Assembly: GCA_032718475.1 (NCBI GenBank)
Contig: JAUCBJ010007173.1
Span: forward strand, 171,916-235,915
DNA length: 64,000 bases
Direction of reading: 5' to 3'
Source: Nemertoderma westbladi
Taxonomy: Eukaryota; Animalia; Xenacoelomorpha
How positions within the stretch are numbered: the first letter of the stretch is position 1; the number at the start of each line of letters is the position of its first letter. Below the pieces are notes generated by a model. It was given only the letters and a program-made list of their open reading frames with translations, ran no database searches and was not told the DNA's origin. Both the position numbers and the translations under genes were made by a program. Of this stretch, positions 1-64,000 are shown one piece after another.

Positions 1-2815
1 CCCCAGCAAGGCCACGCTCCCGCATTCCTTCACTCCGAGTCACCAGTGAGTCCGTGAGGTGCCGGATAAAAATCTCCGTCTCTCTAAACCAGATGCCGTC
101 GGAGGTACTAACAAGGGGTGTAAAGGACATCCTTCTTGCTTCACACACGCTGTTGTAGTGCTGTTTCTTCGCGCAGACCCGTTGTACAAGCAGGGGGGTC
201 ACTGATCGATTGGTTTGAGCATAAGATGGGGCGTCAGCGTTAATAACAGCGATGTCAAAAGACGCCACCCTCTGATTGACCCAAATCCCCCGAGCGACCA
301 GGTCCGCACAAACTCCTCCAACAGCTACTCATTGGTGATCAAGGTGACCTGACTCTAATGTCACCTCCCTCTCTACTGCTGATCCACCAACAACAGCAGC
401 TATCAAGTCTCCAAAGACTTCTCAGACCTCATTGTGTCTTTTTATAATAAGACCTCCAGACTTACAGCTGAGGGCATGCGTAGTAGTGAAAGTACCACAA
501 CCCTTGCATTCAGCAGGCAACCCAGGTGGTGAAATACCTCGGGTGCAAGGTTGGTTTTGTCTACCTCTGAAGGTTGTGCAGTAAGCCAACCACCGGTCTT
601 ATGAGAGGTTGCCCGAGAGACGGTTCTTTGGCATTCCAGCGGAATTTCTGAGAGTGCAACCTCTTGTGTGGCCTTGTAAGTCACATTCTGAGCTTCTTTA
701 CTTGCAGTCATAGTGATTTTAAGTAAAGCCTCATATCTACAAGGAGGGCTGTTGCTAATCTTGCTGGCCCCATACGAATCAATGGGTCACGGATCCCAAT
801 TCCACCATAGCGAGCCGGGAGCAAGAAGAGTTTCTCATTAGATGGGCCTGAGGCTGATGGGGTGCCAAATAATGATGGGATATAGTTGGTCAGGAGTGCA
901 TTTCCTTCTTGTCGGTATCTATAACACGGAGTAGATAATCCCACTCTGCTTGCTCACAGCGGGACATACCTGTGTGGGCAGTCTGTGGGAATTCAGTAGC
1001 TACCTCTGACAGCCGTTCTATAGAACGCACCCACCCTGTGACCTTCTCCCTGACAAAATGAGTTCTCCCTTCTGAGTCACCGATGTAGCCACCCAAAAAA
1101 CGATGGCCTGTAACAACCTTCACTCCCCAGCTGCCAAACATCTCATTGGCCTGTTCTTCCAATCCAGGTTTAACCACAAAATAACTCTTGGTTGGTTCTG
1201 GATTATATCCAATCTTCAATTGGAGTAGTTTAATCCACCAATCTCGTACCTGGGCCATTCTGCCTGCTGCTGAGGCGTCATCAGCATACCAACATTGGTG
1301 GCTTTGATATTGACTGGCATTAGCGGTAATAGTTGGTCCATCTGTACTCCTTGGGTCTGAGGTGATAAACCCCATGTGATTTGGGGATTCTGCTCGAATT
1401 GGATTTAGATCACTCTGGTTCTGGAGTGCACTGGCTGCTTGGGATACTTCCTTCAGTGCCGGTACCAATGGAAGTGTGCCGCACCCATAGAGGAGCATTG
1501 CCAATGGGTCCCCTTGGGTCACACCTTCTTTACTAAAGAGGGGGGTCTTACTGCCATGGATATACAATGCTGCATGGCCATTGTAGGTATTGTAGAGAAA
1601 ACGAGAGCAGCGATGCCAATAACGCCGGCAATTCAATAGTGCTACAGGGCGGCTTAGACTGTTGAACACATTACTCGCATCCACGAGAAGCACACATTCA
1701 GTTGTCTTATCCATAAATAGTGCGGCCATAGCATGGACACCTCCCTTGATTCCGGCTTTCACTCCTGCGCACAGCTGGTCTGCTCCACATTCTGTGATGA
1801 AGTCCATCTTTGTCGCTTTCGCGAGGCAGGCAGCAAGGAGCCGGTAAAGAACCTCGCCAACACCAATTGGTCAGACTCCCGGCTGCTTGTCAAGGGCTGT
1901 TAGTTTACAAGCCCGGAGGGCACGGATCTCGCCCCAAGGAACTACTGTGTTCGCTAATCGACGGGGCAATCCAGCCACTGCTTCTCGCAGATGAGAACTG
2001 TGTGAGTCGTAACGTATTAGGATGGCACTCCAGAACTCGGAGTCCCCCCCTACTGGACCAGAACCACCTTGTAGAGTACGAGAAGTCTTGAGAACCATCT
2101 GTCCAGTTATGTCCACTCCCTCAAAGGGAGGGAGAGGTCCGCATTCATAAACTTAATCCGATACAGGCATTTGGGGTGGGTGTTGAGATCCAGCACATAT
2201 CTCACTGTTACACCTTGTAGCTGGCACTCTGCTTGATCAACATGGTCCAGGACTCCTCCACTGTATCGATCTGTTACATGACGCACAGCTGCCCTGTTCT
2301 GACCAGCCAGAATCTTTCGATTATAGACTCTGGCCGAGTTAATGTGATTGATTAGTGCCACGATTGGAAGGAAAAATTTCCTTGAGCAACGCTCTGCCTC
2401 AATGACCAGTTGAAGGAATTCGCCTCTCTCCCACATGTCAATTCGCCGCAGTATTGTGCGCCTGATGTCTGGGCCCCTGATGTCTGACATCTGTGTCCCG
2501 TTGGAATACAATGGCAATGAATTACAATGGCAGTTCAGAGGGGCATACCCCACCTGTCAAGTTATTCAATTTAGTGGTGAGTTGATCAGCCACTATCCTT
2601 CCTACATTCCCACCTGGCAAAATGTATCTTCGGTCTGGCAGTTTATTCAAGTGTGCATGAAGGCTCTCCCATAATGTATCAGTTGATGATCCTGGGGCAT
2701 TGAACCATACTCCCACCATAGGCTGATTCGAGTAACTCGGCAGTTGAGGAAGTGGAGTTATTTGGATCATGGAGTTGAGTTTGAGCTGCAGTGTTGATAT
2801 CGTTGATCAAAACGC
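1..2815 (-). mobile_element. Decayed CRE-like (RLE-type) non-LTR retrotransposon, running off the window start
   Basis: Broken minus-strand ORFs give RT motifs (QLCAGVKAGIKGGVH, LVDASNVFNSLSR, GVTQGDPLAMLLY, WYADD) and LPARYGGIGI. Manual translation of 1-440 gives a restriction-like endonuclease region (RHNEV...ADLVARGIW...SFDIAVINADAPSY...KKQHY...FTPLV). Confidence 0.85.
890..1807 (-). pseudogene. Reverse transcriptase core of the CRE-like element (fragment of a disrupted ORF)
   Basis: 305-aa ORF with QGDPL and YADD motifs; flanking segments of the same protein lie in other frames. Confidence 0.85.
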
Positions 2816-2820
2816 ACATT

Positions 2821-4760
2821 AAGCATCCATCCAAACGGCGTGAGAATCGCCGCCGGATCCCGCTGCTTATTCTCTCCGAATATGGTCCTTACTCTCTCGT
2901 GGCCCGTCGGACAATCCATTCCGACTATGATGGATACCTTCAAGACGTCCACTTCTGGTATTGAGAAATCGTTATCGTCCAGGAACCGTATTGCTCGACC
3001 TCGATCCTGGTGGGTCTCCTGGCATTTATGTTAATCGATTCTATAATCTGTATGGGGTCGATGATCGCCCCATAATCACATCCCGGTGCTATTGCTGATA
3101 TCTCGCACCGTCCCGTTCTCATCTCCAGGACCTCATCCTTACTCGAGATTGTAGTTACCGCCATCCTACTCGGCCTCGTCTGTAACCCTATCTCCTCGGC
3201 CACCCAATTCTCCACCAGCGTGAAGGCTGCTCAGCTGTCGACCAGCATCAGTGTCGTGACTGATCGGCCGCCCTTTCCTGTTATCCTCATTGGTACTACC
3301 CCGAGTAGTATTTTACTCTTTCTCCTTCCTCCCGTCGTGCTCGTAGCCATTGTTTGGCTTCCAGTCTCGTCATATTCTGTCAGTGTTTCTCTACACTCTC
3401 CGAATCTGTGTCCCTCTATCGCGCATCGATGACATAGTCCGTTTGTATCCGCGTAGGCTACCCGATCTTGTTTAGGCAACGCTTGCCAATGCTTACAACT
3501 CATGGTCTTATGGGTTCCATCCCTATGCAATTGACATTTGTATCCTGGATTGTAGCGTTCCTTGTATAGCCCTTCACGTATCACGTGTAGGTTCATATCT
3601 ACCAGTTTAGTGTTTTGGTTATTTGGACTCGGCCTACTGGGTGTGTTGGGATTATGTTTGTTCGTGTTATTTTGTTTCTGTCCCTGCCACGGTGTGGCCC
3701 TACTCCCAGCTAACTGTGGACTTGTAGTCCCCTGCGTGGCCGCATGTGGTAGCGACTGTCTCACTCTCGGGAATGCATCCTCCACTTGTTCCGTAGCCAG
3801 ATCGGCAGTGCCTGCGATGTCGTGGTGATGTTATTCGATGCATTGAGCTCGTATGGCGCATCCAATGTGTCTTTAGCACGATTAACGCTTTCTCGACTTT
3901 GTTCGCGAAAGTCTTTATACTAACAGGGTTATCCTGTAGGCCACCTGATGTTATTCCCCTCAGGGTCTGCCGGATGATCTTGGCTGGGTGTCCCTATTCC
4001 CTGTATAGGGCCCGCCATGCAGTCGTGAAGCCACCCTCGATACCTTGATACTGCCTCACGATGTCGTATGCTGGGCCTCCCGTGTAAACCTGTAAATACT
4101 TTAGGCACTCCGCCTGCGTCAGGTTTTTAGTTAGTATTTCATTGCTGTACATGCGTCGGAATTGCAGCTATTCTTCCGGTCTGCTTCCGTCGAATTTAAA
4201 TGGCTCAAGTGGTGGTAGCTCGATCCTGGTCTTGAGCGCATCAATGAGTGTTTCCATACCCATCGCCTGTGCTTCCAATGGGTTCGATGGATGCTGTACA
4301 GACTCTCCTGTTGGGTGCAGTTCACCCGTCGGGCCTGTTGACCTTTTCTGTGTTGGATATATCATTGGGGGTAATGGCCCCCTCCATATCTCCGTATCGC
4401 ACGATCTATTCTGATCCAAGGGGTTCGGTGTTATTATTCTCGGTTGAGTGTATTGCTGATATTGTAATGGGGGAATGTCACCCTCCCCCCCCCCCCCCCC
4501 CCCCCACCGGTGTTATGTTTGGTACTGGGGTTGATGTTAATATATTGGGGACCAGACATCTATCAGCAATAACCCCCCCCCCCCCCCTCCCCTGGGTATA
4601 TGTTATGTCCCTGCATATTATAGTCATACTGGTGTGCAGGTAACGGTATAGGCCTATCCACTTCTTGCCTACCTACCGGTATATACGCCGCGACTTCCAG
4701 ATCTAATCCCGTTGTTCGCGCTACCCTATCGCCTACACTATCTCTTCCAGCATGTCCTAT
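2821..4760 (-). mobile_element. Old BEL/Pao gag-protease fragment (inverted), same family as the element at 38714-46163
   Basis: Colinear nucleotide and peptide similarity to ~41050-43150 (LIDALKTRIELPP.EPFKFDGSRPEE, CQLH...HKT..CKHW, LMLVDS, LTPFGW), with internal deletions and stops. Confidence 0.9.
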
Positions 4761-6685
4761 AGAAGTGGAATTGAATCCGCTTACAACTTCGTTGTGGCCC
4801 TAGATCCCAAAAAAGGTAAACTAAGGATGGTGGTTGATGCTTCCGCCAAGACAAACGGCAAGTGTCTCAATGACTACCTATTACAGGGTCCCAATATCTA
4901 CAACTCGGGGATTGAAGTTCTGTTAAGATTCAGGAATGGAAAACACGCCTTCACATGCGATATAGAGGGCATGTTTAACCAAGTTCAGGTGAAGGAGGAG
5001 GATAGCGATAGTCAATGCTTCCTATGTTACAATGGTGACGATGAACCATCAACTATACTAATGTATAAGATGGTGGTCCAGAACATGGGGGCCAAGTCTT
5101 CTTCATTCATTATGACCACAGCAGTGAGAGACACAGTTAAGGACAAGGATCGAGGATGAGTATAGCAAGGAAGCGATCAACATGATTCGACGCAGATTCT
5201 ACGTGGATGATGGAATGGGTTCAGGGAACTCCGTTAAGGAGATCATCGAGATGGGCCGCGAAGTTCACGACATCCTGAAGATCAGGATTCAACTTGACGA
5301 AGTTCCAGTCGAATCCAAAGAATTCATGGAAGCCATAGAGGACATACAAACTGAAGAAAAATTGGATAAACCAATGACAGTGAAAGAGCAGATTATGGCG
5401 GACAAAAGAGTAGAAACACAGCAGAAAGCTCTAGGGATCGTGTGGAACCGGGAGACAGACGAGTTGGAATACCAGCTAAGTCAGGAGGGTGCCGGGATCC
5501 ATACAAAGAGAGGCTATGTGTCATACATAGTGAGGATCTACGATCCACTAGGACTAGCATCTCCTTTACTAGTCATGGGGAAACAAATACTCAAGAAGGT
5601 TTACAAGATTAAGGACGAACTTATAGTATGCCACGTGTATACTTCCCGGATGGAGACTTGAGTGATTTGAAGCTACATATGTTCTCCGATGCATCACTGT
5701 AAGCATACGGTGCGGCGCTTTATTTGGTACAGTGAAAAGGGACTCATAAGCCCAGACTAGCGTTTAGTAAAGCGAGGTTGATGCCACCAGATTCAGCATC
5801 AGTACCGAAACTCGAACTAACAGGTGCGAGGTTGGGAGTGAGAGCGACAGGATATTTGGTAGATACGATACCAAGTATAGTGGAGACACTCTACTGGACG
5901 GATTCCATGGTGGTGTTAGGATGGCTGCATAAAGAGTAAACGCGCTATCCTATATTCATAGCGAACCAGGTGGATGAGATAAGAGCGATGATGGACTTGG
6001 ACAAGTGGCATTACTGCCTGAGGGGGAGGAGATATTCAGCCAGTTAGCGAGGATGATTAAGGAGGCGCCATCACAATCTTAGATGATAGAGTCGAGCGAT
6101 AACCCAACGGATAGGCTACTCGGTTACAGCACTAGCTGGTATAATACGTAGAAGTTAGTGGCATATCTGAGAGAGAGGAGCTGGTACAGAGGGGAAACCC
6201 AAACCTACCATTGATTTGGAAGAAGCAGCTAATGCAGTAATCCAATACGAGCAAGGGAAGGCATTCGGAGACGAAATTAAATGTATTAAGCAATCAATAA
6301 CTTCTCCGACAGGACAGCAGGATCCATGCGCTGTCGCCACAACTGGATGAGGATGGAATCCTGGTCATAAATTCCAGGGTGGCTAATAACACCAGTGCCT
6401 TGGTTCCACCAAAGCCAGTAATGATCCCTAACCAGTCACCAATAGTTCACCAGATCCTATGGGACACCCATAAGACCATAATTCACGGCGGTACTAAAGT
6501 GACCTTAAACGCGATCAGGAGGAAATAGTGGGTGACTCAACTTAGGAAAATGGTGAAGGCAGTAGTGGGGCAATGCATGCTGGCGGATGAAGAATGAGAG
6601 GGCCGTGCAAGAGATGGCACTGCTGCCAACCTCTAGGGTGAGACATCACGACCCACCGTTCACGCATAATGGCATGGACATGTTA
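4761..6685 (+). mobile_element. Old BEL/Pao pol fragment (RT, RNase H, start of integrase), decayed
   Basis: KLRMVVDASAK...CLNDYLLQGPN, CDIEGMFNQV, FYVDDG, KALGIVWN, TKRG...YDPLGLASP, FSDAS, PKLELTGA, YWTDS, MALLPTSRV...PFTHNGMD: Pao-type signatures, with many frameshifts. Confidence 0.9.
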
Positions 6686-8292
6686 GTTCGGGATATCTTG
6701 ACAACTCATCAATCATTATCAGGGCATGATCGCCAGTGGGAAATGGTCCACAAAAATCAAGAGAGACTTTCTGGAATGGGTACTCTGGAAGGGGATTCAT
6801 TTGCAGAGGAAGGCGATGGATTGATGGTACAACAACTTTACAGGACAAGCAGTGATGGACCATATTTTCGACTTTTCTGTCGAGGCATGGAAACCAACAT
6901 GACTGTCTAATGAAAGCTTTGGTTTTTGAAATACCTTGGTGTCCTATATGAGAATTCAAAAGCATAGCTTCTTCTAGCTATAGGGGGATAACTACAAGGA
7001 CTAGACCATCTAGAAACGTTAGTTTGTCTTTCACATGGAAGAAAGGGCAGAGCTGTACATCATTTTCTCTTTCAATCCAGTTTCTAGAGGTTATTGCTTT
7101 ACTCAGTTTCTGGAGACTATTTTGCCTACATTCTCGTATATCCTTTAAGGTAACAGCTTCGTTTACAGATGATTGGAATAGAGCATGAACATGATTAACA
7201 ATGTCATCCTCAAAAATATTTGCAGAGGCATCTGAAAATAAAGGGTGTCGAGATAAAAAGTCACTGATATTCTGCTTGCCTTTTACATATCTCACCGAAT
7301 AATTAAATTCCTGGAGGTACATTAGGAACCGTTTGATTCGTATAGACATTTGTTTCAAAGGGCTCATCAACAAGATCTCAAGGGGTTTGTGGCCAGTGAA
7401 TATGGTATAGTGCATGCCTAGGATATAACATCGGAAACATTCGGAACCCCACTTTGCAGCCAAGCACTCTCCTTCGATTTGGCTGTATCGGGATTCAGCT
7501 GACGTAGTGGATCGTGAGGCAAACATTCGTGGAATCCATTGGTTGGTTTGCTTATCATATTGAATAAGTGTTGCCCCGAGTCACTATTATGGAAATCTAC
7601 ATGGAGTTCTGTTTGGGCATGAGGATCATAATATCCAAGAAGGCAATCATCGGAGATAGATGACTTGAGTTTATCAAATGACTCCTGTTGTAGTGGTCCC
7701 CATTAGAAATGTTAAGGGATCGAAGGGGAGCTGTTAGTTTAGCCAACTCGGACATAAACATGCGAGATGCCCCTACCATTGCAATGAGCGATCGATCGCA
7801 CATCTTCTTTGCTTATGGGGGCTGGCATCATTCGGACAGCAGATACTTTTGATGGATCTGGTTTTATGCCTTGTGGCATAAGTATTACACCAAAAAACTT
7901 AACTTCAGTTGCATGAAAAATGAATTTGGATCGTTTTAAGGTAACCCCACCATCGACGAATCGTTTCATAACAGCACTCAGAGCCGCATTCATTCGACCA
8001 AAGATTATTATATCATCTGATATGTTTCGAGCACCTCTAATACCTGCAATCAAACGTCGGATTTCGCGATCAAACTCATCCTAGGCAGATGCTAGTCCAA
8101 ATGGGAGTCGTTTGTATCATTTATTGGTGATATGCGTATAAAAGGTGGTGAGGTGACGGCTTTCTGGTGATAATTCTAGCTAATCTTTGCTCCATTAACT
8201 GCAAAAAGGATGTTGTCTAAGGTAGGAAGATCGTTCTTGTTGCGGAGGACAGCCTTGTTTACTGCACGGCAGTCGAGACAAAAACTTATGGC
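6686..8292 (-). mobile_element. Old Gypsy pol fragment (RT, RNase H, integrase N-terminus), no LTRs seen
   Basis: ARNISDDIIIFG, RYSQIEGECLA, HKPL, NISDFLSR, SHIGHQGISKTK...C.SC, SLDFCGPFP...IDELSRYPE. Confidence 0.85.
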
Positions 8293-8509
8293 TGTTATGT
8301 CTTTCAGTTTGAATATAATGAACATATAATAGTCATATAATAATTCCATATAATGTATAGTTATATGTACCGGTATAGCAGTATTCCATGTAATGTTACA
8401 TGGGGACTGTCAGGCCATTCCACATACCGCCATACCCAGCCACCAGCTGACTATCCAATATAGATTGCTAAGCAACCATGTAAAATAATAATATATCTAA
8501 GATATCACA
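8293..8509 (-). repeat. 3' LTR of the Gypsy element (217 bp)
   Basis: TGTTATGTC...GATATCACA, matching 13229-13438 with several substitutions and indels. The adjacent 8510-8520 reads AGAAAGGGAGA on the minus strand (PPT). Confidence 0.95.
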
Positions 8510-8619
8510 TCTCCCTTTCTCCGAGATCAAATGAGTTTAAATGTTTTATATAATGTTATAAAAACCCATCACCGGATTTATGTGAGATTGGTCTATAGAA
8601 TAGCTATGTTTTGGGGATT

Positions 8620-11600
8620 CTAGATTATGGTGGTAGCACCAAAATGTACTAAGGGTCTTTGTGAATGCTCGCTGCATCGGGGTTGTAATGCTAGGGGTTC
8701 GTTCGGGGTAGTTTCGATTTTGTTTGGTTGTGGGTTAGGTGTTCGTTCAGTTTGGATGGGTTGTGTTGTGTCTTCCCATAGGAAACGGTGGTTGCGCCAC
8801 CAAACCCGTCCCGATGGGAGTTTAACTCGATAGTCCCGTTTTGGACCCGCGCTGATCACGGTCCCTGTACGCACCCAGTTCCTTTTTTGAGGGTCCTGGA
8901 TATGGACCAGCATCCCCACTGCTAGGGGGCGCAGGTCGTTGGTGGAATGGTTGTATTTCTCTTCGGCCTCTAGGCAGAAATTCGCTGCACGTTGGTCGAT
9001 TTCGTCTGCCTTCTCCTGCCACTGTTGTGAGTAGGCAGAATGATGTGCGGGAATTCTAGAACGCAGTAGTCTCCCAAAGACTATTTCATTGGGGGCACGC
9101 CCATTGGCGTGGGGGGTGTTTCGAATTTCGAGTAATCCGGTTTTGAATTCTTCAGAGTGTATAGAGTTTCGGGGAACCTTCCGGAGGAGGTGTTTCACAA
9201 GTTTAACTGCGGCCTCCGCGTGTCTGTTGCTGGATGGGAAATGCGGGGTACTTGGACTCCAATTGACACCCCAGCGTTGGAGGAAAGTGTCAAATGAAGA
9301 GGCGGCAAACTGTGTTCCCCCATCTGACCTGAATTTAGTTGGGATTCCTAAGTTTACAAACCATGGTCTAATGACGTTGGAGATGTCCTTGGATATGGGA
9401 TCATGTCGCCACTCGTGGACCATGGGGTAACCGGATAGTCTATCGATGTAGACAAGGTAGTGGTTTCGACTGATTGAGAATAGGTCGGCGGACACGGATT
9501 CGAAGGGGCGCTGTGGTAACTCGTCCGTTTTAAGTGATTCTCTCTGGAGACTCGGTCGGAGTTCCTGACATGATTCACAGCGACTAATAGTTAGTTCGAT
9601 ATCCCGATTCATTTCGGGCCAGTACACTGCCTGTCTCACCCATTGTTTAGTACGCGTCATCCCTTGGTGGGAGGCGTGTAGACGGTTGAGGATCTCTGGT
9701 TGTAGATCTGTTGGGACGTCAATGTGCCGGCCATATAAAACTATGTCATTAGTAATCGTGAGTTCGTGGGCGATTGAGTTGAACTTCGTCACATATGGAG
9801 ACGGTTTCTGCCCAGATCGGAAGTTATGTTTTATTTCCTGTATGAGTTCCTGGTAGTTAGGATCTTTAAGCCCGACCATTCGGAGTTCCTCCAATACCGG
9901 ATCCATGTTGGCGTCCTCTGCATTCTGGTTAGACAGGATGGAGAAAATGGATGCGATTATAATTGGTTCGATATTTCTGGAGTCATCGTCCGGAGTTGGA
10001 TCGACCACAGGTGAGCGGCTGAGGCAGTCCGCGATACGATGCGACTTCCCTTTAGTCCAGACGACTCGGAACTGGTATTGCGATTGTAGGTCTGCTTTGA
10101 TCCGTTGTATCTTCAAGTTCTCGATCTGCGTGATATTATAATCGTTGAAAACCGTAACGAGCGGTCTATGATCACTGACCACCATAAATGTTGGAAGCCC
10201 AGACAAATAAACCCGACATTTATTTATCGCAAAGTGGATCGCAACTGTCTCGAGTTCGAGTGCTGAGTATCTGGTCTCCGCGTCGGAGATGAACCAACTT
10301 CCACAGGCAACTAACTTCCATAGGTTGCCGTGGAGTTGAAGTAAGTCGTAGCCAAACCCGTGTAATCGACTGGTGTCGGTTTCCAGACGTGTCTCGGCGC
10401 CGGGGTCGAAGGTTGCTAGGATAGGGGTTGTATGAGGGCGTGTTTAACATTAAGGAATGCCTCTTCGTGGTTGCTAGTCCAGATGAACTGGTTTCGGGTT
10501 CGAAGAAGATCTCGTAAGGGGGTTGCGGCGGTACTAATTTCGCTACTAAAGTGTCCAACTTTGTTGACTAACCCCATGAAGCTGTGGAGGTCCGTTATGT
10601 TGCTGGGTGTTGGGAACTCTCCGATGGCCTTTACTTTCTCTGGGTCGGCTTCTATCCCATTCGTGGATACCCAGCGAATTTTACGCTTTGCTTGGCGAAT
10701 TGAAATTTGGATGGGTGTAAAGTAATTCCGCCATCGCGGCACTTACCGAGCACTGTCCGGATGTCGCTGTATGTGGTCCTCGAGAGTTTCGTCTTCAATT
10801 ATGATATCGTCCATGATTTTATGGACATGAGGAATGCCGTCGAGGGCCATATCACCGCGGAAGTTATAGGAGTCGCCCGCTGATATAAAGCCCATGGGCG
10901 CCCTGCAGTAGTGGAACCTTCCCCACGGGGTCAGGAATGTAGTGTAGTCCCGGGATTCCTCGTCGAGTTCTACCTGCCAGTACCCACTTTTAGCATCGAG
11001 GGTAGTGTAGAATTTTGCGCCGGACCTGTGAGTTGAGTTTGGTAAGATCCACTGTCATGCGGATCTCCCCCGGGCGGTTCGGATTGGGACAGACCACGAT
11101 TGGGTGGCACCAATCTGTCGGTCTGTCGCCTACCCGCTCAATGATGCCTTTTCACTCCATGTCGAGTAGTTCTCGATATGCCTTCTCCCGATAGGGAAAG
11201 GGAATTGGTATCGCAGCGTACAGGCAGAATGGAGTCGCATTATCAACGAGTTCGATCGTCATCGGAGGCCCAACCATTGTTTGAAGGCGGCGACCATCCT
11301 TGGCGAATACGTCATCGAATTCCTCCATGAGTTTAACTTTAATCGTTTCGGTGTCATCCCGTGGTGTAGTTATTGAGTTTATAACCGAAGTCGTAGCGAT
11401 TGGTGTAGGGAAATCTGGATGGACGACCCCGAGACCCTTACAGGCAGTTAGTGACAGGTAGATGTCACTCCCCAGATCCGGACAGATATAAACCCACTCC
11501 TTGTGGAGTTTATTTTCGATAGATAGCTCCAACTGGACCATTCCATCGCAGTTGATACGGTCGCTATTTACAGATTCCAGCGGTAAATTGGCTTTAATAA

Positions 11601-11658
11601 TTTTCGCACATTTTGGGAGTTCCAGTTCATTCATAACGTTGGTTCCCGCTGCAGTCAC
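8620..11658 (-). pseudogene. Gypsy pol (protease end, RT, RNase H, integrase) with frameshifts; integrase ORF 8620-10206 still open
   Basis: LDAKSGYWQ, PMGF, IMDD, SDHRPL, ADCLSR, LHASHQG...C..C, SADLF, SDGGTQF, HAEAAVK. Confidence 0.9.
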
Positions 11659-11693
11659 CTTAGTGCCGGTGTCTGCTATGCAGCATTTGTTTC

Positions 11694-13085
11694 CTATATA
11701 TTCACCGGATTTGAAGAAATCAATGGCGATAAGCGGCTTGTAACGATCCTAGTGCCGGTGTCTGCTATGCAGCATTTGTTTCCTATATATTCACCGGATT
11801 TGAAGAAATCAATGGCGATAAGCGGCTTGTAACGATCCTTGGTGTAACCGCCAATGTCTGCTATTTGGATAGCGCCAGTTTTTTGGGGATGTTTTGATTG
11901 GAAACACTGTGAGGCGAAGTGGCCGGATTTTCCACAGTTTTTACAGTTGTGACCACTGGCCTTGCACGGTTTATGTTCGCCATGGGGCCAGTCACCTCCA
12001 CAGTATAGACAGAGGCCCCGCTCCTTGGCGTGGCGTATCGTTTTCATAACCGACTCCCTGTTGTTGGAGTTAGAACGGGCGGTTGATGGCAACCGATTGC
12101 GTCCATCGTTTTTCCCGCGTTTATGACTGCTGCTACGATTCCACGGCCTTCGAGTTTGATTTCCGGCGGTGCGCCCAGAGTTACCAGCCTGGTCCTCCCT
12201 TCTATTAATTGGACAGACTCGTTGGTTTCTAAGCAGCTTAACGTCCTTAGCTGCTGTTTCCCTAGCTCGGAAGAAGTCCAGCGTTTCCTCTCGGGTTAGA
12301 GGAGGGTGCTTTGTAAATATCTCCTCCGGGGATTCATCATCTCTGACTCCACGGATAAGGATTGTTTTTATCCAGTTGTCCGGGGTCATCGCATTGAGCT
12401 CTGCGTCCTCGGCTAGTTCACAGCGGCGTACATAGTAGTCATCAAACGTTTGTCCTTCAGCTTGTTTAAGTTCAACCAGTCTGTGTCTGTCCACCACGAT
12501 GTTGCTCTCTGCTCGGAGATATGTTCGTATCTCATCATGGATTTGCCGCAAAGGTTTGTCTGTATCGGGAGGGATGTTGAGACAGTGGTGGATACGGCTG
12601 AGAAACGCGGGCGTGCAGTTGGAGAAGAAGATAGCTGTTTGGTCTCCTAGGGGTTTGGAATCAATGTGTATAATTTTACAATAGTTATTCCACTGCACCT
12701 CCCAGCGCTTGTAACGCTGATAATTGAAACGAGTGTCGAGTTTATCGGGGACTCGGGCCGTGTATTTAACCCCATCACGCCCCCTGGCATCGGCATTTCG
12801 ATCCAGTATCAATGCGTTGCTGGTGCCGTATCTGCTTAGGTTAAGCAGTTCAAAGAGTTCCGCTCGCTCTGCTGCCCGTTCTGCAGCACGGATGCTCTCC
12901 CGACGTTCGTCCTCTTCGATCCGTTCCCTTTGCAATAGGGCCAGGATTTCCCCCAGGTTTGGGTTTATGGAAGGAGGTGGTGTTTCGCCCGATATCACGG
13001 CGGATAATTGTTCGTGCAGAACTACTGTTGACGTTTTACTGTTAAATTTGACGTCGGCATTTCGGCAGTGTACGAGGAGAACCAC
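11694..13085 (-). pseudogene. Gypsy Gag plus protease start
   Basis: LKQAEGQTFDDY, CLYCGGDWPH...C and CKNCGKSGHFASQC knuckles, ADTGT protease motif. An 89-bp tandem duplication (11661-11838) shifts the frame. Confidence 0.85.
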
Positions 13086-13216
13086 GCGATCGAGTTCGTT
13101 GATCTCCTCGAGGGTGAGGTCCAGTGGATGAGGTAAATAGCGGTAGCCATTTACCGGTAGTTGTGTTTGTGGGTGTATTTATCCCTCAAAGGTTCATTAG
13201 CCGAATTGGCTAAAAA

Positions 13217-13228
13217 CACACTGCGCCA
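13217..13228 (-). promoter_or_regulatory. Canonical tRNA primer-binding site TGGCGCAGT (tRNA-Ser-like)
   Basis: Begins with TGG directly after the 5' LTR. The tRNA identity is from recalled invertebrate tRNA-Ser 3' ends and was not checked. Confidence 0.8.
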
Positions 13229-13438
13229 TGTTATGTCTTTCAGTTTGTTTATATAATGAACATATAATAGTCAAATAGTCATATAATGTATAGTTATATG
13301 TACCAGTATAGCAGTATTGCATGTTACATGGGGACTGTCAGGCCGTACCACATACCGACATACCCAGCCACCAGCTGACTATCCAATATAGATTGCTAAG
13401 CACCCATGTAAACATAATAATATATCAAAGATATCACA
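13229..13438 (-). repeat. 5' LTR of the Gypsy element (210 bp)
   Basis: Direct repeat of 8293-8509. Confidence 0.95.
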
Positions 13439-13443
13439 ATGGC

Positions 13444-13565
13444 GAGGGGATCTGGGTCCTGAGGCTTTGACGCAAAGACAAGATTTGAGACTCACGAAGT
13501 GGGAACATCTGTGGGTGCATCCTCAATGACTCCAGATTCTTCCAACAGTTTTAGGTGTTTTTCAA
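13444..13565 (-). mobile_element. Continuation of the old Gypsy RT beyond the nested younger Gypsy insertion
   Basis: Reads KHLKLLEESGVIED...VSNLVFASKP and rejoins FCLDCRAVNKAV at ~8290 once 8293-13438 and one ATGGC copy are removed. Confidence 0.8.
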
Positions 13566-14226
13566 GGGATTCTAAAGTATGCAAGGGAACCACCAGGAAA
13601 GAATGGAGTAAGTTTGTCGATTCGGTGGAGAGGAGCGGATATATGGTTCTGGACGATGAGGGGACCATAGAGGATGAGGATAGGACGAGGAAGGGCTCAG
13701 GGGGGTTGGGTAGAACTATATTGCTGCATCTAACTGCGCTGAATGGAGATATTTTTCTGTTCGACCTGGGGACCTACGGCAAGAAAGACGTATCAAAGTT
13801 GAACCATCTACCGGATGTGGTGCAGAAGCTGGTGAGATCGAAGACTACGATCAAGATTGGATCGGCGATATGCGACAAAACGGAGAGGATTATTGGACTG
13901 AACACCCTGAGTCTTGCGGATACACAGGTAGTCTATATGGCTATGATGAAGCCAGATGGATTAGGACTGGTGCATATCACGGGACAATACTGAGCTGTAG
14001 TGATGGGTCAGCTGATGAGACTCGTATGCAACAAGCCAATGGAGTGGAAGAAGTTCCGAGAAGAGTTTGTAGCGGAACTGACGGATTCACTCAAGTGGGG
14101 CGCGAGACCAGTGAGGGAGAAGTTGTATCACTTCCAAAGGGGGGCGATTAAGACATACCAGAAGAGTTATATCTTACAGGAGGACTGGATAATGATTGGG
14201 TTAGTGAACCTATTCATCACGGTGGT
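13566..14226 (+). pseudogene. DEDDy-type (WRN/EXD/RNase D-like) 3'-5' exonuclease ORF, 5' part, interrupted by a BEL insertion
   Basis: MVLDDEG (ExoI DxE), LLHLTALNGDIFLFDL, LPDVVQKLVRSKTTIKIGSAICD (ExoII), ADTQ, WGARP...QKSYILQED (ExoIII-like). One in-frame stop at 13991-13993. Recognised by motif pattern only. Confidence 0.65.
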
Positions 14227-15447
14227 TGTAAAAGCTTTTGCGGAATTGCCCGGTTATTTTCCCCGTAAAGTACTCTGTAGTTGGTTTAGCAGGCATAAAA
14301 GGCCGTGTCATTGCTGTACCGGTGTTTTTAGGGGACATAAAAGTTATTTCTTCTGTATGTGTACTTTGGAGGACATGATTAGCAATTCTATGACGCAACG
14401 CCCTAGATCCTCTTGAAACAGTGTCGTTACTATGACGACAGCTAACGGCTGAGCTTTACACGTGTAGCTTGCCCGGAGCCTTGCCTTGGTTCTTTGTTCT
14501 GCTCAGCTCAAAATGACGACATCTATCAGCTGTGTCCACGTGGAGCCTTTTGCCATTCGACCAATCAGAGATTCCCTCTTTGTTGTAAAAGCTGTACAGC
14601 AGAATTACAGGATTCAGTACTGACGTTTCCCCCACGCCTAGAACACCGGCCGGAGAATGTTTTCTGACATTAGAGCGTCTTTAATTATAAGATCATCAAA
14701 CGGTTATCACGGTTTTGCACCTCGGCATCTGATTAAGCATCCTGACGTAAACTGCTTTTCGCCGCATTATTTACTGCTATTTACTGTGTTGTTAATTGTA
14801 TCGTTCGTTTACTTATTATTATTGGGAAGAATATTGATAACGATCCGAAAACCCAATCTTCTTGATACACTAAGGTTAGAGAGACCAGTTACATATAACA
14901 ATTTGCGACATACATTATCGTGGTTTGTAGTGAGTTCAATGCTACTTAATAGGCCCTACAAATGTCGGTTGTTATTCTCTTTATATATGATTAAAATCAG
15001 TGAATGTCGGCAATTCAGTGTGCAGTTGTGTGCAATAGTCTGTGTGTGCTTGACCGAGTAACAAAGCATTTCCTAAAGAATGCACTTTGGTGATCTATAA
15101 GACATACTGTTGTGTATAGTGTAAGTCATAGCTCTGTTTAAATAGATAGAGCGCCACGTCCTAAAGGAACTGCTAATATTTCCCGAAAGTGAATAATATT
15201 CGTCAGAGATTATATATTAACGATCAATCGAATAGTACGGTAGGCCTGCACCGCAATCAAATTAAAGCATCCAAATCCAGTCTCCCGGGTATATCCAGCG
15301 GGTGAATGGTCGCGCACAGACTGGCTTTGGCTAATGTTAGAATTATTATAGGTGTTCAATACTTGTCATAGGCTGGAGTAGATTTATAACCTAGAAGACA
15401 TATAGATTTGGCGGGTTAAACTGCCTAAGGTCTTAAAAGCGCAAACA
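14227..15447 (+). repeat. 5' LTR (1221 bp); candidate TATA-like TGTAAAA ~14584 and initiator TTCAGT ~14614
   Basis: Direct repeat of 25835-27055. The promoter assignment is inferred from motif spacing. Confidence 0.95.
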
Positions 15448-15458
15448 ATAACCGTTTG
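15448..15458 (+). promoter_or_regulatory. Non-tRNA primer-binding site candidate, complementary to LTR 14697-14707
   Basis: ATAACCGTTTG is the exact reverse complement of CAAACGGTTAT; no TGG start. Confidence 0.75.
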
Positions 15459-15801
15459 TTAAATTCTTGATTGCAGTGTAGGCAATAAATACAGTTTAAT
15501 ATTGTTCTGGTAAGAACAATAACAGTTTGAAGGATCTTGATTGCGGCGTAAGCGATCAAGACTAAAGTACCGGTCGACCGGTAACCAGTAGGCTTGACTG
15601 CCTGATCATCCGGACCGGTACTTACAACAGTACAGGTACAGCAGTATTATTCGATTTTGATAATTATATACCGGTAGGTCTTGATATTAAATCGGGGACT
15701 GCAGCCCTGGTTTTTTATTGGGATTTTTACTTATTTCTGTCAGTTTTATTTACTAGTAGGCTAATATTGAGCAGAAAGCGTGTAACCCTGCTCAGATTGT
15801 A

Positions 15802-16383
15802 CAGATAATTTGAGGCTGAACTGTTGTTCTGACTGTTGTTAGGCCTGAACGGATTGCAGTGCATGTAGAGTGTATGTCCGATAAAGAACGGTTAGGAAGT
15901 AGGGGCAGCCAGGCTGTAAGGTAAATCCCCACCTAAAGAATAAGTCGTACTACTAGGTTAGAACGCATACTACCTAACCATTTCGGAGTCTGCATGTCCT
16001 GTAGTTTATTTAGGCTTGATAGTAGTCTGCCAGCGTTTGGTCTGTACTTTGTTTGTGTAGTCTGTACAGGTACCGTAATATTTCTTATTCAGATAATTTA
16101 TAGGCTAGATTGTTGTCTGGCTGTTGTTGGGTCTGAAGGGATTGTAGTGTGTGTAGAGTATCTGTCCGATAAAGTGACGGTTAGGAAGTAGGGGCAGCCA
16201 GAGCTGTAAGGTAAATCCCCACCTAAAGAATAAGTCGTACTACTAGGTTAGAACGCATACTAACTAACTATTTCGGAATCTGCACATACTGTAATTTATT
16301 TAGGCTTGATGGTAGTCTGCCAGCATTTGGTTTGTAATTTGTTTGAGTAGTTTGTACGGGTAGCGTAATATTTATTATTCAGA
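15802..16383 (+). repeat. Two tandem ~288-bp structured repeats in the BEL 5' UTR
   Basis: Units start at 15802 and 16090. The central ~100 nt is nearly identical; the flanking arms are self-complementary. Confidence 0.85.
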
Positions 16384-17309
16384 GTTTATGCGATTATTCG
16401 CAACATTCATATCCCTAAGTTTATTCCTACAGTAATTGTGCTTGTTATATATACCGTTATAGTTAAATTAACCCCGGTACTACACGGGCTGCTTGGCGTA
16501 GGTAAAGACTGGTGATGTTGTGTACCGGTCACTCCAGCAGATGCCGTGGTTCTTTGGCTGTTCAAGTATTTTTAACTACTGATTATTTGTTGTACAAGTA
16601 CTTGTACCTAATTTAGGGTTTGGTGTACAGTGCTTTCCGAAAGTAATTAGCGTGTAGGCAGTGTATTGTGTTGTAAAGTGGTTAATAGGCACGTTGGATC
16701 TGGTAGTCCGCGGTAATTAACTTCTAGGTAGGAACACTCCGTGATACATAACGTAGTACCTATAGCGATACGGCTATAGGTCGTCAGACGGTGGTATTTT
16801 TCCTATCTGGACAACGCAGTATATTGACTACTGCTTTATTATTCTCAAATGCCGTAGTATCCTGTCAGTTGTAATAACCAGAAGTTCTAACAATTTGTTA
16901 GACTGGTTTGTAGTTTCCCTGTAAAATTAACCCTAAAAAATTCGTACGTAATATTTTTGTTGTGTTTAATTAGAGATTTAATCTCACCCGTATCGTAAGT
17001 AATTCGTAGATAAGTAACTTAGGAAGTAGAATTATTTGTTTTAGTGTCCAATAAGTAGCACTTCACTGAGAGCGCACAGCTTTTGTGTAGTGATTACTTC
17101 CCAGAAATAATAACATCTATTTCAATATTGTAACAAAACCCCTCATACGGGTACATATAAATCCACTAAATCTATTAATAAAATAGTAGGCCTGTTATAC
17201 AACACTTAGGTCTTAATATCAGTTGGACTGCTGCTCAAATAACGGTAATAAAGTGAGTAAAGTAACCAAGTAACCCCTAACATTCAGAAATTCAATTATT
17301 CTAAAATAA

Positions 17310-17620
17310 TTGACATACCGGTATTTACAATAGACTTATTATATTTATTCTATAAATTTAGGCTGAAATTATACCGGTATTCTGTAATTAATTCTAGTCC
17401 AGAATTATACTTATATCTACTATAAGTGTCAGCTGTATACCGGTATTCACGATAGGCCTATTATATATTTATATATATTTGTGCTAAAATTACATACTGG
17501 TATTCTGTGATAAATCTAGTCTGAAATAATACTTATGTATACTATAAGCATACCGGTATTCTAATATATTTTATATATATACCATGTTATACTGAGTAGC
17601 AGTATCGGTAATTAATTATT
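17310..17620. repeat. Degenerate AT-rich tandem repeats with an ATACCGGTAT palindrome about every 60 bp
   Basis: Motif copies near 17315, 17371, 17437, 17495 and 17550. Confidence 0.6.
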
Positions 17621-17698
17621 AGGCTAACAGTGATACTGAATTACTAGACTTACTTTAACTGTATTTATAGCCATAGGCATTCAACTGTGTAAACAAAC

Positions 17699-20600
17699 AT
17701 GTCAGACGCAACCCAATCACTGTCAGATAGTCTCTTAGAAAGTGTTAGAATGAGTATTAGACTTAGACAGCGTATTAAAAGGATCTGTGACCAAGATCAA
17801 AGTATAGAACATCCTAGATCCAAGTCTAAGTCACCTACTATTGTAAGAAAGGCCATCCCTACAGTAGTAGTGTCAGACCCTAAGGCTAGTAGAACACCGT
17901 AGGTCTATCATCGGCACTCGGGCCCAAGTCAAGCGGGATCAAGAAGCAGCTATCAAACAGCAGCAACATCCTAGCCAAGAACCTAGTTTTCAGCGGCCCG
18001 ATAGCTCCAGTAGTTCGGATACTGTTGAGCGGACGCCCGAACGCGGAGCGAAGATGGCGGATACGGTTTATGATGAAAGGCCAACCTATGAAGAATCAAC
18101 CGACGCCACTTCTTCTCAAGTGGAAAGCGAAGTGGAAAGCGAAGTGGAAAGCGAATTAACAGCAGCAGAGAAGCCGCGAACTAGAGACGCCATTGACATC
18201 TATCTGTCAGACTATCAGCGATTCCTAGGAGACGAAGAGTTGAGGAGACGACTGTCTGGACTTCGCCCTAATAGTGAAGGAACCAAGCTTGTGTTGGACT
18301 CAATCGATGCGGAAATGTTAGCTGCAAACCAAGCTAAATTTGATGAAAAACTCCGCCTCGCTAGAGTCCAAGAAGAACAAGTAAAGAAAAAACGGATAGA
18401 GGATCGAAAGGCAGCAGCAGTAGCAGCGGCAATGGCAGAAGCAGAAGTGGAAAGAAAGGCGGCAGCGGCAATGGCAATGGCAGTGGCAGAAGCAGAACGG
18501 AGAGCGTCTGAGGAGACTACCCAACTGGAGTTGGAAAATCTGCAAGAGACGCAAGACTGCATAAATAAACAGTTAACTGCTAGTCAAATGCAGATGATGA
18601 GTCGATCTACTCCCAAACGCCAAGAATACACATCATCGGAGGAAGGCGAAACCACCAATCCTGAAGGCGGAGGAAATAGATCTCGTCTAAGCAGGCGTAG
18701 AAAAACATCTCACCGTCACAAATTGCCTGATTTGCCCCCAGCTGTTAGAAGACAACTAGCTAGCACAGACTTAGGTAGTACAGAACCCACAGACCAAATT
18801 ATTAAGGTCAAAAGACTCCCCACGATAGTAGATGAGCCTGAAATAATTAGGCCTGTCGTTCCCAAAGCCACTCCTGTGCTAGAGACCCCTGTACTTCCAG
18901 AGCTTAACTCTAAATTCCCTCTACACAGTACTACACTGCCTGTACCCGGTAGAACAGTCCATGAGAATATCCCTGTCCTGGACGCTGAGAGAGAAATCAA
19001 AGATTTGTCTCCCGTCGTCCCGCGTCTGCCCGCTACAATGTTGGCGACTCCCGCTTCGGCGGTCGAGTGGGTAGAGGAGGGACGGCGGGGGATGAATCTC
19101 CTGCTCGGACAGATGCAGGAGACTGTCCACCAACTCAAGGGAACATTAAGGGAAAGTAGGGTAGAATTGCAAGAAGTGCAGCAAAGCATCGCGCTAGAAC
19201 GCGACAAATTAGTCAATATACAAAAGGGTATACCAATACCCCCTGTAACATAGTGTCAACCTGTTAGGTCTGAAGTATTACATGCGCAAGGTGTGGAGCC
19301 TACACGCATCTATACTGCTAGTGAAGTAGAAACTCCTATAGCAAACCCTATTAAGGGTGATTATAAACCTGTTGTTGATGATATTCCCTATAGACCTGAT
19401 AATAATCCGGGAAATTTATATACCGATAATTCGATATTAAATAACACGATGGCCCAAGAAAGCTTTACGCGTCAATGGCTAGAACAGAAGCCCGCCAAGC
19501 GGTCAAAGTGGGAGAAATCGTCAAATTCAATGGAGATGAGATGAAATGGTTACCTTTTAATGAATATTACAAAGATAGCATACAGAACTCTGTACTATCT
19601 AACGGAGAGAAACTTAGATTCCTCATCAAGTGCTTGGAAGGACCTCCCAAGTTAATGGCGTTAAAGTTTATTGGACATCCAGATGGATTAAGACAAGTTT
19701 GGGATACATTAAACATCAGGTATGGTAACAAGGATAACATAGCTAAGTATTTGTATGCAAAATTAGTAGCCCCCCGAAAGTTCCTTAGTAGCGGGATTAT
19801 AGAGTTTTCCGATGAGATTCAGGAGATCTGTAGACAATTGGATTGGTTAGGTAAGTCTCATGAATATCAGAGTTCCATGGTTATTGGAGCCATAGTCTCT
19901 ACTTTACCAAAGGGTGGAGTATGTACACGCTGGGACAAGAAAGTGTTGTATATGAATGAGCAGCAACGACGAGGCCCTACCATGGCTGATCTCATGTCCT
20001 TCTTAGATAGTGAAGTAAAATTACAACTCATAAAGCAGTCCAGAGAGAAAACATCGGAAAATAAGGTAAGTGAGAAACCCGTTTCTAGGAGAAGGGTAAC
20101 ACCAGTGTGTTATACTGACGACGGCGAAAGCCAAGCTTCTCAAGAAGAGGACAGCGGGAAAGACACAGCAAAATCTTACTATGACAACAAGACCTATAAA
20201 GACGTAAGTAAATATAAGTCTCGAACCAGTGACAGGAGAGAACAGGTAACAACAACTCCTCCTACATCTCCTAAGAGAATTCACGGAAGAAAGCCCGAAG
20301 AAAGAACGAGAGTGCATAACGTTACCCAAGGTAAAGTGAGTAACATCAAACCAAAATGTGCGCTGTGCGACGGGCCCCACCGTTTGAGTGTGTGTGCTGA
20401 ATTCCTAAAGAAATCCCTGGTAGACAGACGTGAAGTCATGTGGCATAAGCGGTTATGCTATAATTGCCTCAGACAAGGACACCAACGGCGAACCTGTTAC
20501 TCCGACGTAAAGTGTGCAAAGTGTGGTGCGAAACATCACATCTTGTTACACAGTGAATTCGAACGAAACAACCCGAGTCAGGTAAGTGAGCCCGAACTAC

Positions 20601-21790
20601 ATGTCCAATTCAGTGATGTAAATGACACTGATCAAGAATCTGAGATGGAAGGATTCTATACGGACGAATTCTCCGACGCCAACGAATCCTGTTACCTAAT
20701 AAATACCGCAGTGTATCGAGCACTTACGTATGAAAAGGACACCGACAATGAGTTCCCCCCAACTACCTTTGACAGACAACCATCTTGGAAACCTCCAACT
20801 TCCAACGTAGGAATCAGAGAATTTCCTGTAGTGCAGGTAAGAGTTCACGGTCCTAACAAAAGTTACATAGTGAACGCCCTCCTTGATTCCGGCAGCACAG
20901 GAACATTCATCGATCAAGAACTAGCCGAAGACATCTTTGCTGGACAACCCAAATTCCGAACTAAGTTGAATATGTCAGGAATTATGCAGGTTTGGAAATC
21001 TACCATAATGGCAGATTACTATGTAGGTGCGTTGTCCACCCCCCAGGATAAATTAGGAGAACAAAGTATAAGGTCAGTAAAAATGGTGGCTATAAAGAAC
21101 TTCGCTACTACCCAAGTAGAACCTTATAACTGGGACGAGGACGAGAGCATCCAGCAGCTTAAGATACCTCGATTCCACACAGATTATCCTGGAGTGCAAA
21201 TACTCATCGGCCAAAACGCGCATGAGGCGCTAGAGACATTGGAGAAACGGCCTGCTCAACCACAGCCACTACAAACCTATGCGGTAAGAACTAGAGTAGG
21301 TTGGTACTTCACTGGCCCTTCCCGTAGAACTCTCAAAGAGAGATTACCTCAAGAACAGGTATACCAAGTAAAGGAATGGGAAGTGGAGAGCAGTGAGGTG
21401 GACGACCCAACTGAGGGAACACCATACTCCTCAGATAATGACGATATTAACTCCAATGTAGATCAATGGAGACATTGCCTTGGGACGATTAATCCAACCG
21501 ATATTGCTTCCAGAGGAGCAACTCCTCAAGAACTGATAGATACTCCAGGCTGGTTAGGTGGATCCGACTTCTTAAGTAAAGAAGAAGAAGAATGGCCTCC
21601 TCATCTTACCACGGCGGAGATTAGACAGGCCAAGGGAGTGGAGAAAGTAACACAACAACTCAATAACCCAGCTGGTCGTTTATGTTTACTGGAAAGAGAC
21701 CGAAAACTGTCCGGAAACTATGGAAGGCAAGATACTCTTCCTACGACCACTTCCCTAATCCGACAAATATCTAGGGACTCCATAACGTAA
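17699..21790 (+). pseudogene. BEL Gag-protease polyprotein, broken by stops and frameshifts, fused to a short post-RNase H remnant
   Basis: KFNGDEMKWLPF...EKLRFLIKCLEGPP (Pao Gag), CALCDGPHRLSVC / CYNCLRQGH...C / CAKCGAKHH knuckles, ALLDSGS, RTRVGW, then a direct jump to QWRHCLGTINPTDIASRG. Confidence 0.9.
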
Positions 21791-23344
21791 TAACATATGG
21801 AGTGGGCGTGTGACTATATCATTTTATATTTGTTTTTATTTTATATTTATGTATGTATTATTATGTAATTTTATTATAATCGTTTTCTTTAATTTTATTT
21901 AGTAGAATGTTATTTTAGTGATTATTTAGTAGATTAGTGCAATATATTAGTGTTTATTACGTACGTAATTACTTATAATATATATTTAGTGCGACGGCGA
22001 GAAAATATTATTTTTTCTCTTTCCTTACTGTCCGTATCATATTACTAGAACGCCATCAAGATGGCTTTAAACGAACCTGTCTTACACAGACTCCAAGAAA
22101 CAGATGGGATTGGAAGATGCAAACCAAGAATGACTTGCATCAACCAAAAAACTGCCTCCCATCTAATGTAATACACATTCGCCTAGGCAAACAAATCATA
22201 ATCACAATTACTACGATGATGTGTGAAATGGTATCCATATCCGCAACCTGAGAAACGGCCCAAAAGAGCAGTTTATTCTGCGGAGGGGTCTTTTCTGTAT
22301 TAGATAAATAAAATAAAGAACACTATAATTACAGTATTTATACCTGATACATTCTCAGTTAGCCTAATAAAAACATCGGAGCAACCAATATAATGTACAT
22401 GTACAAGCATCCTATGAAAGTTTGTGAAATGTTCCCTTAAGTCTACCCAACAGCCGTTGGTACCCGGCTGGCAGCCACCCTGGTTCAGTTTTATGGTTTT
22501 GTTAGTTTAATCGACAGCTGTTGTAAACGTCCCAGATATACAAAACCTACTAAGCCTTTGCATTACAATTGAGCTTAGCCTAAGTTGATGACAGTATTAT
22601 AACGATAACAATTAGGCCCTATAGATACATACGATATATAAATGATGTACTGCTTGACATTACACTAACTGGCTGAATAGAGATAGAACTATAATAATAC
22701 GTTTGGCATTCTGTCAGATTTCAGTAGTAAGTAACCTCATAATAATTGCTAAATATCAATCACCTGAAAAACATTTCAAGCAAGGGAGTTGTGGGTATTT
22801 AATTTCGCGTTCAATAATGTTGAAAATATGCAAATATTTCGAATATCGCACTTCGAATCGTTCCCAACTTTTTTATTCAACAACTAGACAACAATTGATA
22901 AATACTTGCGTTTACAATTTTACAATGCATGCAAGTGGTTTCAAGCCATTTGGTGAACATACATAGTGAGTGATATAGTGACATATAATATAGTGATATA
23001 GGTAAATATATCCATCGTGTTTTTGCCAGCCTCAGCTTTAGACAAAAACTACCCAGTCTAAAGACAGGTTCGTTATAAATACGTGACTACAGTAAAATGA
23101 AATGTCCGTACTTATTAAAGTACAATAAAGCCACTACTATATTCAAGTATTATTGGTAGGCAGAGTATTAGGAATGCAAAGTTCAGATCCTCGTGTCTCG
23201 GCTAAACCAAGCTCTGGGTAGACCTTGGAAACGACTTGCCTCTTCACACTGACAGTGCTTCGTGCGATATTGCTCTCATACCATATATAATAATACATAT
23301 AGTAGCGTGATGTCCCTCTAACAGTAGCGTGAAACGCAAATAAA

Positions 23345-23660
23345 TCTGTTAAACCTTTTGACCATCTGTAATTCTAGTCGATTAAGATATCGCGGCACCC
23401 ACCGATATAGTTGAAAGACAAATTCTAGAATCAGTGGTTAACGTCCCCAGACGAGTTCTGGAATAAATTGGTGCCCATCTCAAATATTAATTATTTAATA
23501 TTTATAAATCTATAAATCAAAATCTGTAAAATTCAGATCCTTTAACAATTCTAGTCGATTAAGATATCGTAGCACTTACCGATACTCTTAAAAGACAATT
23601 TTCATAGAATTAAGGATCCTATGTCCCCAGACCTGCTCTGGAATCAAATTGTGTCAATTG
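23345..23660 (+). repeat. Two ~177-bp diverged direct repeats in the BEL 3' region
   Basis: AATTCTAGTCGATTAAGATATCG near 23370 and 23548; GTCCCCAGA...TCTGGAAT in both copies. Confidence 0.8.
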
Positions 23661-24464
23661 CACTATCAAATAATAAAATTTCAGGGAATAAATTTGAATT
23701 CATATTTTAATGAATTTAATAAATTGTCATTCTGTGCAATTTATAACATTCCCAAAATCCCATTAATTAATAGATCACGGGAGCGGAGATTCATCCTATT
23801 AAGTGTGTTAGAGTGTAAGAATCTCCCATGTATGAGTCAATAGCCGATAAAATTTATAAAATCATATATAAACGAGATATTGGACCATTAAAGAATTACT
23901 ATTAAATAGCATCCCAGATCTGTATGCATTGGAATTACCCTAATTCTACCGCTAGCTTTCCATAATGTCACCATAGTAACACCCACGCTAGAATTAGAAG
24001 CAAGTTAAAAAGAACAATAGAAAGCTTGCCCCATTGCATAGTAAGAAATAAATAGCGCACTGCTAGTATCCAAGGATACATAATAATAACGTGGCATTCT
24101 GGAAGGCACTGACTAACGGACAAATGGCCCGAGTGTGTGTAATTTGTGACAGTTGTGTGTGTGGAATTTGTGAGTTTATAGGCGAATGTTACTACTAAGG
24201 TGTGTTTACAGTAGCGAGTCGCAATTGTGAAAGTAACCCTAACTCTCCAGTAAGAACCTGAAGTGTATCTAAGCCTTTGGGACGGACAGTGGAGTGACTC
24301 GTGCTAGTGTCGTTGTCGTTGTGTAGCTACACGTTGGCGGAAAACACAGCGGCGACGATACATTTGCGCTGAGGCTCTTACACTGTCCGGGGGCTGATTG
24401 GGGTAGGCAGCGACGCTCGCTAGCCTAATTATAAGCTCATTATAATATTAATAAACTCATATAT

Positions 24465-25808
24465 AGCAGATATAACGGAGTTGATAGAAGATGGTCTTGG
24501 TATCGGGGAGCGATATACTCTACCTTTACAAGTGTTTGTTGATAGCTTGATACGCGGCGACGCTAGTCCAACTACTACGAAGGACGATGGTCGTTATATC
24601 GAACCGACGATTTCCTAGAAGCAACTTACGCGTGAATTGGACTATGGAAAATTCACCGCTCGCTACACGCATCGTAATAGTACGTATATGGACTTCTTAA
24701 CCATTGGCTATTCTATCGATTCACACGATACGGACTATGTCGAACATATATCCTACCCAGCGGAGTCGGAACGATAAACTGAAATTCGAATGCGAAAATT
24801 CTATTCGAAATCGACTCGAAAGAAAAGACATTTGAGAGACAAATGGACGCGGTAACTCTAACGTATATTTGGAATTCTTGATAGAAGCATTGCAACAACA
24901 AATAAATATCATCCGCGTTTCCCCTACCAGACGTGCGTCTTTGGTATTATTACGATAAATGCCCTAGACCCAACTAATAAACGGAAAGACATAAACATCC
25001 ACGGAAACCGAAACTTGTTCGACATATCACCTACGCTCGCGCGACTCAGACGATCCTTGAGTAAACCTACGATCATAGTTCCGGAATACTCGGTCAGACC
25101 ACCTCGTTCCTTGATTAGACCTCAGACTTTCGATTCTGATGGTATCCCGGATCCTCACGAGTTGTATTCACTGTTCAAAGATCTAGTGCTACCCTAACAA
25201 TTAATCGGTAACACTCCGGCAGCGAGCTCTAGCTAGCCGCCCATCTTACCTAGCCGTATTGGGACGTGGACACCTAATATCACCATTCAACCGTATGGTC
25301 GTCCCAGTTTAACGCGATACAACCCTTCATCAAGGTGAAGGAGAGCATTGTACGAAACGAGTTAAACGCTATTCTACAAAGATCAGAAAGGAAACCTGCG
25401 TTTGTTCAGATAAACGTAAGTTATAACAGCAAGTCCAAGCGGTAAACGAATTGGCTTATCTCAGTTCGATTGGGAAATCTTGAATCTCTAAGAAGATATC
25501 GAGCTTAGACAACCCTATTCTCTGCGAGAGTTTTGGACGAGCGTGTCCAACGACAAGCGGAGGAAAATCAGCTCGAGGAGAAGCAGATCGAAATGGACGA
25601 GACACTGACCGTAACCCTAAACCTTCTGATGCAATGGTATTGCACCCTTCACCCAGGAGTTATAGCCCTCCTAGTAAAGTGGCTCGCCCCAAAGAGAAAA
25701 GGACTCTTGCTAGTCTCAAGAAACTGCGTAAACGCCGTCCGCGCAAGAAAAACTAACTGTTTAGAGTATCTTTATATTTTAGAAACTGTGATTTTTTATA
25801 TTTTATAG
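24465..25808 (+). pseudogene. Possible decayed extra ORF of unknown family just before the 3' LTR
   Basis: Coding-like segments (ITELIEDGLGIG..., FDISPTLARLRR..., DERVQRQAEENQLEE...) separated by stops and frameshifts; no recognised motif. Confidence 0.4.
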
Positions 25809-25834
25809 ACTAAAATCCCATTTTCTGGGAGCGG

Positions 25835-27055
25835 TGTAAAAGCTTTTGCGGAATTGCCCGGTTATTTTCCCCGTAAAGTACTCTGTAGTTGGTTTAGCAG
25901 GCATAAAAGGCCGTGTCATTGCTGTACCGGTGTTTTTAGGGGACATAAAAGTTATTTCTTCTGTATGTGTACTTTGGAGGACATGATTAGCAATTCTATG
26001 ATGCAACGCCCTAGATCCTCTTGAAACAGTGTCGTTACTATGATGACAGCTAATGGCTGAGCTTTACACGTGTAGCTTGCCCGGAGCCTTGCCTTGGTTC
26101 TTTGTTCTGCTCAGCTCAAAATGACGACATCTATCAGCTGTGTCCACGTGGAGCCTTTTGCCATTCGACCAATCAGAGATTCCCTCTTTGTTGTAAAAGC
26201 TGTACAGCAGAATTACAGGATTCAGTACTGACGTTTCCCCCACGCCTAGAACACCGGCCGGGGAATGTTTTCTGATATTAGAGCGTCTTTAATTATAAGA
26301 TCATCAAACGGTTATCACGGTTTTGCACCTCGGCATCTGATTAAGCACCCTGACGTAAACTGCTTTTCGCCGCATTATTTACTGCTATTTACTGTGTTGT
26401 TAATTGTATCGTTCGTTTACTTATTATTATTGGGAAGAATATTGATAACGATCCGAAAACCCAATCTTCTTGATACACTAAGGTTAGAGAGACCGGTTAC
26501 ATATAACAATTTGCGACATACATTATCGTGGTTTGTAGTGAGTTCAATGCTACTTAATAGGCCCTACAAATGTCGGTTGTTATTCTCTTTATATATGATT
26601 AAAATCAGTGAATGTCGGCAATTCAGTGTGCAGTTGTGTGCAATAGTCTGTGTGTGCTTGACCGAGTAACAAAGCATTTCCTAAAGAATGCACTTTGGTG
26701 ATCTATAAGACATACTGTTGTGTATAGTGTAAGTCATAGCTCTGTTTAAATAGATAGAGCGCCACGTCCTAAAGGAACTGCTAATATTTCCCGAAAGTGA
26801 ATAATATTCGTCAGAGATTATATATTAACGATCAATCGAATAGTACGGTAGGCCTGCACCGCAATCAAATTAAAGCATCCAAATCCAGTCTCCCGGGTAT
26901 ATCCAGCGGGTGAATGGTCGCGCACAGACTGGCTTTGGCTAATGTTAGAATTATTATAGGTGTTCAATACTTGTCATAGGCTGGAGTAGATTTATAACCT
27001 AGAAGACATATAGATTTGGCGGGTTAAACTGCCAAAGGTCTTAAAAGCGCGAACA
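25835..27055 (+). repeat. 3' LTR (1221 bp)
   Basis: Direct repeat of 14227-15447. Confidence 0.95.
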
Positions 27056-28091
27056 GTGGTCATCGACAGAGAGCCGACGGCATTTCTACTGATGGGAGCA
27101 CCTCTGAACCACAGATGAGCCTTTAGAACTGCCTTTGAAGGTCTTGTAGACCACCCGGGGCAGAAGGGCGTGTTGGTGTATTGCAATACCCGACATCTGG
27201 TGGACAGAGAAGTAGACACACCATACCGACGATGGAAGAAACACGAAGTGGACCGGGAGGAAGAGGCCGCTAGGAAAGAGAGGAGAGAGGCAGCTGGTAG
27301 AGAGGCAGTAGAAAGAGGAAGGGATTGTGATTTGGGATCAGAGCCCAGGATTTGGCTGAGTTGAGGTGGGACTCAGAGACCTCGGGCGAATTTCGGCTAG
27401 AAGTCAAGATAGAGTGGATGGAGGGATCGCCGATACAGTCGACATCTGGGTTGCAGAGAATACCTATATCCGCGGGATCCGAGGGTGACTTCAAGAGGAA
27501 GAGACAGAGAGCGGCGGAAGACTGGAGAGTTACGGGCGAGTACCAGGCTGGGAAGGGACATGGTAAATTGACTGCGTCCCAGGGTTGGAACCGCTTGTGG
27601 TGGAGGAGATGGAGGGAGACGAGTTCGGGGAGATGCCACCAATAGAGAGGATTGGTCAGGCTGACACGGACTGGGTGGACGGGAGAGTGGTGTTGGCCAG
27701 TGGGGCAAGAGCCTTCTGGGATCCTCCTTACCAGGAGGTAGCGATAGTGGCATCACACGGAGGGGTTATTAACACGCAACGCCACCTCGAAAATATACCA
27801 CGTGCCATGAAGATCATCATGTGGGACGCTACCAGGCTACCAGGACATTCAGTAGGACCGCCAGCGAAACGATACCACGAAATGATAACGGCCAAACCCA
27901 AGGATCCAACTACGGGGATTGGAAAAGCTGTATCCTTAAAGAGCATACAAGAGGAGAAGAAACGCCTGAGACAGGAAGACGGAAGACGACAGCGGCAAGG
28001 AGATGAGGTGGTTTCCAGAGGAAATGGGAGGGAAACTCTAAGATTGATGACAAACTGTATTGATATGCCTGGAAGGCACCGCGAGGACTAA
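27056..28091 (+). pseudogene. 3' part of the same ORF after the BEL insertion
   Basis: Removing 14227-27055 and one GTGGT joins FITVV|IDREPTAFLL in frame with ORF 27170. Same purine-rich coding style; stops and frameshifts follow. Confidence 0.7.
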
Positions 28092-28094
28092 AAC

Positions 28095-28234
28095 TAACTG
28101 TTACTCAAGGTTCACACCTTTTTATATAAGTATAAAAATTTATGCATACCATACATATGTAATCAATGGAAAAGTGCAATACGTAGATCTATAATAAATG
28201 TTCGGGATCCCTCGCCAACTCGGATCCCGTCACA
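28095..28234 (+). repeat. Truncated 3' LTR end of the old BEL element
   Basis: Ends CGGGATCC-loop-GGATCCCGTCACA, the same terminus as the sense strand of the 38714/45601 LTRs. Confidence 0.75.
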
Positions 28235-28419
28235 AGCAAGCAGATCGTATACTGTACGATTGTATACTGTACGACGGTGAATATTTTTGCTATGAATATT
28301 ACAGGGACAGGGAAGAAAGGGAATAAGTGTGTAGTAATTATTTCGTTTTTAAAATCAGAATCCCGAGGAAGTGTATTTTTATATGTTTGCCTATGGAGGC
28401 GCGAAAAATCGATTACATA

Positions 28420-28580
28420 CGACATTTGTGTCGAAACCATTCGAAGTGTTATGGGGAGTCTTCCAAGGAGACACACTTGCGCCATTCTTGTTCATAATTG
28501 TGGTTGACTATGTTCTACGCATGTCCTTAGATAATCATTATAACGATGCGGTGATGGTAACTCCACCTACTGGCTCCAAT
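28420..28580 (+). mobile_element. Short RTE-type LINE RT fragment
   Basis: PFEVLWGVFQGDTLAPFLFIIVVDYVLR, close to the copy at 62235-62378. Confidence 0.85.
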
Positions 28581-29947
28581 TATTAAACTATCAAATTATA
28601 CTATAATTATTGTCTGTTCGAGAACGGAATATACGGACATATTACCTGAAGCAAATTAATCGGTATAACTACTGAGGCCGTAATTAGTTTATCATTCATT
28701 CGAGCTTTTTGCTGAGGGTGGGTAAGAAATTTGTACTTTCATGCTCAGAGGTTTGCTACACCGTACTTTAGTATTTATTAACATAACAAATCAATTAGTT
28801 TGTAATTTATTATATTCGATGCTCAACAACACCCACTGTCGTTTTGTTTCCACATATCATATTATTACAAACTTTCATCTTTGTAGTTTCGCTACAAAGC
28901 CAAAATACCCAATGTAACTATATTAACACTTCTAATACAAAATTCTAGAACTTACACATTTATTGGTGTGTTTTAGACATTATTTGTTGCACAGTCTTCC
29001 CGAAGTTGAAAGAATTTATATCCATTCCCAACTGTTTTAAATCACTTTTGTAGCTAACAGCTTGACTTTTGTAGCAGACAGGCGATAAACAGTTATATCA
29101 CCCTATTGTTTAGCCAATCAGGTTTGAGAATAAGCGAGAATACATGATAAACTGTAATACTGGTTTGTTGCCCCAGCAATATGTAAACAAAAAGCGAGAA
29201 TTAATGATAAACATAATTCCAATAAAATTCCGACCGAAAAGTGAAAAACTGGTGTTATTCACTTTCACATGGGAGAGACTTTGTGCACACGAATTTGGAA
29301 GGCCCTCACATAGTAATGTATAATATTAATAGTGTTTACATATTATAGCCACAATTATTGCAATTACCACCATAGCGCCCAAGTTAATAACTACTGTTGT
29401 ATAAGTATTCATTGATTTTCCCTTTTACTTTAACGATATTGATCGAAGATGTGAACTACATTACATTCCATATGTAACACGCAATATACCAGTCTCTGTT
29501 AAACATGTTCTGTATACAGTATATACTGTAGATACAGAAGGCTTAACTGTATATCTTATAATATAATTTTTAATCTCAGTACAGGGTAGGAACTATTTTA
29601 ATGGGGTTGGCGATTCGGGAAATTTTTTCCAAGAAAGAGCATGAATGAGCTACTATAATATACTACTACAGTAGTACTGTACTATATTATAGTAGATCAT
29701 GGCGCATATAAAAAAACCACAGAGAGCAGTTTTACCTAAAAATTATATTGGCCTAGTTATAGCGATTTAAAACCCGAAATTAGTGTCATCGGAAAATCAT
29801 GGAGTTTTGGTAAACTGAATCAGTGACGTCACGCATGTCAGAGCAACAATTAATAGTCAAACGTATTTGATTGGCTAATATAAAATATAAATAAATATTG
29901 CAATACTTTAAAAATAAAAAAGTAATTAGTGTAGATAACATTTATTA

Positions 29948-30095
29948 AATAATTATTTATTACATGGGAAACAACGCAGTACATTTTTTCAATATTCTCT
30001 CGGCCCTTTATTAACCTCACTGGCGCTCAGTAAATAAAATGCCTCGTGAATAGTGAAAAAAGTTATATTTTTTTCTCATGTAAAAAATAAATATT
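29948..30095. mobile_element. ~150-bp fold-back (MITE-like) repeat; second copy in opposite orientation at ~49006-49148
   Basis: TATTTATTACATGGGA...CATGTAA inverted arms in both copies. Confidence 0.6.
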
Positions 30096-30899
30096 TTACA
30101 AGTAAGTTAAAAAGAACTACTGACTACCACGATGGTATGTTGTAAAACTACAGTCAGTGGCTAATAAATAGCTTTAGCTAACATTCACTAGCTACCATCA
30201 TAATTTGATATTATCAAATATTCTAGAACATATCTTTGTTCTAGAACATTCATACTTCATAAATTAATTAGAAACATGCAAATACAAGCTTGTTTACAAC
30301 GGACGTTTGCGAAATGGGCGAAGAATCCGTCTGTTTCTGTCTCTATTGGCTAATCAATTAATTTGTGCTGACTGAATCTGAGAAGGTAGGCCTTGTTCCC
30401 TCAGCTAAACTCGAAAGCCAATCAAAGCGGCAAGTAATAAGAGCTTCTCTTCGAAGGAGAAATGTCGAAACGGGTTCCACCGTTACCTTATGAACCCGTA
30501 AGGGAATTGTTTCAGTTACACATCGATGTTACACAAGGTCTACCGGAAACAGATTCTTTACAAATCTCTGAAAAGTAAATACTGTAATTAAAATTGTGAT
30601 AATGTTTCTTTTAATATTTTTCTCTTGTATGTGATAATTAACTCTAGAATCCACCAAACTTCACCCGAATGCAGACTGTCACACGAATGCAGTTCACCAA
30701 ACTTCCCCCGAATGCACAATGTCACACGAATGCAGACGAATACCGGTACATGATATGGCTGAATAGTCGCGAATAACTGAATACTCTGAACTCTGCAATC
30801 TGGAAATGCTGGAATGGCTGAAGAAAGCGAAATAGGCCTACCACACTTCCTAAGCAGCCAAGGCCACATTATTGCTGCATTGTACCGGTATTGCTGAAT

Positions 30900-31219
30900 T
30901 TCAAACCCACCTGATATATCCGACAGTCACCTAGCAACCAGCTGATGCCAAGCCTAATAATTTTTGGGTAAACAAATTTATTATAACTGCAAGATAGTTA
31001 CGCAGATGCTGCTCGAAGACCCCACGCAAATTCAACCTTGAAAATTTCTAAACTTTTGCAAGACTACAAATGTACCAAGTTTGGATATATTTTATCGAGA
31101 TTTGGCTGAGTTATTAACGTTTAAAATTGGACACAACAGAGCAACAGAACAACAGACACACCGATTGAGTTAGTGGTACCTGTATGCTAAGCTCGTTTAC
31201 TTTCGTCGCTCGCCCCACA
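30900..31219 (-). mobile_element. Partial Helentron/DINE-1-like (HINE) element
   Basis: Same terminus (GTGGGGCGAGC) and AAACTTGGTAC core as the copies at 49849-51463 and 52095-54527. Confidence 0.65.
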
Positions 31220-31265
31220 CAAAATGTAATAAATTTGTGCATTAAATAAAAATAATATAAACTCA

Positions 31266-31600
31266 GTGATTCGCAATAAAGCAGTTAATCAAACTAAATT
31301 CTCTTCTTATCTAGAATTTAACCCAAAATTAGTGGTGCATCCATTTTATACGTCCAATAAGTATATACCGGATAATATGCGTGTTAATTTTAGTCGTATT
31401 CGGTTAAGTTCTAATAGACGAAGAGTTGAGATTGGGCGGTGGAGTAGAACCCGCGAGGAAAAAGTCTGTAGCTGTGACGACGATAAAATCAAAGCAGAAT
31501 CAGTTTCATGTTCTATGTTTGAATGCCCCCTCACTGTAAGCACGGAATTTTTGACTTGCCCCTCTATGAGTTCTAATAATATGATTATTAATGATATGTT
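31266..31600 (+). mobile_element. LINE ORF2 C-terminal fragment
   Basis: FSRIRLSSNRRRVEIGRW...VCSC...FECP, the usual C-terminal Cys-motif region of APE-type LINE ORF2. Confidence 0.7.
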
Positions 31601-31873
31601 TATATTATTGGCAAATGCTACTAAACTAGGCTAAGCAACGAACCAAATTATGGCCGATTGTTTAATTTTCCTTAGCTTCTTGGTTGCAATTCCTTTAGGA
31701 AATGCCTTTCTAGTTTAGAGTTCTAAATTACAGATTATTATCTCTTATCTGACAAGAGTAATAATATAGGATAGGATAAATGGAAGCAAAGTGTGGCAGT
31801 AACAAAAATCTCCCCGACACCCTTGCGTGTCTTAAGTATATGATATCTCAAAGGGGGAAGTTTGGATTCACTG

Positions 31874-34800
31874 CATAAATTCAGTTCTCCAAACTTCCCC
31901 CGAATGCACACTGTCACATAAATGCAGTTCACCAAAGTTCCCCCGAATCCATACTGTCACACGAATGCAGTTCACCAAACTTCCCCCGAATGCACACTGT
32001 CACACGAATGTAGTTCACCAAACTTTCCCCGAATGCAGACTGTCACATAAATGCAGTTCACCAAACTTCCCCCGAATGCACAATGTCACACGAATGCAGT
32101 TCACCAAATTTCCCCCGAATACACACTGTCACATAAATGCAGTTCACCAAACTTCCCCCGAATGCACAATGTCACACGAATGCAGTTCACCAAACTTCCC
32201 CCGAATGCACACTGTCACATAAATGCAGTTCACCAAATTTCCCCCGAATGCACACTGTCACACTAATGCAGTTCACCAAATTTCCCCCGAATGCACACTG
32301 TCACATAAATGCAGTTCACCAAACTTCCCCCGAATGCACACTGTCACACGGATGCAGTTCACCAAACTTCCCCCTAATGCACACTGTCAAACGAATGCAG
32401 TTCACCAAACTTCCCCCGAATGCACCCTGTCACATAAATGCAGTTCACCAAACTTCCCCCGAATGCACACTGTCACACGGATGCAGTTCACCAAACTTCT
32501 CCCGAATGCAGACTGTCACACGGATGCAGTTCACCAAACTTCCCCCGAATGCACACTGTCACACGGATGCAGTTCACCAAACTTCCCCCGAATGCACACT
32601 GTCACACGAATGCAGTTCACCAAACTTCCCTCGAATGCACACTGTCACATAAATGCAGTTCACCAAACCTCCCCCGAATGCACAATGTCACACGAATGCA
32701 GTTCACCAAACTTCCCCCGAATGCATACTGTCACATAAATGCAGTTCACCAAACCTCCTCCCTCGAATGCACAATGTCACACGGATGCAGTTCACCAAAT
32801 TTCCCCCGAATGCACACTGTCACATAAATGCAGTTCACCAAACTTCCCCCGAATGCACACTGTCACATAAATGCAGTTCACCAAACTTCCCCCGAATGCA
32901 CACTGTCACATAAATCCAGTTCACCAAACTTCCCCCGAATGCACACTGTCACATAAATGCAGTTCACCAAACCTCCCCCGAATGCACACTGTCACATAAA
33001 TGCAGTTCACCAAACCTCCCCCGAATGCACACTGTCACATAAATGCAGTTCACCAAATTTCCCCCGAATGCACACTGTCACATAAATGCAGTTCACCAAA
33101 CTTCCCCCGAATGCACACTGTCACATAAATGCAGTTCACCAAACCTCCCCCGAATGCACACTGTCACATAAATGCAGTTCACCAAATTTCCCCCGAATGC
33201 ACACTGTCACATAAATGCAGTTCACCAAACTTCCCCCGAATGCACACTGTCACATAAATGCAGTTCACCAAACTTCCCCCGAATGCACACTGTCACATAA
33301 ATCCAGTTCACCAAACCTCCCCCGAATGCACACTGTCACATAAATGCAGTTCACCAAACTTCCCCCGAATGCACACTGTCACACGGATGCAGTTCACCAA
33401 ACTTCCCCCGAATGCACACTGTCACATAAATGCAGTTCACCAAACTTCCCCCGAATGCACACTGTCACATAAATCCAGTTCACCAAACCTCCCCCGAATG
33501 CACACTGTCACATAAATGCAGTTCACCAAATTTCCCCCGAATGCACACTGTCACACGGATGCAGTTCACCAAACTTCCCCCGAATGCACACTGTCACATA
33601 AATGCAGTTCACCAAACTTCCCCCGAATGCACACTGTCACATAAATCCAGTTCACCAAACCTCCCCCGAATGCACACTGTCACATAAATGCAGTTCACCA
33701 AATTTCCCCCGAATGCACACTGTCACACGGATGCAGTTCACCAAACTTCCCCCGAATGCACACTGTCACATAAATGCAGTTCACCAAACCTCCCCCGAAT
33801 GCACACTGTCACATAAATGCAGTTCACCAAATTTCCCCCGAATGCACACTGTCACATAAATGCAGTTCACCAAACTTCCCCCGAATGCACACTGTCACAT
33901 AAATGCAGTTCACCAAACTTCCCCCGAATGCACACTGTCACATAAATCCAGTTCACCAAACCTCCCCCGAATGCACACTGTCACATAAATGCAGTTCACC
34001 AAACTTCCCCCGAATGCACACTGTCACACGGATGCAGTTCACCAAACTTCCCCCGAATGCACACTGTCACATAAATGCAGTTCACCAAACTTCCCCCGAA
34101 TGCACACTGTCACATAAATCCAGTTCACCAAACCTCCCCCGAATGCACACTGTCACATAAATGCAGTTCACCAAATTTCCCCCGAATGCACACTGTCACA
34201 CGGATGCAGTTCACCAAACTTCCCCCGAATGCACACTGTCACATAAATGCAGTTCACCAAACTTCCCCCGAATGCACACTGTCACATAAATCCAGTTCAC
34301 CAAACCTCCCCCGAATGCACACTGTCACATAAATGCAGTTCACCAAATTTCCCCCGAATGCACACTGTCACACGGATGCAGTTCACCAAACTTCCCCCGA
34401 ATGCACACTGTCACATAAATGCAGTTCACCAAACTTCCCCCGAATGCACACTGTCACATAAATCCAGTTCACCAAACCTCCCCCGAATGCACACTGTCAC
34501 ATAAATGCAGTTCACCAAATTTCCCCCGAATGCACACTGTCACACGGATGCAGTTCACCAAACTTCCCCCGAATGCACACTGTCACATAAATGCAGTTCA
34601 CCAAACTTCCCCCGAATGCACACTGTCACATAAATCCAGTTCACCAAACTTCCCCCGAATGCACACTGTCACATAAATCCAGTTCACCAAACCTCCCCCG
34701 AATGCACACTGTCACATAAATGCAGTTCACCAAATTTCCCCCGAATGCACACTGTCACACGGATGCAGTTCACCAAACTTCCCCCGAATGCACACTGTCA

Positions 34801-36566
34801 CATAAATGCAGTTCACCAAACTTCCCCCGAATGCACACTGTCACATAAATCCAGTTCACCAAACCTCCCCCGAATGCACACTGTCACATAAATGCAGTTC
34901 ACCAAATTTCCCCCGAATGCACACTGTCACATAAATCCAGTTCACCAAACCTCCCCCGAATGCACACTGTCACATAAATGCAGTTCACCAAATTTCCCCC
35001 GAATGCACACTGTCACACGGATGCAGTTCACCAAACTTCCCCCGAATGCACACTGTCACATAAATGCAGTTCACCAAACTTCCCCCGAATGCACACTGTC
35101 ACATAAATCCAGTTCACCAAACCTCCCCCGAATGCACACTGTCACATAAATGCAGTTCACCAAATTTCCCCCGAATGCACACTGTCACACGGATGCAGTT
35201 CACCAAACTTCCCCCGAATGCACACTGTCACATAAATGCAGTTCACCAAACTTCCCCCGAATGCACACTGTCACATAAATCCAGTTCACCAAACTTCCCC
35301 CGAATGCACACTGTCACATAAATCCAGTTCACCAAACCTCCCCCGAATGCACACTGTCACATAAATGCAGTTCACCAAATTTCCCCCGAATGCACACTGT
35401 CACACGGATGCAGTTCACCAAACTTCCCCCGAATGCACACTGTCACATAAATGCAGTTCACCAAACTTCCCCCGAATGCACACTGTCACATAAATCCAGT
35501 TCACCAAACCTCCCCCGAATGCACACTGTCACATAAATGCAGTTCACCAAATTTCCCCCGAATGCACACTGTCACACGGATGCAGTTCACCAAACTTCCC
35601 CCGAATGCACACTGTCACATAAATGCAGTTCACCAAACTTCCCCCGAATGCACACTGTCACATAAATCCAGTTCACCAAACCTCCCCCGAATGCACACTG
35701 TCACATAAATGCAGTTCACCAAACTTCCCCCGAATGCACACTGTCACATAAATCCAGTTCACCAAACCTCCCCCGAATGCACACTGTCACATAAATGCAG
35801 TTCACCAAACCTCCCCCGAATGCACACTGTCACATAAATGCAGTTCACCAAACTTCCCCCGAATGCACACTGTCACATAAATCCAGTTCACCAAACCTCC
35901 CCCGAATGCACACTGTCACATAAATGCAGTTCACCAAATTTCCCCCGAATGCACACTGTCACACGGATGCAGTTCACCAAACTTCCCCCGAATGCACACT
36001 GTCACATAAATGCAGTTCACCAAACTTCCCCCGAATGCACACTGTCACATAAATCCAGTTCACCAAACCTCCCCCGAATGCACACTGTCACATAAATGCA
36101 GTTCACCAAACTTCCCCCGAATGCACACTGTCACATAAATCCAGTTCACCAAACCTCCCCCGAATGCACACTGTCACATAAATGCAGTTCACCAAACCTC
36201 CCCCGAATGCACACTGTCACATAAATGCAGTTCACCAAATTTCCCCCGAATGCACACTGTCACATAAATGCAGTTCACCAAATTTCCCCCGAATGCACAC
36301 TGTCACATAAATGCAGTTCACCAAATTTCCCCCGAATGCACAATGTCACATAAATCCAGTTCACCAAACCTCCCCCGAATGCACACTGTCACATAAATGC
36401 AGTTCACCAAACCTCCCCCGAATGCACACTGTCACATAAATGCAGTTCACCAAATTTCCCCCGAATGCACACTGTCACATAAATGCAGTTCACCAAATTT
36501 CCCCCGAATGCACACTGTCACATAAATGCAGTTCACCAAATTTCCCCCGAATGCACAATGTCACAT
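31874..36566. repeat. 43-bp satellite array (~109 monomers) with a 172-bp higher-order period in the centre
   Basis: Monomer AATGCAGTTCACCAAACTTCCCCCGAATGCACACTGTCACATA. Variants recur every 172 bp (ORF-track starts 33903, 34075, 34247, 34419). Confidence 0.97.
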
Positions 36567-37421
36567 GATTCTATAGGAATTATAATCGCAACAAATATTG
36601 GAGAAAACACTGCCAATGTGTAATTTACTCACTTAATCAATACTTTGTCATCTAATCTGCGTCACTTAATCAATACTGCGTCCTTTTTTGCCCTGTTGGG
36701 TTTATATTTTAACCAACTTTAAAGACATAAAAGTTATACGGATGATAAGATTATAGTTGGAAACTAGAATTCCGAGCCGCTTCTCTGGTACGAAAATAAC
36801 AAATTTGGTCGGTTCCTTGATCGAAAAGGCCCCCAGAATCCCAAGTTAACCATCCTCATTAAATTCTGCTTAAGACGAAATAAAGAAACAAGAATTTCAA
36901 AAATTTGAGCAAGGGGGGGGTTACCCCCTCAGGATTTTTTTTAAAACAGCCCTAACTTCGTGTTGTAGGTCAATATAACTGTTATTTGGTGTTCAGCCAA
37001 CAAAAATATAAATTTTAAATTTTTTTGTGTCCCTCTAGCGGCGAGTGGCGGTATAAAGACTACTAGTCCCTTAATAGTTATCCAATTTATTTGAAACCAA
37101 CTTTTTTGGACTCAGTACCTTCGAATCTACAAAAATTATTATTATTAAATTATTTTTTAAATTATTAATTTTAAGTAAATTAATTTAATTAATTAATTAA
37201 AATTAATAAAATTTAATAAAATTAATTCAAAATTTTCAAAAGAATTGAAAAAAAAAATTTCAAAAAAGTGCTGGATAATTTTTCAAGATCTTTAGAAAAC
37301 CTTCAAACGAGCCATAAATTATCGAATTTTGGTGAAAAACGGCGGAGTAATAGTATTTTGAAAAATTGAAATACCGTGAAATGTAATAATTAATAAAGTA
37401 AATAATAATTCTTAATTTAAA

Positions 37422-37605
37422 TAATAATTAATAATTTAAATAATAATTAATAATTTAAATAATAATTAATAATTTAAATAATAATTAATAATTTAAATAA
37501 TAATTAATAATTTAAATAATAATTAATAATTTAAATAATAATTAATAATTTAAATAATAATTAATAATTTAAATAATAATTAATAATTTAAATAATAATT
37601 AATAC
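37422..37605. repeat. Pure-AT 19-bp minisatellite (TAATAATTAATAATTTAAA), ~9-10 copies
   Basis: Read directly from the sequence. Confidence 0.9.
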
Positions 37606-37804
37606 TTTTAATAATTTCATAATTTAAATTAATAATAATTTTAAACAAGGAGGGGGTACCACCCCCCCCCCCCCCCCCCTTAACAATAACCGAAGTTGTT
37701 TCCCTTGCTTTTTACCAAAAACTATTTAGACTTAGGATAACCCCTATAGAGTTTACAATAGACCCGTGAAGTCAAATCACAATTTTCAAAATTTATTGTC
37801 AAAA

Positions 37805-38296
37805 TTGATGTGTACCAACATCTGTGAGTACTCACATTATTTGTGTGTACCAACATCTGTGAGTACTCACATTATTGATGTGTACAAACATCTGTGAGTA
37901 CTCACATTATTGATGTGTACCAACATCTGTGAGTACTCACATTATTGGTGTGTACCAACATCTGTGAGTACTCACATTATTGATGTGTACCAACATCTGT
38001 GAGTACTCACATTATTGATGTGTACCAACATCTGTGAGTACTCACATTATTGGTGTGTACCAACATCTGTGAGTACTCACATTATTGATGTGTACCAACA
38101 TCTGTGAGTACTCACATTATTGGTGTGTACCAACATCTGTGAGTACTCACATTATTGATGTGTACCAACATCTGTGAGTACTCACATTATTGATGTGTAC
38201 CAACATCTGTGAGTACTCACATTATTGATGTGTACCAACATCTGTGAGTACTCACATTATTGGTGTGTACCAACATCTGTGAGTACTCACATTATT
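37805..38296. repeat. 35-bp minisatellite, ~14 copies, each with the palindrome TGTGAGTACTCACA
   Basis: Unit TGATGTGTACCAACATCTGTGAGTACTCACATTAT; no unique spacers. Confidence 0.95.
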
Positions 38297-38317
38297 CATT
38301 TAAATATTATTTTTCAG

Positions 38318-38569
38318 TATTTGCTGGATGTGGATGGAGCCTAAAAAATATATTAAAAGGGATATCAAAATTAAACGGGGAACTCGGCATTCAAATTTGA
38401 ATTTATACTGTCTGCGGGGCGGGTACTGATTGGATAAATTCATCGTTTATTTTTGACATTCTTGTCGGCTTTCTATATATTTTGTATTCATAAATATCTA
38501 ACGTTTATTGCAAGTTGCTACAAACCTGCCAGGAAAAACAGACATTCGCCCAAGAAATACTTTGTGGTC
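38318..38569 (+). pseudogene. Candidate upstream exons (38318-38422, 38515-38569) of the Ly6-like gene, with an in-frame TGA
   Basis: TTTTCAG acceptor; FAGCGWSLK resembles a signal-peptide end; CTAAC branch point before 38515; GTAAG donor at 38570; intron phases match the 46304 exon; TGA at 38398-38400. Confidence 0.4.
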
Positions 38570-38713
38570 GTAAGATATTGAGCTTTTGTGTCTACAGGAT
38601 AGTCATTACTGGCTGTAAGATTGAGCTTATGTGCCTACAAGATAGTCATTAGTGGGTGTAAGATTGGGCTGGGCGCACATGATTGTAGGCCCAAGTTTAT
38701 CGATCACCAATTG

Positions 38714-39275
38714 TGTGACGGGATCCACCAAGGATCCCGATTTATCCGGTTGGTTTCTAATCTACGGTCCCCGCCGTGCGTAATGTAAAAGAGTTCCGGT
38801 GTTGTTGACTGATCGGTGTATATATAATATAGGGTATAATAGTATAAACACAGTAGAAGCTGATATAATGATAAAGTGGGTGAATACCGGTAATGCATTG
38901 AACGGTGATGGTGGCAGTGGACGGAGACGTGATTAGAGTTCCGTTACTACCCTAACCTACTGACTTACTAAGTGAATGGGATAATATGATGACTGGTAAT
39001 ATATATTGCACGGTTGGCCACGTGGTGTTACTCAGTCGATGCTTTCCCCCCATTGGCTAATATCCTACTTGTCACCCTTTTGCCCCCCTCTGAAGTGCTT
39101 CCCTTCGCCCTTGCTATTCTCTCTCTGTCAGGGGTGTGGCCCCTGACCCCTATTGTGTGTTTCTCCTTCCCACTTTATTGGGGTGACACGAGGTTGGGTA
39201 ATCAACCTCGTGCTCCCAATATTGCTTAACGGCTTACTTTATGGGTTTGTGTTAGCGGAATTGGATAAGCTAACA
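38714..39275 (-). repeat. 3' LTR
   Basis: Direct repeat of 45601-46163, adjacent to the PPT. Confidence 0.95.
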
Positions 39276-39805
39276 CTCCCCCCCATGCTATCTTCCCGGT
39301 AAGAAGATAGCATCCAACTAAAGTGCGCTACAATTCCGCTGGATCCCGATCTAGTATCGGGTGTGGGGTGGGTCTATTTTCTTTCGGAGCCGGCTTTCCA
39401 GGCCGCTCCCTATGGGTATGATGTCACTACCCTCTGGCGTCTCGTGTCGGGCCGATCGTGCGCTTCTCTCACACAATTTTTGTTTCCCCAACACTCTCAC
39501 CACTCTAACTCCGCTCTCTGACTCAACTCGCTCTTGCCCTCTCCCCACACCTGAATCGCACACTTCTCTCTCGCCAACAGTTCCTTCCACTATCTCCTCT
39601 CTACTCCCTGCCACTCTCTAAGGCCCTAATCTCTAATGCTACCCCTGTGCTATCATACTATCTACCCACTGCTTACTTGCTAACTATCTAACTTCTCTAA
39701 CTCTAACTAACTCCTAACTCTACTAACTACTAACTCTACTCTCTGCTAAGTCTACTAACTCTTTCCTAACTCTGACTAAAACCCTCTAACTAACTCTACC
39801 TCTAT

Positions 39806-40220
39806 CTACGTGGCGCTAACGGTGCCCACAACCACAACCGGTACTACGTACCCTCTTACTAACTCTACCTCCATCTACGTGGCGCTAACGGTGCCCACAA
39901 CCACTCTACTACTGCTTCTACTCTGCTACTATCTTTCTAACTCTACTTAGTCTACTCCTTTCTACTCTCTACGTGGCGCTTGCGGTGCCCACAACCACTC
40001 TGCTTACTACTAACTTCCGTCTACGTGGCGCTTGCGGTGCCCACAACCACTCTCTCCTACTACTTTCTACGTGGCGCTTCCGGTGCCCACAACCTCTCTC
40101 TTACTACTTTCTACGTGGCGCTTCCGGTGCCCACGACCCCCCTACTACTACTCCTTTCTACGTGGCGCTTCCGGTGCCCACGACCCCCCTACTACTACTC
40201 GTGGCATGACAACATGCCAC
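39806..40220. repeat. Array of 7+1 conserved ~25-bp hairpin motifs with variable CT-rich spacers
   Basis: CTACGTGGCGCT(AAC/TGC/TCC)GGTGCCCAC at 39806, 39875, 39969, 40021, 40067, 40111 and 40158; variant GTGGCATGACAACATGCCAC at 40201. Confidence 0.85.
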
Positions 40221-40416
40221 ACTCCCTTGCCCGCCGCCTTCTAACTTACTCACCTTCTACCTAACTTCTAACTGCTACTTCTTACTATCCTCTACTAATT
40301 ATTATTTAATTATTTTTATTATTTGTTTTTTAATTAAATAATTATTTTCTTGTGGGAAGGGCGTCTCGCCCTCATTCCCACCCCCCTCAGTCCAAAATAT
40401 TGGACGACTAAACCTC

Positions 40417-43400
40417 CTAACTAGGGCGATTCTTCCAACAGGCACTCTCCCACTGTTGCTCTTGTAGGTCCTGTAGGATTCGCCGCACTCTCTTCGCCAA
40501 TTCCATCTCACCAGGAATTGGTTCTCCCTCTTCTGCCACCCTGAAATTGGGTCTCTCCGCCGCCTTCTTAACTTCCTCCTCTCTTGGCATCAAAATGCCA
40601 CCTCCTTCCTTGTTATCTCCCAGCGGCAGAATGAATAGAAAGTGAAAGAACAGGCAAAACAGAAGGTACGATAATAGACCTATCCCTTTCCATCCTGTCT
40701 TCCTTCTCGACTTCCCCCTTGTCGGTATGCCTCCAAACCGGACTGGCGTCTCTTCCGGACACTCCTTTGGACACTCCTCCGGACTATTGTCCCCCTGACA
40801 CTCCACCGGATACTCTTCTGGAGTGTTGTCCTCCGGACACCTCGCCATCCGCTCCTCTCCATCTCCATACCGATGCTTGCTGGGAAATCCACTCTCCTCC
40901 GCCAATTCTCCTGGTTCTACTTCCCTGTCTGGCTCTACTATCTCCTCCGGCTTCTTGTCTTCGTCCTCTGTGTCTGCGGTGCCTGGTAACATGCACCCTG
41001 ATGTCTCTGTCACACTGCATGGGATCTTGGTTTTAACTGGGCCGCTAAGCGTCCATCCGAACGGCGTGAGGATCGCCGTAGGGTCCCGCTGCCTGTCTTC
41101 GCCGAAGACCGTCCGTGTTCTCTCGTGGGCCGTCGGGCAGTCCATTCCTACTATAATGGACACCTTCCTAACGTCCACCTTTGGTATTGAGAAATCGATA
41201 CCGTCCAGGAATCTATACTGCTCGACCTCAATGTTGGTTGGTCGCCTGGCGTTGATATTTATCGATTCTATGATGTGGATGGGGTCGATCGTCGCCCCAT
41301 AGTCGCATCCCGGTGCAATCGCTGCTATCATGCACCGCCCCGTCCTCGTCTCCAGGACCTCATCTTTACTCGAGACGGTAGTTACCGCCATTCTATTCGG
41401 CCTCGTCTTTAGCCCTATCTCTTCGGCCACCCAGTTCTCCACCAGCGTGAAGGCTGCTCCGCTGTCGACCAGCATTAATGTCGTTACTGATCGACTGCCC
41501 TCTCCTGATATCTTTACTGGTACTACCCCGAGTAGTACTTTTCTCTTCTTCTCCTCTTCTGTCATGCTTGTAGCCATTGTTTGGCCTCCAGTCTCCTCCT
41601 CTCTTGCTGCTGTTTCTCTACACTCTCCGGGTCTGTGTCCTTCTACCACACATTGATGACATAGTCCATTTGCGTCTGTGTAGGCTATACGATCTTGTTT
41701 GGGCAACGCTTGCCAGTGCTTACAACTCCTGGTCTTATGGGTTCCGTCCCGGTGTAATTGACATTCGAATCCTGGATTATAGCGTTCCCTGTATAGTCCC
41801 TCACGTATGGCGCGTAGGTTTATATGTACCAATTTAGTGTTTTGGTTGTCTGTACTCGGCCTACTGGGTATATTGGGATTGTGTTTATTTATGGTGCTAT
41901 TTTCTTTCTGTCCCTGCCACGGTGTGGCCCTACTCCCAGCTAACTGTGGGCTTGTAGCCCCCTGTGTGGCCGCATGTGGTAGCGACTCTCTTACTCTTGA
42001 GAATGGATCCGTCGGATTATGTTCGGGTCCAGGCCTGTTGTATTCTGTCTTTGGTGCCTTCCCCAAACTATCCTCACTATAGACTGGGTCTGTAATTAAT
42101 TCGGCTTCATAGTTTAGGAAGCTCGACATTTCTTCTAGGCCCGGTTCCGCACCTTTCTTCTCTCGAGTGGAGAAGGCGATCTTCCTCCACTTTCTCCGCA
42201 GCCAGATCGGGAGTGCCTGCGCTATCGTGGTGATGTTGTTAGACGCGTTGAGTTCGTATGGTGCGCCTAGCGTCTTCAGTACGATTAACGCCTTCTCGAC
42301 CTTATTCGCAAAGGTCTTTATGCTAACGGGATTATCCTGTAGGCCATCCAATGTTATGCCTCTCAGGGTCTGCCGGATGATCTTGGCTGGGTGCCCGTAC
42401 TCCCTATCTAACGCCCGCCATGCTGTCGTGAAGCCGCCCTCGATGCCCTGGTATTGCCTCACGATGTCGTATGCTGGGCCTCCTGTATATACTTGCAGAT
42501 ATTTTAGGCACTCCGCCTGCGTCAAGTTCTTACTTAATATCTCGTTGCTGTACATGCGCCGAAACTGCAGGTATTCTTCCGGCCTACTTCCGTCAAATTT
42601 AAATGGCTCGACTGGTGGTAACTCGATCCTGGTCTTTAATGCATCGATTAATGTGGCCATTCCCATCGCTTGCGCTTCCAATGGGTTCGATGGATGTTGT
42701 ACAGACTCTCCTATTGGGTGCGGTCCATTCGTCCTATCTGTTGTTGATTTTATTTGTTGCGTCGGATATATCATTGGGGGTAACGGCCCCCTCCATATTT
42801 CCGTGTCGCACGACCTATTCTCGTCCAAGGGGTTCGATGTTCTTGCTCCTATTGGGGTATATTGTTGATATTGTAATGGGGGAATGTCACCCTGTCCCCC
42901 CCCCCACCACCGGTATGTTTGGTACTGGGGTTGATGTTAATATATTGGGGCCCATACATCTATCTACAATAACTCTCCCCTCCCCTGGATATATGTTATG
43001 TCCCTGTGTATTATAGTCATGCTGCTGTACCGATATAGGCCTACCTACCTCTCGCCTACCTACCGGTATGTACTCCACGACTTCCGGGTTTAATCCCGTC
43101 GTTCGCGCTACCCTATCGCCTACTCTATCTCTCCCAGCATGGCCTATAATAGTATGTGCAGTAAGGCCTACAGTATGTCCTGCAGTCTGCATGTGCCCTT
43201 CCGAACCGCAGTTTATTCTTCGCGAATCTCGAATCTCCCCGCAACTACCGTACTCTCGATCGGCAGCTATATCACGTCGGGAAGTTTCCCTTCGATCCCC
43301 TATCCTGCTCTCGTCTTCGTATCGGTACGTCCTGTACCCGTCTCCTGGCGTGCGGTGCGTTTCTCCGGGGCGACGGCAATCTCCCGAAGTTCGACCCCAC

Positions 43401-45520
43401 TGACTCCCTAACTCCATCTCTACTATCGACGGCTCGCTATCCGTCCTCGCTCTCCGGTTGCTCCTAGCAACGACTCTTCTATTATCTTCCCTTCTTCTCT
43501 CTTTGACCTCTCGGTTAAACTCTACTAATCTTCTTCTATCTTCGATCTCTCTGTTAAACTCTACTAATCTTCTTCTATCTTCGACCTCTCTATTAAACTC
43601 TACTAATCTTCTCTCTTCTGACTGGGCTCGACGTTCCGTCGCCCGCCCTCTCGCGACGTCAACCTGTCTCTCTCTGCTCGATCGCACGCCGCTGGGGATA
43701 CTCGCAATCCCCCTATTACTCTCTATCGCCGGGTGTTGCGGTGTACCTAATTCGGCCCGCGCATTATCCACCGACGCCTGTGGGACACTCTCTGCCCCCC
43801 CTCTCTCGCTACTAATCTCTCGTGGTGGGGCGCCCGTAGCCCCCCCCCCCCACCCGCCACTTCTAACTTCACTATCTCTTACTACACTTCTGCATCCCTC
43901 TTGTCGGACATTCTCTACCTCCCCCCTCTCGCCACTAATCTTCCGTGATGAGGCTCCTGTAGCCCCCCCTCACTCGCCACATCTAACTTCACTATCTCTT
44001 ACTCCACTTCTACACCCTTCTCTAGTCGACACACTATCTCTACTACGGCTGGGTCTATTCACCCCCGCCTCTCTCTCTACTACTGCGAGGCCTACCAGGC
44101 CCACCTCGGGTTGGCTCAACCCCGCTACCTCCTGCCTACCAACTGCGTGGCCTACTAGGCCGCCGTCGGGTTGGCTCAAGCCCGCCACTTCCTGCCTACT
44201 AACTACGTGGCCTACCAGGCCGCCGTCTGTCGGGCTATACATGTCTGGCGCGTTAACATCAATAGCACCACTCCCAATATTATTTGTTAAATCAATTAAA
44301 TTATTAGAATTTGAAACGGGATTATTTAAATTATTTAAATTAGAGTTGTTATTATTTTCAAAATTTAAATTATTATTCGAATTATTTGAATTATTCTGAA
44401 TATTTGAATTAATATTATTATTTGAATTTAAACTTAAACCACTACTACCAGGTGAAATATTTCCTGTAATAAAGGGATTAGGGTTATTTACTACGGTACT
44501 ATTAATACCAACATTTCCTAACGTACTACTACTACCCCCCTCGCCCGTACGGCTACTGTACGTGTACCGCACGCTCTGTTCTCTTGCCTCACGCTCTTTG
44601 CGTTCACTCTCTTGCTCCTTCCCTCTCCCCATTATCCGGTCTAATTCTTTCACCCTTAATTTATATGCCAGATTTATCTTCCGCATCCGTCTTTCTTTTG
44701 CGGAGGATGTAGCAGACTTATCGGTTGTGACGGATTCCCGCCGCCCCTCCGTCCTACTAACTTTCCCCCGCCCTCCGGGGTTCTCGCTGACCGACGAGAC
44801 CGAATCCTCGGAGCTAGTCTCGGATTCGCCCTCGTGCGGTCCCGCCCAACCCACTAACTTAACTTCCCTGGCATCGACTAAGTATGGCCCTATGTACACG
44901 ACACCAGGCCCCATACCCCTACGTTCCCATAGCCCAAACAGTTCGATGGCAACCCCTCTCGCTCTCTCGCTGGCTAGTTCTCCCTGCCCAGAACGCACTA
45001 GTTAATCAAAGTATCTGTTCGACTCACCTAGTCGTCTACTCAACTTCACCTGGTCTATCTCAGCCCCTCCTTTGGCTTCCTTCAGTTGCTCCCGGGTCGC
45101 GGCGTAGGCTCGTCGAAGTCGATCGGAAACCCCGACGTCCTCGTCGCCGACCTCTCCTCCATCTCTCCGGGTCCGACGTCGTACCGGTGGCCCCACCGTC
45201 GCCATTCCGGTGGGCCGTCCGTCGCCCTCGGCCTGTGGCTGGCCGGCGACATCGGTACGTCGACCCTCGCTCCGCGTCGACTCGTCTCTCTCCTCTCCCG
45301 TCTCACTCTCTCCTCTACTCGACTCGCTCTCTCCTCGTAGATGACCCCCCACATCTTGGTTCGCCGGGTTGCTCGTTATCGACGTGGCGTTAACCGGCGT
45401 CGACGTGGTCGACGTAGCATCAACCGGTGTCGTGGGTCCGTATCGTCTCGTCGCGGCCTCGCGGATCGTTAGATCGTCGTCCGGGGTCCGCGGCGGTGTT
45501 GTCTTTCCTTCCCTACTCAT
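40417..45520 (-). pseudogene. BEL Gag-protease polyprotein (~1700 codons) with two in-frame stops (45002-45004, 43970-43972) and a frameshift at the homopolymer near 42900
   Basis: ORFs 45002-45520, 43970-44998 and 42887-43771 share one frame. 40417-42828 carries PFKFDG...CLKYLQVYTGGPA, Cys/His knuckles, LVDSGA and LTPFGW. Confidence 0.9.
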
Positions 45521-45589
45521 CTTTGGCCTTTGGTCGGTGGCTGACAGTCAGTTTCTTCCTTTACTTTTAGGGTAGCTGTGGATCTAATC

Positions 45590-45600
45590 ACTCTAATCAC
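45590..45600 (-). promoter_or_regulatory. Non-tRNA primer-binding site candidate, complementary to LTR 45816-45826
   Basis: Element-sense GTGATTAGAGT pairs exactly with element-sense ACTCTAATCAC in the LTR. Confidence 0.75.
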
Positions 45601-46163
45601 TGTGACGGGATCCACCAAGGATCCCGATTTATCCGGTTGGTTTCTAATCTACGGTCCCCGCCGTGCGTAATGTAAAAGAGTTCCGGTGTTGTTGACTGAT
45701 CGGTGTATATATAATATAGGGTATAATAGTATAAACACAGTAGAAGCTGATATAATGATAAAGTGGGTGAATACCGGTAATGCATTGAACGGTGATGGTG
45801 GCAGTGGACGGAGACGTGATTAGAGTTCCGTTACTACCCTAACTAACTGACTTACTAAGTGAATGGGATAATATGATGACTGGTAATATATATTGCACGG
45901 TTGGCCACGTGGTGTTACTCAGTCGATGCTTTCCCCCCATTGGCTAATATCCTACTTGTCACCCTTTTGCCCCCCTCTGAAGTGCTTCCCTTCGCCCTTG
46001 CTATTCTCTCTCTGTCAGGGGTGTGGCCCCTGACCCCTATTGTGTGTTTCTCCTTCCCACTTTATTGGGGTGACACGAGGTTGGGTAATCAACCTCGTGA
46101 CCCCCAAAATTGCTTAACGGCTTACTTTATGGGTTTGTGTTAGCGGAATTGGATAAGCTAACA
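45601..46163 (-). repeat. 5' LTR; candidate initiator TCAGTT ~45850 on the minus strand
   Basis: Direct repeat of 38714-39275. Confidence 0.95.
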
Positions 46164-46303
46164 AATTGGGCCTCCAACAAACCTAACATCATGGATATTG
46201 AATATCTTCAAATGATATTGGTTGCTGTTTCTATAGTAACAGAGAAAGTTATAAAGGTTTCATCTATGGATTGTTTGCACTCAAATACCATGGTTACTTT
46301 TAG

Positions 46304-46868
46304 ATCAGCTCGCCCAGATATCATGCCCGACACACCATGGTATGAAGAAAAACCAGGAGTCAATACAACGGGTTGTACTTCCTGTCGAGTGTTCTTCTCT
46401 CAATTGCCAGGATTGTACTTTTTAAACCTAGAAGAGGACAAAGCTTTGGCGTACACTAGGGAACAAACCTGCGTAACGGAGGAGGTCTGTGAGGAGATCT
46501 CCAATGAAGACGAATGCAGGGTGAGATGGAAGGAATTTCATCCTCGAGGTGTAGAACCTCATGAGGATGATGGCCACAGAGTCCGTGTCCAGCTGACACG
46601 TCCAAGTTGTCAGACAGTCTGTTGCAACGGGCCAGAAGACTGCAACAAAGTTGAGGACCGAGAGTGGGAACACGACTATCTGTTCCCCAACGGGACCGTG
46701 GATTGGGCCGATCCGAGGTTTGATCCGGTTACAACAACCGAACCGGTTACAACAGTAACCTCAACCACAGCTGAGCCATACACAACGACTTCAAGTTGGG
46801 CAAATAACCTCAATGGAGCTGTGGCTTCTGTTTTGGTGGCAGTAACAATTCATCTTAACTTTTACTGA
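46304..46868 (+). CDS. Terminal exon of a Ly6/uPAR (three-finger)-like, probably GPI-anchored cell-surface protein
   Basis: TTACTTTTAG acceptor at 46303; Cys pattern ending CQTVCCNGPEDCN; Thr-rich stalk; hydrophobic C-terminus (GAVASVLVAVTIHLNFY); AATAAA at 47132. Confidence 0.75.
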
Positions 46869-49224
46869 TTTTCAGTACATTGTGTGGTGGTGTTATTTAC
46901 CAGCTACTATTATTTTATATGTACAAACTTTCATGATTATTATGGTATCGTCGCCCTCAAGTGGCAGATTGGAGAACTGCAGACGGATTGGCCCTCCTCT
47001 GATTAACACTACTGATGGAACTGAAATTATTGTTAATAATGAAACTTAAAATTGTAACTAAGAAATCTTTTGGAGAAATCCTCAAAGTATATTATTCAAA
47101 TCAACACCTACCTTAAAAAGGAAAAATGATCAATAAAATGTGAATAAGTATTGGTACATCATGTTGGTATACTTTTATAATAGGCTCATTCGATTTAGTT
47201 GAGGTAGGCATATTCAAAACAAGAATTGAATGATTATTTCTTTAGATATTGTGTGAAAAGTTTGTGCTTGCTCAACTTGACCCAAGATATCAATCTATTG
47301 CATCCGCACATAAGTTTTGAGAAATATAATATCAAGAACTATTGACCTTACTATTGATTTTATGGTGTAAATACCCATCATAGCGGTCGAATGAGACTAT
47401 TGTTTAGTATGTGAGCTAATTGGAAGCTAACGAATTGGAAACGAAAGTAACGAATTGTTTTTAGTTAAAAAATGAATATATGCATACGGTATCTCAAAAT
47501 AATGTTGATTTGAACAGAACATTTTTGTGAAATATCTCGAGAGCTTTTCACTCTATTATTGTTTCTATGGTATCAACACCCACTAAATCGATTATTGTGC
47601 ATCAGATGAGCCTAGTATCAAGCTCATGCAACCATAAATAGTATCAAACAATGTATTTTGCGTATTTAGTGCCAATTTCTTCTAACTGAAAACCTTCAAA
47701 ATTTGAACTCACTTGGGGTAGCACATGATAAAATTGATTAAAATACAAAATTACAGATTGATATTGTTTCTAATCATAAATGGCACTCTTTCCACTTCCA
47801 TGTATTACAAATTAGCAAGCTTATAATTTTTTTGTTAAAAAATAGTTTTGGTTCACGAAAAATGAGGCGTGGAGTGAAATAGTAAAATTTCACCCAATAG
47901 TTAATTTTTTCATATTTAATTTTCTTTCCAAACAAACTTTTTTCGAGGTTTTGCATCACACAGAATGGAATAAAAGCGGTTCCTTAAGAACAATAAAATA
48001 AAGAGGTTGGTAGTTTTCATCAGGAATTTATCAAATTATATTTCATTGGTGGCGTGCTAAATTTGGTTCTCCCTAATTGGACACGACCCTTCAATTTCAT
48101 GCTTTGAGAGTATTCCCATTCGATTCGTCAGAGACCCAGGAAACGATTTTGAAAATAGTAATATAAACTCATATTACGTTAACTCATTTTCAAAATGTTG
48201 AGTTCCATGCCTCATTTATGGAACCATAAATGGTATATTAATTATATTAGTCATTTTAAATGGAAATTCGGGGTAGGTCCTTATTGGAGGAAATATTTAT
48301 CGCTTTAACGATAAAAACCCTTATCATGATGTCTTCTACGCCGGCTAAAGGGTCACTTAGTCCATTAATTGGGGTCTATCATTTCCTGGACGTCGATTAG
48401 TACTCGGAATGCTTGGCCGGGTATTTGATCCATGTTGTGTTTAAGTTTCTCGAGTTAGACCTAAGGGGAATTATTTATTGGTCATAATTAAAATCAAGTA
48501 ATAATCATAATGACACATTTTATAACTCGTTAAATTAGCGCATCAGTAGTACAGAGAACTCTACCCAGCCAGTAGTAGTGCGAGGCACTACTGCTGGGAT
48601 CAAAAAGGGATCTTCATTTTGTATATTTATTATAGATGCAGATTTATTTTATTGGTGATATTTAGGCCAACTTTTTTGGTAGAAGGTTAAATATAAGTGC
48701 TATATGTTAATTATATTATATCTAACATGTTCTATTATATATATAACGGGTTGCTTTAATAATTATTATTACTACTATTTATCTTATTACCTGTTACTTC
48801 GGATTACACCAATGCAGCTGATGATTGCCAAGTATATATAAAAAATTTATAGAAAAATAATAAGACAAACAGAGGGCCGACTAACCGTTTTAGTTAAGCA
48901 AAAAATAGTCAAACTCAGATACAAATATGTTAGCGATATAAATTAATAATATAACAAATGGTAAGTACAGTATATAATAAAGAGACCAATATCCCGCTGT
49001 TTTTAATAATTATTTATTACATGGGAAAAAAGGTAGAACTTTTTTTCATTATTCTCGAGGCATTTTATTTACCGAGCGTTAGCGAGGTTAATAAATGGTT
49101 AAGAGAATATTGAAAAAAAATGTTCTACGTTTTTTTCCCATGTAATAGATTCCTGATGCTGCCTTACTCAATGTTAAAATAATTTAGTGTTCTCGAATAT
49201 TTATTACGTAGCTAGAGAGCCGCC

Positions 49225-49379
49225 TTATTCTATTTAATAAATACACAAAATTCTAGAACGTGTTATAATTTTATGAGTTGGTTGGCAACAGTGGTATGCC
49301 TATACAATATCTATATTGCGTAGCTAATCATACATAAACAAATTGTTCCAGAATATTGTGTATTTATTAAATAGAATAA
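49225..49379. mobile_element. 155-bp MITE-like element with ~35-bp terminal inverted repeats
   Basis: TTATTCTATTTAATAAATACACAAAATTCTAGAAC versus GTTCCAGAATATTGTGTATTTATTAAATAGAATAA (2 mismatches). Confidence 0.75.
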
Positions 49380-49848
49380 ATGGCATGCAGCGAACGATAA
49401 TTCTTGCAATCTTTGAACGCCTATATCTCAGCTGTTTCTCAACGAAATTCAAACATTGTTACATATTTGGAATTCTTGCAACACAAGCTTTCTATTGATA
49501 TGAAAAAATTACGGCTAATTTGAAGAATGGCAATGATACGGACGGTGCGATTTCGCAAAAGACACTTTTTTAAAACGCTTATAAAAAAAATTTAAGGACG
49601 AAATAGAAATTTCTGACTTCATGGTAACAACCACGGTGAGTTGAACTAGTTGTGTTTCAAATTTCAAGCAATATGATAAAGATTTGTAGAAAAATTTTGG
49701 GGGGGGGGGTGGTCCGTGTCATCATAGAATGACACTATATTACGGGTCATGGTGTACCTCGCTCATTCCTTGGCATACAGTACTTAACTACAGTATATAC
49801 AATTAGTTGGAACCAGTCAAATCATATCACTATAATTACATCAATAGG

Positions 49849-51463
49849 ACACGTTCGTGGGGCCTTCGCGCAGTACGAGGCCCAGTTATGAGATACAAAT
49901 TAAAATTGTGCGACTGTATCACAAATTCAGGTTATGAGAGATTAACCCACACCACCAATTAATCAAAGAAAGGAGGACAGTACGTGTTCACCCCTTTTAA
50001 TCTGCACCCCCCCCCCCCCCCCCCCTCCCCCCACCCACCAATACATAACCGCGACATCTACCACCCACGGAAGGGTAGCACGAACTTATTTCCAAACGCA
50101 CGTTCAATATGCAAAGCCAGGTGGTTTATAGGAATATAATCAATGCAGTACTCGTCTTCATTATAAGCCTGTTTGCGTTCGACCTGTTTTGTATTAAAAT
50201 ATATTTATTAAACGCAGGCTGACGCTCTTTATAATAATAATACCTAAGGATGCCAGCTTCCAGACTTTCAATCTTTACTGCCGCGCAAACCCCACAGAGG
50301 AAGTTTTGGTTTGAGAGATCAAGCCCATCGGCAATTGGTGTTTCAATTTCGGTCCAGGAACTCTGACAATGGGAGCATTCAATCTTAGCTGTGGTCCATT
50401 CCCGTGGTTTCGGCTTCCTTTTCTTCGTCCCAATGACAGATTCTTCTGAAGACATTCGATTCGCTTTCAGTTTATTGTTGGCGTTTGTGTTTTGAAGTTG
50501 TATTCGAGTGGACAGTCGCGCCGGTTTCGAGGTAACCATACCGACCTGTGATAAGCGTTGGTTTTGTTGAGTGCCGGTATTCATCCGATGTTGCAAATAC
50601 TGATAACACGAATAACGGTATATATTTCAACACTTGTCAATAGTAATATATATAATTTAGATAACTATTTTATATCTGTACTGTTGAGCAAACTCTACAT
50701 AAATTCCAACCTGTGTATCGCCGGTAGTGCTGTTGCTGTGCAAGTGCTGAAGTGCTGGTTGCCACCAGTCAGCCGGTACCGGTAGTAGGGTGGTACCTAC
50801 GGTGCGCACTACAACGGCAGTACAGCAATACGGTGTACCGTGCCAATCACCAATGACTGAATGATTAGCGGTAACTATCTAAACTATTATATTATTATTA
50901 CCGGTGCCGGTACTGGGCTAATTAGGCCTAAACTACAGTATAATCACCGCAAGGGTTGCCGGGGCCATGTTTAATTAGATTACATGATATGGCATGTCTG
51001 CAGTGTATGGTACCGGTACCGGCTGACCAGTATTGCAGTATTGACTGATTGCAGGATTCTCGATTCAGGGATTGAGTACAGCCTGACAGTACCGGTACAC
51101 ATGGTACATGCAGATTGCAGGATTGGCAGACAGCCCCAATGTATTGCAAAATTTGTCAGAAACCCAGCTGATTTATCCTACAGTAATAATAATTTAACGC
51201 ATTTTAGATTTGGATAAATAAATTTATTATAACTGCAATAACAGTTACACTGATGCTGCACGAAGGCCCCACGCAAATTCTACTTGGAAAATTTTCAAAC
51301 TTTTGCCAAACAACATCTGTACCAAGTTTGGATAGATTTCATCAAGGATTGGGAGAGTTATTAACGTTTAAAATAAAATACTGAAAAAAAACGCGACAGA
51401 ACGACAGGTTGATTAATGGTACCCCTAAGCTAAGGCTCACTCACTTCGTGGCTCGCCCCACAT
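49849..51463 (-). mobile_element. Helentron/DINE-1-like (HINE) non-autonomous element, copy A
   Basis: Both ends are inverted matches to the ends of 52095-54527; GTGGGGC/GCCCCAC subterminal repeats. Classification is from architecture only. Confidence 0.65.
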
Positions 51464-52094
51464 AGGCACGGCAGGCACTACTAGTGTTTAGTGACTAATA
51501 AGCCAGCTTGCTTATTATTTATCTCGCAAAATGATTGCCTGGAATATTTAATCATATTATTATTTAGAATCATTAGCTAAATAATTTGTTTGAGGTGAGA
51601 GGTTTGACATGATATATTAATATTACAGTATCAATACTATCAGCATGATGTAAGTTTTAATAATTTTTAGAAATTGGGTTGCCTCCACACCTGAATATAT
51701 ATTACTTTTAAAACACAAATTTCCTGTTAATACCTCTGCCTTTCATTAATCCTCTGTACTCTTTTGGGTTGGGGTGGTGCAGATCATCTATCTATAATCA
51801 GCCTGCTGCATTACAGCTGCACATTGAAATGCTATTTATGCTTTTATTTCACTTCCAGCTTGACGCCCCAGTGGCATATTATATTCAATGAGTAAAATCA
51901 GTCTTAAAATTAAGACAGAAAAATAGCATAAAACGAACCAACTCCTCGTAATGATATAATAATAATTTATATATATAATAATATAATATAATAATATAAT
52001 AATTGACCATTGTAAAGAAATAATAAATATATTTGTTGCCTATGTAAAATAATCACGACTCTCGGAAAAGCCCAAAATTGGCAAAATAAAATGT

Positions 52095-54527
52095 ATGTGG
52101 GGCGAGCCACGAAGTGAGTGAGCCTTAGCGTAGTGGTACCATTAATCAACCTGTCGTTCTGTCGTTCTGTCGTTCTTGTTCAATTTTAAACGTTAATAAC
52201 TCGGCCAATCTTCGATGAAATCTATCCAAACTTGGTACACATGTTGTTTGGCAAAAGTTTAGAAATTTTCCAAGTTGAATTTCCGTGTGGCCTTCGAGAA
52301 GCTAAGATAATAGCAGTTAATTAGTTAATTAAGTCGTTCTGTCGCTTTTTTTGCAATGTTCAATTTTGAACGTTAATAACTCTATCAATCCTCGATGAAA
52401 TGTAACCAAACTTGGTACACAAATAGTCTGTCAAAAGTTTAGAAATTTTCCAAGTTGAATTTGCGTGGGGCCTTCGTGCAGCACCAGTGTAACTGTCTTA
52501 CAGTTATAATAAATTTATTTATTCAAAATTATAACGCTTGACATCAGCAGGTTGCTAGGAGACTAAATCAGCTGGGTTTCTGGCAAATTACGAAATTACA
52601 GTAATGCCATTGTGGCCTGTCTGCCTGTCTGCCTGTACCGGTACTATACTCAATGTCAATCCCTGAATCAGGAATCCTGTAATCAGACAATACAGCAATA
52701 CTGCAATACCATACAGACATACTGTATTCGGTGTTTTACGGTACTGGCTGACTGGTACCGCGGTACCGGTTCAGTCATTATAGATCACGTATACTTGTAC
52801 TACAGGACAGGCCTAATTCTGTAGGCCCTTAATTAGCCATGCAGTGCGGACTCCGGACTGTTGGACTGCAGTCCTGAATTAGATTAGAGGGTCCGTTGGC
52901 GCCGTCCGCCGTACCGCCCTACTACCTGACTACTGTCAGACTGTAGAAGTATAACCGGACTGGTAGCAACTGCTGAACTGCCAACTACAGAACTACCGGT
53001 ACGGTACTGAACTACGACAGCACTAGCCTATACCGCATTTCTACGCTCCTGTCAGCGACAAAAGAAAATGAATTTCTTCGTTTACGGTTTCTGCTCTTGT
53101 TAACGGTTAAATATGTTAATTAAAGACTATGTATTGGTACGACCGACGGCGCCGGCAACTGGTATAATCAGATGTAGATGTACATACAGACATATCAATC
53201 TGCCAATACAACAATAGCAATAGGCTTACCCCTACCCCCCAACCATCCATCGACTCGGCAACTGCAACAATGGAAGTTATGCGGACTAACCAGCTGACCG
53301 GCATTCTAAGTTCAGGTACCCACTACCAGAGTCTACCCAGCTGCCCAGAAAAGTGTTGGAATTGAAATCAAACAACTCACCACCAAGGCCGCCTCTGTCT
53401 GTTGACCTCGACTTTCGGTATCGCTGCCGCTACGGGCAAACTGGACTAACCGTAACCGAGGATGAAATCCGGTTTTTTAATCTCACTCTGCCATCAACCA
53501 GTGCCCGGCGGTGTTGAAATTGACACGCATTGTGCAAGCAGTAGGCCTATTGCTCCGAGTTTCCGGCTGGTCGGGTGCAACTACTGCATCTACATTGCCA
53601 CACTATAACTCGGTCTCATGAGGACGAGTGCTGCGTAGACTATATTCCTATAAACCAAAACCATACCTGGCTTCGCCTATTGAACGCATTATAAAGATCG
53701 TCAGTCTTCGTTTAAGAAATATATTTAAATACAAAACAGGACGAGCACAACGAGGCTTATAATGAAGACGAGTACTGCGTTGACTATCTTATTATATAAA
53801 CCACCTGGCTTCACATATTGAACGCATCCCTTGTTATTATTATTATAAAGATCGTCAGCCTGCGTTTAAGAAATATATTTAAATACAAAACAGGACGAGC
53901 ACAACGAGGCTTATAATGAAGACGAGTACTGCGTTGACTATTATTATTATATAAACCACCTGGCTTCACATATTGAACGCATCCCTAGTTATTATTATTA
54001 TAAAGATCGTCAGCCTGCGTTTAAGAAATATATTTAAATACAAAACAGGACGAGCACAACGAGACTTATAATGAAGACGAGTACTGCGTTGACTATTATT
54101 ATTATATAAACCTCCTGGCTTCACATATTGAACGCATCCCTAGTTATTATTATTATAAAGATCGTCAGCCTGCGTTTAAGAAATATATTTAAATACAAAA
54201 CAGGACGAACGCAACGAGGCTTATAATGAAGACGAGTACTGCGTTTATTATATTCCTATAAACCACCTGGCTTTGCATATTGAACGTGCGATTGGAAATA
54301 AGTTCGTGCTACCCTTCCGTGGGTGGTAGATGTCGCGGTTATGTATTGGTGGGTGGGGGGGGGGGGGGGGGGGGATTAAAAGGGGTGAACACGTACTGTC
54401 CCCCTTTCTTTATTTGATTGGTGGTGTGGGTAAATTTCTCAAATACTGATTTTGTGATACAGTCGCTCAATTTTAATTTGTATCTCATAACTGGGCCTCG
54501 TGCTGCGCGAAGGCCCCACGAACGTGT
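52095..54527 (+). mobile_element. Helentron/DINE-1-like (HINE) element, copy B, with internal ~155-bp tandem repeats
   Basis: 5' ATGTGGGGCGAGCC, CTGTCGTT short repeats, duplicated AAACTTGGTACAC core, 3' GCGAAGGCCCCACGAACGTGT. Confidence 0.65.
53615..54290. repeat. ~155-bp tandem repeat, ~4.3 copies, inside HINE copy B
   Basis: AATGAAGACGAGTACTGCG at 53761, 53915, 54070 and 54225; about one unit in copy A. Confidence 0.9.
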
Positions 54528-55679
54528 ATTGTCGATACACATTGAAGATGTATTGTCAGGATCCATCCATCTGCCATAAACATAAAGAACCCCCATGACT
54601 ATATCATAGGTATTGCTGTATTTTGTCAGAAACACTCAGCTGATTTATCCTAGTCTCCTATGTATATTTAGGTTTTACTCCGCCACACTGTCGGCACAAC
54701 GTAACGCCGACACTGTGGGCACAACATTAGCCTGTCAACGTCATTTTGCCTGTAAATTTGTTTATAGGCGTATTCTATAAATATATTTTGCGAATTCGCA
54801 CCCTCCGTATCGTGGCCATTATCCGCATTAGTCGTAATTTTTTAATATCATTAGAAAGTTTGTGTTGCAAGGATTCGAAATGTGTAACAATATGTGAACT
54901 TCTTGAGAAACAGCACTGTAGATCAATCACTTAGAAACGCTGACCTGACCATTCTTTACTTCTGCTGGGTCACAAATGTTGAATAGTCTATATCTATAAT
55001 ATTCTCCTGTGCCACCATATTAAGCAAAATCCCCCATTCCCATTAGTGGATCAGCTTCCCAGCCTGAATCCAGTGACACCCGAGCCGTGAATGTTATGTC
55101 TTACGCCACTGAAGAAAAGAGTGTGATTGATTTTTCACGTCTCCATTGGCAACCATACAGAAAATACGCTCCCCCAAGATTCTGATTTAGGAATGCAATA
55201 ATTACTACATAATTATTCCATTTCCCCTTTCTCACCGCAATATTCAATCGCCATCTACAACCAATATCACGGCCTACAGTATTTCCATCCAGGCACCTGT
55301 CCACCCCTTCATTCACCTACCAACTATAACATTGCTAGCTTCCCTGTAAGCTATTGTCATTCAATAAGGGAGTGCCGTATACAAACAACCCTTCCTTCTC
55401 ATTGGAACCTACCACGCTATGCAAATATCCCTTCTTCCTTAATGCATTAATCCCACCCATTCATTAACAAGGGAATATTTTTACCAAATAAAACTCTGAA
55501 TTTTCATTGGTAGTAACCGATTATTGGTCAGTGTAAAACAAACCAATATTAATCATCTTTTACATGTGTTCAATGTAAATCACTACATGAGAAAGACAGA
55601 TTAAGATTAGGTGATAATTATGGGTCAACTTCACATTGACCCTGGGTACCGGCTTTAAAAAGGGCCACATTTGGATGGA

Positions 55680-56165
55680 TAAGTCTGTCAGTAACCACAG
55701 GCCTTAGTAGATGGCAGCCTCGGCATCTAATCTAGGCTCTGCTTCTTGGTATTGGAACTATTTTGCTCCATTACCTCTTTACCTCGCCTTGTGACGCTGT
55801 GGTGTTTGAACGCGTAGATAAGGCCACCACTGTAGAACTGAGCTTTGGGCGACCAGCCCCGGAGCGCTAGCGCACTCTGCCCGCTGGCTACTCCGTTCGT
55901 CCTAGTATCAACTGGGTTTAGTCGTGAGGACAAGGTAGCAGCAATCGTCCCGGGTTTTGACTCTTTCAGATTACGGTAGAGCTTCTGCACTTTGCCCGTA
56001 GACTTAGTAGTGCGACCTCAGTTAATCCTCTAAGTTGTAGGACAAAGAAGCGCGTAACCGTCTCTATCCAATCAGTCCCAACCCTGTTTGGACTGAGACG
56101 GTATTTTAGCAATAAGATACGACTAAAAGATAAAGCACCCCTCACCCGGTTTATCTTTTTCCTCT
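55680..56165 (-). other. GC-rich, hairpin-dense island; possibly the 5' UTR and ORF start of a LINE
   Basis: Several local inverted repeats (AAAAGATAAA/TTTATCTTTT, ACCGTCTC/GAGACGGT, CAGTCC/GGACTG) in an AT-rich background. Confidence 0.35.
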
Positions 56166-56689
56166 TCCCAGAGGTTTTTCAATGGTATTACGTAAGTACA
56201 CTTTTTTATACCAGAAGGTAGCAATATCTATATCTGTATCTGGTCGAGTCTATATCGAGTCTATGTCGAGTCTATATCTGGTAGCTATATCTGGAAAGAA
56301 CAGACATCACTGTGTTTTAGTTTTATTAATTATCTTGAAAGGGTTTAGGAAGTCCGCAAATAATAATTATTTCGAGTTGTTTCAGTCTTGATACCGAGAA
56401 ACCAAAACAGTAAGGAAAGAAAAGAAAAAGAACACTTTTTGGAACCTTTAGAGATACACAGCCGTTTTAGGAGCTTATCGTACCAGAGGCACGAGAAATC
56501 CATTACAGTAATAAACTTGCACTGCGTCTACACGCCGCGTGAAAGACTAAAAGTTTATTACCATTACAGTAATAAACTTGATTGCACTTCCCGCCAGAAG
56601 TGCTTTTCTTTTAATTTCGTAATTTAGTTTCATAAATAATTGCCTGAAATTACTGGGACCGACTGACAGACTGTCTGATTTTTTACAAT

Positions 56690-56855
56690 CTCAGATTCTT
56701 TCTAAACTTTTGACGGAATACAAACGTACCAAGTTTGGTTTTAATTTCATCAAGGAATGACCGAGTTATTAGCGATCAAAAATTAGACGACGACAGACAA
56801 CTCGATAATGGTACCCCTATGCTTACGCTTCACTCACTTCGTGGCTCGCCCCACA
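56690..56855 (-). mobile_element. HINE 5'-end fragment
   Basis: CACTCACTTCGTGGCTCGCCCCAC and GTACCAAGTTTGG, as in the other copies. Confidence 0.7.
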
Positions 56856-56989
56856 AAATCGATTCACACTCAAAAGTTATTGAAACTTTAGTGTCCCCAA
56901 GGCGAACTCTAAAACTGAACTCGTTACATTTTTCCCCCATTGTTATTTATTGATTAGTAATTATTATTATTATATTTGCCTTTATTCAG

Positions 56990-57168
56990 GTCATTATGGA
57001 ATGGTGCGTATCCTATTGGCTGCAGGTGCTGACTCATACAAACTCATGGACCAATCGTCGCCCGTTGATTTGGCACGAGCCAATGGTCACGAACAAGTCG
57101 TAGAGGCCCTGCTGTGCGCCTGCGACGCAATTTATTCAGCAGACACAGATTCCAGTGACGACGGGTAG
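56990..57168 (+). CDS. Terminal exon of an ankyrin-repeat protein
   Basis: Acceptor TTTATTCAG at 56989; GHYGMVRILLAAGAD...SPVDLARANGHEQVVEALL matches the ankyrin consensus; TAG stop. Confidence 0.85.
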
Positions 57169-58704
57169 ATGGCGTATAGTTATTCGATTCCAGCTGAGGA
57201 GTTTATTAGATGTCGCATTGTTGTTACTGACTTTATTTAAATATCCTATTCGCCGTGTTTTTTATATTTTATATAATTATGTGTTAACTCGCTCTCTCCA
57301 AAATGTAATGTTATGTTAAGAAATTCCACCAAAAAGGTTGCGATTCCGCAACCTGCCGTAACTTGAAGTCTACTTAGTACACAACAGGTGGTATTTCCAA
57401 GTCAACCATTCGTTGGGATACTGAAACACACAGATACACTAACCCTGCAAAGAAGCCAAACATATCAGATGGGGGGGGGGGGGGGGGGGGTGTTAGAATC
57501 TCTTCACTCAATCAAAATCATCACTCAAGGGGAAATTGAAGCTAATTTCGAGCAAAAATTAAACTGTAACCTATTCTATTATTGCCTTTCGTTTATTGTT
57601 TTGGTTAGAATAACATGCCACTGTAACCTGCTCCTTTCCATTCACACTGATGCTTAACATTTATTCGCAGATTTGTGTCAAATTTTCACCCGCAAAATGG
57701 CGCATTAAGTTTTTGTAAAAAGTTTTTAAGTAATTTTTCTAATACAATTAGCGGTCCAAGTTGACCTCCATCGCCAATTGGTCGCATTCGCCATTCTAGT
57801 TCAATTTAAGGGGGGAGTACTACCCCCCCCCCCCCCCCGAACACTTTTTTTTAAATGTCTACAATTTCAATTAAAATATTTTGATTTTAAACAGTATGGG
57901 CTGTCAAAATATGGCTAAACATTTGTTTTATCGAAAAATTTTCAAATTTCCAGACGCCATCTACCGGCCATTGAATGAAACAAGATTTGCGGTTAAAACG
58001 CTAACTAGTCATTCAATTTTAGGTCAAATAGTCTGAAACCAATTTTTTTCGATTTACGGAGGTGAGCTCCACAAATCTTATCAGTTAAAATTTTTGTTTA
58101 GATTTCTTATGAAAATTAATTAATATTTTTTATTATTTATTAATCCAACTAATAATTAATACCTAAAAATAAAAGTCTAAAAAATTAAAAGTCAAGCTAG
58201 CTCGGTCGACGAGTAGCCTCAGTAGCCTTGGTCGACTAGTTCCTCGTACAGTACTTCGCGATCTTCGTGTTCTCCGCCTCCTCGACAACACGGCGGCCGG
58301 CCGCTGGTGACGCCGTCGACTCGCTTCCCTCGTTTCTGCACAACCCCGGTGGCTCCAGTAAGGCTGGAACCCCACAGGTTGCCATGGCTCGCCGCACTAT
58401 GTCGTTCAACATAGAGTGACGTGCAATTAATTATTAATATTAATATTATGTTTATTAATATTTGCCAAAATTTTAACAAATTTCTGGCTTTAATCTGAAA
58501 AATTGGCTGTAAAAACAGAAATATAAAAATTCCAACCGATAACTTTTAAAGAACTGCCGAAATCCTTCCAAATGAGCCTAAAATAAAGAAAACTGTTTAA
58601 TAAATGGCGGATGAGTAATTTGAAAAGTGAAAAATGTCATACCAAGATTCTTGCCTTCAAATTTTAAACTCTAACACCAGAACTGGCTGTCTGTTTTAAT
58701 GGTG

Positions 58705-59000
58705 GGTTAATTTTTTCTGGCACGAAGGAAGCACACCACCGAGCTAAAACTTTCATTATGGGGGTTTTCGGAGTCGCTGATTTCATTTCCGATGTCAGTT
58801 TTAAGGTATGGTGTGATCTAGTCTGTCTGTCGGTTGTCTGTCTGTCATACAATTTGACTGACAAACCATCACGCAGAACACCAGCGATAACTTGAGAACT
58901 AAAAGAGTTTTCGATAAGCGGTTTTTAGATTGGAAATCCTCATTAAATTCTGCTATATATTAAATCAAAAACAGATACTTGAAATTTTGACACGGGGGGG
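58705..59000 (+). mobile_element. Second DINE/HINE-like repeat family fragment
   Basis: T-run start, (GTCT)n microsatellite at ~58820, and ATCCTCATTAAATTCTGCT shared with ~36852. Confidence 0.45.
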
Positions 59001-60879
59001 GGGGGTATACTGTGCCATATCTACGGAGAGGGCACCATATATAAATATAATAAAATACCTACAGTAAAAATACAGTATAAATTAAATTAACATTAAAATA
59101 ATAAAATATCCCTTAAACGCCAAAAAAATATATGTGGTGCAAAATAATTTTATTTTGGTGTTAAATCATCTACTGTAATTTGGGGTGCAGGCATTCAATT
59201 AGTGGCGATACTAAAATATTATTTGACATATTTACACGATTGAATAAGCTTTAAAGTGATCTCTTAAAATTATCATTAAAGGAACAGCAACAGCTACGCA
59301 ACATATGTCTAGCACTGTTGATTTCCTCTGTCTCGCTGTTTTACAAACGAATATTAAATATGAGTCTAACTGATTTGTTTATTGCCACACGAATCTTATT
59401 AATATTCAACCTGTGCCGCCAAAAACTACAGTGAAAGCGGTTCGGGCGCTGTATCCCCACCGACACTGCGTAACAAACTCAGATAAATTCAATGAGATAA
59501 TTAAAGGGCATCCACCCACTACCTGGGTATTGATTCATATTGAAGTAGTTTTGTTTCGTTATTGATTTTAATTGAATATTAATACTTGTTTTATTACTCA
59601 AATAGGGCACGTTTTATATAAAATAATTATGTAAAATAGTTAAATAGGTGATGTAATATCGTTATTTGTATTTACCGCATGGAAATGTCATGGGCGTATG
59701 GGGCGTCATAAACGTATTGATTAAAAAATCGCTGAGCACTGAATTTATTAATTTTAATTTAGTACAAGAGGGACTTTATTCAACATTACCTAGGTTTATC
59801 TATTATCGTCCACTGGACTACAGTATGAGATGCTATTAAGTCGTGTCAAAGCGAAATTTATGTCTGTCTATCTGAAAACCCTGGGTAACTGAATGTAATG
59901 ACATAATTTATTATTCACCGGAAAGGAAAATACAGTAGTAGGTGGGCGGGTGCGGATGTATAGTATAATTCAATTGCAAGTGTAATTATATTTATTCTAC
60001 TTAACGTCTGATTGCTGTAAATCCACGTATTTTTTCTAACGGCTAACTGGAGATACACGTTCGATCGTGCAAAATCACCAACAATGGCGACCCAGTTGGC
60101 ACCAATCGGGTAACAATAATAAATTATCGTGAAAGGGGAATTGTGACTAACATCGCAACTCATTAAAAAGTCATGAAAATCATATACGCCGAAGATTTAA
60201 GGAGTTTGCGAAGTATTATTGCACTCCCTTTTGAATCCGTAAGCGACAAAAAGCGTTGAATCCCACAATTATTAGGAAGTTAATGGAGGTTTCGGCTGCC
60301 GGCAGTTTGTTATTTTGAATTCTCCATTACATTTAAATCGAATTTAAGATCGTCAATTTAGAAAACAACGCCATTCTTTCGACGTAATAAAATCTGAATT
60401 GTTAACCCAACGCCACCGCAAATAGATTTTTATTCCTCATCACTATCTAATGTTCTGCTGCAACCCAAATATGTTGCAATTCCAAATATATTCTTAGTAA
60501 TTATTCGTTCCGGTGGTCAGATATATTATTATTATATCCAGTTAGATGATATCAGACGCAAAATTAATTAGCTACCGTGTTTACTGTCAGTGGGAAAGTC
60601 AAGGTTACCATTTAGCATAGATGTATCAACAAATATTAGAAATTAATAGAATCTGGGGATTTGCGATTAATGTCACGTATTAATGTCAATCTAAGAATGG
60701 ATTTAAATATTCTGTAAAGCAATCAAATCTATGTTATTAACCATTGCGTAGGTAGGCCCACATGCCATGCCGCCAGTTCCTGATATCTGCCTAATTTTCT
60801 AAAAAAAAAGTGCACCTGTAAAGTTGGACAGCAATTGAGACAGCGATTTTGTTGGAGTGAAACTGTTTTTAGAAGTACT

Positions 60880-63800
60880 AAAGTGCTAACAAACAGCAGT
60901 CCTGCAATGGTAAAGTGCTAACTGTTTTAAAGTGCTAACCTAAAGTGCTAACACTGCCTGAAAAAAATTTGTTAAGACAAGTTGACTACAATTCCAGGTT
61001 CCGATTGGCTCATTTCGAAGTGTTAGCAGTTTGACCACTTTGCAAGCACAAATTAAAAACGTCAAATAGCAACAAATTTTAACAACTGCCCCCTAGCGAC
61101 CAGATTCAGAATTATTGAAAAAGGTAAAGTGCTAACTGTTAGCACTATAGAGTTTCTCCATAAGACATATTCGAAATGTTAGCTTTTTAAGGCTAATTTT
61201 GTTGTATAATTATTGATTGCATAGCAAGCCAGACCAGATGTTAGCGTTTTATAACTAAAATTGAAATAAATTGATTATTAATCAAGCCGAGATCACAAGA
61301 GGAGATTATGAGTTTCTGAAATGAATAATACCGGCCAACAGAAAGCATAAAGTGCTAACATTAGGCCTATTCAATTCATATATTAAACGTCTATGTCTTT
61401 GCAACTAATTCATGGATTTCTTAAAAGCATTCAATAATATGGCACATAATCACAACCATTAATTAATTTATTCTCATAATTATATATTATTCTAAATCCT
61501 TAATCCTTGCAATAAGTTTCCTTTTCCAGAAAATAGAGAGGTCATTCTGTATGTCAAATTTCGGGCAATCTCAAATTTTATTTTTTACATATACTGCTAT
61601 AACGTAAATTGCTACAAGTTTTTTTTTTGCTGCTATTCTTGGTCTTTTCGAGGTCAAAACTTTAAACCTCTCTAAATACATACATAAAACCAATAAGCCA
61701 TGTCCCGGAATGCAGTGTATTTAATTCAATGACAGGGTATCGCCTGATAACTTTAAAGAAGTAAAAGTGTTCTGAGTATGTACTCCCAGATATTCCCATT
61801 GGCGATATCTCCTTTGCAGAAGTGAAGGCTGCTGCAAAGAGCTTTAAGACCAATCGTGCCAGTAGTGGAGTAGATGGTGTTCCCCCTGAGGTCTTTAAAA
61901 TACCTGAGTGTTTAAAGCTTATCTAGATCCCATTGATCCCTCTGGATCCCATTGAGAGACTGCTCCTTGGAAATCAGAATGGGTTCCTTAAAGGTCGTGA
62001 GACCATGGAGCCCATTTTGGTACTTCGAAGGATAATTGAAGAGATTGATCAAAAAAGAAAGACAGGCATCTGGCTGTTATCTTTGTTGACTTATTCAAGG
62101 CCTTTTATTCAGTCTCTCGCTCACGTATGTTCAGCATACTTTCATTATATGGGATTCCTGATGAAATTATTGCAGCAATCAGATCAGTATACGATGGTTC
62201 GACAACATTTGTGTCTACTGTTGACGGTGACACAGAACCATTTGAAGTGTTATGGGGCGTCCTCCAAGGAGACACACTTGCACCATTCTTATTCATTATT
62301 GTGGTTGACTATGTTCTACGCATGTCCTTAGATCATCATAATGATGATGGGGTGATGATAACTCCACCTACTGGCTCCAGAAGTCGAGGAAATCCTGCCA
62401 AGTACCTAACTGATCTAGACTTTGCTGATGACTTAGGAGTACTCTCAGAATCATTAGAGGGAGCCCAAGGGCTCCTCAGCTCATTAGAACATGCTGCTTC
62501 TAGTGTTGGTCTTTTTATTAACTCCAAAAATGACCAAAATTTTGACAGTTAACTATGAAAGTCATCAGGAAGTCTCTGACCGGATGAGCATAAGCTCAAA
62601 GGATGGTATGCTTGAGCATGTGGACGACTTCTGTCACCAGGGTTCATGGTTCCGGAGGTCAGGCGAGACCTTCGAATACGCAAGGGAAAGGCATGGGCAG
62701 CCTTGAATAGGCTTTCCATGATTTGGAAGTCACATAGAATTAATGGGAATCTTAAGGTACGATTATTTAGAGCAGCAGTAGTTCCAGTACTCCTCTATGG
62801 GAGTCCATGCTGGGCTCTAACTGCTGAGGACACCTAATCTTTGGATGGCACATTCACAAGAATGCTACGCCGGGTTCACTGTGTCAAGTACAATCCACAC
62901 ATCTCCAACCAGACACAATATAACATTGGAGGTGTCTCATTGGTTCCCCCAGGCTTGACACTAGAACGCCTCCGAAAACGCCTTCGAAACCCGCCTCCGC
63001 TTTGCAAGACATTGCTTTCGCCGTGTGGACCAGTCAGTGCATAATCTTGTTCTTTGGTAGCATCATGCAGTGAATAAGCATGGTGGACAGCCCATGACTT
63101 TCTTGAGACGCATCTTAAAGGACACTGGCCTTGAAGATTCGGATGATCTAGCAAATGTCATGGGTGATAGGGAGTTGTGGTGGCTCAATTTTGTCGTCAA
63201 GCCGGCACAGCATTCTATTTATTGCGTTTATTGTGTTTATTGCTTTTTAATCAGCCATAGATCACAATATAGATGACAATGTGTTTCAGAAATAAATAAT
63301 TCCAGTCAGCAGAAATCATATAGTGGTAACATACTGTACATCCATAAATACAAGCATTCATTGTCTTATATGCGCATTAAGGTTCTGACCCCCCCTTTGG
63401 TATCCTGATAAATCAGCGATTGGAAATGCAGAAATGTATGTTCTATTGTTTAAAAAGGAGAACATTTTTTTAGGATTCTCTATTTTATTTTGAAAATGAA
63501 AAATATAGAACGTCATAAAATATTTTAATTTAACATATTTTATATGTTTGAGAACATTTTCACAAATGAAATTAGCAAAAACTTGGTAGTATAAAATTTG
63601 GTGTGTACACCTCCCCACCCCCCAATGATTACATAATTAATATTATAATATATTCAATTTCCTTTCACATCCCAAAGAACGAATAATGAGTTAGCATTTT
63701 ATGAGGTGTGGTGTCTTGAAATATTCAACACAAAAACACCTAATCATTATCTTCCAAGATATACAGATACCATCACTTCAAACTCCTAACTTTGCTAATA

Positions 63801-63980
63801 TTACTATTGTTATTGGTGTTTTTAGTAAGTTAGCACTTTAGAACACTTGAGCCCTCTTGCGGGTGGTGCAGAATTGGTGTTGCTAAATGTTGCTAAAGTC
63901 TGTTACTGAGTTAGCACATTGGTACTTTCAGAAATCACTGGTATGGTGTCACTTTACCAAGGAAATCCCGCGTTAGCACT
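60880..63980. repeat. Clusters of an AAAGTGCTAAC motif, mostly forward at 60880-61360 and inverted at 63829-63981, flanking the RTE
   Basis: Copies near 60880, 60912, 60929, 60942, 61126 and 61349; GTTAGCAC near 63829, 63910 and 63972. Confidence 0.55.
61700..63245 (+). mobile_element. Decayed, 5'-truncated RTE-type LINE (RT and C-terminus)
   Basis: NQNGFLKGR, GVLQGDTLAPFLFIIVVDYVLR, LTDLDFADD, LKVRLFRAAVVPVLLYGS..W; short TTTATTGYG tandem tail at ~63218-63243. Confidence 0.9.
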
Positions 63981-64000
63981 TACAGACTTATGTGGTGCAT

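Follow-up and report, generated by a model that had tools for sequence, protein, structure and literature searches.

Structure of element A and the surrounding repeats

Two BEL/Pao elements unrelated to each other, named A and B, are found in the window, this being the whole 64-kb stretch of DNA analysed (Table 1). A BEL element had been recognized at 14227-27055 in the first-pass annotation, and this assignment has been borne out by the paired 1221-nt LTRs, the GTGGT target-site duplication and a DUF1759 match (E 8.9e-13) in the 781-codon frame. Comparison of one LTR with the other revealed 9 differences over 1221 nt. A representative homolog search with the 781-codon frame yielded 11471 matches among BEL/Pao-like polyproteins, and the RNase H tail matched 52 of the 59 full-length polyproteins included in that bin. 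Membership of BEL/Pao is indicated by the Gag/protease/pol-type sequence and by the TG..CA LTRs, target duplication and purine tract; a complete pol (RT, RNase H and integrase) is absent. The frame jumps from the protease straight to the RNase H C-terminal tail, and neither RT nor integrase was matched in 21667-25834 by Pfam and polyprotein comparison. The 460-codon frame gave no Pfam match, and the search for near-length homologs of the element A protein returned none among 3823 candidates. Judged from these features, element A is a young, recently inserted and non-autonomous element and, because it lacks RT and integrase, would have been copied by the enzymes of a helper.

The remaining parts of element A include 4 kb devoid of recognisable coding content (21790-25834), with a diverged 177-nt repeat at 23370-23651, and a 2.4-kb leader with tandem duplications of 290 nt (15802-16383) and 122 nt (17315-17548). 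Elsewhere in the window, a decayed B-like gag (minus strand, 84% alike to B) adjoins a broken BEL/Pao pol fragment (plus strand) at 2820-6685, and a Gypsy element (8292-13438) is nested within older gypsy-like sequence. Tandem arrays include a 43-nt satellite at 31874-36566 (109 copies, 93% alike) and arrays of 35 nt (37804-38296) and 155 nt (53688-54286). Nested long inverted repeats with arms of up to about 400 nt, located at 49431-54914, are possibly a foldback or MITE-like element.

Table 1. Coordinates of the features of elements A and B in the window.
Feature	Position	Strand	Remarks
Element A	14227-27055	+	Non-autonomous BEL/Pao element with paired LTRs
Target-site duplication GTGGT (5 bp)	14222..14226 (left); 27056-27060 (right)	+	Beside the element A LTRs
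5' LTR, element A	14227..15447	+	1221 nt, TG..CA; 99.26% identity to 25835-27055
Predicted self-primer segment, element A	14697..14707	+	Exact complement of 15448-15458; predicted cut/3'-OH after 14707
Possible proximal helix arm	14712..14720	+	Pairs with LTR end 15439-15446, extending the primer helix
Hairpin near the LTR end (GGCGG/CTGCC)	15410..15425	+	5 bp, one G-U; z -2.5; 4/200 shuffles as good
Primer-binding site (PBS), element A	15448..15458	+	Adjoins LTR end, without TGG
Tandem duplicate of LTR end, PBS and leader	15515..15585	+	Diverged; local hairpins (15500-15570, z -5.0)
460-codon open frame, element A	17871..19253	+	Probably the N-terminal part of gag, from its position
781-codon frame, element A	19445..21790	+	DUF1759 Gag core, zinc knuckles, aspartic protease, short RNase H C-terminal tail
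Short purine-rich tract	25820..25834	+	Ends GGGAGCGG; precedes the 3' LTR of element A; function putative
3' LTR, element A	25835..27055	+	1221 nt; covarying site (26310) reads as in the 5' LTR
Element B	46163-38714	-	BEL/Pao element unrelated to A; non-autonomous, Gag and protease only
5' LTR, element B	45601..46163	-	563 nt; 3' LTR 39275-38714; 5-bp target duplication CAATT
Predicted self-primer segment, element B	45816..45826	-	Complementary to the PBS of B
PBS, element B	45590..45600	-	Exact 11-nt complement of 45826-45816; letters other than in A
Gag and protease frame, element B	40417..42936	-	24% identity to A over 172 aa

Complementarity between the PBS and the LTR

The exact complementarity of the PBS of element A to its own LTR, which the first-pass annotation had described, was confirmed: it starts at offset 0 from the LTR end and stops at 11 nt. 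The absence of TGG from this position also held, with none within 8 nt of the 5' LTR end and the first one at 15508. The chance of such a match, previously put at about 3e-4, is 3.8e-4 from the LTR composition, and 7 of 20000 LTRs simulated by a first-order Markov model (about 3.5e-4) contained a match of at least 11 nt. In both A and B, the sequence adjoining the 5' LTR is complementary to the LTR of the same element over at least 10 nt, and the PBS of A lacks the TGG start expected of a site complementary to a host tRNA 3' end. No tRNA gene or relevant Rfam family was found within element A, in which two weak miRNA-model matches fell far below threshold, and no tRNA-like sequence was found in it. 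tRNA genes were absent from the 64-kb window and from the 27 of 81 loci scanned. The Gypsy element at 8292-13438 (minus strand, LTRs about 90% alike), used as a control, carries a TGG primer site and shows a self-match of 3 nt.

A match by chance, or a functionless inverted duplication at the DNA level in a decayed element, draws on the fact that 20 of about 10,350 internal positions of A match the LTR over 10-13 nt (6 of them over at least 11), and that the last two matching letters of B arrive with a duplication. Yet the match of A occupies the single position fixed beforehand, recurs in B and in 13 further families and covaries among copies, as described below, and this explanation is close to refuted.

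The GGCGG/CTGCC hairpin, previously placed just before the LTR end, does exist, and it ends 22 nt before that end. The second, imperfect PBS copy reported earlier at 15519-15538 is also real, with one mismatch at 15524 and a 1x2 loop. It belongs to a tandem duplication with units of 70-71 nt each (15444-15514 and 15515-15585), the PBS-like part being 15519-15529. Position 15530 is T in most contigs of the same organism, removing one extra pair that had been counted before, and the copy number of the duplicate varies among these contigs, some joints skipping it and others repeating it. The role previously given to this copy is not supported, as it is a variable duplicate lying 71 nt from the LTR end; priming there was rejected because the LTR would gain 71 nt.

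Covariation among copies of element A and variation in element B

Four contig sets of the same organism (X1-X4, from at most three samples and three studies, with X1 and X2 from one sample) were aligned to 14600-15790. Counts are given as shares of contig depth in short, unphased contigs, and depth is not taken as copy number. Position 14702, G in the window, was T in 6240 of 7855 by depth in X1, in 9569 of 11341 in X3 and in all of X2 and X4. Position 15453, C in the window, was A in all of X1 (7 contigs) and X2 (8 contigs) and in 3265 of 3634 in X3 (5 contigs), X4 having no coverage at this site. Both positions are partners of a single duplex pair, G-C in element A and U-A in most copies, so that the check proposed in the first-pass annotation, covariation of PBS and LTR segment among family copies, returned one pair swapped on both sides; this pair is unphased and was found among the 40 differences listed of 172. 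An assembly error at 14702 is unlikely because both LTRs of element A carry G at the covarying site. The tandem duplicate keeps A at 15524.

If the primer is copied into the new PBS, a change in the LTR should be mirrored in the adjacent PBS and not in a duplicate 71 nt downstream. The pattern found, a change mirrored in the LTR-adjacent PBS and absent from the duplicate, would be what self-priming predicts. Complementarity kept by compensatory change was observed as this one unphased pair in the family of A and also across families. Compensatory change at the level of copies provides a test, from sequence only, of which RNA acted as primer.

Element B is young, its LTRs being 99.1% alike, and pol is absent from it. 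Its primer helix had a predicted probability of 0.88, with an additional 9-bp distal helix, and its terminal hairpin comprises 8 bp (z -3.4). A 9-nt duplication in its PBS was missing from 3 contigs of X1 and from 1 contig of X2, which represents all the depth there, and in copies lacking the duplication the match goes down to 9 nt, plus bulged helices. For a change at 45821 in relatives, no partner change was observed. The hairpin and primer region of B was covered by far more contigs than the middle of the LTR.

Other copies carry small duplications and replacements, as well as a 1-nt insertion, that start at or next to the predicted cut sites, at 14707-14725 in A and 45814-45816 in B. These changes could perhaps be footprints of strand transfer.

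Recurrence in other BEL/Pao families

Metagenome loci were searched with a 44-protein alignment as query, and the best 80 of 576 confirmed loci were fetched. Eighteen of these were scored, 8 with both LTR 3' ends and 10 with the LTR start only. Locus L004 was dropped due to its ambiguous LTR end, the other unscored loci lacked a whole LTR, and one locus on a viral contig was left out. For 6 of the 8 loci with two LTR ends, a match of 10-15 nt to the LTR of the same locus was found: L044 and L005 (LTRs 74% alike) match over 11 contiguous nt, and L010, L025, L078 and L038 (LTR end coinciding with the contig end) over 12, 15, 11 and 10 nt, respectively, across a predicted GT-AG junction. The other two, L047 and L075, carry TGG at offsets 5 and 2 and have no self-match. 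Random internal positions scored as well in 0-1 of 400 cases for each of the six loci, in 3 of 400 for A and in none of 400 for B. Cross-pairs between elements reached 10 nt in 2 of 110 cases and 11 nt in none of 110. Nine of the 10 loci with the LTR start only have an ACA site matching at least 10 letters (11 of 189 ACA sites versus 8 of 661 control sites), and L030 has none.

After merging two duplicates, 16 assessable families drawn from the best 80 of 576 loci comprised 13 of self type, 2 with TGG and 1 blank; thus, the comparison with related BEL families that had been suggested earlier found 13 of 16 matching their own LTR with different letters. In 2 of the self-type families the match is contiguous, and in 11 it exists only across a predicted splice junction (L007, L008, L010, L017, L025, L033, L038, L052, L064, L065 and L078), with the predicted GT-AG acceptor 4-7 nt before the predicted primer end and an LTR-end offset that is always 0 or 3. 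When A and B are added to these 13, the PBS starts with GT or AT in all 15 elements, and the predicted primers end in AC or AT. Matches were 11 nt long in 11 of the 15, and the median difference between PBSs was 6 of 10 letters.

A tree of Gag-protease sequences with 34 rows separated 13 self rows from 7 TGG rows by one branch (SH-aLRT 95; 0 of 500 shuffles), 5 of the 7 TGG labels coming from a motif scan without a two-LTR end. Elements A and B form long branches outside the TGG group, their position within the tree not being fixed.

Alternatively, the pairing could represent a helix conserved for structure or regulation and shielding the primer site, the real primer being a host tRNA half or another small RNA. 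Half-tRNA primers without TGG are described for Ty1/copia lineages in excerpts of PMC6317226, and selection on any helix can yield compensatory change. On the other hand, the 15 elements hold 14 distinct 10-letter PBSs, each matching its own LTR, and in 15 of 15 the pairing begins at an offset of 0 or 3 nt from the LTR end, extending over 10-15 nt. Moreover, a host primer of fixed sequence would work against the change at 15453. This alternative is considered quite improbable.

RNA folding and position of the primer in the transcript

In the predicted fold of element A the primer helix had a probability of about 0, and forcing it required 13.7 kcal/mol. The two partners are separated by a loop of about 740 nt in A and by 74-216 nt in the other 14 elements. 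Probabilities were also near 0 in L033 and L052, 0.08 in L044 and at least 0.6 in 8 of the 15 elements. Because the helix is not predicted in A, chaperoned or trans annealing would be needed, and this leads to a different proposal, in which the primer is the element's own LTR sequence acting in trans or from elsewhere: a short 5', 3' or solo LTR transcript, a dimer partner RNA or the 3' LTR of the same RNA. The same segment is indeed present in the 3' LTR at 26305-26315, and the complementarity and covariation data fit this proposal equally well. Nevertheless, the intramolecular helix is cheap (at most 1.6 kcal/mol) in 11 of the 15 elements, or in 12 counting L044 at 1.6, and in the spliced-type relatives a spliced 3' LTR copy would presumably erase the intron from later LTRs, yet the intron is kept. 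A primer acting in trans is therefore judged unlikely.

The proximal arm duplex of element A has an energy of -13.8 kcal/mol, with about 3% of 300 shuffles as good. At P<0.05 with mononucleotide shuffles, distal flanking helices were detected in only 5 and proximal ones in only 2 of the 15 elements. General Tf1-like flanking helices were rejected, as they are missing from most of the 15. Shortening of the loop of A by an intron in the interval from 14708 to the LTR end was likewise rejected, as no pyrimidine-rich acceptor was found there and replication would lose the intron. A TATA-like box was found in 4 of the 15 elements, 77-148 nt before the predicted primer end, and none was found in A. 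In these four elements the primer would form the 3' terminus of a longer 5' fragment and lie inside the transcript, which fits the proposal of the first-pass annotation, made for element A, that the segment is not at the cap.

Proposed mechanism

Self-priming by RNA of its own LTR, as put forward in the first-pass annotation, is supported as the best reading for element A by the two-sided pair change, element B and the 13 families. That the element's own RNA serves as primer in either form, cis or trans, is highly probable, and in element A minus-strand DNA synthesis is likely primed by RNA of the element itself, not by a host tRNA. According to this mechanism, transcription would begin in the 5' LTR upstream of 14697, and the segment 14697-14707 would anneal to 15448-15458, probably helped by nucleocapsid. 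The RNase H of the helper element RT would cut after 14707, as in Tf1, and the freed 3' end, abutting the LTR end, would be extended back to 14708, giving a strong-stop DNA of about 740 nt that would then be transferred. The new PBS would then arise as a copy of the primer, made during plus-strand synthesis. Unlike that of Tf1, the primer is predicted to form the 3' terminus of a longer 5' fragment, and in many relatives to be assembled across a splice junction.

The balance tips slightly towards a wider reading, by which a large, old branch of BEL/Pao elements of aquatic animals would have swapped tRNA priming for an independently evolved self-priming. Here the RT/RNase H would cut the element's own RNA after the AC or AT that ends a duplex of 10-15 nt placed well within the transcript, most families would splice an LTR intron to build this duplex, the intron-less and RT-less parasites A and B would exploit the same enzyme rule, and the primer would rewrite the PBS in each cycle.

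With self-priming demonstrated in Tf1 and predicted in gypsy elements related to it as well as in one copia lineage of plants, BEL/Pao would be the third superfamily. If true, a primer that is internal and often assembled by splicing would alter how the BEL/Pao family is described and explain BEL/Pao elements annotated without a PBS. It would also provide a rule for locating LTR ends and partner elements, and reveal a new RT/RNase H activity on RNA-RNA duplexes.

Comparison with known systems

The nematode BEL/Pao element Cer7 reportedly encodes its own tRNA-like primer with CCA, a mechanism different from that of A. No report of BEL/Pao self-priming was found in the literature searched, the key older papers being outside that scope, and an earlier mention is considered somewhat unlikely. 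By term counts, the terms PBS, tRNA and priming are absent from PMC3118150 and PMC554778. The ICTV describes for the Belpaoviridae an 18-nt PBS for host tRNA-Arg or -Gly and a poorly understood replication (PMC8742986). Element A resembles this family in its DUF1759 Gag, zinc knuckles, protease, RNase H tail and TG..CA LTRs, which reach up to 1.2 kb in the family, and differs from it in lacking the tRNA PBS, RT and integrase (PMC8742986).

In the TAR lineage of plant Ty1/copia elements (Houba, Osr-1), the prediction of self-priming is based on complementarity to the LTR over 10 nt or more, starting 0-5 nt after the LTR (sections of PMC6317226), a pattern that A and B also show. These are copia elements of plants, and the part of that source dealing with them offers prediction only (PMC6317226). 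Fungal GalEa copia elements and bivalve TRIM elements also have no canonical tRNA site, and inverted repeats have been proposed instead; as presented in extracts of PMC6934838, these are local hairpins inside the inner domain, with no pairing with an LTR segment.

The closest description of an 11-nt PBS complementary to the element's own LTR RNA, beside the LTR end and without tRNA, comes from Ty3/gypsy elements, namely Tf1/Tf2 of Schizosaccharomyces pombe, Tj1 of S. japonicus, Tf1/sushi and Tcn1 (passages of PMC7175516 and PMC4600332). The duplex of Tf1 is formed between the PBS and the 11 leading bases of the RNA, and RNase H cleaves between base 11 and base 12 (passages of PMC7175516); in roughly half of the Tf1 cDNA, the PBS that is kept derives from copying of the primer, which is retained (parts of PMC11042837). 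The PBS of Tf1 starts with ATAAC in the same parts of PMC11042837, as does that of element A, which is probably a coincidence. Ty3/gypsy chromovirus proteins, which would indicate membership of the Tf1/sushi group, were not found in element A, whose proteins are of BEL/Pao type. Element A is a BEL/Pao derivative working like Tf1, outside the group of Tf1.

Follow-up and report, generated by a model that had tools for sequence, protein, structure and literature searches.

Putative self-priming of reverse transcription in a BEL/Pao retrotransposon of Nemertoderma westbladi and in relatives with a predicted splice-junction primer

The retrotransposon Tf1 starts reverse transcription with an 11-nt self-primer that is freed by an RNase H cut (PMC7175516), and self-priming is also described for Tj1 (PMC4600332). 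A Tf1-type pretzel structure (bioRxiv 10.1101/2022.12.06.519325), the control of the start site in Tf2 (PMC5341516) and hairpin priming in chromoviruses (PMC3601003) are the subjects of further reports, and self-priming has been predicted in plants for the Tcn1 Gypsy and TAR Copia elements (PMC6317226); all of these statements are drawn from the accessible portions of the cited accounts. The Belpaoviridae are listed by the ICTV as primed by a host tRNA that binds to an 18-nt primer-binding site (PBS) for tRNA-Arg or tRNA-Gly, and the replication of BEL/Pao elements is considered poorly understood in the same profile (PMC8742986). In the openly accessible literature searched, we found no published account of self-priming in BEL/Pao; a discussion of priming was not found in the accessible portions of three papers on these elements (PMC3118150, PMC554778, PMC6238403), and that of a further one (PMC8220671) contains a general figure only.

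Here, we analyze a stretch of 64,000 nt (the window) from Nemertoderma westbladi (contig JAUCBJ010007173.1, positions 171,916-235,915, forward strand), in which two BEL/Pao elements, A and B, were found by self-comparison (Table 1). Element B is a young, cut-down BEL/Pao element, the 5' and 3' LTRs of which differ at five positions. It bears the traits of this superfamily: a DUF1759 gag followed by a protease, TG...CA LTRs, a target-site duplication and a polypurine tract. Its gag (PF03564, E 1.3e-11) and protease (PF13650, E 8.5e-6) are recognized by Pfam, and the region encoding them is broken by stops near 45004 and 43972 and by a frame change near 42900. Neither a frame nor a Pfam match for reverse transcriptase (RT), RNase H or integrase was found within element B, which hence is a non-autonomous derivative. 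Its non-coding 3' region (39790-40200) holds repeats of 44-47 nt. Elsewhere in the window, a broken gag-protease relic (2820-5750, minus strand), 83-84% like element B, adjoins an inverted BEL RT fragment (4707-5661, plus strand). A protein homologue search returned nothing for the RT fragment and three weak matches for gag, and BEL relatives were absent from the viral contigs searched. The window also contains a 43-nt satellite of 109 copies (31874-36566) and a 35-nt array of 14 copies (37804-38296). At 1-2800 (minus strand), visual inspection points to a non-LTR reverse-transcriptase element in broken form, whose longest frame gave no Pfam match.

Table 1. Positions in the window of the elements and of the features discussed in the text.
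Feature	Position	Strand	Remark
Element B, non-autonomous BEL/Pao LTR retrotransposon	46163-38714	minus	563-nt LTRs
Element B target-site duplication	46168-46164 and 38713-38709		CAATT
Element B 5' LTR	45601..46163	minus	563 nt, TG...CA
Element B 3' LTR	38714..39275	minus	
Element B polypurine tract	39276..39284	minus	
Element B gag (DUF1759) and aspartic protease region	40417..45520	minus	
TATA-like box (45892-45887) and initiator-like TCACTT (45862-45857)	45857..45892	minus	predicted start ~45860
Most upstream LTR block	45845..45852	minus	partner 45553-45546
Upstream LTR block	45833..45842	minus	pairs with 45576-45567
3' part of putative self-primer	45816..45826	minus	LTR 338-348; predicted primer end 45816
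Sequence just 3' of primer	45800..45815	minus	predicted partner of 45662-45647
G-rich U5 tract	45647..45662	minus	similar tract in loose ends of diverged copies
U5 terminal hairpin	45606..45626	minus	8 bp, 5 nt before PBS
Element B PBS	45590..45600	minus	11 nt complementary to LTR, directly after LTR, no TGG
Second copy of 9-nt core	45583..45591	minus	polymorphic among close copies
Leader block	45567..45576	minus	pairs with 45842-45833
Leader block	45546..45553	minus	partner 45852-45845
Element A, BEL/Pao	14227-27055	plus	1221-nt LTRs
Element A LTR 11-mer	14697..14707	plus	complementary to own PBS
Element A PBS	15448..15458	plus	directly after 5' LTR, no TGG
Gypsy element	13438-8293	minus	
Gypsy tRNA-type PBS, internal control	13217..13228	minus	TGG directly after LTR

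A preliminary description of the window had claimed an 11-nt pairing between the bases that follow the 5' LTR of element B and a segment inside this LTR, and the match is indeed perfect: the first 11 nt after the LTR (45600-45590) are reverse-complementary to 45826-45816 at every position. No spacer separates the terminal CA of the LTR from this site; the first 12 post-LTR bases contain no TGG, and the 18-nt tRNA PBS of the ICTV profile is absent. Among 5000 dinucleotide shuffles of the LTR (offsets 0-3), a single one reached a match of this length, and four of 5000 did so for the 11-nt match of element A. The Gypsy element, used as an internal control on the strength of a normal TGG PBS, does carry its TGG directly after the LTR at 13228, and its observed match is 3 nt. 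A second block claimed to extend the pairing was recovered as well (45575-45567 with 45842-45834), and an additional, third block lies collinear with it (45852-45845 with 45553-45546). Overall, the first 60 leader bases and LTR positions 308-361 form a duplex of -42.1 kcal/mol (z -4.05) that none of 200 shuffles equalled. Element A was said to display the same geometry; it shares the 11-nt core, but its loop measures 740 nt instead of the 215 nt in element B, and its wider duplex is not significant. The computed fold of element A varies with the chosen ends, giving pair probabilities from 0 to 1.0. Two donor motifs lie downstream of the 11-mer in its 1221-nt LTR, and a second, imperfect PBS-like copy is found about 70 nt into its leader.

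The PBS core of element B had been described as duplicated, and at this locus it is (45600-45592 and 45591-45583), but the duplication is polymorphic in near-identical contigs and is not a feature of the family. In contigs from four coded DNA runs of the host species (at most three samples), one 9-mer is absent from near-identical contigs of runs X1 (one contig) and X2 (three contigs), which stem from one sample and make up all the depth there; both 9-mers are present in contigs of run X3 nearly identical to the leader of element B. Hence, bases 10 and 11 of the match are contributed by the second copy, and the non-duplicated core amounts to 9 nt. Some close copies pair over 9 nt only, a length reached by 29 of 5000 shuffles; this core continues past a 2-nt bulge into the upstream helices, and the duplex formed with the second copy only has a z of -4.31. 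These two bases begin the second copy and are also complementary to the LTR bases that come next. If 11 primer bases had been copied and the strand had then slipped in plus-strand transfer, precisely this arrangement would result; a plain duplication would produce it as well, one time in 16. One could attribute the match to chance, together with a 9-nt duplication that arose locally in a defective element, given that the duplication is polymorphic, that it adds two of the 11 pairs and that element B lacks an RT; the shuffle count for 9 nt alone and the second-copy duplex argue against this, as do the data from other animals presented below. Contigs of diverged family copies fall on U3, on block 45818-45857 and on the U5 end, with hardly any in between, and LTR ends are covered far more often than the internal leader, it being understood that contig depth over this region does not equal copy number. 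Primer variants occur in the family of element B at 45819, 45821 and 45825, on contigs too short for linking them to PBS variants.

When RNAs beginning at LTR position 302 or 313 and running through 70-110 leader bases were folded, the primer:PBS helix formed with a probability of 0.87-0.88, the upstream blocks being present in the folded RNA; other choices of the ends gave 0.22-0.99, with the low value of 0.22 coming from an RNA that starts at the primer itself and includes 110 nt of leader. The fold of element B has a z of -2.39 (2 of 100 shuffles), and in it the primer:PBS helix stacks on another one, in which the G-rich U5 tract pairs with the bases that directly follow the primer. This latter pairing had been proposed beforehand and is predicted at -15.7 kcal/mol in the register given then, but two other registers are better (-18.6 and -18.2 kcal/mol). 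The hairpin reported for the end of U5 is present at 45626-45606. An Rfam search of 45400-46200 yielded one chance-level match and no tRNA-like fold.

With respect to the transcription start, a TCAGTT initiator at ~45850 had been put forward; the TATA-like box at 45892 and TCACTT at 45862 would better fit a start near 45860. Across 18 families, no enrichment or peak of TATA motifs at a fixed distance from the primer was detected. The LTR of element B has no AATAAA downstream of the primer. A perfect splice-donor motif at 45850-45855 (LTR 309-314), 5 nt past the predicted start, resembles the situation in some spliced relatives and could serve a spliced gag message; as a donor for building the primer, LTR 309 was considered and rejected, there being no fitting acceptor.

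As an outside test, an alignment of 32 BEL polyproteins, obtained by a representative search, was used as query for further BEL loci. This gave 133 loci. Metagenomes provided 78, which stem from the 80 best among 543 confirmed stretches; the remaining 55 (L079-L133) were on host contigs in prokaryote assemblies, many genomes deposited as bacterial or archaeal containing animal contigs with BEL elements as host contamination. A repeat on both sides was present in 51 of the 133 loci; 28 with a readable 5' LTR end were kept, and 23 were discarded since their repeat either extended beyond the contig or did not represent an LTR. Twelve of the 28 loci (6 families) possess a tRNA-type TGG site, none of which pairs with its own LTR. 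The other 16 loci have no contiguous own-LTR match longer than 8 nt. Under a strict rule (offset 0-3, perfect pairs, one LTR end corrected), 11 of these 16 pair over 10-15 nt across a predicted GT-AG junction in their own LTR, and each match beats all 35 control positions. A relaxed rule, all parts of which were set after the data had been seen (offset 0-5, one mismatch allowed, second LTR end corrected), raises this to 14 of the 16 non-tRNA loci (12 families), which pair over 8-15 nt with a GT-AG junction, 13 of them over at least 10 nt; each match was attained at 0 of 47 control positions, and none of the 12 tRNA-type loci has such a match. The two exceptions are L086, which is excluded by a single mismatch close to the end of the primer, and L101, the boundary of which is probably not an LTR boundary. 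In the sister families L079 and L080, two exon-1 primer positions differ and both PBS partner positions differ likewise in a compensatory fashion.

The proposal that tRNA-independent priming is shared within a BEL lineage thus finds support in the sequences, with own-LTR pairing in 14/16 non-tRNA loci against 0/12 tRNA-type loci, and the same comparison, together with the second-copy duplex, largely refutes the chance reading, which we regard as extremely improbable. Nine of 11 spliced loci have a single poly(A) signal in the LTR, situated 9-97 nt downstream of the acceptor, so that a repeat would be left for strand transfer after the cut. An open frame of at least 1800 aa was present in eight of the 18 self-pairing families examined; self-pairing is therefore not limited to defective copies. 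A blind scan of leaders found matches in 15 of the 75 loci that belong to the self-pairing clade vs. four of 35 outside it, the latter revealing that the scan has a background; it added six spliced matches (three new families) and two contiguous candidates. The latter, L009:122-283 and L026:226-402, are candidate intronless 11-nt self-primers with predicted LTR ends that stand among spliced families, a distribution that suggests repeated loss of the intron. The paired segment ends in AC or AT (ACT if the pairing is one base longer) in L001, L017, L021, L029, L030, L034, L040, L077, L079, L080, L088 and L092 and in elements A and B, possibly reflecting a conserved cut context.

The location of the paired segments bears on the possibility that the leader pairs with the 3' LTR copy, circularizing the RNA for strand transfer or packaging, while another primer is used. 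The same LTR sequence is present at both ends of the RNA, and the 11-mer of element A might lie upstream of the start, given a TATA-like motif located 11 nt ahead of it. In every family, however, the paired segment sits 0-5 nt from the LTR end, where the tRNA sites are positioned as well (0-7 nt), no other primer site is present, and a helix that merely circularizes the RNA need not be built over a splice junction; we hold this explanation to be very unlikely.

A host tRNA fragment might alternatively act as primer in the style of half-tRNA Copia elements, the LTR pairing merely hiding or regulating the site. The ICTV states tRNA priming for the family (PMC8742986), and the PBS of the Copia element FunCo1, which is complementary to an internal part of tRNA-Lys according to the accessible portion of PMC5445492, resembles the site of element B minus one base. 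Yet no pairing longer than 5 nt was found between the PBS of element B and any of 31 tRNA sequences (11 types, among them tRNA-Lys(CTT)), a partial set that derives from other organisms than the host and does not contain the tRNA of the control elements. The likeness of the LTR segment of element B to tRNA-Lys is equalled by 34 of 400 control windows. Moreover, the non-tRNA sites differ from family to family, each tracking its own LTR, while the tRNA-type sites are nearly identical across hosts. Judged against this partial set and these sites, such a primer is unlikely for element B. A tRNA-derived origin of its primer region was assessed separately and rejected as not significant (tRNA-Lys 34/400, tRNA-Thr 4/400, among 11 types).

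The kinship of the elements was evaluated by phylogenetic analysis. In an RT tree (FastTree), all spliced loci belong to one 80-row group (SH 96), from which defined tRNA-type loci are absent; both RT relic fragments of the window had long branches and inconsistent positions and were therefore not considered for placement. In a gag-protease tree based on 27 selected rows, element B nests among BEL loci and is united with L043, L027 and L070 and with the spliced loci L029 and L077 at 99/98, a grouping with which a FastTree analysis of 45 gag-protease rows agreed, and forcing element B among tRNA-type rows was rejected (AU p 0.034). For element A, membership of the self-pairing group is neither supported nor rejected (AU p 0.21; as sister of element B 0.17); both elements are long-branched (1.58 for element B), and some tRNA-type labels in the trees come from a blind motif scan. 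The gag of element A leans to the tRNA-type rows without support. Element B, on its long branch, thus shares its gag lineage with the splice-junction self-primer elements L029 and L077. Its own match is contiguous, and it has no splice-junction match, unlike its spliced relatives; the 5' LTR of its sister L043 is not readable. From these comparisons, element B looks like the intronless form of its splice-junction relatives.

From the complementarity, its position and the absence of TGG, all seen directly in element B, from the collinear extra helices of the computed fold and the same signature in related families, and by analogy with described self-primers, we consider it probable that the RNA of element B folds back on its PBS, is cut at the predicted position 45816, and primes minus-strand synthesis without a tRNA. 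Transcription would start near 45860, as judged by the promoter motifs, and the primer would then be a capped 5' fragment of 35-45 nt, compared with ~33 nt in the preliminary description, whose 5' part clamps the leader. RT might be supplied in trans by a coding family, and the RNase H of this partner would cut at 45816, following the Tf1 model. During plus-strand synthesis, about 11 nt of primer sequence would be written back into the PBS, so that primer and PBS stay in step; we propose that this copying accounts for the sharp length of 10-12 nt and for the covariation. In the relatives, the primer would be split by an LTR intron and assembled by splicing, and this intron may survive because LTR sequence upstream of the cut would be passed on by the 3' LTR copy. 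The group as a whole likely starts DNA copying with its own RNA.

The main rival to this fold-back in cis is an element-derived primer that acts in trans; another copy of the element, or a solo LTR, would supply it as an LTR transcript, short or spliced, or as a processed small RNA. Complementarity and covariation would fit it equally well, contigs cover LTR ends far more than the internal leader, and the 740-nt loop of element A folds unreliably in cis. Element B, on the other hand, does fold in cis in the computation, the loop being closed by a helix that follows immediately 3' of the primer end, and the Tf1 precedent acts in cis (PMC7175516, accessible portion); we view priming in trans as rather doubtful. 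Going beyond element B, we lean only slightly toward a wider scenario in which a large marine BEL/Pao lineage dropped tRNA priming in favor of a self-made primer usually built by the spliceosome, with element B having lost the intron and using a long capped primer, and its duplication being the footprint of copy-back. Self-priming is established for Tf1, and predictions of it exist for some Gypsy and Copia groups; its occurrence in BEL/Pao would make it a recurrent solution in all three LTR superfamilies, and a primer that exists only after splicing would link reverse transcription to host RNA processing. The finding provides exact RNA ends to seek and explains why PBS-based annotation misses such elements.

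When compared with known systems, element B matches the DUF1759 gag, protease, TG...CA LTRs and polypurine tract of the Belpaoviridae in the ICTV profile (PMC8742986) but differs from it in the absence of the 18-nt tRNA PBS, which is also missing from 16 of the 28 fetched loci. The half-tRNA Copia elements Osser, Bianca and FunCo1 and the fungal GalEa elements likewise have a PBS without TGG (PMC6317226, PMC5445492); in these elements, the site corresponds to an inner segment of a tRNA or to a local hairpin and not to the LTR, as far as the accessible portions of these sources describe. For the TAR, Houba and Osr-1 Copia elements and the Tcn1 Gypsy element, self-priming was predicted, as here, from an LTR-complementary PBS (PMC6317226), but they belong to other superfamilies and hosts, and the accessible portion of this report describes no splice-built primer. 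The closest resemblance is to Tf1, Tf2 and Tj1 of the Tf1/sushi group, which, in the accessible portions of their accounts, lack a tRNA site as well, pair about 11 post-LTR nt with their own LTR, and have helices flanking the junction (PMC7175516, PMC4600332, bioRxiv 10.1101/2022.12.06.519325). These are Ty3/gypsy chromoviruses, however, and the gag of element B is that of a BEL element, which places it outside this lineage. In element B, the predicted place of the 11-mer is about 35 nt into the transcript, whereas the Tf1 primer consists of the first 11 nt, and in the relatives of element B a predicted intron splits the primer. The three-duplex pretzel of Tf1, as far as it is described in the accessible portion of the source, uses LTR sequence downstream of the primer for its side duplexes; in the computed fold of element B, the leader pairs with the LTR upstream of the primer. 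Element B most likely works like Tf1 self-priming, as judged by sequence and analogy, yet stands outside the Tf1/sushi group.
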